From the NCBI GenBank assembly GCA_009602735.1, contig WELA01003305.1, positions 790,233 to 844,840 of the forward strand: 54,608 nt of DNA, written 5' to 3'. Position numbers and translations under genes: made by a program. The notes under the pieces are model-generated. The model was not told where the DNA came from, did not search any database, and saw only the letters and a list, made by a program, of their open reading frames with translations. Positions 1-54,608 of this stretch are shown in pieces (positions within the stretch are counted from its first letter, which is position 1; each line of letters starts with the position of its first letter). Source of the stretch: Mesotaenium endlicherianum. Lineage: Eukaryota.

Positions 1-432
1 TGGAACGAGGTAGGGGCTCTTGCGAGGGGGGAGCAAATGCACGCCGGACCTGTGGGGTATGTCCTGTGCCACGTCAGCGTGCCCCGTCACTGCATGTGCT
101 TGCGTGCATGACCCACATGCATCTCCTCATGCATACATGCCCGGGCCAGACTTATTTATCTATCATCAACCTGGTGATTATTTCTGAGGCATTTGTCGTA
201 CAGCAATAGCAAAGGCAAGACATAGCTGCAAGTCTCTTTCCCCGTCCATGCAGACCTGCGCAGTGCGCGCGTGTGTATTCTAACCTCCTATAACTTCTAT
301 AGCTCGTCTCTACCCGAGGACGTGGAAGGAGATGGTCAGGCGTGCTCGTAGGATGTGAATCGATGGATGACCTGGTGGGCTGAGATGACGACACCTGGCA
401 TGGTGGCCCTTGTGTCGTCCCATGCGGTGTAG

Positions 433-2074
433 GTTGGCAGAGCGCAAGATCTTGGAAGGCCTCGCAGCGGGCGGCTACCTCCAGGGGTGCGTTCTCACTC
501 TCACTGTTCCTCGAGGGGACGGAGCTGCACAGCTTGCTCAGCTGTCTCGAGCAGCCCTTGTTGGGCATGGCAGATAGCTCCCCCTGCCTCCTGCCAGATA
601 GGCCTGTCACACCTCGAAAAGCCAAAGCGGGCTCCATTGTACCTCAAGCCAATCAAACCCAGACACCGGCCTTGACCCTCAAGGGCAATGTGGGCGTGGG
701 TGTCGACGCGGCGCGGGTGGAAGGGGGCAGATCAGTGGAGGAGATGATGGCGGAGCACCTGGGAGCGGTGTTCATGCCGCACGGCCTCGGCCACCTGCTG
801 GGCCTCGACACGCACGACGTCGGGGGCTACAACAAGGTACCCCTCCCCCCCCAACCCAAAACCACCCATACCGGGCCTTGGCTTTTGGTGGAGAGAGAGA
901 TAGTCACTTCACTTCCCCAGTGCACACGTGACATGGAGGCCAAGTGCTGCCAGTGCCGTGAGTGCCTCAGGAGGCCCCTCGAGTGCCTCGCAAAAATTGC
1001 CACTTCTCTGACTCGCATCTGCCGTTAAGGTGTAGTCGACGTCGACGCTCTCGAATGGCATGCTGAAGAAGATGGGAGGGGGGATTTGGGAAGGTGTAGC
1101 GCACGCGTGCACCCGCCATTAGCGGTTGCTGATCTTGTTCTCCCCACTTTCTCTTTCACACACACAGGCACAAATACATGCACAATTATCATTTCTTAGA
1201 GGCGAGTTGCGTTGCGCACACCCGCACTTGGTCTCGTAATCGTATCGGAGGAGACAAGGGGTGTTTGTAGCAAGACTAGGGGCTCATACTTCCAAGCAAT
1301 GCATATCTTAGCAGCTGACAGATGGCATTGGAGACGCGTTGGTTGGTTGCGGTCCCCTGTGGGAAGAAGCTTCTATTTTTCATAATATTTTTGATTTTAT
1401 TCAGCGTTTGCAGTTGGCGTGACATGTGTTGGGACAGGGGCCTGAACGGAGCGACAAACCAGGACTGCGCAGTCTGAGAACCGCGCGGTTGCTTGAGGAA
1501 GGCATGGTACGCCACCTGTCTCTCTTTGCTCTGCAATTCCAGCCCCCCCGCACCCGCAAATGAACAAACCCCACCCTTGCGTAGAGGGGCAAGTGGATGA
1601 GGGAGCTCCTTGAGTCACTGCTTGCTCTCTCCGTCATGCTGACCTTCCTGGGACCTAGAGATTATCACCACGCTTGATACTCTCAGTGACTTTTTGTCCC
1701 TGTGGAGGTAACAACCTTTTCCCCCGTCTGGGTGTTTCCTTATTGTCATGCACCATCCACCTAGACTCAGTCAAGTCAAGCGTGGGAGGCGTAAGAAGAG
1801 GGAATGGGGAGAGGGAGAGGGAGAGGCGGGGGGGGAGGGGACGTGGAGGGAGCGGGAGGGAGGGAGAGGGGAAGACGGGCTGCGCTTGGCAAAATCCTTG
1901 TGCCATGCACCGAGGCACCTTAAAGCTGAAATAACCCCAACCCTAATATCTCCCCCCTAGCTGGGCTGTGCGTGGTGCGCGCGTTGTGGTCGGCAAAGGC
2001 CATGTGCCCTACCCCCTAAGATGAATTGAGCCCTCAATGCTCAATCTTCCCTTGGGTTCTGTGTGGTGCCCCTT

Positions 2075-2163
<89 letters not shown>

Positions 2164-3056
2164 TGCAAGCAGGTGCTCACAGTGGAGCCGGGGTGCTACT
2201 TCATCGACGCCGTGCTGCTTCCAGCCATGGAGGACGCGGCCACCTCCAAGTTCTTCGTGAGCGGCGAGATGCAGAAGCTGCGGGGGACAGGTGGCGTGCG
2301 CTTGGAGGATGACGTGGTGCGTGCTTGGGCCCTGCTGGAGCCTCAAAACCTCTGGGGCTCGAAGGAGCGTGGCGTATGGTGCCACGTGTCAAGCTTGCAT
2401 GTTGCTGCCTTCAAGTCATTCACGAGTTCCAAGCGCGCGGGCATGGCCTTCACCTCGCCTGAGTCGAAAATGCTTGATAGTCAATTGCCACACTCAGTGA
2501 CCGCAAGCGAACGATTTGTGGATTGTGCATGGTCTGTTAGTGTTGGGCTACTTTGTGCCGAGGAATTGTAGGGCTTTGCCTAATTGGAGGGGTGGCCGCC
2601 ATTGGCGACCACGGCGGCCACCAAGTCTCGCGAGCAAGTATTGTTTGCCCCCATATCTACGTAATCCAAAGGGTTGAAGTGTTGTGGTGGATGAGGGATC
2701 ATGTAAGGGAGGTACTTGCTGGCCTCAAACGCACTTGGGTCATAAATAGCATTTTGGGCCGCGATGTGCTCCACTGAGCAGTTTGTTCTGTGCTAGAGCT
2801 TTGTGTCTTGCGTATTTTCAAAATACTGGTCATGAGATTCTTAGTGTCTCGCTGCCATCTCTCAGGGGGTATTTGAAGCTTGTAAGCTCAACGGCTCGAT
2901 GTTAATGGGGTGCCGCTGTTTTGCCGGCACGCATGGATGTTTGTTTGGTGTAACCTTGTGCAGGTGGTTGTATCTGCTGGAATCGAGAACATGACAAAAT
3001 GCCCAAGAAAGATTGAGGATGTTGAAGCTGTTATGGCTGGCAAGCCATGGCCTTAG
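433..3056 (+). CDS. PEPD: Xaa-Pro dipeptidase (prolidase, peptidase M24B), 3' part; exons 433-486, 731-836, 1438-1506, 2173-2316, 2964-3056; upstream exons not identified
   Basis: The exons are bounded by AG/GT and splice in frame to [104 protein letters not shown]...[39 protein letters not shown]. This contains the prolidase metal-binding motifs HGLGHxxGx[12 protein letters not shown] and GGVRxExD. Confidence 0.95.
2078..2162. repeat. Compound microsatellite (CT)n(GT)n just upstream of the splice acceptor at 2171-2172
   Basis: Directly visible; it generates the low-complexity spurious ORFs [12 protein letters not shown]. Confidence 0.98.
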
Positions 3057-3340
3057 TGTGGCGATCAAAGTTTGTGAGACACTACATTGTCTAGAAATTA
3101 ACCCTTTTAGCTACTCGTCGAGTTACAGAGTGATGCAAGGTTTTGTTGTAGTAGTTTCCCACCAACGTGTTTGTTGGGGCGCCACCCACGCACACTGTGC
3201 GAGCTCCGGAATACCTTGGTTAAAATTGTGCTTTAAACAAATAATTGTGCTCCTCACAAATTATTATAAAGTCCTCAAGATCACTCGACGCCTCCACGCC
3301 ATCGTACATTTCTTATGATGGAAGTGTAGTGTACTTATGG

Positions 3341-4150
3341 GGTCAATCAGCTGACTACTCCTTGCATGATGGTATGTAGCCTCTGAGGAGGAAGAGGAGC
3401 AAGATGAGGAGCGCAAGCAGCCAGCTCAATCTGGTGCTAGCTCTAGTAAACATGAGCAGGAGGCACGGTCTGAGGACGAGTTAGAGGAGCCCTTGGGAAG
3501 GCCCGGCAAGGTGAGAAACTTTTGTCGTCAGGTCGATCAGGCCACTATGTCAATAGGAATATTGGTTGTATTAGCTGGAGACGCAGAATAAGGCTGCTAA
3601 GGAGGATGAGGAATCAGCAAGGAGACCTTCCACATGGACGGAGATACTCAGTTTGACAGGGCAGCTAGAGATGTAGCCAAAGGGATAGTAGCAAGACCAT
3701 CTAACCATGGGAATGCGCCCACTGCCAATGTTCTTCAGCACCCTGAGGGCCCAATTTTTGTTTCTATTCATGAAAGGATAGTAGTGGAGAGGGTTGAGGT
3801 GCAATCTCCTGAAGGTCCTAGTGTGAGTGAGTCTGCTTTATTAAAGGCGAGGTGGCAAATATGCGTTTATGATTCTAGGTCTAGGTCTCTAGAGGATCCT
3901 TCTTGTGAACCCCTCCCCTAGGATGTGTAAACCATCCTCCAGTTGGCCTTGCTGAGGGTCTCTCCTTTTGCATTCCATAAAGGTCATGGGTTGAAGGTGG
4001 AGGTTATAGCTTACTTTCACTGGTGAACCCCACAGTTAGGCAACAATGTTGAAGCAAAAGGCGGAGGCTTGGAAAGAATGTTGTTAGTCCAGACCAATCT
4101 TCTATTGTCAAGGCGACAACAGTCTAAGTTGGAGGAATATTAATGAATGT
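3341..4150 (+). pseudogene. Decayed 3' end of a G-like LTR element: remnant of an ORF3 homolog, followed by hairpin, PPT and a degenerate LTR start
   Basis: GQSADYS..., SEEEEEQDEE and GNAPTANVLQHPEGPIFVSIHERIVVERVEVQSPEGPSVSESALLK...SRSRS are collinear with the C-terminus of ORF 46280-47980. TTGTCAAGGCGACAAC..TAAGTTGGAGGAA..TAATGAAT at ~4106-4148 matches the 3' ends of elements G and C. Confidence 0.75.
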
Positions 4151-5899
4151 TGTGCGTTAAGAGCTGAAGTGTGCATCAGCGGCGTAAGCAATACAAGCGA
4201 AGACAGCACGCTTTGCTGCAATGAAGTCTATAGTACATGTGGCTTAAGCCAAAAAGGGAGGCCAGCGTTTAATGTTATAATTCTCCTAGTTAAAGTGAAC
4301 ATCTCAAGACTGAAATTTCAAAGGGAACAACTAATGAGGTATGGTCCATAATATCAGATATAGCATATGGGAAGGATCTCTTTGGAGTGGTCACTGCAAG
4401 GGTTTAAGCTGTGACTTTGCTCACCACTTGTGAAGTTCTTCAAGTGCCTGGAAGTCTGCCTGGGAGAGGTCGGATTGCTCCTCACGAGAGAGACGTGGTC
4501 TTGCAAGCACAAGAGATATAAGTGTCAACTTTGCTGATAACTTTTGTCACTTAATTTTAACATGCCAATATAGGCTTGTGAAAGTTGCCTCACGAGGGGC
4601 ATCTCTTGAGCTTTATACTCCTGGAAAACCGGCGAGTTGGGGTGCAGATTCAATGCTTGAGGTCACTCTTAGAGGCCTCTCCACTTTCGCAAATGTTCAA
4701 AGGAAGTACTAGCACTCCTATAGGCTAGGCACAACTTAAACTAATCAACACTAGATGCAAGAATCTTCCAAGAGCTCCTTCGATTGAGCTTACCTTGACC
4801 AAATGTGTCACAGATAGTGCCTCAAAAGTGAGGGCACTGGTTCCTTTTTGGGTGTACACACAATTACCTTTGGGACATAGTGATGGGCTCCAAAGCTGCA
4901 TGACCATCATGATAACAGCAGATTGCAGAGACTGAGCTGCCTCGGCCACTTTCGTCTACCTCAGCTGCTCCTCTGCAAAGTTTGCGTCTGTGAGTTGAGC
5001 CATCACCTTCTTGGTGACTTTTCTAGCCAACATGCCCACTGTTCCCAACAAACATTTGACTTCTGTCATGATCTGCCGAAATCTATGTTGAATGCATAAG
5101 CCAAATTCTGGGCTAGCGTTGCTTTCCCCTTAATGAGGGATACTTTAAAGCAGATGGTCCTCTTGGAGTCATTTGACGAGGGGGAGTCAGACTTCTTTGA
5201 CTCGTCTGCTTTCTTTGCCTTGTCAACCATATGCCAATAATGCACTGGCGCTCCCTTGGCTCTTCCCGAGGGCTTTCCCAGTCCCCATTTCCAAGTTCTT
5301 TTGGAGATAAGCTTGACACGTGTGGATCGGTATTCCATCCGCTGCTGCGTCCTCACGTGGCCATGAGACCACATCTTTGTCCCATCCCCTAGTTTATTAT
5401 CATTTTTTGCGATGAGGTTAGCACCCAGGTGTACTCGCTTCTTGATAGATTCTCCCTCTCTAGGGGTACATCTCGCACTGAAATTTGCAATTGAACAGGG
5501 GCAGTTTCCCTCATTGGGGTCTGCTGCTGATTGGGTGTAGCTTTCCTCATTGGGGTCTACTGTCGAGCACATGCAGTTTCTTGTACTGGGACTTCTCTCT
5601 TTCAGCCATCTCTGCCTCCTTAACAAGGGTCTGCGCACCTCTTACTGTCCCAGCAGTTATGTTGTAGGGTGACGTTTACTCCATACGCTGGCAGACGTTT
5701 CACAACGGCCTCCATTCTAACAAAAGCACTGTCGAGCCTCTCGCTCAATTTGGCTGTGGCGACGACATGGGTCCTTTCGGAACCTCAAATGCTGCCAAGT
5801 AAGTATGGTCTCTAACAGCCATGTCATTGTATGTTGCCCAATGGCGTTATACCAAACGCCTTAGCTGTTGCCTCTTCTCCAATGGTTGCAATGATTTGA

Positions 5900-6800
5900 A
5901 AGATCCTCCTGTTTAAGAGCTCCAAACACTTTCCCTCTTCCAAACACTTTCCCGCTTCCACGCTAACTGTACGCCAATCAACGTTGATGTTATCCTTGAT
6001 CATGCCAAGAACTCCATGTCTGAAAACTCAAGACTTAATTGGAATTGTTGTAAGCGTTGGAAGAAAATCGCCTTCTTTCTCCCACTGTGTTGGCTTGGTA
6101 CTGAGGATAAGCATCTAGCTTTACCACAGGCCATACTTGTCCTCCTCCTAATAGTTTTCCCATGAGTTGAGCATTGTGTGCTCGTTGACAATGGATTTCC
6201 ATCCTCCTCAAGACTTTTGGCGGAATGCCAATTTTCCAAAAAATCCTAGCTTGTTGTGAAGATCCATCGTGCCTAAAATCATTCTCCCATGTGGGACAAC
6301 CCAGCGTAGTGTCCATGGCTCTCCTGGGTGCAGCGTATTGTACCTTTGTCTTGGGTGCACATTTTTTTTCTAGTCCGTAGAATGGTGGATTCGATTTTAC
6401 CAACAAATGATTGATGATTTTCAATACTCTGCTCGCGGGTCGTTAAATGCTCTCAACCTTTTGGCTTGAGAGAAGGGTTGGCAAGGGAAAGTAGTAAAGA
6501 CAAAGTTAATCAAATTGTGATCCAGGTACGCGGATCGGAGATTCGTGATGTCTCTAGCCCACAATTCAATGATCCCCATTTTTGCGAGCACCAAGTGAGC
6601 ATCTAACGCATTTCTCTTATAATGGCCTTGACAGCTGGCATTGCAAAAGGGCCACTGTCCAGGTAGATAAATCCGGCCACTTTCACTCTTTGGTGGATCA
6701 GTGCAATTGTTCCACCACTCAATCCATTGAACCATTCCAACACAATCACTCCCTCTTTGGGTGGTTCCTTAACTTGAATTGGTGCTTGTAGCAGCGGCGA
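5900..6800 (-). pseudogene. C5 cytosine DNA methyltransferase domain (frameshifted) inside a retroelement
   Basis: Motifs occur in canonical order: motif I VIVLEWFNGLSGG (~6710-6750), RDI, catalytic motif IV FPCQPFSQA...FNDPR (~6430-6490), motif VI FYGLE[N]V (in an expanded A-run), motif VIII-like SSQQARIFW, then PTLT. Confidence 0.85.
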
Positions 6801-7259
6801 CACCCCAAACACTAAATTCAATGCCAAATTAACTGAATAGGGCACTAGCAACAACTCTTTCAAGCCATAGTCCAGATTATGCGCAGAATTGATCAACCCT
6901 TCTCGGGTCCGTGTAAAGGCTTGGGCATATTTTGGTTTATGTAAACATCATGCTTGCGTTGTAGTGCTCCTCTCACAGATTTGGGGTCAGCTAGTTCCTC
7001 AGCTAGCTCCTTGTCGATGACGAAGCAGTCCACTTTTTTAAGGATTGGCTCGCTACAGCATACTATTCTCACAAGGATTCCTCTTGTTTGTTGATGGTCA
7101 ATTTGCTGCTAAGTCACCTTCTGCCTTCTCAGGTTGGCGACCATGCCAAATAGAATCAGAGCTTCTGTAATCGAGAATCATCAAAATTTTGTGCCTTCGT
7201 AATTGTGCATTACATCATCATCGTAGCTTCCTCAGGATTCCGTGAGTTCACCGTGAATT

Positions 7260-7524
7260 CACTGTGATTGTAGCAGGCTTGCGGATAATACCACAAGACT
7301 TAGTGAATATCTAAAAGCAGTTTGCAATTGAAAAGAACTTTCTTCCAAATCCTTCTCAGTGAGGCCCAAAGCTTTACAACTCTCTTGTCCAAAAACATTG
7401 GCAGTGCCCCTGTATCCAACAGGATCTTTGGAGCGGCCCCGTTGTATGACTTCAAGATTTTGTCTTTGTTCTGCACTTTTTACAAAGTTGAAAATGGTAG
7501 GCACCGCAACACTGTTTGCTCCTT
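7260..7524 (-). pseudogene. Retroviral-type aspartic protease remnant of the DNMT-carrying element
   Basis: The minus strand reads KILLDTGALPMFLDKRVV (DTGA at 7405-7416), continuing after a frameshift as KALGLTEKDL...FQLQTA. Confidence 0.7.
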
Positions 7525-8267
7525 TGAAAGGGGCGGAATGCCCTAGTGGAAGCATAGTGACTCACGAGGAGAAGAACTAGTTGCAATCATACTAAAGAGT
7601 GCAGCGGCATATCACTAAGAAAGCTTAGGAAAATTACTCAACATTTTGAGTGGCAGGAAACTGCTTACATATGATGTAGGATGGAAGGCCTTGTCATTAC
7701 AAACCCGTAGAAATGTACCGAAGTGAAAACTGATAAGAAACGAAGTAGTTATGTACATTTATAGTTTTCTACGACGGCCGCTCGCCCCTAGGCGGGAGGG
7801 CCGCTTAACAACGGATTTTCCTAAGTGTTTGTCAAATCGTCCCTTCTAGAATATTTGTGAGAAAGCCAGATCAGTCTCATCTGGCATGTCGGGCCGATTT
7901 GACGTCCACATGCATGCATCGAAATATCTAGAATATATTAACTTAGACGCGCTAGGCTACTCCGAAACTTCTAGGTAAATCGACCTAGTCGGCACTCCGC
8001 GTCAGCCGAACTTACGTGAAGGTTCAAATTCACTCTGACGGGCCAGATCGCTCAACGCTGTCAGTCAACCCGACGGTCGCGCTCACCGCAAATTAAGGAC
8101 AGTCGTCAACCGACCTCAAAACTAATTAAACTTCGAAAATCCATAACTCTCTCAATACTTAACCAAATTCAATGAACTTTATATCAAAATGATCACAAAA
8201 GTGCACTCTAGACTTCTATATAGTCACAACATACTTTCATGAAACTAAAATAATGCACTTTATAAAC

Positions 8268-11200
8268 CTATGACCTTACATCATCCCCCTCCTCAAGATG
8301 CGACGTCCTCGAAGCATTCTGCAGATAACGTCTCGACTTACCCTTACAATGAGTCAAGTTGGCCTCCGGCTCCCAAGTGTTGTCATCCGCATGGTAGCCT
8401 TTCCACTTGACCAGATACTCTTGAACAAATCGTTGACCTCGCTTGACTCGTCGGTCTCCGACAATGGCCTCCACTTCATACTTTAATACATCATCGATCT
8501 CGACCGGTGGTGTCGGTGTAGGTAGGCGTCCTGGATGTCCTTCATTTGGGTCAACGTATGGCAGCAAACAACTGACATGGAACATATCATGGATACGCCA
8601 GCCTGAAGGAAGTTCCAACTTGTAGGTTACTGGATTAACCTGCTTGAGCACCACCAAGGGACCTGTAAACCGTGCTCGCAGTTTCCTCTTGCCCGTGAAA
8701 GGTAGATTCTCTGTTGACACGAGTACTTTGTCGACCACGTGGAATGTCACTTCCCTCCTGTGCTTGTTAGCATGCTTGACTTGTTCTTCCTGTGCAATCT
8801 GAATACAAGTTCTTGCCATGTCCCAAATCTTGGCCATCTGCTCCATAAAAGCTTGTGTAGTAGGAACCTGAGTCTCCTTGGCCTTCTCCAATAAGATGTT
8901 CCCTGGATGATATACTTCTCTCCCATAAGCCATAGCAAATGGTGACTGCTTGGTCGATCCCTGCATGCTGTTGTTGTAGGCAAACTCCAATCCTGGCAGC
9001 TTCTTGTCCCACTCTAAAGGGTCCTCCATAGTGAAACTCATGAGCACCTCTTGCAGAGTTCTGTTGAGTCTCTCACTCTGCCCGTCCGTCTGAGGATGAT
9101 ACTTAGTGCTCATGCTCAGCTTGGTCTCCATCAAAGTAAACAATGACCGCCAAAAGTTGCTAGTAAACCTTGGATCCCGATCTGAAACAATCACCTTCGG
9201 CAACCCATGTAGCCTGAAAATATGATCAAACAATAGCCGTGCCACATCCGCTGCCGTAGAAGTCTCCTTCATGGGAATGAAGTGTGCCATCTTGCTGAGC
9301 CGATCAGACACAACCCAAACTGCATCGTGCCCTTGACCACTCACTGGTAACGACGTGATGAAGTCCATCGCAATCTCCTCCCAAGGATACTATGGGATTG
9401 GCATAGGCTGCAATGTACCTTCCTTCTTTTGATTTGGTGTCTTGTTACGCTGGCACGCATCGCAACTCCTGATCCACTCCTCGATGTCCTTGTCCATATT
9501 TCTCCAATAGTACTCCCGCTTCAGCACGCTTGCCGTCTTCTCGTTTCCAAAGTGTCTAGCATACAAGCAATCATGATGCTCCGCAAGTAGTAAGTCTCGT
9601 AGCTCCTTGATGTCAGGTACCACCACTCTCTTGGAATCACCATAATACCATATGCCGTCCTTTTTTCTGCATACTCGAGTTGGACTTAGCTGCTCCACGA
9701 TCAGCAAACTCTGGGTCCTCCTCATAACCTCTCTGAAGCTTCTTTTTGAAGTCCATACTCTCCTTGATGACTGAGACAGCTGCAAGGTCACATCTTTTGG
9801 ATAAAGCGTCTGCAGGGTTGATCTTCCCAAGTAAGTACTCANAGTAAGTACTCAGTCTTGGGGTCAAACTTTGCAGAAACTCCATCCACCTTGCTTGTCT
9901 TGGTGTCAATGTTGGATCCGTCATAAACTTCTCCAAGCTCTTGTGGTCGGTCTTTATGAACACCTTCCGGCCGTCCACATAACATCGCCAAATCCTCAAA
10001 GTCTGGATAATAGCCAACATCTCTCGCTCGTGTGCTGCATANCTCGTGTGCTGCATAGTTCTGCTCCGCAAAACTCAACCTTCTGCTCTCATATGCCACA
10101 GGCTGCAATCCTTTACCCTGGTCCTGGAGAAGAATGGATCCCACTGCAAAATTTGATGCGTCCATGATGATGGTGAAAGGAAGTTCTGGACTGGCGATTG
10201 CCAACACAGGTGCCTGTGTCAATAACTCCTTAATCTTCTCAAATGCTTGCTGCTCCTTGTCACCCCATAGCCAATTCTCCTGCTTCTTCAACATGTCCGT
10301 GAGCGGTGCACACACCTTGGCAAATCCTTCAATGAAACGTCGATAAGAATTCGCCATGCCGAGGAAACTCCTGAGTTGATGAATATCAGCAGGTACCGGC
10401 CAATCTCTGACTGCTTGCACCTTCTTCTGCTCCCCCTTGACTCCTTCGACTCCCACTATGTGCTCAAGGAACTCGACCTCCTTGAGACAGAAGTCGCACT
10501 TGCTCATCTTTCCATATAGTTTTCGATCTCTCAAGACCTCCAACACCTTCCTCAGATGCTCCACATGCTCTTCCAAGGTCTTCAAATAGATCAGGATGTC
10601 GTCCAAAAATACCTCCACAAACTGGTCCAAGTAGGGTCTGAGTCCCATGAATGTAGCAGGTGTATTGGTCAATCCAAAAGGCATGACTGTGAACTCGAAT
10701 AATCCATAACGAGTCCTAAAAGCAGTCTTCTGAACGTCTCCTTCTACAATTCGTACCTGGTGATAGCCACTCCTCAAATCGATCTTCGAGAAATACTTCG
10801 CCTCAACAAGCCTGTCAATTAACTCGTCCATTTGTGGAAGTGGGTACCTGTTCTTGATGGTGACCTTTTTGAGTGCCCGGTAGTCGACACACATCCTCAT
10901 AGTCCCATCCTTCTTCTTCACAAATAAGACTGGCGCTGCAAATGGAGACTCGCTGGGTCGGATGAATCCCTTCTCCAATAACTCTGTCAGCTGCTTCTTC
11001 AACTAGTCCAACTCCGCAAAAGATTGATGATAGGCGGGTCTCACTGGTTCCAAATCAATCTTGTGCTCCATAGCTCTCTGTGGAGGAAATCCTGCAGGTA
11101 GCTCCTCAGGAAAAACGCACTTGAACTTCTCCAACAGCGCCTTAAATTGGGCAAGTATCTTAGCAGGCTTCTTCTCTTGAGCAATTGGGCTCTGCTCCTT

Positions 11201-11880
11201 CTGAGCAAGGGGATCAGACACCACTACTTGCTCCTCCGGCGATGTACATTCGTCCAGGCTGTTAGGATTCACGCTTGCTCCATCTGATGACCTGGCCAGG
11301 GCCACTGAAACAAGGTACATCTCCTTCACCTGATTCGCCCTGCATAGCTTCTTAACTTGCAGGCTCGACAGAAGACAGTTACTTGTGGTCGTATCTACCT
11401 CCACCTCTTTCGCTGTCTCCATTCGACCATCACGCCCTTGGACCTTCATTTGTCCTGTGCTCCCGTGCACTTGAGGGTTGGCTTCCTTAGCCATGGTCGG
11501 CTTAATATCACCTCATGGTGACCCAACTGCGCCTGCTCCATAACTTCCTTACTCCGGTGCCCCGCTACTTCCACGTGAATAGCTTCCGTAGGTGCACCAC
11601 ACTTGAGTCTCTGCCCATTCGCCAAAACTGCCTCCTTAGGCTCGTAATGCTTGTGCACAGGGATTCGCCACTCCTTCACCAGCTTCTTGTGCACAAAGTT
11701 TGCACTTGCGCCACTGTCGACCATACACTTTGCCTCGTTGCCGTCGACTACTCCTTCCACCATAATAGGCTTGTCAACATCTCGTCTTTCGCATCTCGAC
11801 AGGCTCCTGGGGATAACCTCCTTGTGAGTTCTCGTCTTCACGCCAGCAGACACCCCAGAACGACTTACTGGCGTCCTCCC
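8268..11880 (-). pseudogene. pol: Element A pol (PR, RT, RNase H, integrase, chromodomain), disrupted
   Basis: [45 protein letters not shown]...SDRDPRFTS...HPQTDGQSER; chromodomain YEVEAIV...YLVKWKGY...TWEP. Confidence 0.95.
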
Positions 11881-12893
11881 TTTTTCTGCTGTTGAGGTTG
11901 CTTCGCCTTCTCATGACAGTCTCGAGCCAAATGTCCAAGCTTGCCACAAATATAGCAGGGTCCTCTCGGCTTAAAATTCTGCTGCCTGCGCTGGTACTGA
12001 ACAAGTCCTAACTCTATAGGTACTGGACCTTGTCCACTCGTGCTTGGCGCTTGAGATCCAAACTGTCGATGTCCTCCAAAGTTGTGGCTGCCCCACTGCC
12101 TCTGACTATACTCCACAGCGTCGACCCTTGTTGCCAATGCCATCATTTCTCCAAGACTGGTAGGGTCCTTGAGCGCCACTTCCTTGGCCACAGTTGGCTT
12201 GAGTCCCCTCTTGAACTTGTCCATCATCTCCGACTCGTGCATGGATGGACATTGAAGCACCAGCTCGTTGAAGCGCGATACATACTCCTCAATGTTTCCT
12301 CGTTGACTAGGGCGCACCAATAGATCTTGAGCAATAGCCTAGGGTGCAATAGGTTGAAATTGCCTCTTCAAGCCTTCAAATAGTTGATCAACAGTAGCAG
12401 GAACTCCAGACAGCTGCTCCTGTCGCTCATACCAAGCTCCAGCACTCTTCTTCAGCAAGGTAATCACAAAAGCAACTTGTCTGTTGGGCGTGAGCGCAGA
12501 ATACTCCATAAACTTCTTCACTCCAAAAATCCATTGATGAACAGACGGCGATCCACGCTCTCCAATATACACTTCAGGCTCAGGCGCACGCACTCCCGAT
12601 GCGGGTGGAATAACTGGTTGCACCACTGGGTTAACATGAATTGGTGGTACAACAGGTGCAGGTGCCGAACTCGTCGAAGCGACGTTCCCCATAACAACTC
12701 GCACCAATCTCTCCACCTCCTGGCGCATATTTTGTTGAAACTATGTGTAGACTTCTCCTCCAGTTGCGTTTGCCATCTGCCTGAACATTGCCTGCATCTC
12801 TTGTTGCTCCCTTGAGAAAGGTGGTGCCGTCTGCTCCACGCGCTCTACATGCTCGACATGTGCGCCTCCTCCAGTGGCCGGCTGCGACTCCAT
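11865..12893 (-). pseudogene. gag: Element A gag (in-frame stops) with CCHC zinc knuckle
   Basis: CYICGKLGHLARDC knuckle and P(I)EL motif; near-identical to element B gag. Confidence 0.9.
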
Positions 12894-13559
12894 AATATAA
12901 TATGCAAACTAGCCCAGCTCCGATACCAGATGAAAGGGGCGGAATGCCCTAGTGGAAGCGTAGTGACTCACGAGGAGAAGAACTAGTTGCAATCATACTA
13001 AAGAGTGCAGCGGCATATCACTAAGAAAGCTTAGGAAAATTACTCAACATTTTGAGTGGCAAGAAACTGCTCACAAATGATGTAGGATGGAAGGCCTTGT
13101 CATTACAAACTCGTAGAAATGTACAGAAGTGAATACTGATAAGAAATGAAGTAGTTATGTCTATTTATAGTTTTCTACGACGGCCGCTCGCCCCTAGGCG
13201 GGAGGGCCGCTTAGCAACGGATTTTCCTAAGTGTTTGTCAAATCGTCCCTTCCAGAATATTTGTGAGAAAGCCAGATCAGTCTCATCTGACGTGTCGGGC
13301 CGATTTGACGTCCACATGCATGCATCGAGATATCTAGAATATATTAACTTAGACGCGCTAGGCTACTCCAAAACTTCTAGGTAAATCGACCTAGTCGGCA
13401 CTCCGCGTCAGCCGAACTTACGTGAAGGTTCGAATTCACTCTGACGGGCCAGATCGCTCGACGCTATCGCTCAATCCGACGGTCGCGCTCATCGCGAAGG
13501 ACAGTCGTCAACCGACCTCAAAACTAGTTAAACTTTGGAAATCAATAACTCTCTCAATA

Positions 13560-15474
13560 TTCTCCATAACTCCACAGTGCTTTGAGCTTTTCTTGCGAAA
13601 ATTTTCACGGCTTTGCGCGTACTAGGCTTGGTTTGGCGCACCTGATCAATCTCATCCTTGTCCAAGGTGATTTGAAAGGTCCGTGAAAACTTTCCAACAT
13701 TTCGTGTGACCAAACGGTCATGATTTTCCCGCTTTGTGGTGGGTGCAGCAATTGCCTTTATGGCTGCTGCCTTTGTGCCTTTGCAAATAAGTTTTACTGC
13801 AATGTCAGCATCATAATATGCTGTAACGATCCGCCACATGGCCGATTGCGACGCGTGCAACACGTCGCGTGGAGCGACCAAATGTGACCGAAAAGTGTTG
13901 GTTCGAAGTGTATAAGTACAATTGGCGCGCAATCGCAGTACCTCGAGTTACCTTTTTGTTCGTATCGCTACAATGGTATCGGAGCGCGAACGTACGCAAC
14001 CGTGTCCAGGAGACGAGGGTTTAAATTCCGCGGGGTGCGAAACTCGTCGATGGTACGACCGTACGGCGATCTTTGGATTGTACGAAGAAAGGACACTATT
14101 CCGAAATAATGTCCCTCGCGCCGCCGCGGCATAAGTGCCCGGGACGTGCGCAATTGTAGGTGGAAGGAGTGTAACAAACCGCCACGTGGCCGGTTGCGGC
14201 GCGTGCGACACGTCGCGTGGAGTGACCGAATGTGACCGAAAAGTGTCGGTTTGAATTGTATAAGTACAATTGGCGCGCGATCGTAGTACCTCGAGTTACC
14301 TTTTTGTTCGTATCGCTACATATACTCCTGGGACGCTCTTTTTTGGCGGATTGAGCTTTCAACTTTGCAAGCTCTGCGCTCATAGCCTCATATTTCTAGT
14401 TACTCTTGCGTTGACCAGAGTTATCCTTTTCTTTCTTATTACCTTTATCTGCCTCTTGCATGGCAACATTGGCCTATCGAGGCTTTAGATGTAAATTTTT
14501 GGACTAGCTTTCGTCCTGCAATTGACCTTTCTTGTTGCAGTGGACACAAACTTATGGTTCGCTTGCAAGTTGCAACCAATTGCTTGGCATGAGAATAAGC
14601 GCAATCCCCCTTTTGATGTCCTTGCTTATCACAATTCCAACGGCCTTTTACAGGGTCTGCTACGTTAGCTTGCTTGGCAACCTTGTTGAAATACTTGTTT
14701 CTCTTCTTGCATTGTAATTTAGAGTTGGCGGCCTTAGGCAAAAAAAATTCCTCCTTTTTGTCAGACGCCATTAGCGTCCTGGAAGTCTCTTTGTACCAAA
14801 CTTTACGTTTCTTGACATATTCTGTTATTTAGCAGCTTCATTAACCAGTTAATTCCTCGTCCTGTTGACAGGTGTAGCCTCACCTCTCAGTTTGTCTCCT
14901 TGTCCAAGGACAACAAAAATTTGTCAGTCACAATTAGGCTCATAAGTTCTTGCCTTTTGAGCAAGATCTTCCAGCGTGGACTTTACTTCCATCCCAGTTT
15001 CTTTCTTGCGACGTGCACAATGTACATTGCAATGCACCTTAAAACTACGATCCTCAAGAGCAAGTGCTTCAAGCAACTTAAAGAATCAACGTAAGTAATG
15101 ATTAAGATTAAGCTGCTCATCTCCAACTCCCATATTCTTCTGATAACCAGCCAATGCTTCCGTATGACGGATCTTTGACGTAGCACTTCTACCAGCAGGA
15201 ATTCCTACAGGTCGCCTCTGTGCCAAATCTTTGACGTGTTGCAATATGTTTGAGAGATGTGCGTACACTTTCCAATTTCTTTTTAAATTCTGCAACATTT
15301 TCATCAGCCGCGGCCCTTCTCTAGTCAATTTCAAGCTGTCTAGCTGTCTCAACGCCTCATCCAACCCGTTAGCCAGTGCAATCACATCTATATCTGTAAC
15401 ATGTATAGGTTGCACAGCTCTGCCTGATGATAGAATGGCTAGCTTGGCTTTTGCAGTCTTTTCTGGGGTTCAAG
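13560..15474 (-). pseudogene. Decayed gag-like region, probably the upstream part of the DNMT-carrying retroelement, split by the TRIM and element A
   Basis: Minus-strand ORF remnants include a degenerate zinc knuckle (R)WNCDKQGHQKGDC at 14601-14642. They lie on the same strand as, and upstream of, the protease at ~7410 once element A is removed. Confidence 0.55.
13822..14320 (+). mobile_element. TRIM (terminal-repeat retrotransposon in miniature), 499 bp
   Basis: Two 151-bp LTRs (13822-13972 and 14170-14320, TGTAAC...GCTACA), PBS TGGTATCGGAGC at 13974-13985, PPT GTAGGTGGAAGGAG before LTR2, and near-perfect 5-bp TSD TATGC/TATAC. Confidence 0.93.
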
Positions 15475-16472
15475 TGAAATGAATCTTTCTTATTCAAAAT
15501 TAATATATTTCGTTCAAATATATAAGATCAAAGATAGGTGAAAGCGTGTAAAATCAGGGAGCGATCTTTGCCCTTAAAATGAATTTCGTTTTCTCATCTA
15601 TACCCCTTGACTCACTTACCGTAGTGAGCCATCGTTGCACAATAACTCAAGGCACAAGAAAGAGGCAAACTTGAGGACTAAAGCTTCTCCTTTAGAAACT
15701 TATGGCCTCTTGCCTACCAAGCACACAACTATATAGAAGCACATACACAACACCAGAGGGCTGAATAGCAAAGGCGCTCTCATTCAGATGACCATAATGT
15801 AGCTAAAATATATCCCATTGACTTAGGTGCAAAACCATGGAATCTGTCCGCAACGTGACTCCAAAATGCCAGGAGGCAGAACTCTATCAAAATTTCTTCA
15901 AAGTGAGCAAACTCAACGGCAACAGGCGCATCTTGACGAGACCTTTTTGAAATATTTTAGTTTGTTCCATTTGAAGCACAGACAAAGAAGCCATGTCAAT
16001 TTTTGTGAAAGTTGGTCATAATAACGAATCCAAAAGTGCACACATCACCTGCAAGTAGAAATCCGACTCTAAAGCCTACTGTCTAGAATGAGGGACCACG
16101 AGATCCCACCCTGCTATGTACCCAGTGACCACCTGGTTGACCACGGCGCAAGGTGCGCCGTTTCGTGGGAAACCCGTTAAGTTGGGACTCACTAACCTAG
16201 GCATAACAACCATATTAATTGGTCGATTGACTGAAGTCCAAACTGTTTAATTGACTGACGACAGCTCCGCCTGCCCAGGAGTTAACCACACTGGTAGGAC
16301 ATCGGTGTACCAAATCTCAGTCGACCTCCCGACTTTCAGTATACTACGGATACATGTGCTAATCTACAAATAATTATGAATATATCTCTCCTCGACGTAC
16401 TAAGTCCAAGTATGCTGACTATTATTCTACGAGCTTACTATATATGAACCTACTGATATTATGGCCTATATA
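15475..16472 (-). mobile_element. Family C LTR (solo or partial), truncated and fused to the 5' LTR of element B
   Basis: Starts TGAAATGAATC. 15475-16042 aligns to 27655-28222; ~16265-16425 resembles the element G LTR (CCGCCTGCCCAGGAGTTAACCAC...GGTAGGAC). Confidence 0.8.
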
Positions 16473-16801
16473 TACACTTAAAAATTTCCGTAGCTTCCTC
16501 CTGGAGAGGAGCACTTAGGCAGAAAACTATAAATAGGCATAACTTCTTTGTTTCTCATCAGTTTTCACTTCCGTAAGTTTCTACGCGTTTGCAATGACGA
16601 CCTTTCATCCTACTTTATTTGTGAGCAATTTCTTGCCACTCAAAATGTTGAGTAATTTTCCTAAGCTTTCTTAGTGATATGCCGCTGCACTCTTTAGTAT
16701 GATTGCAACTAGTTCCTTTCCTCGTGAGTTACTACGCTTCCACTAGGGCACTTTGCCCCTTTCACTTGGTATCGGAGCTGGGCTAGTTTGCATATTATAT
16801 T

Positions 16802-17834
16802 ATGGAGTCGCAGTCAGCCGCTGGAGGAGGCGAACATGTCGAGCATGTTGGGCGCGTGGAGCAGCAGACAGCACCAACAATGACCAGAGAGCAACAAGAG
16901 ATGCAGACGATGCTAAGGCAAATGGTGAATGCAATTGGAGGAGAAGTCTACGCCCAGTTTCAACAAAATATGCGCGCAGAGGTGGAGAGAATGGTGCGAC
17001 TTGTTGTTGGGAATGCCGCTTTGACGAGCTCGGCACCTGCACCTGTTGTACCACCAATTCATGTTAACCCAGTGGTGCAACCAGTTATTCCACCCGCATC
17101 GGGAGTGCGTGCGCCTGAGCCTGAAGTGTATATTGGAGAGCGTGGAGCGCCGCCTGTTCATCAATGGATTTCTTGGAGTGAAGAAGTTTATGGAGTATTC
17201 TGCGCTCACGCCTGACAGGCAAGTCGCGTTTGTAATTACTTTGCTGAAGAAGAGTGCTGGAGCTTGGTATGAAGGAGAAGAGCAGCAGTCTGGAGTTCCT
17301 GCTACTGTTGATCAGCTATTTGAAGGCTTGAAGAGGAAATTTCAACCTATTGCACCCGAGGCTACTGCTCGAGATCTATTGGTGCGCCTTCGTCAACGAG
17401 GAAGCGTTCAAGAATATGTATCGCGCTTCAACGAGCTAGTGCCTCAATGTCCATCCATGCACGAGTCAGAGATGATGGACAAGTTTAAGAGGGGACTCAA
17501 GCCAACTGTGGCCAAGGAAGTGGCGCTCAAGGACCCTACCAGTCTTGGAGAAATGATGGCATTGGCAACAAGGGTCGACGTTGTGGAGTATAGTCAGAGG
17601 CAGTGGGGCAGCCACAACTTTGGAGGATATGGACACTTTGGATCTCAAGCGCCAAGCACGAGTGGACAAGGTCCAATACCTATGGAATTGGGGCTTATTC
17701 AGAACCAGCACAGGCAGCAGAATTTCAAGCCGAGAGGACCCTGCTATAATTGCGGCAAGTTTGGACATCTGGCTCGAGACTGTCGTGTGAAGGCGAAGCA
17801 ACCTCAACAACAGGAAAAAGGAGGACGCCAGTAA
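16802..17834 (+). pseudogene. gag: Element B gag (frameshift near 17170)
   Basis: ORFs 16802-17215 and 17046-17834; PIPMELG motif and CYNCGKFGHLARDC knuckle. Confidence 0.9.
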
Positions 17835-20800
17835 GTCGTTCTAGGGTGTCTACTGGCGTGAAGAAGGAAACTCACAAGGAGGTTATCCCCAGGAGCCTGC
17901 CGAGAAGCAAAGGACGAGACGTTGACAAGCCTATCATCGTGGAAGGAGTCGTCAACGGCAACAAGGCGAAGTGTATGGTCGACAGTGGCGCAAGTGCAAA
18001 CTTTGTGCACAAGAAGCTGGTGAAAGAGTGGCAAATCCCTGTTCAAAAGCATTATGAGCCTAAGGAGGCAATTTTGGCAAATGGGCAGAGACTCAAGTGT
18101 GGTGCACCTACGGAAGCTATTCACGTGGAAGTAGCGGGGCACCGGAGTAAGGAAGTTATGGAGCAGGCGCAATTGGGTCACCATGAGGTGATATTAAGCC
18201 GACCATGGCTAAGGAAGCCAACCCTCAAGTGCACGGGAGCACAGGACAAATGAAGGTCCAAGGGCGTTATGGTCGAATGGAGACAGCGAAACAGGTGGAG
18301 GAAGATACGACCACAAGTAACTGTCTTCTGTCGAGCCTGCAAGTTAAGAAGCTATGCAGGGCGAATCAGGTGAAGGAGATGTACCTTGTTTCGGTGGCCC
18401 TGGCCAGGTCATCAGATGGAGCAAGCGTGAATCCTAACAGCCTGAACGAATGTACATCGCCGGAGGAGCAAGTAGTGGTGTCTGATCCCCTTGCTCAGAA
18501 AGAGCAGAGCCCAACTGCTCAAGAGAAGAAGCCTGCTGAGATGCCTGCCCAAATTAAGGCGCTGTTAGAGGAGTTCAAGTGTGTTTTTCCTGAGGAGCTA
18601 CCTGTAGGATTACCTCCACAGAGAGCTATGGAACACAAGATCGAGTTGGAACCAGGGAGCAAGCCACCAATGAGACCACCCAATCGACAATCATTCGCGG
18701 ACTTGGATGAGTTGAAGAAGCAGCTGACGAAATTATTGGAGAAGGGATTCATTTGGCCCAGCGAGTCTCCATTTGCAGCGCCAGTCTTATTTGTGAAGAA
18801 GAAGGATGGGACTATGAGGATGTGTGTCGACTATCGGGCACTCAACAAGGTCACCATCAAGGACAGATACCCACTTCCACGAGTGGACGATTAATTGACA
18901 GGCTTGTCGGGGCGAAGTATTTCTCGAAGATCGATTTGAGGAGTGGCTATCACCAGGTACGAATTGTAGAAGGAGACGTTCAGAACACTGCTTTCAAGAC
19001 TCGTTATGGGTTATTCGAGTTCACAGTCATGCCTTTTGGATTGACCAATGCACCTGCTACATTCATGGGACTCATGAACAATATCTTAAGACCCTACTTG
19101 GACCAGTTTATGGAGGTATTTTGGACGCCTCCCTGATCTATTCGAAGACCTTGGAAGAGCATGTGGAGCATCTGAGGAAGGTGTTGGAGGTCTTGAGAGA
19201 TCAGAAACTATATGGGAAGATGAGCAAGTGCGACTTCTGTCTCAAGGAGGTCAAGTTTCTTGGGCACATAGTGGGAGTCGAAGGAGTCAAGATGGAGCAG
19301 AAGAAGGTGCAAGCAGTCCGAGATTGGCCGGTACCTGCTGATATTCATCAACTCAAGCGTTTCCTCGGCATGGCGAATTCTTATCGACGTTTCATTGAAG
19401 GATTTGCCAAGGTGTGTGCACCGCTCACGGACATGTTGAAGAAGCAGGAGAATTGGCTATGGGGTGACAAGGAGCAGCAAGCTTTTGAGAAAATTAAGGA
19501 GCTATTGACACAGGCACCTGTGTTGCCAATTGCGAGTCAAGAGCTTCCTTTCACGATCATCATGGATGCATCAAACTGCGCAGTGAGGGCCATTCTTCTC
19601 CAAGACCACGGCAAAGGATTGCAGTCTGTGGCATATGAGAGCAAGAAGTTGAGTCCTGCTGAGGAAAACTATGCAGCACATGAGCGGGAGATGTTGGCTA
19701 TTATCCAGGCTTTGAGGATTTGGCGATGTTATGTGGACGGCTGGAAGGTGTTCATAAAGACCGACCACAAGAGCTTAGAGAAATTTATGACGCAGCCAAC
19801 GTTGACACCAAGATTGGCAAGGTGGATGGAGTTTCTGCAACAGTTCGACCACAAGATTGAGTATTTACCTGGGAAGATCAACCCTGCAGACGCTTTATCC
19901 AAAAGATGTGACCTTGCAGCTGTCTCAGTCATCAAGGAGAGTATGGACTTCAAGAAGAAGCTTCAGAGAGGTTATGAGGAGGACCCAGAGTTTGCTGATC
20001 GTGGAGCAGCTAAGTCCAACTCGAGTATGCAGAAAAAGGACGGCATATGGTATTATGGTGATTCCAAGAGAGTGGTGGTACCTGACATCAAGGAGCTACG
20101 AGACTTACTACTTGCGCACATCATGATTGCTTGTATGCTGGACACTTTGGAAACGAGAAGACGGCAAGCGTGCTGAAGCGGGAGTACTATTGGAGAAATA
20201 TGGACAAGGACATCGAGGAGTGGATCAGGAGTTGCGATGCGTGCCAGCGTAACAAGACACCAAATCAAAAGAAGGAAGGTACATTGCAGCCTATGCCAAT
20301 CCCAGAGTATCCTTGGGAGGAGATTGCGATGGACTTCATCACGTCGTTACCAGTGAGTGGTCAAGGGCACAATGCAGTTTGGGTTGTGTCTGATCGGCTC
20401 AGCAAGATGGCTCACTTCATTCCCATGAAGAAGACTTGTATGGCAGCAGATGTGGCACGGCTATTCTTTGATCATATTTTCAAGCTATATGGGTTGCCGA
20501 AGGTGATTATTTCAGATCGGGATCCAAGGCTTACTAGCAACTTTTGGCGGTCATTGTTTACTTTGATGGGAACCAAGCTGAGCATGAGCACTTCCTATTA
20601 TCCTCAGACAGACGGGCAGAGTGAGAGGCTCAACAGAACTCTGCAAGAGGTGCTCAGGAGTTTCACTATGGAGGACCCTTCAGAGTAGGACAAGAAGCTG
20701 CCAGGGTTGGAATTTGCCTACAACAACAGCATGCAGGGATCCACCAAGCAGTCACCACTCGCTATGGTTTATGGGAGAGAAGTATATCATCCTGGGAACA

Positions 20801-21430
20801 TCTTGTTGGAGAAGGCCAAGGAGACTCAGGTTCCTACTACACAAGCGTTTATGGAGCAGATGGCCAAGACTTGGGATATGGCGAAGACGTGTATTTGGAA
20901 TGCACAAGAAGAGCAGGTCAAGCATGCTAATAAGCATTGGAGGGAAGTGACATTCCATGTGGGTGACAAAGTACTCTTGTCAACAGAGAACCTACCTTTC
21001 ACGGGCAAGAGGAAATTGCGGACACGGCTTACAGGTCCCTTTGTGGTGCTCAAGCAGGTTTAATCCAGTGACCTACAAGTTGGAACTTCCTTCAGGCTGG
21101 CGTATCCATGATGTGTTCCATGTCAGTTGTTTGCGGCCATACGTTGACCCGAACGAGGGACATCCAGGACGACTACCTACACCGCCACCACCGGTCGAGA
21201 TCGATGATGTATTGGAGTATGAAGTGGAGGCGATCGTCGGCGATCGACGAGTCAAGCGAGGTCAACGACTTGTTCAAGAGTATCTGGTCAAGTGGAAAGG
21301 CTACCATGCGGACGACAACACTTGGGAGCCAGAGGCCAACTTGACTCATTGTAAGAGTAAGTTGAGACGTTATGTAAAGAATGCGTCGAGGACGTCGCAC
21401 CTTGAGGAGGGGGATGATGTAAGGTCATAG
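17815..21430 (+). pseudogene. pol: Element B pol (PR-RT-RH-INT-chromodomain), multiple frameshifts and stops
   Basis: The same motifs as element A, spread over ORFs 17750, 18205, 18753, 19121, 20131, 20707 and 20957. Confidence 0.95.
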
Positions 21431-22161
21431 GTTTATAAAGTGCATTTTTGATTTTCATGTATGTATATTTTTCTTGTATAGAAGTCTACAGTGCATTTTT
21501 GTGGTCATTTTGATATAAAGTTCATCGAATTTGGTTAAGTATTGAGAGAGTTATGGATTTCCGAAGTTTAATTAGTTTTGAGGTCGATTGACGACTGTCC
21601 TTAATTCGCCTTGAGCGCGACCGTCAAATTGACCGACAGCGTCGAGCGATCTGGCCCGTTCGAGTGAACTCAAACCTTCACGTAAGTTTGGCTGACGCAG
21701 AGTGCCGACTAGGTCAATTTACCTAGAAGTTTCGATTTAGCCTAGCGCGCCTAAGATAGAATATTTCAGTAATGTCGATGCATGTATGTGGACGTCAATT
21801 CGGCCCGACACGTCAGATGAGACTGATCTGGCCTATTCACGAATATTCTGGAAGGGAAGATTTGACAAACACTTAGAAAATTCCGTAGCTTCCTCCTGGA
21901 AAGGAGCACTTAGGCAGAAAACTGTAAATAGGCATCACTTCTTTGTTTCTTATCAATTTTCACTTCTGTAAATTTCTACGGGTTTGTAATGACAAGACCT
22001 TTTATCCTACTTCATTTGTGAGAAGTTTCTTGCTACTCAAAATATTGAGTAATTTTCCTAAGCTTTCTTAGTGATATGCTGCTGCACTCTTTAGTATGAT
22101 TGCAACTAGTTCCTTTCCTCGTGAGTTACTACGCTTCCACTAGGGCACTCTGCCCCTTTCA

Positions 22162-22468
22162 GCACACACCTCCTGAAAGAAAATCAGATTCTGATGCCAC
22201 TTTTGCACCTCAACCTCCTACTATCTCTAAGCTAGCTAAACAAGCTGCTATACAAGTCATGAGAGAGGCAAGAGCTAAGGTTGCAGATGAAGTGAGGCAA
22301 GTGCTTGAACACAGAGAAGAGGAAGACAGGTTGATTGCGCAACAAGAGAAAGGGCATGCTCTAGCAATGCAAGCGTTGGTAAGAGTTGGCAAGAACTTGT
22401 CATCAAAAGAGCTTATGAAGAGAGCGCGCGAGGTAGTTGCCAACAGGAGAAAGACTCAAGCTATTTAG
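22162..22468 (+). pseudogene. C-terminal fragment of an unknown helical protein, convergent with the Transib/RAG1-like transposase and cut by element B
   Basis: Open frame ...ISKLAKQAAIQVMREARAKVADEVRQVLEHREEEDRL...RRKTQAI* followed by a T-rich 3' region. Confidence 0.45.
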
Positions 22469-22609
22469 GTGAGCTGCATATATACATGTTGTACTTTGAT
22501 TTAATTATTTTTTTCCTACACTAAGCATGTATTCTAGCTTCTCTACTTCTCCAGCTGTTTCTTCTATGTTTGTTGGATCAGATCTTGTTACAACTGGTGC
22601 TAGCTGTCG

Positions 22610-24071
22610 TCAATTAAACACCACCTTCTTCCTCTTTTGCCTTTCATTTTTACTCAATGGTAGCTCTATAATGGTTAATAGAGCTCTCTTCCCACTCTCT
22701 TGATGTGTTGTCTTGTCTTTTCTCCCTTTACTATACACTCGTCCTGTATCATCAACCATCACCTTCCTCTTGTTGGTCTTTGCTGATTTCCTCCATTGAT
22801 GCAATACCTCTATACCTTCTCCACTGAGTTAATCTACGTCCCCATGCCTCCTGGTCATATTCCCTATGTGGCACTTGAATATGTGTATGTACTCAGTAAT
22901 GTGGTCTGTTGCGCAAGCTACTACAAACTTGTCCTCAAAGTCTTCTGCAAGGGCCTCCACAAGAGAAGTTTTAGCTTCTCTCTCGTCGCCTGTGTCTAGT
23001 GCAGATATTGGCTCCGTAAGGGCAGCCAAGCACACTCCATAAGCATCCCATGCTTCTAACACGGCTTGTAGCTGTTCTGCATCATCAGGCTGGTTACAAA
23101 AGACACACTCTACCAGCTCTACAAAGTGCTCGAGGAGGCGGTGGCGCTCCCATCCATGAAGCTTGGCTTGGCTGCCCTATTTCTCTTCTCCCCTTTCTTC
23201 AAGGCCTTCACAGCCTCCTTAGGTATTGATGCCTTCACCTTCTCATTCAAGAGCTTGCAGAATTCATCCTCTTTGGCTTGCCTCGGTGGTAAGAATGCAT
23301 GCAAAGTTCTCTCATGAAGTGTAGCTGAGATTCTCAAGTTCAAGTGCAGTACGCACACAACACAGTCATTAGGAGGTATGTTAAACAATGGTGGCTTCTT
23401 GTGTCTCTGTCCCTGGTGCTGGAGCTGGTAATTCAATCTGGCCTTAGTGCTATCCTTCTCTGGCTTGCCCCATGTCGTCTTTTTGATGTACTTGTCCAGG
23501 TCTGACAATCTTCCGAAATGTTTTGAGCGATGTGGACACATCATCGGCAACTTGCCCAAGTCAGGAGCATGAGCTGCACCCTTCATCCCCTCCAAGGTGC
23601 GAAGGGCACCGCGGTGACACCTGTCGTGGATGTTCTTCGACGTGCAGAGGCACCATAAGCACGGGTATATTGAGCTTGCTCAAGTCAGCCCAAACAAGCT
23701 GTTTCTAAATTTGTAATCGCCATCCTAATAGAATTTGACTCTGATTAGGTCCTCTTCTACATGCAGGCCTGCTGTACTGACAGTGCCCATTTTCTCCAGC
23801 AGCCTTGAAGACACTTCTTGTATGCTATTGTAGTCACCCTGACCTTCAAAGCATACGAGGGTGCAGGTATTAGCTGCTAAGTTTGTCATGCCCAAGCTGT
23901 CCTTTGTTATACTTTTGACAGCTATTGTAGTCTAGTCCACTCCCCTGTGTAGTGCTCCAGCATCTCTCATGATCTGCACCCTTACTACTCTGCCTGGTTA
24001 GAGCTGCAATTGTACTATGCATTGTCTTTAAGTCTCTTGCAATGACAAGGTCACTGTCAGCCCATCTGCAC
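22610..24071 (-). pseudogene. Transib/RAG1-core-like DDE transposase, catalytic part (stops and frameshifts)
   Basis: VRVQIMRDAG (D1, ~23956-23970); NTCTLVCFEGQGDYNSIQE; VKFY*DGDYKFRNSLFGLT*ASSIYPCLWC (D2 plus CxxC); PLFNIPPNDCVVCVLHLNLRI; ITEYIHIFKCHIGNMTRRHGDVD*LSGEGIE (HxxxxH plus catalytic E, ~22808-22822). These are collinear with the RAG1 core motifs. Confidence 0.85.
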
Positions 24072-24612
24072 TGTAGTCATTTGAGTTCTAATATATTAGT
24101 TTGCAAATTATTTAATGCTTTTGAATATATTTGGAGTAGTATTGTGTGGAGTCAAGTGTGAATAGATACTCTAGTGACTTGATTCATGTTCTTTGAACCT
24201 TCTAAGGCATTTTCAAAGTTAGAGGAAGGACCTAGAAGAACTCCATGTGGCAAAAGTCAAATGTGCCGTTTTTAGGTCAAAAGGACATGTGTACATTATT
24301 CTAGAAAGAGGTGGCAAGTTTTGGGATGTGTTGGGTGCCAACACATCAACATGCACCTTCCTAGAAATTACTTATGTAGCAAGTATATAAACAAGAGCTA
24401 GAACATAGAATGACATTCCAGAATCACTCTCGTACGTGCCAAAATTCCAGAAATATATTAACTTTCAAGAAGCCATCTCTCTTTCAAGAAGCTACCACTT
24501 GTGTTTAAAGATCCTTGTCTTGAATAGATAAAGTATTCTGTTTTACTAAGTTCTTTATCTATCTGTTTCACTACAGTGGTATCGGAGCTAGGCACTTTGG
24601 TAGCACAAGAAG

Positions 24613-26280
24613 ATGGCCGATCCTCAAGACCAACAGCAAGCTTTTGAAGAAGGCATTTCATCTCCAGGAGGGCCTCCTCCAGCGCCGATGGGAGAGCCCA
24701 CTCAAGGAAATCTGTAACAACAAGAAGCACCACAAGGAGGAGCACCGTCAAATCCCGCAGCAGACGCTATAGCAAAGTTGACCCCACCAAAAGGAGTTCC
24801 CGCAAATGAGTGGGCAGCTTTCCTAATGACCGTCCACAACCAAGTGGGCTTGGCCACCTATAAAGCAACCGTGCAAGCGTCAAGAGAAGCTATGGCTGCC
24901 ATGGAAGCCCCTATTGGAAGCCCCTATTGGAAGCAAGGCTCAAAATCCAGCCCCGGCTCAAGCGCCTCCACAAGAGCCTCCGAGAGCAAGGAAACTCATC
25001 AAGCCCGGCAAACCCGACACTTTCAACCCCGGGAAAGGAGCCAACCTGACTTTATGGCTCTACCAAGTGGAGACATACCTCGCATTCCTTGAAGTACCCG
25101 AGGAGGACTACGTTCCCTTTGCCGTTACCTTACTTAGAGGAGCAGCAATATCATGGTGGCGTAACTATCAAGCGGCTATATATCAAGCTATGGCGCACCC
25201 CGTTTGCGGCCATGAGCCCCCACTATCATATGCAAGATGGGCAGATTTTCGTGAGGCTCTCAAGAAGCAATTCATGCCCATCAGTGCGGAGAAGATTGCC
25301 CGAGGAAAGCTCCACCATCTCAAGCAAACGACGTCCGTTCAAGAGTATACATCCAGATTTCACTCCCTCACTCTTGAGATCCCCAACATGTCTCTCGAGG
25401 AGAAGATTGATCGCTACATCTTTGGCCTCAAGCCCAAGGTGGCAAAAGAAGTGGAATCACGCGACTTGACGGACTTTTTCAAAGATCATTGAAGTGGCTC
25501 AAAAGGTGGATACCTTGGATTTCAAGCACTCCGTGCCTTCATCTTCACGGGCACCGGCGACGCGGGTGTATGGAGCCCCTTCCACATCCAAATCTGGACC
25601 CACACCCATGGAAATTGGAGTTATTAAAAGGGACCCCGCGGCTGCCCGGAAGAGTGGAAGACCCTCCAATGACACTTATGATGCAAGAAACTAGCAAGGA
25701 GTGAAAGCAAGACTCTCCCTTGCTGAAAAAGAAGCTCTTATGACGGTTGGACTATGCTTTTAGTGTAAGGAAAAGAGCCATCGTGCACTCTTATGCCCCA
25801 AAGAGTTGTCAAAAAACGGACAGCGCCGGTAGGCCAGGAGCCTACCACCCCAAGACCCACTTCACAAGAAGACAACAAGCCAAGTGAGGTGGAGACCTCC
25901 GTTGAAGACGACGTTCCAGCCCCAATGAGTTTGAGAGGTTACCTTGGAGGAGAGAAGGTCCACATCTTGGTGGGTAGCGGAGCTCAAGGCAACTTCATCG
26001 CTGCAAATTTTGCCACCAAGCACGGTATTACTATGCAAACTCTTGACCACGACGAGGAGATTATGATGCCTGACGGATTCTCCAATATTACCCCTTCCAA
26101 GAAGACGTACCCCTTGGCACTCCCTATCAAGTCCTTCAAGGATAGAGTAGTGTTCTCCCCCATGCAATTGGGCAAGTACGTCGTCATCCTAGGGACGCCT
26201 TGGTTGACCAAGCACAACCCCCAAGTTGATTGGAGGGACAGTATTATCAAGATCAAGAATGACATCACTTCAATGGTCCC
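24613..26280 (+). pseudogene. gag: Element D gag and protease (disrupted), with -1 slippery site AAAAAAC at 25811-25817
   Basis: KPDTFNPGK...LKQTTSVQEYTSRF...GLKPKV; PTPMEIG; gag ends SKNGQRR*; protease ILVGSGAQGNF...VILGTPWLTKHNPQVDW in the -1 frame. Confidence 0.88.
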
Positions 26281-26299
26281 TATGACGAAGACACAAACC

Positions 26300-29200
26300 T
26301 CCTTACACTTGACCGAGTGTACAGGTGGCATCCAAAAACAAATAGCCAACTGGACCTAAGGCAAGTAGTCAAACCCCCTCTAGTATCCACGTTGACTTTC
26401 CATACGTCAGTCAACACACCGTACAGACCCAAGTCTCAATATGCTCATCTTATCTGATTATCTCGCTAGCTATGACGAGCCACAATGCCACAGTAAGACA
26501 TGTCACGCACCAAGCATGGCAACACCAAGAGCTCGTTCAGCTCAAGCACTCAAAGTACTCATTGATCGCGGCTGCTCTCGGGCACTGAACCTTTAATAAG
26601 TCATGCGAACTAAAGAGAGTTAAAGGAAAGTCCTTGCGTTCATAAACTCAAGCCCTTAAACCCTTTAACCACATTAGGTCAAATAATCCAGCAGACTGAC
26701 TTAACCTAAGTCAGCAATCACATAAGATCCGCATCCAAAAACCTCTGCACACTTACTAGACTTATCTTAAGCTTAAACCCCAAGCTCCTACGATCCCATC
26801 AAGTATCACCAAAGCACCGTCTCACACATAGCATTCAAGCACAAGGCACATACCCTAAACCTTCCAGCCCACGTCAATGTGGCAAACGAGAGGAGCACAC
26901 AATGTTACAGCCATGGTTGGGAATAGAGGGTATCTGTAGGATGCCATTGTTGCTGTGGAAGCCTCTTCTCATAGAAGTTGCAGCATGCTGAAGCTTGTGG
27001 ACGACGTAGTGCACTTGGACCGTGGCGACGAAAACCTGTCGTAATCCATACTTGGAAACTTAAGTTAGTAAATCATGTGTGCACGCACTGTCTCAATTGC
27101 TCAACACATGCAGCCATACCCAAGCTCCCTCAACCGAACTGCCACACAAATAATGAGAGAGGTACGTCTCTTGCAAAGCAACAAGCTTAAACCCGAAGGG
27201 ATAGCACAACAGACCAACAAGTCCTCTAGCACCGCTGGAGTGCACACCCCTCTCTATACTAGCCGTGGATTGCATATGACAACACACAACGACTATGATC
27301 AAGTGAGGTAAATGAGTCATATCCAGCTTGCTATGATGCAACTCCCTTGAGGCTGCCCTTGATGCTTGCAGACACCTCTTCCATCAAGCCTCCACTTCAG
27401 GCTTCTCGTTGCGTGTAACTGTACACAAGAGGCTAGGAAAGTCAAGTTAGTATGCCGCATAGTACACTGAGCTAAGAGACACACTAGGTGAGCAAGTGGA
27501 AGGATCCTGGACAGGATGTGCAATGCTCTACATCATACACTTCCCAAGCTCCACCTAGACTCATCATACCACACAAGTAAGCCTCACACATTTACCTCAT
27601 GAGACAAAGAAGACAAGCACAGACATTAGAGAAAGGACTTAGCTCCGATACCACTGAAATGAATCTTGCTTATTCAAGATTAATATATTTCATTTAAATA
27701 TATAAGATCAGAGATAGGTGGAAGCGTGTGAAATCAGGGAGCGATCTTCGCCCTCATAATGAATTCCATTTACTCATCTACACCCCTTGACTCATTTACC
27801 GTAGTGTGCCATAGTTGCACACTGACACGAGGCACAAGTAAGAGGCGAGCTGGAGGACTTGAGCTTCTCCTTTAGAAACTCATGGCCTCTTGCCTACCAG
27901 GCATGCAAGCATGTATAGCACATGCACAACATCAGGGGACTGAATAGCGAAGGCGCTCTCATTCAGGTGACCATAATGTAGCTAAAACACATCCCACTGA
28001 CTTAGGTGCAAACCCTTGGAATATGTCCGCTGTGTGACCCCAAAATATCAGAGGGCATAACTCTGCCAATACTACTCCAAATTGAGCAAACTCAATGGAA
28101 ACGGATGTATCTTCACGAGATCTTTCCGGAATGTCCTAGTTCGCTCCATTTGAAGCGTAGACGAAGCAACCATGTCAATTTCCGTGAAGGTTGGTCATTA
28201 GAACGAACCCAAAAGTGCACAGCATACCGTAGAGCAGGTGTAAAATGGGCCCTGCTGTAATAGATTCACTATGCACACCTAAGTAAAGACAGAAGAGACC
28301 ATCGACATTATAGACGTTCTCGCAATGCATGGCTTGAATGATCTTGTTCAGTTCGATGCACAAACATTCTTCTTGCTAGCTTGGGGTTACAGTGCGAAAG
28401 TCTTACCAGGGATCTATGCACGCTGTTGTCATTGGCTTGCTAGGTGCTTGCTGCAATTACAATAGGTGCCATGTATGTGCCTTTAGAGAAGAACTCGGTT
28501 TTGAGCTATACTGAGTTTGCCCATTGTCATTGGTTGAGTCTATGTGATCCCAATGCTTGCCTCGCCCTCCCGGAAACTATGTAAGATGGAGTCATCAGAT
28601 CTTGACTAGACTGATGCAGCTAGGGTGTGGTGTTTACCACGCGTAGCTAAGCTCATGGAAGGCAACTTACACACTGGCTTGTTGTCTGTTTGACAGACTG
28701 AGACCAGCAAGCAGAGTGTGAAGCAATGGTGACATACAGGTCGAGAGAGGCCGAGGAGTTGGCATGCTGGACGCTGCCACGTGACGCTTCTCCACCTGTC
28801 CTCTGGGCAACTTCAGGCAGTAAGGCCTAAAGGAGGGAGTATCCTGAAACATCAAAACTATGATACAGTTGGTTGTTTCTCTTCCCTTTTTACTTGGATT
28901 GTTGACTCTCACTATTTGGTGGTTGTCATTTTGGCGTATGTCTTGCTAGGAATGACTGGTATGAGTCATTGTATGCATGCGTAGGTAGAGTCAGCTAACT
29001 GAGCTACTCTTTGGTACTGGAGGAACTTACTAATGGGGCCGATTGTCTTTATCTCATAGCAAGCTATCTACACTTCCAAATGGAGGGGTGTAATACGCTG
29101 GTGAAATTGGGTTATTCATGGATAGAGCTTTATGGTGAGAGGGACTGAATGGCAGTACACTCTACCCTATGCCACTTTGGGCATTGCTCTAATCCTGAAA

Positions 29201-30896
29201 AATGGACTTTTTTTTTTTTGGGGGGGGGGGGACTTTCTTTCTTGCTGACTTGATGTTTGCACTTTGTGTCCTCCCTCGGTATTCCTTTGTTGATTTTCCT
29301 CCACCCACTCGTACCTCCGCAATCCTCTGTGACTGTCACTCTGTGTGGTTCCTATGATGCGGAGTCGTAGGCCCTTTTTGGTGTGCTTATGTGGTTTGAG
29401 CTGTCGGGTCGACAACTATTTTAGTTGGGGAGAGGGAGATGGGATGTGTATTAGGAGTGTTCAGTAAGCTGTGCTTACCTGCATACTCAGCAGCAAGTGT
29501 ATGTACTAACTGAGTCATACACTGCCACATCCTATGTAGGTACTGCATTAATATCAGGAGCATCAGTGACTGACTGGTGCAAACTGTGAGTTGCAGTACA
29601 CTGTTGGAGCAAGTGTACGTACTAACTGAGTAAGTACATTGCCATAAGTTGGGATTGGGTAGCAATGATGCATGACACATCAGGAAACTGCTTGAGGTGA
29701 CCAGCATATTGCTCAAAACCATATGTTTCTTTGAACTTAGAGTGTTATGAAAATGTGGTTAAAATTTAAAATTTTCATTGGCTCATTAACCTGATGTTAC
29801 TCTTCTTGTGAGGGCATTCAATGCCATCAAACCAGTTGGTCTTTCTCTTCCTTCAGTACGCTGAATTTTGAGCAGGTACCTAAGTCACAAGAAATTGCTT
29901 GTGAGGAGCTTTCAAGGTGTGAGCACCGCAGGAGTTGAAGACCAAGAGAAGGAGAAAAGGCTTAGTTCAATATGCTGAGCTTTAGTAACATTCTTTCATT
30001 GTTTGACCTCAAAAGGAGGCTGTTCGATTTGGGTGTGGTTTGCATGGTGTGAGGTGCTCTATTATGTCTTTCAACCGGAAGAACTATTGTGAGTAGGGGT
30101 AAGTCCATGCATGTCTTCAGTTAATGATTGTGAAGTCAGATGGTTGCTTGCATGACAATTTGTTGTGATTGATTTTTACTTGCACTGGGTAGGTGAATAT
30201 ATCACGCTCATGTTTTGTTTGCTTGCTTTGCTTCACCTAGTTGACTGATGTGTATTATTAAATAAAAGTATCATATGATGAGTGTTGTCGAGGCGACAAC
30301 GATTTAAGTTGGGGAGACTGTAATGAATCAGTTCATTATTTATTTAAGTAATTGCATATATAAATATAATACTAAATAAGTATTATGTCTATATACTCAC
30401 ATGTGCGAGTTCATCTAAATGAATGTATGTCGATGTAATGCGAGTTTACTTACCTTGTCAAAAAGGTCAGCAGGATGACTTTTGTACCGTAGTGTAGTTT
30501 GCTGACTTTGTTGAAAAGGTCAGCAGGACGACTTTAGGTTTGCACCTAAGTCAGTGGGATGTGTTTTAGCTACATTATGGTCACCTGAATGAGAGCGCCT
30601 TCGCTATTCAGTCCCCTGATGTTGTGCATGTGCTATACATGCTTGCATGCCTGGTAGGCAAGAGGCCATGAGTTTCTAAAGGAGAAGCTCAAGTCCTCCA
30701 GCTCGCCTCTTACTTGTGCCTCGTGTCAGTGTGCAACTATGGCACACTACGGTAAATGAGTCAAGGGGTGTAGATGAGTAAATGGAAGTCATTATGAGGG
30801 CGAAGATCGCTCCCTGATTTCACACGCTTCCACCTATCTCTGATCTTATATATTTAAATGAAATATATTAATCTTGAATAAGCAAGATTCATTTCA
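26300..30896. mobile_element. Family C non-coding LTR element (LARD-like) nested in element D: inverted 5' LTR+PBS (27642-~28222, minus) and PPT+3' LTR (30319-30896, plus)
   Basis: PBS at 27642-27653 abuts TGAAATGAATC; TAAGTTGGGGAGAC precedes TGTAATGAATCAG at 30319; the LTR ends GATTCATTTCA at 30896; no retroviral ORFs in the interior. The left boundary is approximate. Confidence 0.75.
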
Positions 30897-33386
30897 CATA
30901 GAGAAAACGGCGTTCAGGATAAGATATGGACATTTTGAGTTCATGGTCCTGCCATTTGGACTCACCAACGCGCCAGCAACTTTCAAGACTATGATGAACA
31001 CCATATTTCAACCCATGTTGGACAGATTTGTGGTGGTATTTATTGATGACATCCTTATCTACAGCAAGACCCTTGAAGAGCATGCGAGACACTTCAAAGA
31101 AGTCCTCGAAGTATTGAAGCAAAATAAGCAATTTGCAAAAGAGTCAAAGTGCGAGTTTGCCAAACAAGAAGTGGAGTTTCTAGGTCTCCACGTGACTGCT
31201 GATGGCATCAAGATGGACCCCAAGAAGACCACGGTGGTGGAGGAATGGCCAACCCCCACGACCAAGAAAGAAATCCAGTCATTCTTGGGATTTGCCAATT
31301 GGTACAGGAGATTCATCCAGAGCTTCTCGCACATTGCAGCCCCTCTCACGGATCTACTGAAGAAAGACAAGCCATATGTTTAGACCAAGAAAGAGGAGGA
31401 AGCATTCCAACAACTGAAGCAAAGATTGACGACATCCCCGGTGCTCACACTCCCAAGTCCAAACCCAGATAGGCCCTTCCACGTCATCACCGATGCATCT
31501 TCTTACGCAATAGGAGCAATCCTGCTTCAAGACCAAGACAAGGGACTGCAGCCCATTGCCTACAAGTCAAGGAAGCTAAATCCAGCCGAGCAAAATTATA
31601 CAACCACAGAGCGAGAGGCGTTGGCAATTGTACATGCCTTGAAGGTTTGGCGCTGCTACGTTGAAGGACGCAAGGTGCCGGTCACTACAGACCACGAGGC
31701 GTTGAAGCACCTCCAGACGCAGTCGTATTTCTCAAGAAGACAAGCAAGATGGAGCGAATACTTGCAACAGTACAACATCACGATTCAGTACCAGCCCGGC
31801 AAGACAAATCCGGCTGACCCCCTCTCAAGACTGCAATTAAATGCAGTGATGATATCCTTGAAGACGGAATTAGAAGCTCGATTTTCAGCCGCCTACAAAA
31901 GAGACCCTTACTACAAGAACGGAGAAGCGGCCTTGGACTCATACAAGAAGCAAGAAGGCAATTATTGGGTGAGGCAAGACACGAGCCAGAGATGTGTTCC
32001 TGATGACTTAGACCTCCGGCTCTAGCTTCTACGAGAAGCATACGACAACCCTCTTGGAGGACACTTTGGTATCCTAAAGACCACGGGCGTTCTAGCCGGG
32101 ACTTATTGTTGGCCAGGCATGTCTAAGCAAGTCAAGGAGTACTGCAAGAGCTGTGCCACATGCCAAAGAATCAAGCCATCATCGCAAAAGGCGGGTGGAC
32201 TCCTCCAACCACTACCAATCCCCGAAAGACAATGGACGGACATCTCAATGGACCTTATTGTGGACCTGCCCGTGACACCTCGAGGCCATAATGCAATACT
32301 CACGGTGGTTGACAGACTTACTCAGATGGCTCATTTTATTCCCACGACGACTAAGGCTACAGCACCACAACTTGCAAGACTCACTTTGACAACATCTTCC
32401 GACTCCATGGACTACCATCAAGAATTGTGTTGGATAGACATCCAAGATTCACAAGCCATTTTTGGAAAAATCTCTTCAAGAACTTGGGTACATCGTTGGA
32501 TATGTCCACTGCCTACCACCCGCAATCAGATGGGCAAACTGAGCATATGATTGGTACCCTAAAGACCTCTCTAAAGGCCTACATGTCTACTTTGGAGCAA
32601 GATTGGGACTTGTACTTGACCCCTCTGGAGTTTGCCTACAACAACACGACGCAGGCCTCTACCCAAGAGTCCCCATTCTTCCTCAACTATGGCTTCCATC
32701 GAACCACGCCGCTGAGCTTCACGGCTGGCCGTGATAAATTACCTGCAGGACCAGATTTTAGATAGACATTAGAAGCAGCCCTTATAGCAGCGAAGAAAGC
32801 TCTACAACAAGCGCAAGATGCTCAAGCAAGAGTCGCAAACTGGTCCAGAAGAGAAATTACGTACAGAGTGGGTGACAACGTGTTGCTATCATCCAAGAAT
32901 ATTTCTCTAAACAACAGGCCTGCCGGCAGCAAGTTCTCCCCCAAATATTTGGGACCCTTCAAGATTATCCAGCAAGTCAACCTCGTTGCTTTCAAGCTAG
33001 AACTTCCCCAGACTATGCACATCGACCCCGTATTCCACGCTTCCCTCTTCAAGCCATATGTGCAATCCGACAATAAGTTCCCAAAACGAGTGACAACCCC
33101 ACCAGCCCCAACAATAGTGGATGATCATTTGGAGTACAAAGTGGAAGACATTGTGGCTATGAGAAATTTCAGGAGACAGCAGCAATACTTGATCAAGAGG
33201 AAAGGATATCCAGATTCTCAGAATAGTTGGGTGGCGGCGCACTACCTTGACAAAGTTCAGAGAAAGCTGAAACGCTTCTATGCCGCCAACTCCCATCTTG
33301 GACCAGCCCCAAGTCTCTCTACAAGAAGCCCGAAGACTTTAGGGAGGCAGCCTACCACCATCAAGAAGCAGCAGAAGACCTCTTGA
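30897..33386 (+). pseudogene. pol: Element D pol remainder (RT from IEKTAFR, RNase H, integrase, chromodomain)
   Basis: FIDDILI; ITDASSYAIGA; ISMDLIVDLP; YHPQSDGQTE; EYKVEDIV...YLIKRKGY. The RT N-terminus is missing. Confidence 0.93.
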
Positions 33387-34029
33387 AGTCAGCCTGCAAG
33401 AACATGAAAGAGGAAATATTGACATTAGACACTTTTCTCTTCTCGCAGTTTCTAAATAGGAAACTAAAAATGCTATTGGCAATAGGTCTCTGCATTATAA
33501 ATTTTGAACATTTACCTGGCTGTAGTGTATGAGTAGGTGATTTTAGAGTCCAAGTTCGCTCAATTTAGATACGTGGTTAGAGAGATAAAAATCTCTGAAC
33601 ACAAGGGGGTAAGGCTGCTGGCATTATTAGGGCAGAATATGCCTTCTGACATTGTGCCCTACACTGAACTTGGAATGCTTTGAGAATCAAGACTATGGTA
33701 GAAGCCCTTACTGCGCCCATTTAGAGACTAACTTTGCAAAATTTGAAGAAGTACAGGACTTAAGATTTTCAGAAGTTTCTGCACAGATTTGGAGAAGTGC
33801 CTACTCTCTCAGCTCTCAACAACACTGCAAAACTTAAAATGCTCTCAAATTTGGTGATCTGGTACAATTCTCGGATGCGCTCCGTCTGGCATTAGAATTT
33901 TAAGATATAAAGCAATTCTGTAGACGCTATGAATTTTTGAATTTGTGGCAGATTCTAGGTCAAATTGTATAATTTTCTTTATCGTCAAGGAGTAGCCTAG
34001 CAAATAAGGTCACACCACCCACGACCTTG

Positions 34030-34156
34030 CCTAGTCTACCTTACATGTGTAGCACCTGACTTGGCGCCTTTGACTAATCCTCTTCACATGTGTGGCATCT
34101 GACTTGAAGCTGTTGACTAGTCTGCTCCAGATGTGTAAGACCTGACTTGACGCGCC
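34030..34156 (+). repeat. Three degenerate ~43-bp tandem repeats in the 3' UTR of element D
   Basis: Recurring unit CTA(G/A)TC...ATGTGT....CTGACTTG. Confidence 0.75.
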
Positions 34157-34284
34157 GAGACGTCGCTTTTTCTGTCGGGGAGGTGATGTAGTGATTTTAG
34201 TTATAATATATTAGTTTGCATATATTTTAATACTTTTGAATATATTTGGAGTAGTATTGTGTGGAGTCAAGTGTGAATAGATAC

Positions 34285-35006
34285 TGTAATGAATCAGTAT
34301 ATTGGTTGATATAATATTCATTTAAATATAACAGTTAAATTAGTTCAGTCTGCTCCACTCTAGTTTAATAATCGATCTGCTGGACTTTATATTTAATATC
34401 AGTTTAATGACTTAGCCAAAAGCAGCAGGCTGAAGTCAACTTAAGTCAGCTTGCTGACACATTCTTTGACAGCCAGCTGACTTCCGTACTCGGTAGCAGC
34501 GAACTGCCTTGATATACATCTAAGTGTGGTATGCTAGATGAATGGCCAGATGACATCCCTACGATAGATGGCGATTCGGGATGATGGGAGATGGCGGTGG
34601 ATTTGGTTAACCGAGGTCCTACCAACGTGGTTAACTCCCGGGTAGGCGGTGCCATCGCACTGGCCGTTGAACAGTAAACTCATTCCATGTACATATGCTA
34701 GGCATTGCTCTCGAGTTCGGCATTCGGAAACGAGGCCAACTCTCTTTTACAGCTTACTGAGAGAGATCTGAATCCAAGGCGAGAAGCCATTGATACGCAC
34801 TGTCATCTAACTTTGCTTAAGTATGAGTTTACTGATTTGCATTATTGATGCTAGTTTACTCGCATTTGACTTACGAGTATTATTCACTGCTAGTGTGTTG
34901 TCCTTTGCCGTTTAACCAGTTAACGGAAACTACCATAAAGATTACTTACTGATATGAAGATCTTTATTAATTGTTAATCGCCTATTTGGTAAGTCGATTC
35001 ATTTCA
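34285..35006 (+). mobile_element. Solo LTR of family G inserted in the 3' LTR of element D, TSD GATAC
   Basis: TGTAATGAATCAG...GATTCATTTCA flanked by GATAC at 34280-34284 and 35007-35011; the empty site is visible in the 5' LTR of D (~24165). Confidence 0.96.
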
Positions 35007-35422
35007 GATACTCTAGTGACTTGGTTCATGTCCTTTGAACCTTCTAAGGCATTTTCAAAGTTAGAGGAAGGACCTAGAAGAACTCCATGTGGCAAAAGTC
35101 AAATGTGCTGTTTTTAGGTCAAAAGGACATGTGTACATTATTCTAGAAAGAGGTGGCAAGTTTTGGGATGTGTTGGGTGCCAACACATCAACATGCACTT
35201 TCCTAGGAATTACTTATGTAGCAACTCTATAAACAAGAGCTAGAACATAGAATAACATTCCAGAATCACTCTTGTACGTGCCAAAATTCCAGAAATATAT
35301 TAACTTTTAAGAAGTCATCTCTCTTTCAAGAAGCTACCACTTGTGTTCAAAGATCCTTGTCTTGAATAGATAGAGTATTCTATTTTACTAAATACTTTAT
35401 CTATCTGTTTCACTACATGCAC

Positions 35423-36153
35423 TCTCTGGAGATCCCACTTCAGCGTAGATTTTGGCTGCCAGATTCTCTACTTTCCTCCTGGAAGGCAGCTTGGGGAGGG
35501 AAATCTTGGTGTTCTTGATGTACTTAAACTCCCAAAGTCTTGTTGCTTGAGAGTATGTCTTTGACATCATGTTGACAAGCATTTGGTATTGCTCTTGAGA
35601 AAGTTTCAACTTGTACTTGATAGCCAGCCCTAACCTGTCATCCCACTGCTCCTATATTTGCTTCACTGTGGCCTTCTCTATGATTGGCTTCAGGTGCAAT
35701 TCTGTTGTAATAGCTTCCAGCATGTCTTTGTTCTTTGGCTTGTTCAAGAAGGCTGTTTATGACTTGCTCATGTTTGTCTCACATCCAAACTTGTACCCCA
35801 TAAATAGCTTCAGATCATTGCTCATTCTTTGCCATGTTCTTGTAGATTCTCCATCTACTCTACGACGCTTTACTGGAGGAGTTTGAGGGGCTACCATTGA
35901 TCCCTTTTGCTTCAGGTTTCTATCTCTCTCCTAGCTCCTCTCTAGTCTTTCTTCATGCCCATGAATTGCCGAGCAACCTGTACCTCCCTATTGGCTGTTT
36001 TCCTCTTCAGGCTTTTGTTTTCTTCTGCATATTTAGCATTTCAGACTTGTATTTCTCTACTTTACTCTCTAGCCTCTTTGAAGTATCTACAGGTGCTTTC
36101 TCAACACCTGTTTTCTTCCTCTTCAGAAATCTGCCACCTGTTCCTCTAGGCAT
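35423..36153 (-). pseudogene. N-terminal part of the same Transib/RAG1-like transposase, separated from the rest by element D
   Basis: GLAIKYKLKLSQEQYQML resembles RAG1 CLAIRVNTFLSCSQYHKM. The segment becomes contiguous with the catalytic part across the TGCAC TSD of element D. The start codon is uncertain and may lie beyond element F (~43262-43330). Confidence 0.75.
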
Positions 36154-36587
36154 GTTTGTGTTAGTCTGCACTCTTCATATGTCACTGTAACGATCCGAGC
36201 TATTTTAGGCGTATTTGGGACGTTTTCCCAATTACCTCAAGTACGTTATACTATTTATCATATTATTTGATAAATGATTGCATCAAATTCAATTATTTGA
36301 CACAGGCGTGTGTCGATTAATTCCTGGTCGATTGGCGAAACGACCGAGATACTATTGCAAAAAGCGTCGTAATGTAACTCGACTACTTCGCAAAAGTACG
36401 ACATAATTATTCATAAAGTTACTTTGATTATTATGAGATGATAACTTAAAATATCACTGATTGATTAAGTTGATTTGATTGTCATTATTTCGGATAATGC
36501 ACAGTCACAGATTTCGCATTTACGACCAGTTGTTAATACGAAGAAACAGTCGTAAAAGCCAAACGTCACACAATATGCAAAGCGACG

Positions 36588-36658
36588 TTGCATCCGAGCG
36601 GATTCGAACCCGTGACCTGTCGTTTGAAACGTTCACACCTAACCGATTGACGAAGGGG
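36588..36658 (-). promoter_or_regulatory. tRNA-like Pol III A/B-box module, antisense, inside the F LTR (second copy ~42740-42808)
   Basis: The minus strand reads CCCCTTCGTCAATCGGTTAGG...CAGGTCACGGGTTCGAATCCG: a perfect B box GGTTCGAATCC about 43 nt after an A-box-like sequence. It does not fold into a full cloverleaf. Confidence 0.55.
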
Positions 36659-37196
36659 TTTTTGCTTATGACGAAAGCAGGTGTAGGCCACTCCGCGAAC
36701 AAAGTCGCAACTTTTCAAAAAGTCGCGTGAAAGCGAATACGCCCGTTTGGCGTGAAACAGTTTTTCAGGGACCGTCAAAAAGTCTCCAAACGGCCAAACG
36801 GCGCGTTTCGAGCATTCGGCCGAATGGGTTGTACCCCTTCGTCCGTTTACGTTGAACATGAACCAGTGCCCTAGGTGGTGACTCGAAGCACTCCAATGCC
36901 TCATGTCGTGCAAGTATAAATACTTGCAAGAGTCATTGTGAGTGCAACTCTCACAAGCACATATTCTACGTTAATTTTCATTGTCGCTTTCTTGAGGATT
37001 TGTCAATTTGCACAAGTATGTAGATTTTCTTTCCACTCAATCAGATATTCCTTGAATACCGAGGAAAAGATCCTCTCAAAAAGCATAGACGTCACATTGG
37101 TATCGGAGCCAATCTCGGTTTCTCCAAAGAATTTATTTTTTAGTGGTTGGAATATATTTGGGCAATATATTTCGGGGTATTTTTCGTACTGGATGG

Positions 37197-37375
37197 TCAC
37201 CCATCCCAGTATTGCCCTGCGCTCCGGTCGCTTATCATAGTTTTGGGGCAGATTGTCGAGCGGTCGCCCATCCCAGTTCTGCCCTGCGCGACGGTCGCTT
37301 ATCATAGTTTTGGGGCAGATTGTTGGCGCAGTCACCCATCACAGTCTTGCCGTGCACTACGGTCGCTTATCGTAG
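37197..37375 (+). repeat. ~67-bp tandem repeat (about 2.6 copies) in the leader of element F; a second 25-bp duplication lies at ~37499-37547
   Basis: CCCATCCCAGT..TGCCCTGCGC..CGGTCGCTTATCATAGTTTTGGGGCAGATTGT repeated. Confidence 0.9.
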
Positions 37376-38347
37376 CCACTTTCGACGGGAATTTTTTTCT
37401 CCATTTTTCGGCGTTTCCTAGGGTTTCCAGACAAATCCTTACGCCGGCGCCAACGCAGCGGTTGTTGGTGCAACTGCGCTGCTGCCGCTCTTGCCGCTGG
37501 CCACGACGACAACCTCAACGGTTGGCCACGACGACAACCTCAACGGTCCCTCAGGCCAACTAGGCGCTGTCGGATTTTTTTCCTTTCTTCAGCCCCTTGC
37601 ACATGTTCAAGTCAAAATCTGCACCCGTTTGGGGCTTTTTGCACCGTTTGCACACAAAGGGGTCCATAGGGGACTCTCTTTCTCATCCCCACCCATCCCA
37701 CCAACCATGTGTTCTTGGATGCTATGCGCGTGTTTTGATATACACAAAGGATTTTTGCCCACGGGTCTTTTCCATGACAATGTCGCACTTGTTGTCATTC
37801 TACGGGAATTGACTCTCGCGCACAATTTCTGGATTCAGAAGATTGTCGTCCATATTTGGTCAGGTTTTGACCAGATTTGACATGTTTCTTTGACAATGGG
37901 TTGATTTTGTTGCTCATTTGAGTTTGTGGATTGTTTCCCTTTCTTTATTGCTTTGGCACGAGGCTTTTGCATCTGTTCTATCTCGTCCATTTGTAACTCA
38001 CCCCTCTCATATGGATTTGAGCTTGAAAGCGATAAGAACACCACCCTGCTTATCACAACGCTCACTCAAATCATGTCAAGGTTGACATTGCATTTCACTT
38101 GATAAGTGCCAATTTATTTGAGCTGTTGACAACACAATTTGGTGAGCAGGAAATTCTAGGTGTTTGTGCGCACGCACCAAAGGTTATTGTTCACTCTGGC
38201 ATACCCGATATCAATGTACTTCAAAACGAATATATTTGTATGCAAGTGTTGAGCTTTGCTCAGTTCTTGGAACTCGAGTGCATCCATGATGCCATGTTCT
38301 TGCACTTTTAGCCGCATGATCCTACCCTTGACAAGTGTTACGCACAC

Positions 38348-41300
38348 TTGGCTCGTTTAAGGAAAATGCACAAATGCCTTGCACCAATTTATATTGCTGC
38401 ATTCGCAACACGACACCCGTATGGTGAGTCAATAACTCATTTTCGGGCTAGATTGACAATGCAAAATGGGATTTTGGTAAAGGACCTCCACATTTCTCAC
38501 ATTCCTCTCAAGGCGAGGACATTGCTAGTGATGCATAATGCTTCTTTGGGGTTAAGTATGACATTTGAAACAAAAGTTTCAGGCAAATCATGCTTTACAG
38601 TCATTGATTCAGGCGCATCAGTGAGCTTCATTAGTGCACGTTTTGCACAAGGGATGAAGTTGCTTCCAATACTCAAGGACGAGACCCTTTGCCTCGGCGA
38701 TGGCTCGTTAGCTTGTATTTTTGGAACAATTAAATTACCACTCAGCGTGCAGTCCTTTCATGGGCGTGAACAATTCTACGTCACTGAATTGCCCGCTGGT
38801 ATTGATGCAATTTTGGGTACGACTTGGCTTACGCAGATAAGTGCATTGCTTAACTTCCGTCAAAAGACATGCATTGTTCGCAAAGGGACAAGGAAGATTA
38901 CTCTCCAGTCTCTCAAGCCCGATATGGCCATAGAAAGTCCTTCGAAGACTCTTCTATTGTCCATAAAGCAAGCTCAACGTTTGGCAAAACACGGTCAGAA
39001 TGTTTTCTTTGGATTACTAAGACCCAGCAACTTCAACTACGCTCTTTACGCAAGAGCCGATGTTAGACGTTACTGGTCATGAGGAAACCCTCACAGCTGA
39101 ACTTTCTGCTCTTTTGCAAAAGTACTAATGAGTGTTTCCAAGTGAAATACCCGCCGGGCTTCCGCCTGACAGGGGTATTGGACATACAATCCCTCTCATT
39201 CCCGATTCTCAACCGACTTGGCGACCACTTTATCGCCTAAGCCCGTTGAAGATGAACAAAATGAAAGACCAAATTAGCGACTTGCTGGAGAAAGGATGGA
39301 TTGAGCCGAGCTCTTCTCCATTTGGCGCCCCCATCCTATTTGTTCAAAAGAAAGATGGGACGCTTAGAATGTGCATTGATTATTGTGCGTTGAACAACAT
39401 AACGGTCAAGAACCGCTATTCGTTGCCTCCCATTGATGATTTGTTTGATTTGTTGCAGGGGGCATGCGTGTTCTCCTCGCTTGACTTAGCCCAAGGCTAT
39501 CATCAAATTTGAATCACACCAGAGGATGTCCCCAAAACAGCGTTTCGTACGCCTATTGGGCACTTCCAATACAAAGTCCTCAGTTTTGGACTTACCAGTG
39601 CACCAGCGACATTCCAAAGTACGATGAACGATTTGTTTAGACCTTACTTGGGGAAATTCGTCCAGGTTTACCTCGACGATATCCTCGTCTATTCAAAGAA
39701 CAGGGACGAGCATTACAAGCACCTCGAGTTGGTGTTGCAAATCCTTCGTGAGCAACAGCTGTACGCTAAGCTCAAGAAATGTTCCTTCCTAAAAGACGAA
39801 CTTTTGTATTTGGGACATATAGTGGGTTCGAAAGGGGTGCGCCCTGACCCAGCCAACATTGCGTGCGTCGCTGACTGGCCTGTCCCAAAAGATGTACATA
39901 CCGTACGTTCATTCCTCGGGTTAGCTAACAACTTTTGTAAGTTTATGCAAGGTTGTTCAGTGATGGCCGCGCCACTCACTGCTCTGACAAGGAAAGATAA
40001 GCCGTTCATTTGGGATGACTATACGCAACATGCGTTTGAGCGCATTAAGTATGCACTCACTAATGCGCCACTTCTTTCATTAGCCGATCCCAACTTGCCT
40101 TACGAGGTAGTCGCCGATGCGTCTGGTGTTGGAATAGGGGTTGTGCTGCTGCAGGCAGGCAAGCCTATCAGTTTTGAGAGTCGTAAGCTGACACCTGCCG
40201 AACAAAATTACTCAACGACAGAGCAGGAGCTCTGGGCAGTCATATATACGTTTGAAAACTTGGCGATGTTATTTGGAAGGCTGCAAAGGTTTGACAGTGG
40301 TTACGGACCATTGCCCAAATACCTTCTTTCAAGTACAGCCAACGCTATCGAGGCGCCAGACGAGATGGTCTGAGTTCTTGCAACGATTCCACTTTAACTG
40401 GGCGTATCGCCCTGGTCGCAATAATGTTACGGACCCTCTACGTCGAATTCCCCTTCACCACTTGATGTTGGGGACTGTTGCTAGTTTGCAAGGATGAAAT
40501 GGTCAGGTGTCAAGGGCGGCCACCCTTGATTCTGCTGTACCCCCCCAGACGACTGGCGTTGCACGGCCTGGTGACGCGGGCCAACCCAATTTGGGTAGCA
40601 TGCAAACCTCTGAAATACTTGACCTGCATCAACTATTTCATGAGGGCTATCTCAAAGATCCGTTTTTCCTAGATCTCTAGGGTACTGACTTGAGCGGTGT
40701 AGCCGTGACGATGGACAGTATGGATAAAAGGAAAGGATACTCAAGCTATTTGTTTGAGGACGGTTTTTGGTGGCACATTGGGCGCATTGCTGTCCCACAA
40801 GGCCGAGTAAGACATGTGCTACTACGAGAAGCGCATGACTCTCCTTACTCAAGTCACCATGGAATTACCAAAACCACACACACCTTGCGTCGAGGGTACA
40901 TTTGGCCGTCCCTTAAGGTTGATGTTGCCGAGTACATCGTCAACTGCGCAACATGTCAGAGGAATAAATCGAGCAACACGTTGCCAGCTGGGAAGTTGCA
41001 ACCATTGGAACTTGCATGTGCTCCTTGGGAAAGCATTAGTCTCGACTTTGTCGTGGAATTGCCTACCACCGATAGAGGACACGATGGGGTGTTAACGGTC
41101 GTAGATTGTTTCACTAAGATGGTACACTTTGAGGCCACTAAACCACCACTTGATGCCGTCGAGACCGTGCGTCTCTTCGTAGATCATGTGTTCAAGTTGC
41201 ATGGCATGCCGAAAGAGATCATAAGTGATCGTGAAAGAAGATTTACGAGCCACTTCTGGCAGGAAGTTTGCTCGCACTTTGGCACGAAACTTAAGATGTC

Positions 41301-42194
41301 AACTGGGTTCCATCCTCAGACTGATGGTCAGACAGAACAAATGAACCGCGTTCTGCAACAGTTCCTTAGGCATTATGTGAATCCTCGCCAAGACGACTGG
41401 GACACCCTCCTTTTAGTCGCAGAGTTCGCAGTTAATAATGCTTATCAAAAAAGTGTTAAGGAAACTCCAATTTTCCTTAACTACGGACGACATTCGCACA
41501 CTCCTCTCTCGCACGTCGTTTACGCTGAGGCGGGGCTGTCAACCATAAGAGTGCCAAGTGCACGCCTATTTGTCCATTCTCTTCAAGAGGTGCACAAAAA
41601 TGCGAAGCTGGCTTTAGCCGCTGCTCGAGATCGGCAGAAAACGTTTGCTGACACACGCAGGACTGAGATAAGGTTTCAAGTTGGCAATAAAGTACTTTTG
41701 CAAACAAAAACCTCCAACTCAAGCACCCAGAAAAGCGCAAGCTTCTGCCTCGCTGGGTAGGCCCTTTTATCGTTATCGCAAAGGTTGGCCCTGTTGCATA
41801 CCGACTGGATTTGCCTAAATCCATGGGGCGAACGCATCCTGTGTTCCATGTCAGTTTACTTAAGCTGTTTAGGTCTGATGGCCGCTATCAGCCACAAGCA
41901 CCCAAAATGGAACTTGCCGATGATGATAAGGCCTGGGATGTCGAGGAGGTCTTAGGACACCGCTACACTCGTCATAAGCCTCCACGCGTGGAGCTTTTGA
42001 TAAAGTGGCTTGATTACGATTCCAGTTGGAACTCGTACGAACCTCAGGACGAAATCCTACTTAATTGTAAGGACCTGGTTCAACAATATTGGTTACGATG
42101 GGCTACCGCTCAACAGCTCTGTACCACGGCAAGTGTGCTACCCGGTGCAATTCGTAAGCCAAGGAACAAACGCAAAAGAGACGCGGCCAACTAA
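38348..42194 (+). pseudogene. pol: Element F pol (PR-RT-RH-INT-chromodomain), disrupted; gag not recognisable
   Basis: [68 protein letters not shown]...LIKWLDY. Confidence 0.93.
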
Positions 42195-44739
42195 TCGCTC
42201 TTTTTCGTCACTGTCATGATGCATAGTCCAATCGCTCACCAGCGTTTTCCGCTAGCCAAGGCTAGTATTGACCCATTTAAGACTTGAAAGACGTACGCTT
42301 AACGAGGACGTTAAGTTCTTTTAAGGGGGGAGGAGAGTAACAATCCGAGCTATTTTAGGCGTATTTGGGACGTTTTCCCAATTACCTAAAGTACGTTATA
42401 CTATTTATCATATTATTTGATAAATGATTGCATCATATTCAATTATTTGCCACACGCATGTGTCAATTATTTTTTGGTCGATTGGCGAAACGACCGAGAT
42501 ACTATTGCAAAAAGCGTCGTAACGTAACTCGACTACTTCGCAAAAGTACGACATAATTATTCATAAAGTTACTTTGATTAATTATGAGATGATAACCTAA
42601 TAAATCACTGATTGATTAAATTGATTTGATTGTCATTATTTCGGATAATGCACAGTCTCAGATTTCGCATTTACGACCAGCCGTTAATACGAAGAAACAG
42701 TCGTAAAAGTCAAACGACACACAATATGCAAAGCGACTTTGCATTTGAGCGGATTCGAACCCGCAACCTGTCGTTTGAAACGTTCACACCTCACCGACTG
42801 GCGAAGTAGTTTTCATAACTACCGGTTCATGATGAAAGCACCTGTACGCGACTCCGCGAACAGTCGCGACTTTTCAAAAAGTCGCGTGAAAGCGAATACG
42901 CCCGTTTGGCGTGAAACGGTTTTTCGGAAACCGTCGAAAAGTCTCCAAACGGCCAAACAGCGCGTTTCGATCATTCGGCCGAATGGGTCGTACCCCTTCA
43001 TCCGTTTACGTTGAACATGAACCAGTGCCCTAGGTGGTGACTTGAAGCACTCCAATGCCTCATGTCGTGCAAGTATAAATACTTGCAAGAGTCATTGTGA
43101 GAGCAACTCTCACAAGCACACATTCTACGTTAGTTTTCATTTTCACTTTCTCGAGGATTTGTCAATTTGCACAAGAATATAGATTTTCTTTCCACTTCAT
43201 TTAAACATTCCTTGAATACCGAGGAAAAGGTCCTCTCGAAAAGCAGAAACGTCACAGTCACTCTATTGGGTTGATCATGATTCTTTTTGGCTCTTGGGAT
43301 GGGTGCAGGTTCTACCTGAGACACAGACTCTACAAGATCCGTGACAAAAAAGACCTTTTGTATGAATGTGTACAGAGTTATAGGCAGATTGGTTGGTAGG
43401 TAGGTGGTAAAATGTTGATTCAGCAGATTTTTGGCATTTGTTTTTTATTTCTTGATTTTTAATTTTGAAGAATGTTTTTTGCATATTTGGAAAAAAAGTT
43501 AAATTGAGCATGTGAAGTTCATTTCTGCCTAGATACCAAAAATATGGCATAGATTGAAATGCACATGTAGCAGGACTTACGAGGGTGAGAAAACTAAAAT
43601 GTCAATTTTTTTACGTGTACTTTTCATTAAGTTTCACGATACTCTTAAAGTGTGAAAACACCTTCAAATTTGAAACTTGAAATTGTTATGCAATCCTCTT
43701 ACATAAAAGAACAGTCATGTAAAGTTATAGCATTAAACAATGCCAGGTTGTTAACATATGCCTCTGAACACATGCATTAAAAAGAGTCATCTTTCAAGAA
43801 TAGACGACTTATCGCCTACTTTTGAATATATAGCTCATGGACTCTATCTTGAGCTGTGGTGCTTAGAATGGGCTGTAACTTAACCAGTAGCACTAAGGGG
43901 GGGTGCAGCATTTAGTAGGATCATTTTCAGATCCGTGCTCCAAGTGATTCTGCATTGTACGGACTGGCATGCTTCACATGTGCGAGAAACTCCACATGTC
44001 ACCTTTTGGAGGCTCACAGCCTGTGGTGTAGTTTGATGCTAACTGATGTTTTTTTCATCCATGATTACCCAATTGGGTCGTTAATGCCTCTTCAAAACCT
44101 GGGGGGGATCAAGAAAGTGGAGTACAAGTTATGGCCATTTGTATGAAATGATAAAAGTGCAACATGTAACATTTTTTCAATTATCTCTTACTTTTGCAAA
44201 TTTCAGATTGTGTGCATATCTTGGGTCTCAATAAATGGAATGACCCAAAACTTTACCAATAGCTCTATGAGGGCATGAAAAGTCCAATGAAATAATTTGC
44301 AGATCCGTACTACAAATATACCGCATTTTATGGACTGCCACTCTTCACATGTGTGAAAAGCGCCACATGGCACACTTTGGAGGCCCATAACTTGAAGAGA
44401 TTATATGAAAATTAAATATTTTCTATTTTCTGGCTACCAATGAGGGTCCTTAGTAGCAAAGTGGAGTCAATTAGGAAATTTTTGAACATCTGATGGTCAT
44501 TTGTATGAAGCAGCGAGAATGAGACAAAGTGAGAATTTCCACTTTTATTGACAAATTCTTTACTCTCAATAAAAATGCAATAACTTGTGGAGAATATGTC
44601 AGCTGTATTTGAAACTTTAGGGAGGTTTACATATATTAGTTGTCTATCAGAATCTCAAATTTTAGACCATATCAACAAAACCGCCGCAAATGGCGCTAAA
44701 AAGTACCTAAGTGTCCACAAATTGGACATTTGGGCTACA

Positions 44740-45440
44740 TGTAAGGTTATGAAAGTGTAGTTTGTTTCTTTCTAGTATTTTATATGCATAGAGTGTGATT
44801 GTAGAAGAACTTTGACCTTTATTTCAAGTCATTTGGACAAGTATTGAGATGATTATGAATTTTGGAAGTTTTTAGTGAGTTTTTAATGTCACAGATTCTA
44901 TTTAGTGACGAGGACAGGTCCAGTGACGAAAATTTCGGTTGGAGTCCAGGAAGTAGGACATTGAAACATGAGGGTTCCAGAAAGTACGTACAATTACGTA
45001 GAGTGCCAAAGTGATCGTGGAATTTCTAGAAACTCCGTGAGGAGTTAGTGGATTGTGTAGTAGAATATTCTAGAGTGTGATTGTGTGCGTGTGAGTGTGC
45101 TAGCTTGTCCAACTAGGCAAGGTCAAGTACATGGAAGGAGCCATAGGAGAAGGTTCTGGAGGTACCTTGCTAGAGAGGACACTTAGAGTTAAAGGATAAA
45201 TGGGAAGCACAAGGAAGTAGAGGGAGCTTATTCTAGTCTTACCTTCGTATCTTGTACACGACTTTTCTTAATAAAGTGAGTTCTTTTCCACTCCTCGCTC
45301 ATGTAACTCTCTCTCTCTTGCAAGGGTGGCACGCCACCAGGCCACTCCACCTTGTGTATGCAACTAGGAAAGGTCCTCGTGCACGCTTCCACTCGCGGGT
45401 GAGGGTGCGTGAGTGTGTGTGGGCGCACTCCCCGCACCCT
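44740..45440 (+). mobile_element. LTR H (solo or 5' LTR) distantly related to the A/B LTRs, ending at an N and element G
   Basis: Starts TGTAAGGTTATG (A/B LTR starts TGTAAGGTCATAG), shares AAGTATTGAGA...TTATG, and ends GGGCGCACTCCCCGCACCCT, similar to the A/B end GGGCACTCTGCCCCTTTCA. Confidence 0.65.
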
Positions 45441-46279
45441 NTGAAATAAATCGACTTACCAAATAGGCGATTAACAATTAATAAAGATCTTTATATCAGC
45501 AAGTAATCTTTATGGTATTTTTCGTTAACTGTTTAAACGGCAAAGGACAATACACNACACAAGCAGTGAATAATACTCGTCAGTCAAATGAGAGTAAACT
45601 AGCATCAATAATGCAAATTAGTAAACTCATACATAAGCAAGGTTAGAAGACAGTGCGTATCAATGGCTTCTCGCCTTGGATTCAGATCTCTCTCAGTAAG
45701 CTGTACAGGAGAGTTGGCCTCGTTTCCGAATGCCGAACTCGAGAGCAATGCCTAGCATATGTACATGGAATGAGTTTACTGTTCAACGGTCAGTGCGATG
45801 GCACCGCCTACCCGGGAGTTAACCACGTTGGTAGGACCTCGGTTAACCAAATCCACCGCCATCTCCCATCATCCCGAATAGCCATCTATCATAGGGATGT
45901 CATCAGGCCATTCATCTAGCATATCGTACTTAGGTGTACGTCAAGGCAGTTCGCTGCTACCGAGTACGGAACTCAGCTGGCTGTCAAAGAATGGATCAGC
46001 AAGCTGACTTATAAGGACTTCAGCCTGCTGCTTCCGGCTGAGTCATTAAACTGATAATTATGTAAAGTCCAGCAGACTGACTATTAACTAAAGTTCAGCA
46101 GGCTGAACTTGATGAACTATTATATTTAAATGAATACTATATCCACTAATATACTGATTCATTACAGTCCCTCCAACTTAACTTGTTGTGGCCTCAACAA
46201 CATTAAACTGCAAAAGCCTTAAATAAAGGAACTGACCCTGACCAGCCTCCCCTACTGACTGTCTTTTCAGCCTGTCACC

Positions 46280-47965
46280 TTAAGGGGTTGTTCCTGGGAC
46301 TTCAGGATCAGGAGACGGAGATCTGGACCTAGATCTGGACAACCCTCTAGGTCTGTCAGCAGGCCTTCTAAAGAACCCTGTTTGCTCTAAAGTTGGACCT
46401 CGAGGAGAATGAAGGATGGTAGCCTGTTCTTCAACCACTTGGGTGTTGATCCCCACATAGACAGGCATTCCAGTAGGATGCTGAAATACATTGGCTAGAG
46501 GTACATGCCCCTGAGCGGAGGGGGAGGCTGGCATACCTCTGGCCCACCCGCGTGTCCCTCTTCTGGCACCCCTGTCCTCTGGGGATTTCTGCCTGTGTCT
46601 GCTGCCCAGTACAGTCAGATCAGCTTCTTCCCCTGCTTGGGCAGGTGGGCTGGGGGAGCGAGCGCGGGGTCCAGTTGTCGCCATAACGGGGATCACATTC
46701 CACACACCTGATCGTGGTTCTTTAGGAAGTGCCACTGCCTGTCCCTGGGTATCCTGAGTACCTGCTGCTGATGCTTCTCCTCTGCCTTGTTCTTCTTCCT
46801 CATCCTCCTCATCCTCCTCCTCGGAGAGAGTAGGGGTCTCGTCCACTAAGTCGTCCTGCTCCCTAGTAGACATGGAGTAGTCTACCGACCTCCCTTTCTT
46901 AGGGCGCGCTGGAGGTTGCTTGGCCTTCAGCCTACTGATATCTATCCGGCCTGCATTCTTTGCCCATTTGACAAAGGCATGCTTTCCCTTAGAGAAGTAG
47001 TCTCTTCCCCTCCTCCTATGTTCCTTGGTCTCTGCATTCATATTGCTCAGGCATCCATTCAGCCTGGGGTCCCAAGGGGCAATGTGAGGTGGTAGGATGA
47101 GATAGCCGTCTAGGCCATAGTGGAAGTCATCCGGTTGGGCTCGGTCACACTCCTGCTTCTTATTTGTGACGGTCATCCACCTCCAGTCTGTTGGCTGCTG
47201 GTAGTACTGGGGTCCGTGCTCAGCCTTCCTCAGTTTACACGGGAACCAGTGGGGAGAGAACATCTGCTGTCCTGCTTCCCTGGCCAAGTACTCCCAGCTC
47301 CTTCTCTCAACTTCATTGTAAGCTGGCAGGAGTGTGAGGTAGAATACCGTATCCTTAAAGCTATCGGGCCGCATGCTCACCATCCGGATGAGTCTCTGAT
47401 CTCCCACTATTCCCGGTATGGGGACCGGCTTGTCCTCTGAATCATCTGCGAGATACCGGGCCTGCTCTGCTGTATAGCCCACCATCTTAGCATAATCTTC
47501 GTAAAGGACCACGCCGGTGTGTGTCTCGATGTACCTGTCCAGTGCTGTAGCTCCTTCCTTCTGTAGCAGTGTTGTCTGTTCGAGCCTGTTGATCTCCTGG
47601 GCTGCCAGCAATGCTTCCTTCAGGTTATCGAAGTTTTGGCCACCCACTACAGTATACCTGTAAGTGGCCAAGCTCTTCTGTCTGTCCGCTTCAATCTTTT
47701 TCCTTTTCTCCTCCTCTGCCGCTGCCGCTTCTTCTTGTTGTTTCTTCTGTCTCTCCTCCTCCGCTTTCCTGAGGTTTTCCGCTTCCTGATCCTTCTTCCT
47801 CTGTGCCTCTTCTGCCGCCTCTTGTTGTTTGCGGACCCTTTCTTGTTCTCTCCTGGTGAGGGACGTCGCCGCCAGCTCCTTCTGGTATTGCTCCATTGTC
47901 CTCCTGGTTTCTTCTGCCTTGCGCTTTCTGTCCTCCTTTTGTGTGGTGGGCGCCATACTGTACAT
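46280..47965 (-). CDS. Element G ORF3, ~560-aa protein of unknown function (coiled-coil N-terminus, globular core, acidic tract, RS-rich tail)
   Basis: Uninterrupted ORF in sense with gag-pol, between pol and the 3' LTR; ATGs at 47965 and 47956; diverged homolog at 3341-3921. Confidence 0.85.
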   Translation of the reverse strand: MYSMAPTTQKEDRKRKAEETRRTMEQYQKELAATSLTRREQERVRKQQEAAEEAQRKKDQEAENLRKAEEERQKKQQEEAAAAEEEKRKKIEADRQKSLATYRYTVVGGQNFDNLKEALLAAQEINRLEQTTLLQKEGATALDRYIETHTGVVLYEDYAKMVGYTAEQARYLADDSEDKPVPIPGIVGDQRLIRMVSMRPDSFKDTVFYLTLLPAYNEVERRSWEYLAREAGQQMFSPHWFPCKLRKAEHGPQYYQQPTDWRWMTVTNKKQECDRAQPDDFHYGLDGYLILPPHIAPWDPRLNGCLSNMNAETKEHRRRGRDYFSKGKHAFVKWAKNAGRIDISRLKAKQPPARPKKGRSVDYSMSTREQDDLVDETPTLSEEEDEEDEEEEQGRGEASAAGTQDTQGQAVALPKEPRSGVWNVIPVMATTGPRARSPSPPAQAGEEADLTVLGSRHRQKSPEDRGARRGTRGWARGMPASPSAQGHVPLANVFQHPTGMPVYVGINTQVVEEQATILHSPRGPTLEQTGFFRRPADRPRGLSRSRSRSPSPDPEVPGTTP

Positions 47966-48248
47966 GTAACCAGGGCACAAGTTAGTAGGGTATGGACCTT
48001 TGTCATAGGGATTGCAGGAAGTATGTTAGTATTAGTATAGTGGCTTCGCTGCTGTTTACCTTACAGGATGATTGCTAAAAGTTGACGTAGTTGCGATGCG
48101 CTAAACATAAACGTATGATTGTGTTGTAGGGTGAGTTAAGTGATGTAGTGTTGTGCGAGGCCCTTTTTCCTTCAGCTCAAGGTGCTTTATGTGGGCCAGG
48201 CTGTAGGCTGTCCCCTCTGTCACTATGCTGACACTTAGGGTTCACGTA

Positions 48249-48303
48249 ACTGTCCCTTTATCGCTCTCGCTCACTACTGTCCCTTTATCGCTCTCGCTCA
48301 CTA
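48249..48303. repeat. 27-bp tandem duplication in the pol-ORF3 spacer
   Basis: ACTGTCCCTTTATCGCTCTCGCTCACT twice. Confidence 0.9.
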
Positions 48304-48380
48304 ACTGTCATATATTTTCCCCTCCAACTTAAATGGAGACAGGACCGCCTGTCACCTTCTTGTGTCAACTGAAATGACAA

Positions 48381-51300
48381 TTATGAAGGGACTCCAGCGG
48401 CCCGAAGGTGGAACCGTTTCAACGCCCCTTTGGCATTGGTCAAGTGGTCCTTAAACTCCCAAGTGTCCCCAGAGGCATCGTAACCCTTCCATCGAATGAG
48501 GTATTTCATGACATATTTAGACGATCGACGGACCGAGCGAGCGTCTAAAATCTCATCGACCTCATATTCCTCAGGGTCGCCGTCCCGGACAGCGGGGACC
48601 GGTCCCGGTTGGACAGGGAACCGACCTGTGAACAGTGTATCACCTCTGATGTATGGTTCCAGGAAGGAGACATTGAAGTACGGGTGACCCTTGTATTCAG
48701 CTGACATGTTCAGTTTGTAAGCATTCTGACCGATACGACGTACCATCGAATATGGACCAACCCAGACAGGGCCAAGCTTTTTCTTGACCACACCAGGGAG
48801 GTACAGGTGTTGAGAATGCAGTTTGACTAAATCCCCCTTGGAAAATGTCAGTTCCCGACGGTGTTGATTAGCGTATTTTTGTTGGTTTTCTTGGGCCGTG
48901 TGCAAGTTTCGTTGGACTTCTGACAGGGTGTCAGCAAACTCCTGAGTTAACTGGAGGGAGACCGGGTTGTCAATCCCTTCAGGGTGAGTTAAAGATTCCC
49001 CTAGCACATCTAGAGGAGACTTAGGGACTCTACCCAGGCTGAGTTCAAAAGGAGTTTTGCCCGTTGACGCGTGCACCGCACTGTTGACCGCAAACTGAAT
49101 TTGAGGCAACAGGTCATCCCAATTATCTTGTTTTTGGTTAATATATGCTCTCAGCACCTCCTGCAGAACTCGGTTAGTTCTTTCAGTCTGCCCATCAGTC
49201 TGAGGGTGGTTTGCTGTGCTGAGCAGCTGTTTGACTCCCATTAACCCCATTAAAGCTCTCCAGAACTTAGAGGTGAATTTTGAGTCTCTGTCTGAGATGA
49301 TATTAGAAGGGAGCCCATGTTGGCATACTACATGGTTGTAAAACTGTCTCGCTGTTTCGAGTGCAGTCACTTTGACAGTTGTGGGGATAAAAATGACCAT
49401 TTTTGTCAGTTTATCCACGACTACCAGTATTGAATCATGCCCGTTGGCAGTTCTTGGTAGTGAGACCACCCAGTCCATGGATATAGTTTCCCAGCGTCCC
49501 GCTGGGATGGGTAGCGGTTGCAAGAGACCTCCGGGTGGTGTGTGCCGAGACTTATTTCTCTGACACTGGTCACAGGACTTGACATATTTCAAGACCTCCC
49601 GGGGTAACCCCTCCCAATGATAATGTTTTGCCAGTTTGCCAACAGTTTTGGCCTGCCCCAAATGTCCACCCAGGAGACTGTCATGAGCTTGACTCAGTAA
49701 GAGAGACCTTATTTCCAAGTTATTAGGAATGACCAGCTTCAGCCTGCCTGAAGTGGTTTCAGTCACCCAGACCCCTCCCTTGAGCTTATACCCGAGTGCA
49801 GTAGCACGACACATACCAGTAGTGGGGCTGGGCTCAAATGTTGGGTCAGAAAGGTAGGCTTTCCTAAGTTGTTCAAGGAAGGACTTTTTCACCTTTAGTG
49901 AAGTGAGTGCACACAGGACTTTATCTACAGCATGCTGACTAAAGTTCCTTTCTTGCAAGTCAGGTCTTCTAGAGAGTGCATCAGCAGGATTCAACTTCCC
50001 TGGTTTGTAGTCGATCTGGACTTGGAACTGCTCCAGCATCTGGCTCCAGCGGTTCTCCCTCCTCGACAGCTTGGACTTCTTCTGAAAGTGGGTCAGAGCT
50101 AGATGATCTGTAATCACCTTAAAAGCTTTACCATGTAAGTATGCTCTCCACTGTTTGAGTACATGAATGATAGCTAGCAGCTCTTTATCATGCACTGAGT
50201 AATTAATCTCCGCTGGATTAAATTTCATAGACTCATACAACACAGGATGCCACTCCTGCCGTACCTTACCATCCTTTGTGGTTTTGTCAGCAGGCTGCAA
50301 CAAAATAGCACCCATGGCAAAATCAGAGGCATCAGTAACCACCTGCACCGGTTTGCTGGGGTCATACACGGCTAGCACTGGGGCAGAACAAAGGGCATCT
50401 TTAAGGGTCTGGAAGGCAGCCTGCTGCTCTTCCCCCCACACATACCCGATGTCTTTCTTAGTAAGGTCAGTCAGTTTACTGGCCTTTGTGGAATAATTCT
50501 CAATAAATCTCCTATAGTAGTTAGCCAACCCGAGGAAGGATCTAACTTCAGAGACAGACTGTGGTACTGGCCAGTCCCTTATGGTCTGGACTTTCTTAGG
50601 ATCCACACTGATGCCCTCTTTACTGACAACGTGGCCTAAGAATTCAATACTTTCCTTAAAGAAATCACACTTGCTCATTTTAGCATACAAGTGATTTTTC
50701 CGCAGAGTGTCCAGCACTTTCTTTAAGTGTTCAGTGTGCTGAGCTTCATCTTTAGAGAAAATTAAAATATCATCCAGGAAAACTTGCACAAACTTATCCA
50801 AATAAGGTCTGAAAATGTCATTCATAGCACCCATAAAGGTAGCAGGAGCATTAGTCAGTCCAAATGGCATCACGTTGAACTCATAGTGTCCATAACGTGT
50901 GCGGAAAGCAGTCTTGTGTTCATCCCCCTCAGCAATTCTGATTTGATGATAACCACTCTTGAGATCTATCTTACTGAACACCTTAGCGCCAGACAGGGTA
51001 TCAAGCAAGTCCTCGATTCTGGGTAAAGCATACTTGTTCTTTACTGTAATTCTGTTCAGGGCTCTGTAATCCACACACATCCGCATACTGCCATCCTTTT
51101 TCTTAACAAATAGGATAGGTGCGCCGTACGGTGATTTACTGGGAGAAATGTAACCATTTTCCTCCAGCTCTGCAATCTGTGTTTTCAACTCCTCGCTCTC
51201 CAAATAAGACAAGCCATAAGTGCGTTGCCAGGGTGGCTGGCTACCAGGTAATAGATCAATCCTATGATCTACTTCCCTTTTAGGGGGTAGTCCTGGAGGC

Positions 51301-52187
51301 ATGTTAAACACATCAGTGTACTGAGCAACAATTTTTGCAGCAGTAGGGTGCTCCGGAGGGCTTACCTTTTTCTCAACCACTTCTTCAGGTTGAGGAGGTA
51401 CCTCTCTTAGCAGCAGACAGAACATTCTGTCTTCCTTCTGGTTCCAGCTTTTGACGAACTCCATTGCATTCAGCAACTTGCATCCTTCTGGAAGCCTCTT
51501 CTTTTCCTTCATTTGCCATCCACACAGGACAAGAGGAAGAGCACTGGTGGGTGCCAAGTCAGTCTGCCCATCACTGGCTCCTCTCACTTTAACTGTACCT
51601 CTGCTCCAACACACTTCAGCTTGATGTCTATTAAGCCAGGACCTGCCTAGCACGAGATCATAAAAGCCAGTGTTGAGTACCTCAAATGTAAGCGTTTCAG
51701 TTAGAACTGCAATGCCAGAACCTAACTGGACCTCAATAGGCTTGGTTATAACTCCTCCCGGGATACTTGAGGCATCTCCAAGGAATATTTTTCTATTCCC
51801 TTGGGTGACAGTAGGCAGCCTTAGCCGCTTAACTAAGTCCTTGTGAATAAAAGTATGTGACGCCCCTCCGTCAACAAATGCCCTCACCTTCCTACCTGCA
51901 ATCATGCAATGCAGTAGGATAGGGGGGACTGTCTTTTCCTGACTTTCGCATTGTTCTCCTGACGTAGCAAAGAAATGTTGGACATCAGGTGGAACAAGAG
52001 CATCCAGAGTGTGCACTCTCTGGACGTCTATATTACTGATGGTCTCCTTTATCTGTTTGTCAGGCATGCATAGTGAATCCAGTTCAGCAGGACCCATAAT
52101 ACCTGCTACGAGGGCAGCTAGTGACGACTCACTATCTCTAGCATCCTCACAGTCAGTAGACTGGATTACTGACTGTTGCTGTCTTTT
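48381..52187 (-). CDS. pol: Element G Pol (PR-RT-RH-INT-chromodomain), probably expressed by -1 frameshift at T-TTA-AAA (52190-52184)
   Basis: [55 protein letters not shown]...YLIRWKGY. The -1 frame is open from the heptamer through the Met at 52097. Confidence 0.96.
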
Positions 52188-53644
52188 AAAGGCTGGTCTT
52201 TTCTCTCGACCTTAGGCAGGTGCTTGACCGGACACTGTTCTCTGTAGTGGCCTTTCTGCTGACAATGGTAGCAAGTAGATTTTGCTGAGGCTGGTCTCGG
52301 CTTAGTCCTACCACCACCCCTTCCATAGCCACCTCGAGAGGGACCACCTCTACCTCTAGACTGAATAGCATTGTACTCATACTCATATTCATCACCCTGA
52401 TTATCCTCAGCCTGGTCTCCTTCAACTGCATTGTAGGAACCGTGGGGCTTTTTGACAATCTTAGACACCAAAGCGTTACTCTGGCGCTTGTGATTGAACT
52501 GCTGCTGATCCCAGGCGTCAGCATCCTGGATCAAGTCAGCCAGTTTCTCATACTTTTTCTCAGCAAAATGACCAGAGACCTCGGATTTCAAGCCATACCT
52601 GAAGTATGCTATCCTATACCGTTCTGGCAAATCAGGCTGCTTCATCATGTTCTCTTGGAACTTTTGAGCAAACTCAGCAACTGAAGTGGTCTGCTTCAGT
52701 GTCAGGGAGATCATCGCATAGATAGCTTTCTCCTGCTGGTTGATGACATCAAACTTCTCATGCAACTTCTCGACAAACTCTACCCACGTAGGGTCACCGA
52801 GTTGCCGAGCCTTACGCTCTTCCTTCCAGTAAAGCCACCAGTCTGCGGCACTGCCTTTCAGTAGCGCACCGGTGTGCCTGACCTTCTCGTAATCTTGCAG
52901 TTCTGGGTAGTTCTCCAGCCACTGCTCAACATCCGCGAGAAACTTGATCAGGTAATATTTTCTGTTTCCCTCAGGATCATAGTCCTGGGGAGGTTTCGGC
53001 TTGGACTTACTAGGCCCTCGGCCACCACCACTAGTGGTGTGAGACCCCAGCTGGTCTCTGTCCCGCAGTAGGGACATTGTTATTCTTTTGTCCTCCTGCT
53101 GGGACTGATACATGGTCGCCATTTGCGACTGCATCTGAACGAACAATGCTCCCAATTCTACACTCTGGGGTGGTTGATTAGCAAATGCAGCAGCAGCATT
53201 GGCATTTACTCGCTGAGTAGTGTCCTCAACAATCCCTCTTGTTCCTGCAGTAGCAATTCCAACCGCATTCAGCCGGTCACGTATTTGACCTAGGGGTACA
53301 TTGAGTTGTACGGCAGGAGGTGGGTTCAGAACATTGGCCCTTGATGCCATAAGTTCCTCAACATTGCGCTCGTCAGCTGGCTGTCCTTCCCTCCTTTCTG
53401 TATCTTCAGCGGCCTTTGCCACTTGTTCAGCTTCTAGCCTGGCTATCTCCTCCTCAACTTGCTGAGCTGCGACTGAGGCAATAGCAGCTGCCTCATCTGC
53501 AGCCTCCCTAGCTGCAGTATCTGCTACTGCATCCGAATAGGTACGGTTTCCCGCTACATGGCTTTCCGCCTGGTTTTTGACATTCTCGTTATCCTGGTTC
53601 TCCATGTCTCGGGAGTTGCTAGTTTGAGACCTTGTCCTTACCAT
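52166..53644 (-). CDS. gag: Element G Gag (492 aa) with RGG tract and CCHC knuckle
   Basis: MVRTRS start; [34 protein letters not shown]. Confidence 0.95.
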
Positions 53645-54399
53645 ACAAAGAAGACTGTGATAACTGCTCCGATACCACTGAAATGAATCGACTTACCAAA
53701 TAGGCGATTAACAATTAATAAAGATCTTTATATCAGCAAGTAATCTTTATGGTATTTTCCGTTAACTGTTTTAACGGCAAGGGACAACACACTAGCAGTG
53801 AATAATACTCGTGAGTCAAATGAGAGTAAACTAGCATCAATAATGCAAATTAGTAAACTCATACATAAGCAAGGTTAGAAGACAGTGCGTATCAATGGCT
53901 TCTCGCCTTGGATTCAGATCTCTCTCCGTAAGCTGTACAGGAGAGTTGGCCTCGTTTCGAATGCCAAACTCGAGAGCATTGCCTAGCATATGTACATGGA
54001 ATGAGTTCACTGTTCAACGGTCAGTGCGATGGCACCGCCTACCCGGGAGTTAACCACGTTGGTAGGACCTCGGTTAACCAAATCCACCGCCATCTCCCAT
54101 CATCCCGAATAGCCATCTATCATAGGGATGTCATCTGGCCATTCATCTAGCATATCGTACTTAGGTGTACGTCAAGGCAGTTCGCTGCTACCGAGTACGG
54201 AACTCAGCTGGCTGTCAAAGAATGGGTCAGCAAGCTGACTTATAAGGACTTCAGCCTGCTGCTTCCGGCTGAGTCATTAAACTGATAATTATGTAAAGTC
54301 CAGCAGACTGACTATTAACTAAAGTTCAGCAGGCTGAACTTGATGAACTATTATATTTAAATGAATACTATATCCACTAATATACTGATTCATTACAGC

Positions 54400-54608
54400 T
54401 GAAATGAATCGCCTTACCAAATAGGCGATTAACAATTAATAAAGATCTTTATACCAGCAAGTAATCTTTATGGTATTTCCGTTAACTCGTTTAAACGGCA
54501 AAGGACAATACACTAGCAGGGAATACTACTCGTCAGTCAAATGAGAGTAAACTAGCATCAATAATGCAAATCAGTAAACTCATACATAAGCAAGGTTAGA
54601 AGACAGTG
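54400..54608 (-). mobile_element. Additional family G LTR in direct tandem with the 5' LTR of element G, running off the window
   Basis: ...CATTACA-GC-TGAAATGAATCG... The sequence after 54400 repeats the sequence after 53679. Confidence 0.95.

Follow-up and report, generated by a model that had tools for sequence, protein, structure and literature searches.

A dead DNA transposon with a predicted RAG1/Transib-fold transposase in a likely zygnematophyte host, probably of an undescribed green-algal lineage

The window analysed here, a stretch of 54,608 nucleotides from contig WELA01003305.1 of Mesotaenium endlicherianum, raises the question whether a transposase related to RAG1, which assembles antibody genes, lies broken up among its retrotransposons, and to which lineage such a transposase would belong. 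The best explanation (probability about 0.8) is a dead multi-copy DNA transposon, likely of the cut-and-paste type, in a zygnematophyte host, encoding a DDE transposase of predicted RAG1/Transib fold from a likely undescribed green-algal lineage marked by a His-Cys-Cys-His insert. The host was placed by a prolidase gene (Table 1), which is 98% identical to a Mesotaenium-labelled protein and whose exons share 84-100% identity with P0179, a protein with the label Mesen1. It is likely a zygnematophyte alga, among the closest relatives of land plants.

Table 1. Features of the transposon and its surroundings, in window positions
Feature	Position	Strand	Remarks
Last exons of host Xaa-Pro dipeptidase (prolidase) gene	419..3053	+	used to place the host
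Element B, LTR retrotransposon	16474..22161	+	left LTR truncated; right LTR cuts second ORF
Second, convergent ORF, 3' end	22163..22468	+	belongs to the repeat; some 100 codons without stop or Cys; left side cut by B
Transposase, 3' part	22610..23154	-	zinc His pair 22885/22870, catalytic Glu 22810, true stop 22610-22612
Transposase, middle part	23155..24071	-	first Asp 23964, second Asp 23718, CxxC 23661/23652, LH His 23346
Clade-specific insert, His-x8-Cys-x2-Cys-x~27-His	23416..23571	-	inside the zinc domain
Element D, LTR retrotransposon (Ty3/Gypsy) containing nested insertions	24072..35417	+	within the transposase ORF; TSD TGCAC
Transposase, 5' part	35418..36153	-	ATG 36153; predicted coiled/helical N-terminus; dimerisation/DNA-binding helix with LAIKY motif
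Non-coding 5' arm, piece between ATG and F	36154..36185	-	
Element F, LTR retrotransposon in 5' arm	36186..43256	+	TSD GTCAC; LTRs 93% identical
Non-coding 5' arm, main piece	43257..44742	-	37% GC; family-level depth to 44742
Right terminus	44713..44742	-	read inward likely starts CACATGTAGCCC; outermost base inferred from other copies
Further LTR start adjoining the right terminus	44740..45441	+	interrupted by another LTR element from 45442

The proposal of an earlier note on this DNA, that removal of D at its TGCAC duplication yields one minus-strand protein, was borne out. When D and one of the two TGCAC copies flanking it (24067-24071 and 35418-35422) were excised in silico, the frame of the 5' piece continued without a break into that of the middle. 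A profile of 30 relatives, built without the window copy from members recruited with its middle piece, matched three stretches of the window in order and gapless across D: profile positions 27-217 at 36035-35427 (E 5e-23), 219-519 at 24072-23155 (E 1e-70) and 510-682 at 23185-22622 (E 5e-27), the control with reversed translation reaching at most 2.9 bits. All three pieces are also collinear with P0005, an intact 762-aa protein of Pterosperma, at 29-33% identity, and the start and stop codons named earlier were reproduced. The window copy carries the DDE triad plus C(2)C and H(3-4)H, which lie after the second D and before the E, and the same residues are invariant among full-length relatives. 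The in-frame join, the three catalytic acidic residues and the zinc ligands are read from the window itself. No further transposase piece was found when the clade profile was run over it.

Searched directly against Pfam and PDB, the window pieces gave noise only, and the link to RAG1 therefore runs through the relatives. Their profile recovered RAG1 and the RAG1L of ProtoRAG from the PDB (E 3e-14 to 2e-8), with RAG1 (3e-14) and BbRAG1L (2.5e-12) making up the top 15 sequences. HzTransib was absent among the 60 PDB profile matches listed, which is not counted against Transib because it scores well by fold. With the structure model of a relative (pLDDT 82), Foldseek found RAG1 (4e-16), HzTransib (2e-10) and the P element (1e-4). 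The same model aligned with RAG1 at Z 24.7 (454 aligned, rmsd 3.9), HzTransib at Z 21.8 (411 aligned, rmsd 4.0) and BbRAG1L at Z 21.9, whereas other transposases scored far lower (P element 11.6, ISCth4 10.4, Hermes 7.9). Neighbours in the Atlas included RAG1 clusters (0.94). As judged from the modelled fold and the profile of its relatives, the transposase shows homology to the RAG1 core throughout its length, and its earlier description as a RAG1/Transib-like DDE transposase stands. The proposed motif pairs LAI..Y, GD, CxxC, YxH..H and SxxGxE are aligned with RAG1 in the profile alignment, the LAI stretch being by itself below significance; the first-Asp and LH pairs are supported by invariance and the fold match but lie outside the printed RAG1 profile alignment. 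A match to RAG1 alone is not diagnostic, because the neighbouring insert-less group A2 scores equally well (E 1e-13). With A2 as control, a special closeness of the clade to RAG1 was rejected.

There are 145 relatives at E<=0.001. In a tree made without reference RAG1/Transib sequences and with the insert columns removed, the window copy falls in a clade of 29 sequences with branch support 95/93. Of 50 aligned rows, 29 have the insert's His/Cys/His residues, and they are the very sequences on one side of that branch. The insert is likely a second zinc-binding site, in which Arg replaces the second Cys in the window copy. The segment from CxxC to the LH histidine has 88-143 residues in the clade as against 50-69 in A2; from second Cys to LH His the window copy has 102. 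The CCGHC tail (CTT1) is present in P0052 of the insert-less neighbour group and in none of the 29 clade rows, 8 of which are C-terminally truncated. All seven organism-named clade members are green algae; this range may be a sampling effect, because the organism is established for only 7 of the 28 clade relatives. The closest named relatives are from the prasinophyte chlorophytes Pterosperma and Cymbomonas, where they are intact (one from a transcriptome), and from Mesostigma, where they are predicted. Hence, of the streptophyte lineage claimed earlier, the streptophyte host holds and the restriction to streptophytes does not. A word-index protein search returned nothing with the middle piece and P0005 alone with the alignment, and related-locus scans of metagenome contigs and viral contigs found no relative.

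The element itself is larger than the extent first given (22610..36153) and spans 22162-44742. Its 5' arm carries an imperfect 140-bp internal repeat (43877-44016 and 44249-44387). The right end is seen, and it likely forms a CAC terminus at 44742 starting CACATGT, for which loose contig ends supply the outermost base; behind 44742, mixed loose ends are seen in 13 and 12 contigs, with a consensus starting with G. A partner terminus left of 22165 was not found, the one 11-mer with 1 mismatch (at 9204) lying inside another LTR element, and longer match lengths gave nothing. Both transposon ends are abutted by LTR elements. Next to B lies the second ORF, convergent with the transposase and 141 bp from its stop; the two are joined in high-depth contigs. 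Its last approximately 100 codons gave no homologue and no usable Pfam or Atlas match.

The repeat nature of the element is seen in the reads, which define a multi-copy family with a length of at least 4.15 kb. In run X1, window-identical contigs have a depth of 44-50, one contig of 1476 nt reaches 785, and the contig depth summed over the element, which is not a copy number, is about 220-2800. Many diverged copies are present in the DNA runs. In a polyA run of which 6% was read, 0 reads fell on 22231-24001, and in another (13% read) the depth on the 5' arm was at most 1; strain or divergence could hide expression in both. Of 18 frames scanned in 3060-7520, 13560-15470 and the 5' arm, one gave a weak match. 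Nothing at the locus, a dead repeat, points to a host function.

The window copy is dead, as had been claimed: all three catalytic residues are retained, yet it has 10-12 stops and two frameshifts. Five premature stops lie in the middle part and one in the 3' part. The frameshift near 23155 ends the middle part, where sister contigs have one additional base, and the other probably lies near 36010 in the 5' part. The transposon was also rightly taken to be older than D and F, both being inserted in it with exact TSDs, and its role as their host is confirmed, that of B being very likely. The right LTR of B, ending at 22161, cuts the second ORF, which has family-level read depth; the left end and TSD of B were not found, its left LTR being truncated. 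A position of F inside the transposase ORF was rejected, since F lies in the non-coding 5' arm.

Several other readings have to be weighed. The CxxC and H-x3-4-H motifs of RAG1 are common to Lanisha, EnSpm/CACTA and Chapaev, the source of Lanisha is a streptophyte, and DUF1280, which corresponds to Chapaev (PMC3985635), was matched by 10 of 45 scanned relatives. The locus might on these grounds be an ordinary member of the described plant CMCT lineage (Lanisha of moss, EnSpm/CACTA) or a Chapaev minus its N-terminal domain, which we consider improbable. A DDE superfamily already common in plants had been named as one danger for the RAG1 reading. No relative among 45 (E 0.01) and none of the 3 window pieces (E 1) matched Transposase_21 or Plavaka families, and Lanisha is described as EnSpm-like. 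Moreover, Chapaev-like rows form a separate branch (100/100) with 126-162 residues after the LH histidine, as against 59-71 in full-length clade members, and the clade profile matches them at 8e-17 over 180 columns (4-row Chapaev profile) compared with 5e-47 over 400 for A2, its best profile match. The Chapaev profile found nothing in the PDB, which with four rows is weak evidence.

A recent horizontal arrival from an animal or fungus, or a contaminant or chimeric contig, is somewhat less probable still. Against it, the nearest relative of the window copy is only 32% identical, the nearest named relatives are green algae, the copy lies beneath LTR elements whose TSDs are exact, RNA runs with the same species label contain the LTR families of D and of the element at 44740, and diverged copies are many. 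In its favour, the linkage of the prolidase gene to the transposon rests on the assembly, the two top Atlas clusters are mostly cnidarian and mucoromycete, and Transibs are reported to move horizontally (PMC9435367). The convergent arrangement and the contig linkage of the second ORF would suit a two-gene transposon of RAGL type, in which this ORF would be the last part of a RAG2-like gene of the kind seen in ProtoRAG, and one pelagophyte alga is known to have a RAGL element (PMC9435367). This is very improbable, the lowest of the three, as Cys is absent from the visible 100 residues, which match neither kelch nor PHD, the clade rows show no CCGHC tail, and the N-terminus has no RING or NZD-type Cys cluster.

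For the preferred reading, a dead transposon of a green-algal lineage, a mechanism may be outlined from RAG1, ProtoRAG and HzTransib (PMC10629977). A transposase dimer would bind CAC-starting terminal repeats, nick and then hairpin the flanking DNA, and the excised element would go into a new site, duplicating a short target there. A second, convergent gene was likely part of the element. The insertion of D and point decay inactivated the window copy, and a sister subfamily that is younger and more deeply covered likely expanded afterwards. The insert is flanked by the zinc cysteines on one side and the LH histidine on the other, in the segment where RAG1 has the helices that bind RAG2, and therefore it likely alters a partner- or DNA-facing surface of the enzyme.

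A bolder and rather doubtful reading is that of an unnamed RAG1-fold lineage in green algae which predates the chlorophyte/streptophyte split and persists into the sister group of land plants, with a zinc finger in the RAG2-docking segment, its own convergent accessory gene and young copies in the genome. If true, it would have solved on its own the step from which the V(D)J recombinase arose. For the preferred reading, the setting is that models of RAG origin draw on elements of animals, one RAGL of a pelagophyte and short contigs from assemblies of bacteria and plants. The copy is nested among host retrotransposons, its contig has a zygnematophyte gene, and it has intact relatives in prasinophytes and predicted ones in Mesostigma; it therefore adds a securely anchored branch of the green lineage close to the base of Transib/RAG1. 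By RAG1 numbering, the insert-bearing segment presumably separates RAG2-binding from RAG2-free enzymes, and intact members could therefore directly test the role of this surface before RAG2.

Of the systems already described, the root-proximal Transibs appear to stand closest. The zinc-domain segment of the clade is presumably the equivalent of RAG1 alpha11-alpha12; on this assumption, the long zinc segment that marks Subgroup I (PMC9435367) is found in the window copy with its 102 residues. Subgroup I (Tao et al. 2022, CthTransib_0091; PMC9435367) also has a RAG1-fold core and a long CxxC-to-LH-His segment, and A2 has, by eye, the motifs and tail of CthTransib_0091. On the other hand, the clade has 30-45 more residues with invariant H-C-C-H in the zinc segment and lacks the CCGHC tail found in Subgroup I, and A2 and the clade form separate branches (100/99 and 95/93). 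RAG1/RAG1L (mouse RAG1, BbRAG1L 6b40, Aureococcus RAGL) gives the best whole-core fold match and shares the order of D, D, E and the four zinc ligands, whereas identity to RAG1 in the fold alignment is 14%. The convergent second ORF recalls RAGL/ProtoRAG, but a RAG2-like partner as found there is not seen in its last approximately 100 codons, and the N-terminal zinc domains (NZD/RING) have no counterpart Cys cluster in the window N-terminus or P0005. Agreement of the one terminus with the RSS heptamer stops after CACA. Subgroup II Transib (HzTransib 6pqx) has the same fold and likely shares CAC ends, whereas the CxxC-to-His segment of the insect type has about 30 residues in two proteins counted by eye. 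The Transib target duplication is 5 bp, variable in some lineages (bioRxiv 10.64898/2026.08.26.747230). According to PMC9435367, 39 Transib-like proteins in plant assemblies are already published; those examined, from flowering-plant assemblies, are of a different, insect-like type, to which the clade does not belong. Chapaev has a similar RNase H half, and 6 clade members show weak DUF1280 matches, but its N-terminal Chapa Cys cluster, visible by eye in P0129, is absent in P0005 and the window copy, and the clade is without its long helical insertion after the LH histidine. The CMCT clade as a whole is described by the DDE triad, C(2)C, H(3-4)H and 5'-CA..TG-3' termini (PMC12730594). The clade is likely a green-alga-associated lineage not yet described.

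The window copy is a real, dead member of a branch of RAG1/Transib-fold transposons which is associated with green algae and likely undescribed. The window consists for the most part of nested Ty3/Gypsy LTR elements, and two LTR elements, D and F, sit inside the transposon. After removal of D together with one TSD copy, the right-hand minus-strand frame continues into the left-hand frame without a shift, which bears out the proposal of the earlier note that removing D at TGCAC joins the minus-strand fragments into one protein. Its reading of the copy as dead also holds, with stops in the matched frames (five in 36035-35418, of which the outermost sits on the boundary itself; five in 24069-23155; one in 23152-22616), an additional stop at 36009 in the ATG frame and a frameshift near 23155; a second frameshift near 36010 is suggested by the reading frames. 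The catalytic Asp, Asp and Glu are still encoded (23964, 23718 and 22810), and all four zinc ligands are likewise retained.

Features of the window and their coordinates
Feature	Position	Strand	Remarks
Prolidase exons (five)	419-3053
Weak C5 DNA methylase match	about 6430-6555	minus	decayed frame
Inverted LTR-family copies	7525-13559; 16474-22161		91% identical; inner LTR of each truncated
Short element, 500 bp	13822-14320		151-bp terminal direct repeats
Decayed coding-like frames	14320-15470	minus	CxxxxHxxxxC-like knuckle
Transposase protein	ATG 36153; stop 22610-22612	minus
Element D	24072-35417		flanked by TGCAC twice
Inverted 360-bp pair in D	27655-28014; 30537-30896		99.7% identical
Solo LTR in right LTR of D	34285-35006		TSD GATAC
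Element F	36186-43256		flanked by GTCAC twice
LTR, its start abutting transposon right end	44740-45441	plus
Young chromovirus-type element	45442-54398	minus	LTRs 98% identical; third LTR copy in tandem at 54399
Extra ORF of this element	46280-48025		581 codons

By themselves, the window pieces gave no meaningful match in Pfam or PDB. When the middle piece of the transposase served as query, an exhaustive search returned 145 proteins at E<=0.001. An intact 762-aa relative, P0005 (cluster label Pterosperma, transcriptome set), matches all three window pieces collinearly at 29-33% identity; further named close relatives come from Cymbomonas tetramitiformis and Mesostigma viride. A1, a profile of 30 relatives, spans the window pieces with no gap across D (reversed control <=2.9 bits), and its top 15 matches among PDB sequences were RAG1 and BbRAG1L (E 3e-14 to 1e-9). 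The collinearity of motifs with the RAG1 core, claimed earlier by eye, is reproduced in the A1-RAG1 alignment for the GD, CxxC, His-pair and Glu pairs. The AlphaFold2 model of P0005 (pLDDT 82) matched RAG1, HzTransib, BbRAG1L and the P element in Foldseek with E of 4e-16, 2e-10, 6e-10 and 1e-4; VIA-align Z was 24.7 for RAG1 (454 aligned, rmsd 3.9), 21.8 for HzTransib, 21.9 for BbRAG1L, 11.6 for the P element, 10.4 for ISCth4 and 7.9 for Hermes. RAG1 clusters stood at 0.94 in the Atlas, ranked after unnamed cnidarian and DUF1280-bearing clusters. A Pfam scan of 45 of the 145 relatives detected DUF1280 in ten (three above the cut-off), RAG1 in one, below the cut-off, and DUF1258 weakly in one, and no CACTA or Plavaka family in any of the 45. 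PMC3985635 equates DUF1280 with Chapaev, and PMC12730594 defines the CMCT clade.

For the tree, the window copy (X at breaks) was combined with 49 proteins picked for core coverage from the search hits and their cluster members; short or partial hits and reference RAG1 or Transib sequences were left out. With the insert columns removed, the 29 rows carrying a His-Cys-Cys-His insert, window copy included (hereafter the clade), were separated from all other rows by a single branch (support 95/93 by bootstrap/SH-aLRT, recovered in 98% of 200 bootstrap trees), and quick trees were concordant (94 and 91). The other groups were insert-less (n=15, 100/99) and Chapaev-like (n=4, 100/100), with two further rows. 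The best identity of the window copy is 32%, and the tree gives it no firm place within the clade, nor does it cluster with the two Mesostigma rows. A Mesostigma gene model (P0167, 2844 aa) holds a complete-looking clade transposase flanked, by eye, by leucine-rich-repeat-like and cyclase-like regions, and is probably a merged prediction. Organism names were sought for 20 of the remaining 28 clade members: seven have one, green algae in every case, and 13 have none; the tree label 'env' thus denotes rows, the other eight included, for which no name is known. In profile comparison the insert-less group is by far the closer to the clade, matching it at E 5e-47 over 400 columns; Chapaev matches at 8e-17 over 180 columns. 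A special closeness of the clade to RAG1 is unsupported, because the insert-less profile matches RAG1 equally well (E 1e-13).

In DNA run X1, window-identical contigs have a depth of 44-50, whereas the summed depth over 22231-24001 and 43255-44674 is about 220-2800, which we read as many copies of the transposon, though not as a copy number; X2 and X3, from the same sample, are concordant. A 1476-nt contig of depth 785 matches at about 81-85% from the transposase into the plus-strand ORF, which suggests a younger sister subfamily. This contig has one extra base at 23155 and every contig covering 23727 has a sense codon there; the lesions at both positions are therefore peculiar to the window copy. 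At 44742, 13 and 12 contigs continue into mixed sequence, their consensus beginning with G, and given the adjoining LTR start the right terminus, read inward, is likely CACATGTAGCCC. Without insertions the transposon measures about 4.15 kb. On its left it continues as a convergent 100-codon ORF that ends at 22468 and is cut at 22161 by the right LTR of element B. The left LTR of B is itself truncated, and the window contains no left terminus. The transposon is older than D and F, because their LTRs are 91-96% and 93% identical; the earlier view that the copy hosts them stands. Almost no reads fall on the transposon in the RNA runs.

The host anchor is a prolidase gene, whose exons match the protein P0179 at 84-100%; the exon searched showed 98% identity, the runner-up 73%. 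We take 'Mesen1', the source label of P0179, to be the prefix that the portal uses for Mesotaenium endlicherianum, a member of the Zygnematophyceae, which are sister to land plants. According to the assembly, this gene and the transposon lie on one contig. Elsewhere in the window, the inverted LTR copies belong to one family and may mark a deletion that took the left end of the transposon. The short element adjoins the decayed frames, which have no Pfam match, and the methylase match (PF00145, E 0.003) is below the cut-off. The 360-bp pair either arose by recent rearrangement or is an artefact of the assembly. The LTR at the right end received about 900 first mates per strand in RNA run X12, and 1430 X12 reads enter it from a polypurine-like stretch; its family is therefore strongly transcribed. 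The chromovirus-type element, to whose family the solo LTR belongs, has an open gag, a 1276-codon pol and the extra ORF, for which Pfam gave no convincing match.

Thirty-nine Transib-like proteins have been reported from plants, the six listed Viridiplantae representatives being flowering plants throughout (PMC9435367). Mesostigma, Chara, Cymbomonas and chlorophytes are unmentioned in the text-readable supplement of that paper, whose full species tables may extend further, and no published report of such elements in green algae was found in a search outside Repbase and subscription journals. By eye, P0052 and the insert-less group to which it belongs (alignment A2) match the 'bacterial' CthTransib of PMC9435367. 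Because the P0052 cluster has contigs of up to 2.4 Mb and the 'bacterial' gene was predicted with a eukaryotic gene finder, an intron being called (PMC9435367), there are hints that 'bacterial' Transibs may be eukaryotic in origin.

The insert lies between the zinc cysteines and the histidine of the LH motif; its His, first Cys and last His occur in 29 of 50 rows, and its second Cys, invariant in the other 28 clade rows, is Arg in the window copy. It weakly resembles C2H2 fingers and would likely bind zinc. The second zinc Cys and the LH His are separated by 88-143 residues in the clade (102 in the window copy), 50-69 in the insert-less group (one row 151) and 66-69 in the Chapaev-like rows. 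From RAG1 numbering, we presume this segment to be equivalent to RAG1 alpha11-alpha12. Canonical Transibs, which have lost this RAG2-binding region of the zinc domain (Tao et al., PMC9435367), have about 30 residues in the segment (eye count, n=2, one from a flowering-plant assembly). CthTransib_0091, placed near the Transib/RAG1L root by Tao et al. (PMC9435367), has about 65 by eye count, and its motifs and CCGHC tail are also seen by eye in the insert-less group. The element likely acted in a Transib-like manner.

Follow-up and report, generated by a model that had tools for sequence, protein, structure and literature searches.

We analyzed a 54,608-bp stretch of Mesotaenium endlicherianum DNA (contig WELA01003305.1), hereafter the window. 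Its minus strand carries an intact chromodomain Ty3/gypsy element, designated element G, from 54397 to 45442. The TG...CA long terminal repeats (LTRs) measure 719 nt at the 5′ end (53679..54397) and 725 nt at the 3′ end (45442..46166), and differ at 12 of the 719 aligned columns. One base 3′ of the 5′ LTR is the primer binding site (PBS) TGGTATCGGAGC (53666..53677), which we take to be of the initiator-Met type, while the polypurine tract (PPT) AAGTTGGAGGGA (46168..46179) lies one base 5′ of the 3′ LTR. The gag gene (52166..53644, ATG at 53644) codes for a Ty3 capsid with a CCHC knuckle, and pol (48381..52211) for protease, RT, RNase H, integrase, SH3 and a chromodomain. Both genes are uninterrupted and overlap, pol being in the -1 frame. 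The Pfam matches in pol were RVT_1, RT_RNaseH, rve, SH3_Tf2-1 and Chromo (E = 5.9e-9), and the chromodomain has its aromatic residues (EYEV...WKGY). With the order PR-RT-RH-INT, a C-terminal chromodomain, TG...CA LTRs, a PBS and a PPT, element G is a chromovirus.

When we looked for a target-site duplication, the 5′ end was found to adjoin another LTR of the same family, and position 45441 is an N. Element G sits within another LTR in the window, as does a solo LTR from the same family. Rfam gave no match in the element.

The third gene and its product

Between pol and the PPT, in sense direction, lies ORF3 (46280..47956, minus strand), which codes for 558 aa plus a stop; an initial annotation had described just this order, uninterrupted gag and pol followed by a sense-strand ORF, and the ORF and domain analysis bore it out. 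Counted from stop to stop, the frame spans 581 codons (48025-46283), the 558 aa being counted from the ATG at 47956. The longest stop-free run in 500 dinucleotide shuffles was 252 codons (mean 108), which rules out a chance ORF.

Residues 1-100 form a charged helical stalk (28 K/R, 24 D/E). They are followed by an aromatic core at about 101-340 (21 F/W/Y within 176-340), a basic patch (341-365), an acidic run (366-400) and a low-complexity linker. The motif ANVFQHP.G.P..V.I, common to a distant copy in the window, stands at about 488-503, and the C-terminal SR/SP tail reads SRSRSRSPSP. All motifs quoted in the initial annotation for an ORF of about 560 aa are present, from the coiled-coil region and aromatic core to the basic patch and acidic run, although its SR-repeat tail proved short. 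No transmembrane helix was found in ORF3 (top 19-residue hydropathy 0.73), so an env-like role is excluded, as the annotation had held. AlphaFold models from single sequences had a pLDDT of 42.0 for the whole protein and 33.6 for the core, and only residues 1-100 were modeled confidently (helices 4-30 and 35-102). A Foldseek search with the core model gave no match at E<=0.001, a result that is meaningless at this pLDDT. Fold comparison, suggested in the annotation, therefore yielded confident stalk helices and a core without a usable fold.

Homology searches gave a uniform picture. Pfam returned for ORF3 only Borrelia_P83 (a coiled coil, E = 0.009, below the cut-off) and DUF6462 (E = 0.21), and none of the extra-ORF domains Athila ORF-1, Transposase_28, PMD and DUF390; NCBIfam gave no match. 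No homologs were detected in a set of 5.8 billion proteins (lengths 319-1017 only), among 1.84 billion representatives of any length, in the ESM Atlas, or among PDB sequences up to E = 10, and viral and metagenome contigs matched neither the protein nor the PPT/LTR-start pattern. The protein collection includes proteins of the host, as a host exon in the window is 98% identical to an entry labeled jgi/Mesen1, a label that fits the zygnematophyte alga Mesotaenium. Within the window, six further stretches between ORFs were compared with ORF3, and none scored above z = 3. Thus no library searched gave a match to a known ORF family or host gene, which the initial annotation had named as counter-evidence, and ORF3 is an orphan with respect to these libraries. 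A duplicate of gag was considered and rejected (tblastn E = 0.13).

Could ORF3 be a structural or targeting cofactor, recruited by its coiled coil to the particle or pre-integration complex, where it would aid nuclear entry or steer integration into other elements? The long charged helix and the basic patches would suit such a protein, as would the position of element G and its solo LTR inside other LTRs, and a nuclear-entry role has been discussed for 3′ extra ORFs (PMC7264820). However, four further gypsy elements of the window carry nothing comparable between pol and their 3′ LTR, so the basic cycle can do without ORF3. A chromodomain is already present in the integrase itself, and ORF3 shows no similarity to gag. 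We consider this role improbable.

The spacer after pol: candidate splice signals, a search for RNA and a motif array

Just upstream of ORF3 we predict a candidate 102-nt intron (47958..48059, minus strand) with donor AAG/GTAAAC (48060/48059) and acceptor AG (47959-47958). Inside it are TACTAAC branch-point sequences at 48031-48025 and 47987-47981; two of the six TACTAAC in the window thus fall within 75 nt upstream of the ORF3 ATG, where 0.002 would be expected per 75 nt. The candidate acceptor ends one base before the ATG (TACAG-T-ATG). Variants at 47957 and 47961, which account for about 94-95% of the depth in run X1 and occur in the one contig each of X6 and X10, change it to TGCAG/G, the same as the last acceptor of the host gene. 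The initial annotation had placed the acceptor TACAG directly before the ATG; the branch point and the better acceptor of most copies favor this site, with the correction of a one-base gap (T). A strong candidate donor, TTG/GTAAGT (53697/53696), is found close to the 3′ end of the 5′ LTR, and another, ATG/GTAAGG, at the gag start. A signal-peptide-like uORF at 48108, MFSASQLRQLLAIIL, would fuse in frame to ORF3 via the donor CT/GTAAGG at 48065; such an exon is unlikely because all three host donors seen carry G at -1.

ORF3 RNA was sought in three polyA runs, which gave 255, 921 and 287 reads on element G with only 6-12% of each run read. Depth was zero in six of six bins over 46215-48044 in every run, and remapping of run X22 at 80% likeness still gave no ORF3 read. 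The subgenomic or spliced transcript proposed in the annotation was therefore not seen in this share of the reads. Among the listed sequencing runs that contain the sequence, none is recorded as RNA, which counts neither for nor against expression.

At its pol-proximal end the spacer holds an internal copy of the 3′-end signals (48319..48358, minus strand), made up of AAGGTGACAGGC (48358-48347) and the PPT-like AAGTTGGAGGGG (48330-48319); AAGGTGACAGGC recurs after ORF3 at 46281-46270. The same region (48180..48380, minus strand) contains an array of 10 GACA/TGTC motifs, six of them as GACAG in the sense direction. This is the densest 200-bp stretch of the window, and none of 2000 shuffles reached 10, the motif having been chosen post hoc, after inspection of the array. 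The GACAG array lies partly within a short tandem duplication, and a TATA-like box, CATAAA, is located at 48191 within the array region. A common 158-bp deletion (48126-48283) removes five of the 10 motifs together with this box; it makes up about half of the depth in X6 and X8 and is the main contig in X10. In related subfamilies whose sequence departs from that of element G just after the internal PPT, the loose ends in X6 and X10 still contain CTGTCAC repeats at this place. The LTR shows no enrichment (four motifs in 726 bp), which speaks against a Tas-like LTR activator, since this would call for motifs in the LTR. New here are the candidate TACTAAC/3′ splice site, the second PPT-like tract after pol, and the GACAG array between them.

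TGTCNN is the ARF core, and the array could be a host KNOX/BELL or ARF-type enhancer that turns ORF3 on in a narrow stage (conjugation, zygote), the function of the protein being unrelated to the element's own DNA. This would account for the silence of ORF3 in the three RNA runs, and TGAC and YGAC are given in an excerpt of PMC4889651 as submotifs of KNOX-BELL sites and of the Chlamydomonas zygotic response element, respectively. However, common copies lack part of the array, and a core of 4-5 bases suits many factors. This explanation seems quite unlikely to us.

Copies of ORF3 and their variation

In run X1, 7765 contigs lie on 46200-48460, and 2589 of these are less than 95% alike. All four genomic contig sets cover ORF3, and its depth is similar in magnitude to that of gag/pol (40-90 versus 41-157 in X8); it is a multi-copy gene. 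We compared variants among the 40 best-supported of 153 entries. Thirteen of the 18 ORF3 variants listed there are synonymous, against an expected fraction of 0.28-0.33 (binomial p 1e-4 to 8e-4), with a crude omega of 0.15-0.19 and no change that creates a stop; polymorphic sites alone give 7/9 (p = 0.004). Indels at >=3% do not occur within ORF3, the three listed being all outside. The initial annotation had called ORF3 a selected accessory protein, to be doubted if dN/dS were near 1. The synonymous excess, the omega and the lack of common indels support selection, and on these genomic variants, which are mostly silent, ORF3 copies appear to be maintained as an accessory gene.

Not every copy is intact. 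Of the 15 joints listed, eight involve ORF3, each in a single X1 contig at a depth of 73-164, and gaps occur in some of the diverged contigs, so dead copies exist. About 14 private changes are expected in the copy of element G, with a 57% chance of no stop, and its intactness therefore proves little. Among the joints and loose ends listed, none leads from pol directly to the PPT and LTR, and none contains LTR letters, as members of the family without ORF3 would show.

A decayed relative is found at the other end of the window (3341..3921, plus strand), a stop-containing fragment that corresponds to the C-terminal part of ORF3 and belongs to a distant family. With tblastn, ORF3 matched 3382-3912 at E = 2e-11 (28% identity over 179 aa, stops present); the Smith-Waterman score was 131, against 27±5 and a maximum of 58 in 2000 shuffles. 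The SR/SP tail and Arg-rich patches are retained. Downstream, at 4105..4149 (plus strand), follows a pre-PPT, PPT and LTR-start motif matching that of element G (score 48; maximum 35 in 20 shuffles). The fragment begins about 280 bp past the stop of a host gene, and a search upstream of it detected neither gag nor pol nor the core of ORF3. The initial annotation had seen here a diverged copy of the C-terminal half of ORF3, in pre-PPT position in a different element. The homology is real and a PPT/LTR start does follow; however, what remains is a 3′ piece standing by itself, good alignment is limited to the ~90 C-terminal residues, and the evidence for a different element is the PPT/LTR-start match. 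Probably a distant family retains the C-terminal motif of ORF3 ahead of the same PPT.

These data bear on whether ORF3 is a captured fragment of a host or foreign gene, now neutral, with the duplicated 3′-end signals marking the capture. Such an origin would explain why AAGGTGACAGGC and a PPT occur after pol and again after ORF3, and it agrees with the lack of ORF3 RNA in three polyA runs and with the rearranged copies. Against it stand the synonymous excess among segregating variants, the 28%-identical relative in the same position in another family, and the failure to find a source gene in a collection that includes the host's proteins. Neutral capture is thus very unlikely.

Known systems and the possible function of ORF3

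Element G resembles the clades Chlamyvir and Tcn1 in its non-seed host and aromatic chromodomain residues (PMC6317226). Its Met PBS occurs in 41% of Chlamyvir and its overlapping gag/pol in 60% of Tcn1 (PMC6317226). The algal host fits Chlamyvir, in which, however, gag/pol are split by a single stop in 80% and are not in overlapping -1 frames; Tcn1 is 83% self-priming and lives in mosses and club-mosses (PMC6317226), and Tekay has seed-plant hosts and a chromodomain without the aromatic cage. In a tree of element G and 46 of 97 full-length matches, without clade-labeled references, element G clusters with two sequences (0.94), in a part of the tree that has little resolution and also contains Haematococcus and Closterium. 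It lies outside a group of Oryza, Tanacetum and Gossypium elements (support 1.0), which is presumably Tekay.

Extra ORFs in sense direction at the 3′ side are familiar as a class, but the ORF3 protein itself has no relative in the libraries searched. ORF3 has at least 250 codons, is in sense, apart from the polyprotein and 3′ of pol, as in eORF-3′F. The eORF-3′F/aORF-3S of Athila, Bagy2, SIRE and 18% of Tekay share with it >250 codons, sense direction, the location after pol but ahead of the 3′ LTR, as well as presence in most copies (PMC6317226, PMC7264820). The statement that such ORFs are not a standard chromovirus feature holds for Chlamyvir, Tcn1, Galadriel, Reina and CRM, for which REXdb lists none, but not for Tekay, with sense 3′ extra ORFs in 18% (PMC6317226), nor for a fungal element whose figure legend names an additional ORF (PMC2864245, legend). 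Most sense 3′ extra ORFs have no database domain (21.4% match CDD). Bagy2 splices its 3′ ORF, and gene23 of Grande has a promoter of its own and a nuclear product (PMC7264820). ORF3 differs from these in belonging to an algal chromovirus and in having another PPT-like tract and an array of motifs beside it. The Tekay extra ORFs described in an excerpt of PMC11728184 (sunflower Tekay 13-2 5′ aORF, RIRE3, Retrosat-2) are likewise chromoviral, predicted nuclear, with helices, a basic signal and disorder, and conserved across copies; they lie 5′ of gag in seed plants, in contrast to ORF3, and our protein searches found no similarity to them.

As the best explanation, held tentatively, ORF3 is an intact third gene, likely expressed from spliced RNA, whose predicted nuclear protein would bind nucleic acid of the element and sustain its transcription. 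The subgenomic RNA would use the acceptor at 47958 and one of three candidate donors: 53697 in U5, 53642 where gag starts, or 48060 within the spacer. The protein may enter the nucleus via the basic patches KEDRKRK and KAKQPPARPKKGR, oligomerize through its stalk and bind nucleic acid with its aromatic core, and its acidic run could give activation or anti-silencing. The most likely target would be the GACAG array just upstream of its gene. A nuclear, anti-silencing, chromatin or RNA-processing role, as the initial annotation proposed, is suggested by composition and analogy; no fold or homolog backs any biochemical role (core pLDDT 33.6).

Two systems serve as working models, ORF3 being a member of neither. 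According to an excerpt of PMC5735166, the targets of VANC binding are dense arrays of same-direction motifs in the non-coding DNA of the transposon that encodes it; there, as here, an extra element-encoded protein goes with an array that varies by tandem duplication and deletion. But VANC belongs to Mutator-type VANDAL DNA transposons and its binding has been shown (PMC5735166, excerpt), whereas ORF3 belongs to an LTR retrotransposon in which the array is only a candidate target, and Pfam found no DUF1985/DUF287 domains of VANC in ORF3. The accessory cassette (tas/bet) of foamy viruses, with the transactivator Tas and an internal promoter, has the layout of element G: a second PPT, an internal TATA-like box, a short intron and an ORF before the 3′ LTR (PMC6669568). 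Element G, however, has no env and no sequence similarity to them, and its TATA-like box is deleted in common copies. The common 158-bp deletion tells against the array as target, and the motif could be a host factor site. The most specific form of this reading is unlikely: a sequence-specific DNA-binding anti-silencer or transactivator of new fold, VANC- or Tas-like but independently evolved in the algal sister group of land plants, made from spliced RNA as in complex retroviruses and recognizing the GACAG array.

Alternatively, ORF3 may act on RNA in a Rev/Rex-like or SR-like manner, balancing spliced and full-length RNA or shielding it from small-RNA silencing. The evidence for selection serves this alternative equally, the Arg-rich patches and SR/SP tail are retained in the distant copy, and an element that splices out gag-pol would need such a balance. 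Tekay 5′ extra ORFs, too, have been suggested to modulate RNA silencing (PMC11728184, excerpt). However, the SR tail consists of three dipeptides only, Pfam gave no RNA-binding family and Rfam no match in element G, and the GACAG array is left unexplained, so we regard an RNA role as possible but rather unlikely.

LTR retrotransposons of plants are on record with about 4000 extra ORFs, whose roles are described as open (PMC6317226, PMC7264820, PMC11728184). ORF3 adds an orphan family in an algal chromovirus from a group with none in REXdb. It brings testable parts along, namely a defined acceptor with three possible donors, a putative target array, and copies in nature that either keep or lack half of this array. 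Should ORF3 not bind the array, it would join the unrelated extra ORFs of a class already familiar. Binding, on the other hand, would carry sequence-specific anti-silencing beyond VANDAL DNA transposons, into retrotransposons and the neighbor lineage of land plants.

Structure and surroundings of element G

Element G, which lies on the minus strand at 54397-45442, is a chromovirus with intact gag and pol. Its 5′ LTR (54397-53679) is followed by the PBS (53677-53666), by gag, which starts at 53644, and by pol (52211-48384), which is set in the -1 frame and includes protease, RT, RNase H, integrase, SH3 and chromodomain. A 424-bp spacer leads from pol to ORF3 (47956-46283), a third sense ORF of 558 codons; then come the PPT (46179-46168) and the 3′ LTR (46166-45442). 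The two LTRs differ in 12 of 719 columns. At the gag/pol overlap (approximately 52186-52192) the gag frame reads CCT TTA AAA, which we take to be a possible -1 slippery heptamer.

The best full-length pol matches, at 55% identity, are sequences without an organism name, and the named ones, from Haematococcus and Closterium, reach 47-49%. The FastTree pol tree was built from G and 46 of 97 full-length matches (24 named ones and the 22 closest of 73 unnamed, with 51 omitted). In this tree, which is weakly supported at its deep nodes and includes no clade-labelled references, G groups with two unnamed sequences and falls outside the angiosperms.

The exons at 419-3053 are the final ones of an Xaa-Pro dipeptidase gene of the host, and the nest of LTR retrotransposons lies beyond them. 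One exon, of 48 residues, matches a protein labelled jgi/Mesen1 at 98% identity (runner-up, 75%); this label would stand for Mesotaenium endlicherianum, an alga of the zygnematophytes. Decayed minus-strand frames with Cys/His-rich pieces at 4150-7500 (e.g. 5066-5641 and 6035-6947) match neither pol nor ORF3 of G. One gypsy family is present twice, in opposite orientation, at 7525-22161 (about 91% alike, 5.6 kb, extra ORF absent). A solo LTR of the G family (34283-35007, plus strand, 92% alike) sits in the LTR of another element. G itself is placed at the very end of a plus-strand LTR (45300-45441) of another family; RNA reads cover that family well (depth up to 171) and continue into a Met-type PBS. 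At 54397-54400 the 5′ LTR of G abuts another LTR of the G family with two bases between (TTCA-G-C-TGTA, minus strand). These G and C match the LTR-PBS and PPT-LTR spacer bases, pointing to two unintegrated cDNA ends, so that the junction looks like a 2-LTR circle or concatemer which was later integrated.

A G-related insertion within another element (26360-30897) has inverted LTR pieces (27655-28014 and 30537-30896, 99.7% alike), shares PBS, PPT and LTR start with G, and holds the other four TACTAAC heptamers of the window. Neither pol core nor ORF3 was detectable in it, and it possibly represents non-autonomous relatives of G with introns.

ORF3 as a gene and its variation

ORF3 is a real gene, and its length is far above chance expectation. 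The initial annotation had described a coiled coil, an aromatic-rich globular core, a basic patch, an acidic run and an SR-repeat tail, and our analysis of its composition and model agrees with this build. Searches of protein, profile, structure and DNA libraries gave nothing similar, though the protein collection includes the dipeptidase of the host. The only relative found is a decayed fragment at 3341-3921 (plus strand). It has kept the ANV.QHP.G.P..V.I motif region and SP.GP, and behind it stand a pre-PPT, a PPT and an LTR start matching those of G; the core is missing, and no gag or pol was found upstream. Four other gypsy elements of the window have no such ORF.

At least half of the sampled element words were present in 20 of 24 listed runs (seven studies, five coded organism labels not readable as species), one of the 20 being maybe the source of the window itself. 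ORF3 was covered in all four genomic contig sets compared, with a depth (not a copy number) comparable in order of magnitude to that of gag and pol. In one set, X1, 7765 contigs fell on the region (2636 at ≥99%, 2540 at 95-99%, 1762 at 90-95% and 827 lower).

The 40 best-supported of 153 difference rows in X1 include 18 within ORF3. Of these listed variants 13 are synonymous, where a share of 0.28-0.33 would be expected (p 1e-4 to 8e-4, with rows picked by support, sites that are not independent lineages, and acidic-repeat rows possibly dropped), which gives a crude omega of 0.15-0.19. The synonymous share is 7/9 for polymorphic and 6/9 for near-fixed variants, and none of the 18 creates a stop. 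The comparison value for pol is 16 synonymous among 31 listed variants, which come mainly from its 3′ end and from diverged copies. None of the three indels listed is inside ORF3. The core at 47001-47581 is free of listed variants (p=5e-4 if evenly spread); constraint, homogenisation or the listing itself could account for this. Dead ORF3 copies do exist, since 8 of 15 listed rearrangement joints touch it, in single low-depth contigs. We consider it very probable that ORF3 is an accessory gene kept by selection in the element; that it is a neutral passenger seems highly improbable.

Transcription of the G family

Three polyA RNA runs with the same species label, of which 6-12% each was read, gave 255, 921 and 287 element reads, the majority derived from copies 90-99% alike. 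None fell on 46215-48044, and in run X22 this interval stayed without reads when likeness down to 80% was accepted. Sense reads, assuming the customary stranded library type, are sparse and die out short of the end of pol, so no full-length RNA was seen in these runs either. Under the same assumption, the reads that all three runs have on the pol 3′ end (48252-49569), which come from diverged copies and end near an internal PPT, are apparently antisense. Within pol, three reads from a single run jump over 159 bases (50134-50294) with GT..AG ends on the plus strand, either an antisense splice or a deleted copy.

The G family looks silent in these three samples. The empty interval counts against constitutive expression of ORF3.

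Signals around ORF3 and its possible role

The spacer contains the only two TACTAAC heptamers of G, the second lying 23 nt upstream of an AG which ends one base before the ORF3 ATG. Two variants, present in most copies, convert this candidate acceptor to TGCAG/G, which is also the acceptor of the last intron of the host gene. Three listed variants lie in the in-frame part preceding the ATG, and two of them are non-synonymous, which fits 47956 as the ORF3 start. Candidate minus-strand donors, judged by sequence, are TTG/GTAAGT in U5, ATG/GTAAGG at the gag start, which would leave the gag ATG immediately ahead of ORF3 in a different frame, and AAG/GTAAAC in the spacer, with a 102-nt intron.

Directly 3′ of pol there are a PPT-like tract and a 12-base motif, both of which recur after ORF3. 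This internal PPT is followed by an array of 10 GACA/TGTC motifs (48180-48380), the densest in the window, and by a CATAAA box. Related subfamilies start to diverge at the internal PPT, yet CTGTCAC repeats are present there. A common deletion variant loses five motifs and the CATAAA box and retains the candidate intron. This speaks for the acceptor as the invariant part and makes a strict internal-promoter model less attractive.

Our tentative preference is for a predicted nuclear protein regulating the element's own sequence, with the motif array as its most likely target. The composition of ORF3 (basic patches, acidic run, helical stalk), the array beside it and the analogy to VANC (PMC5735166) and foamy-virus Tas (PMC6669568) suggest this role. 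Regulation at the RNA level is a doubtful alternative; a particle or integration cofactor is improbable, and so is a host-driven, stage-specific gene with another function. Pol IV/V-like subunits have been reported in zygnematophytes, so RdDM-like pressure is plausible (PMC11194755).

In REXdb, 3372 Ty3/gypsy elements carry extra ORFs, which fall into 314 groups, and sense 3′ extra ORFs occur in 18% of Tekay. Its summary tables give none for Chlamyvir (44 elements), Tcn1, Galadriel, Reina and CRM, though supplements 1 and 3 could list individual algal elements with such ORFs; the Athila row seems shifted by one column, so the table figures need care (PMC6317226). Our search, mostly outside subscription journals, found no published report on a chromovirus of zygnematophytes or other algae with an extra ORF. 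ORF3 is an orphan third gene that belongs to the already known sense 3′ extra ORFs; it stands out because an algal chromovirus carries it and because splice, second-PPT and motif-array signals surround it.
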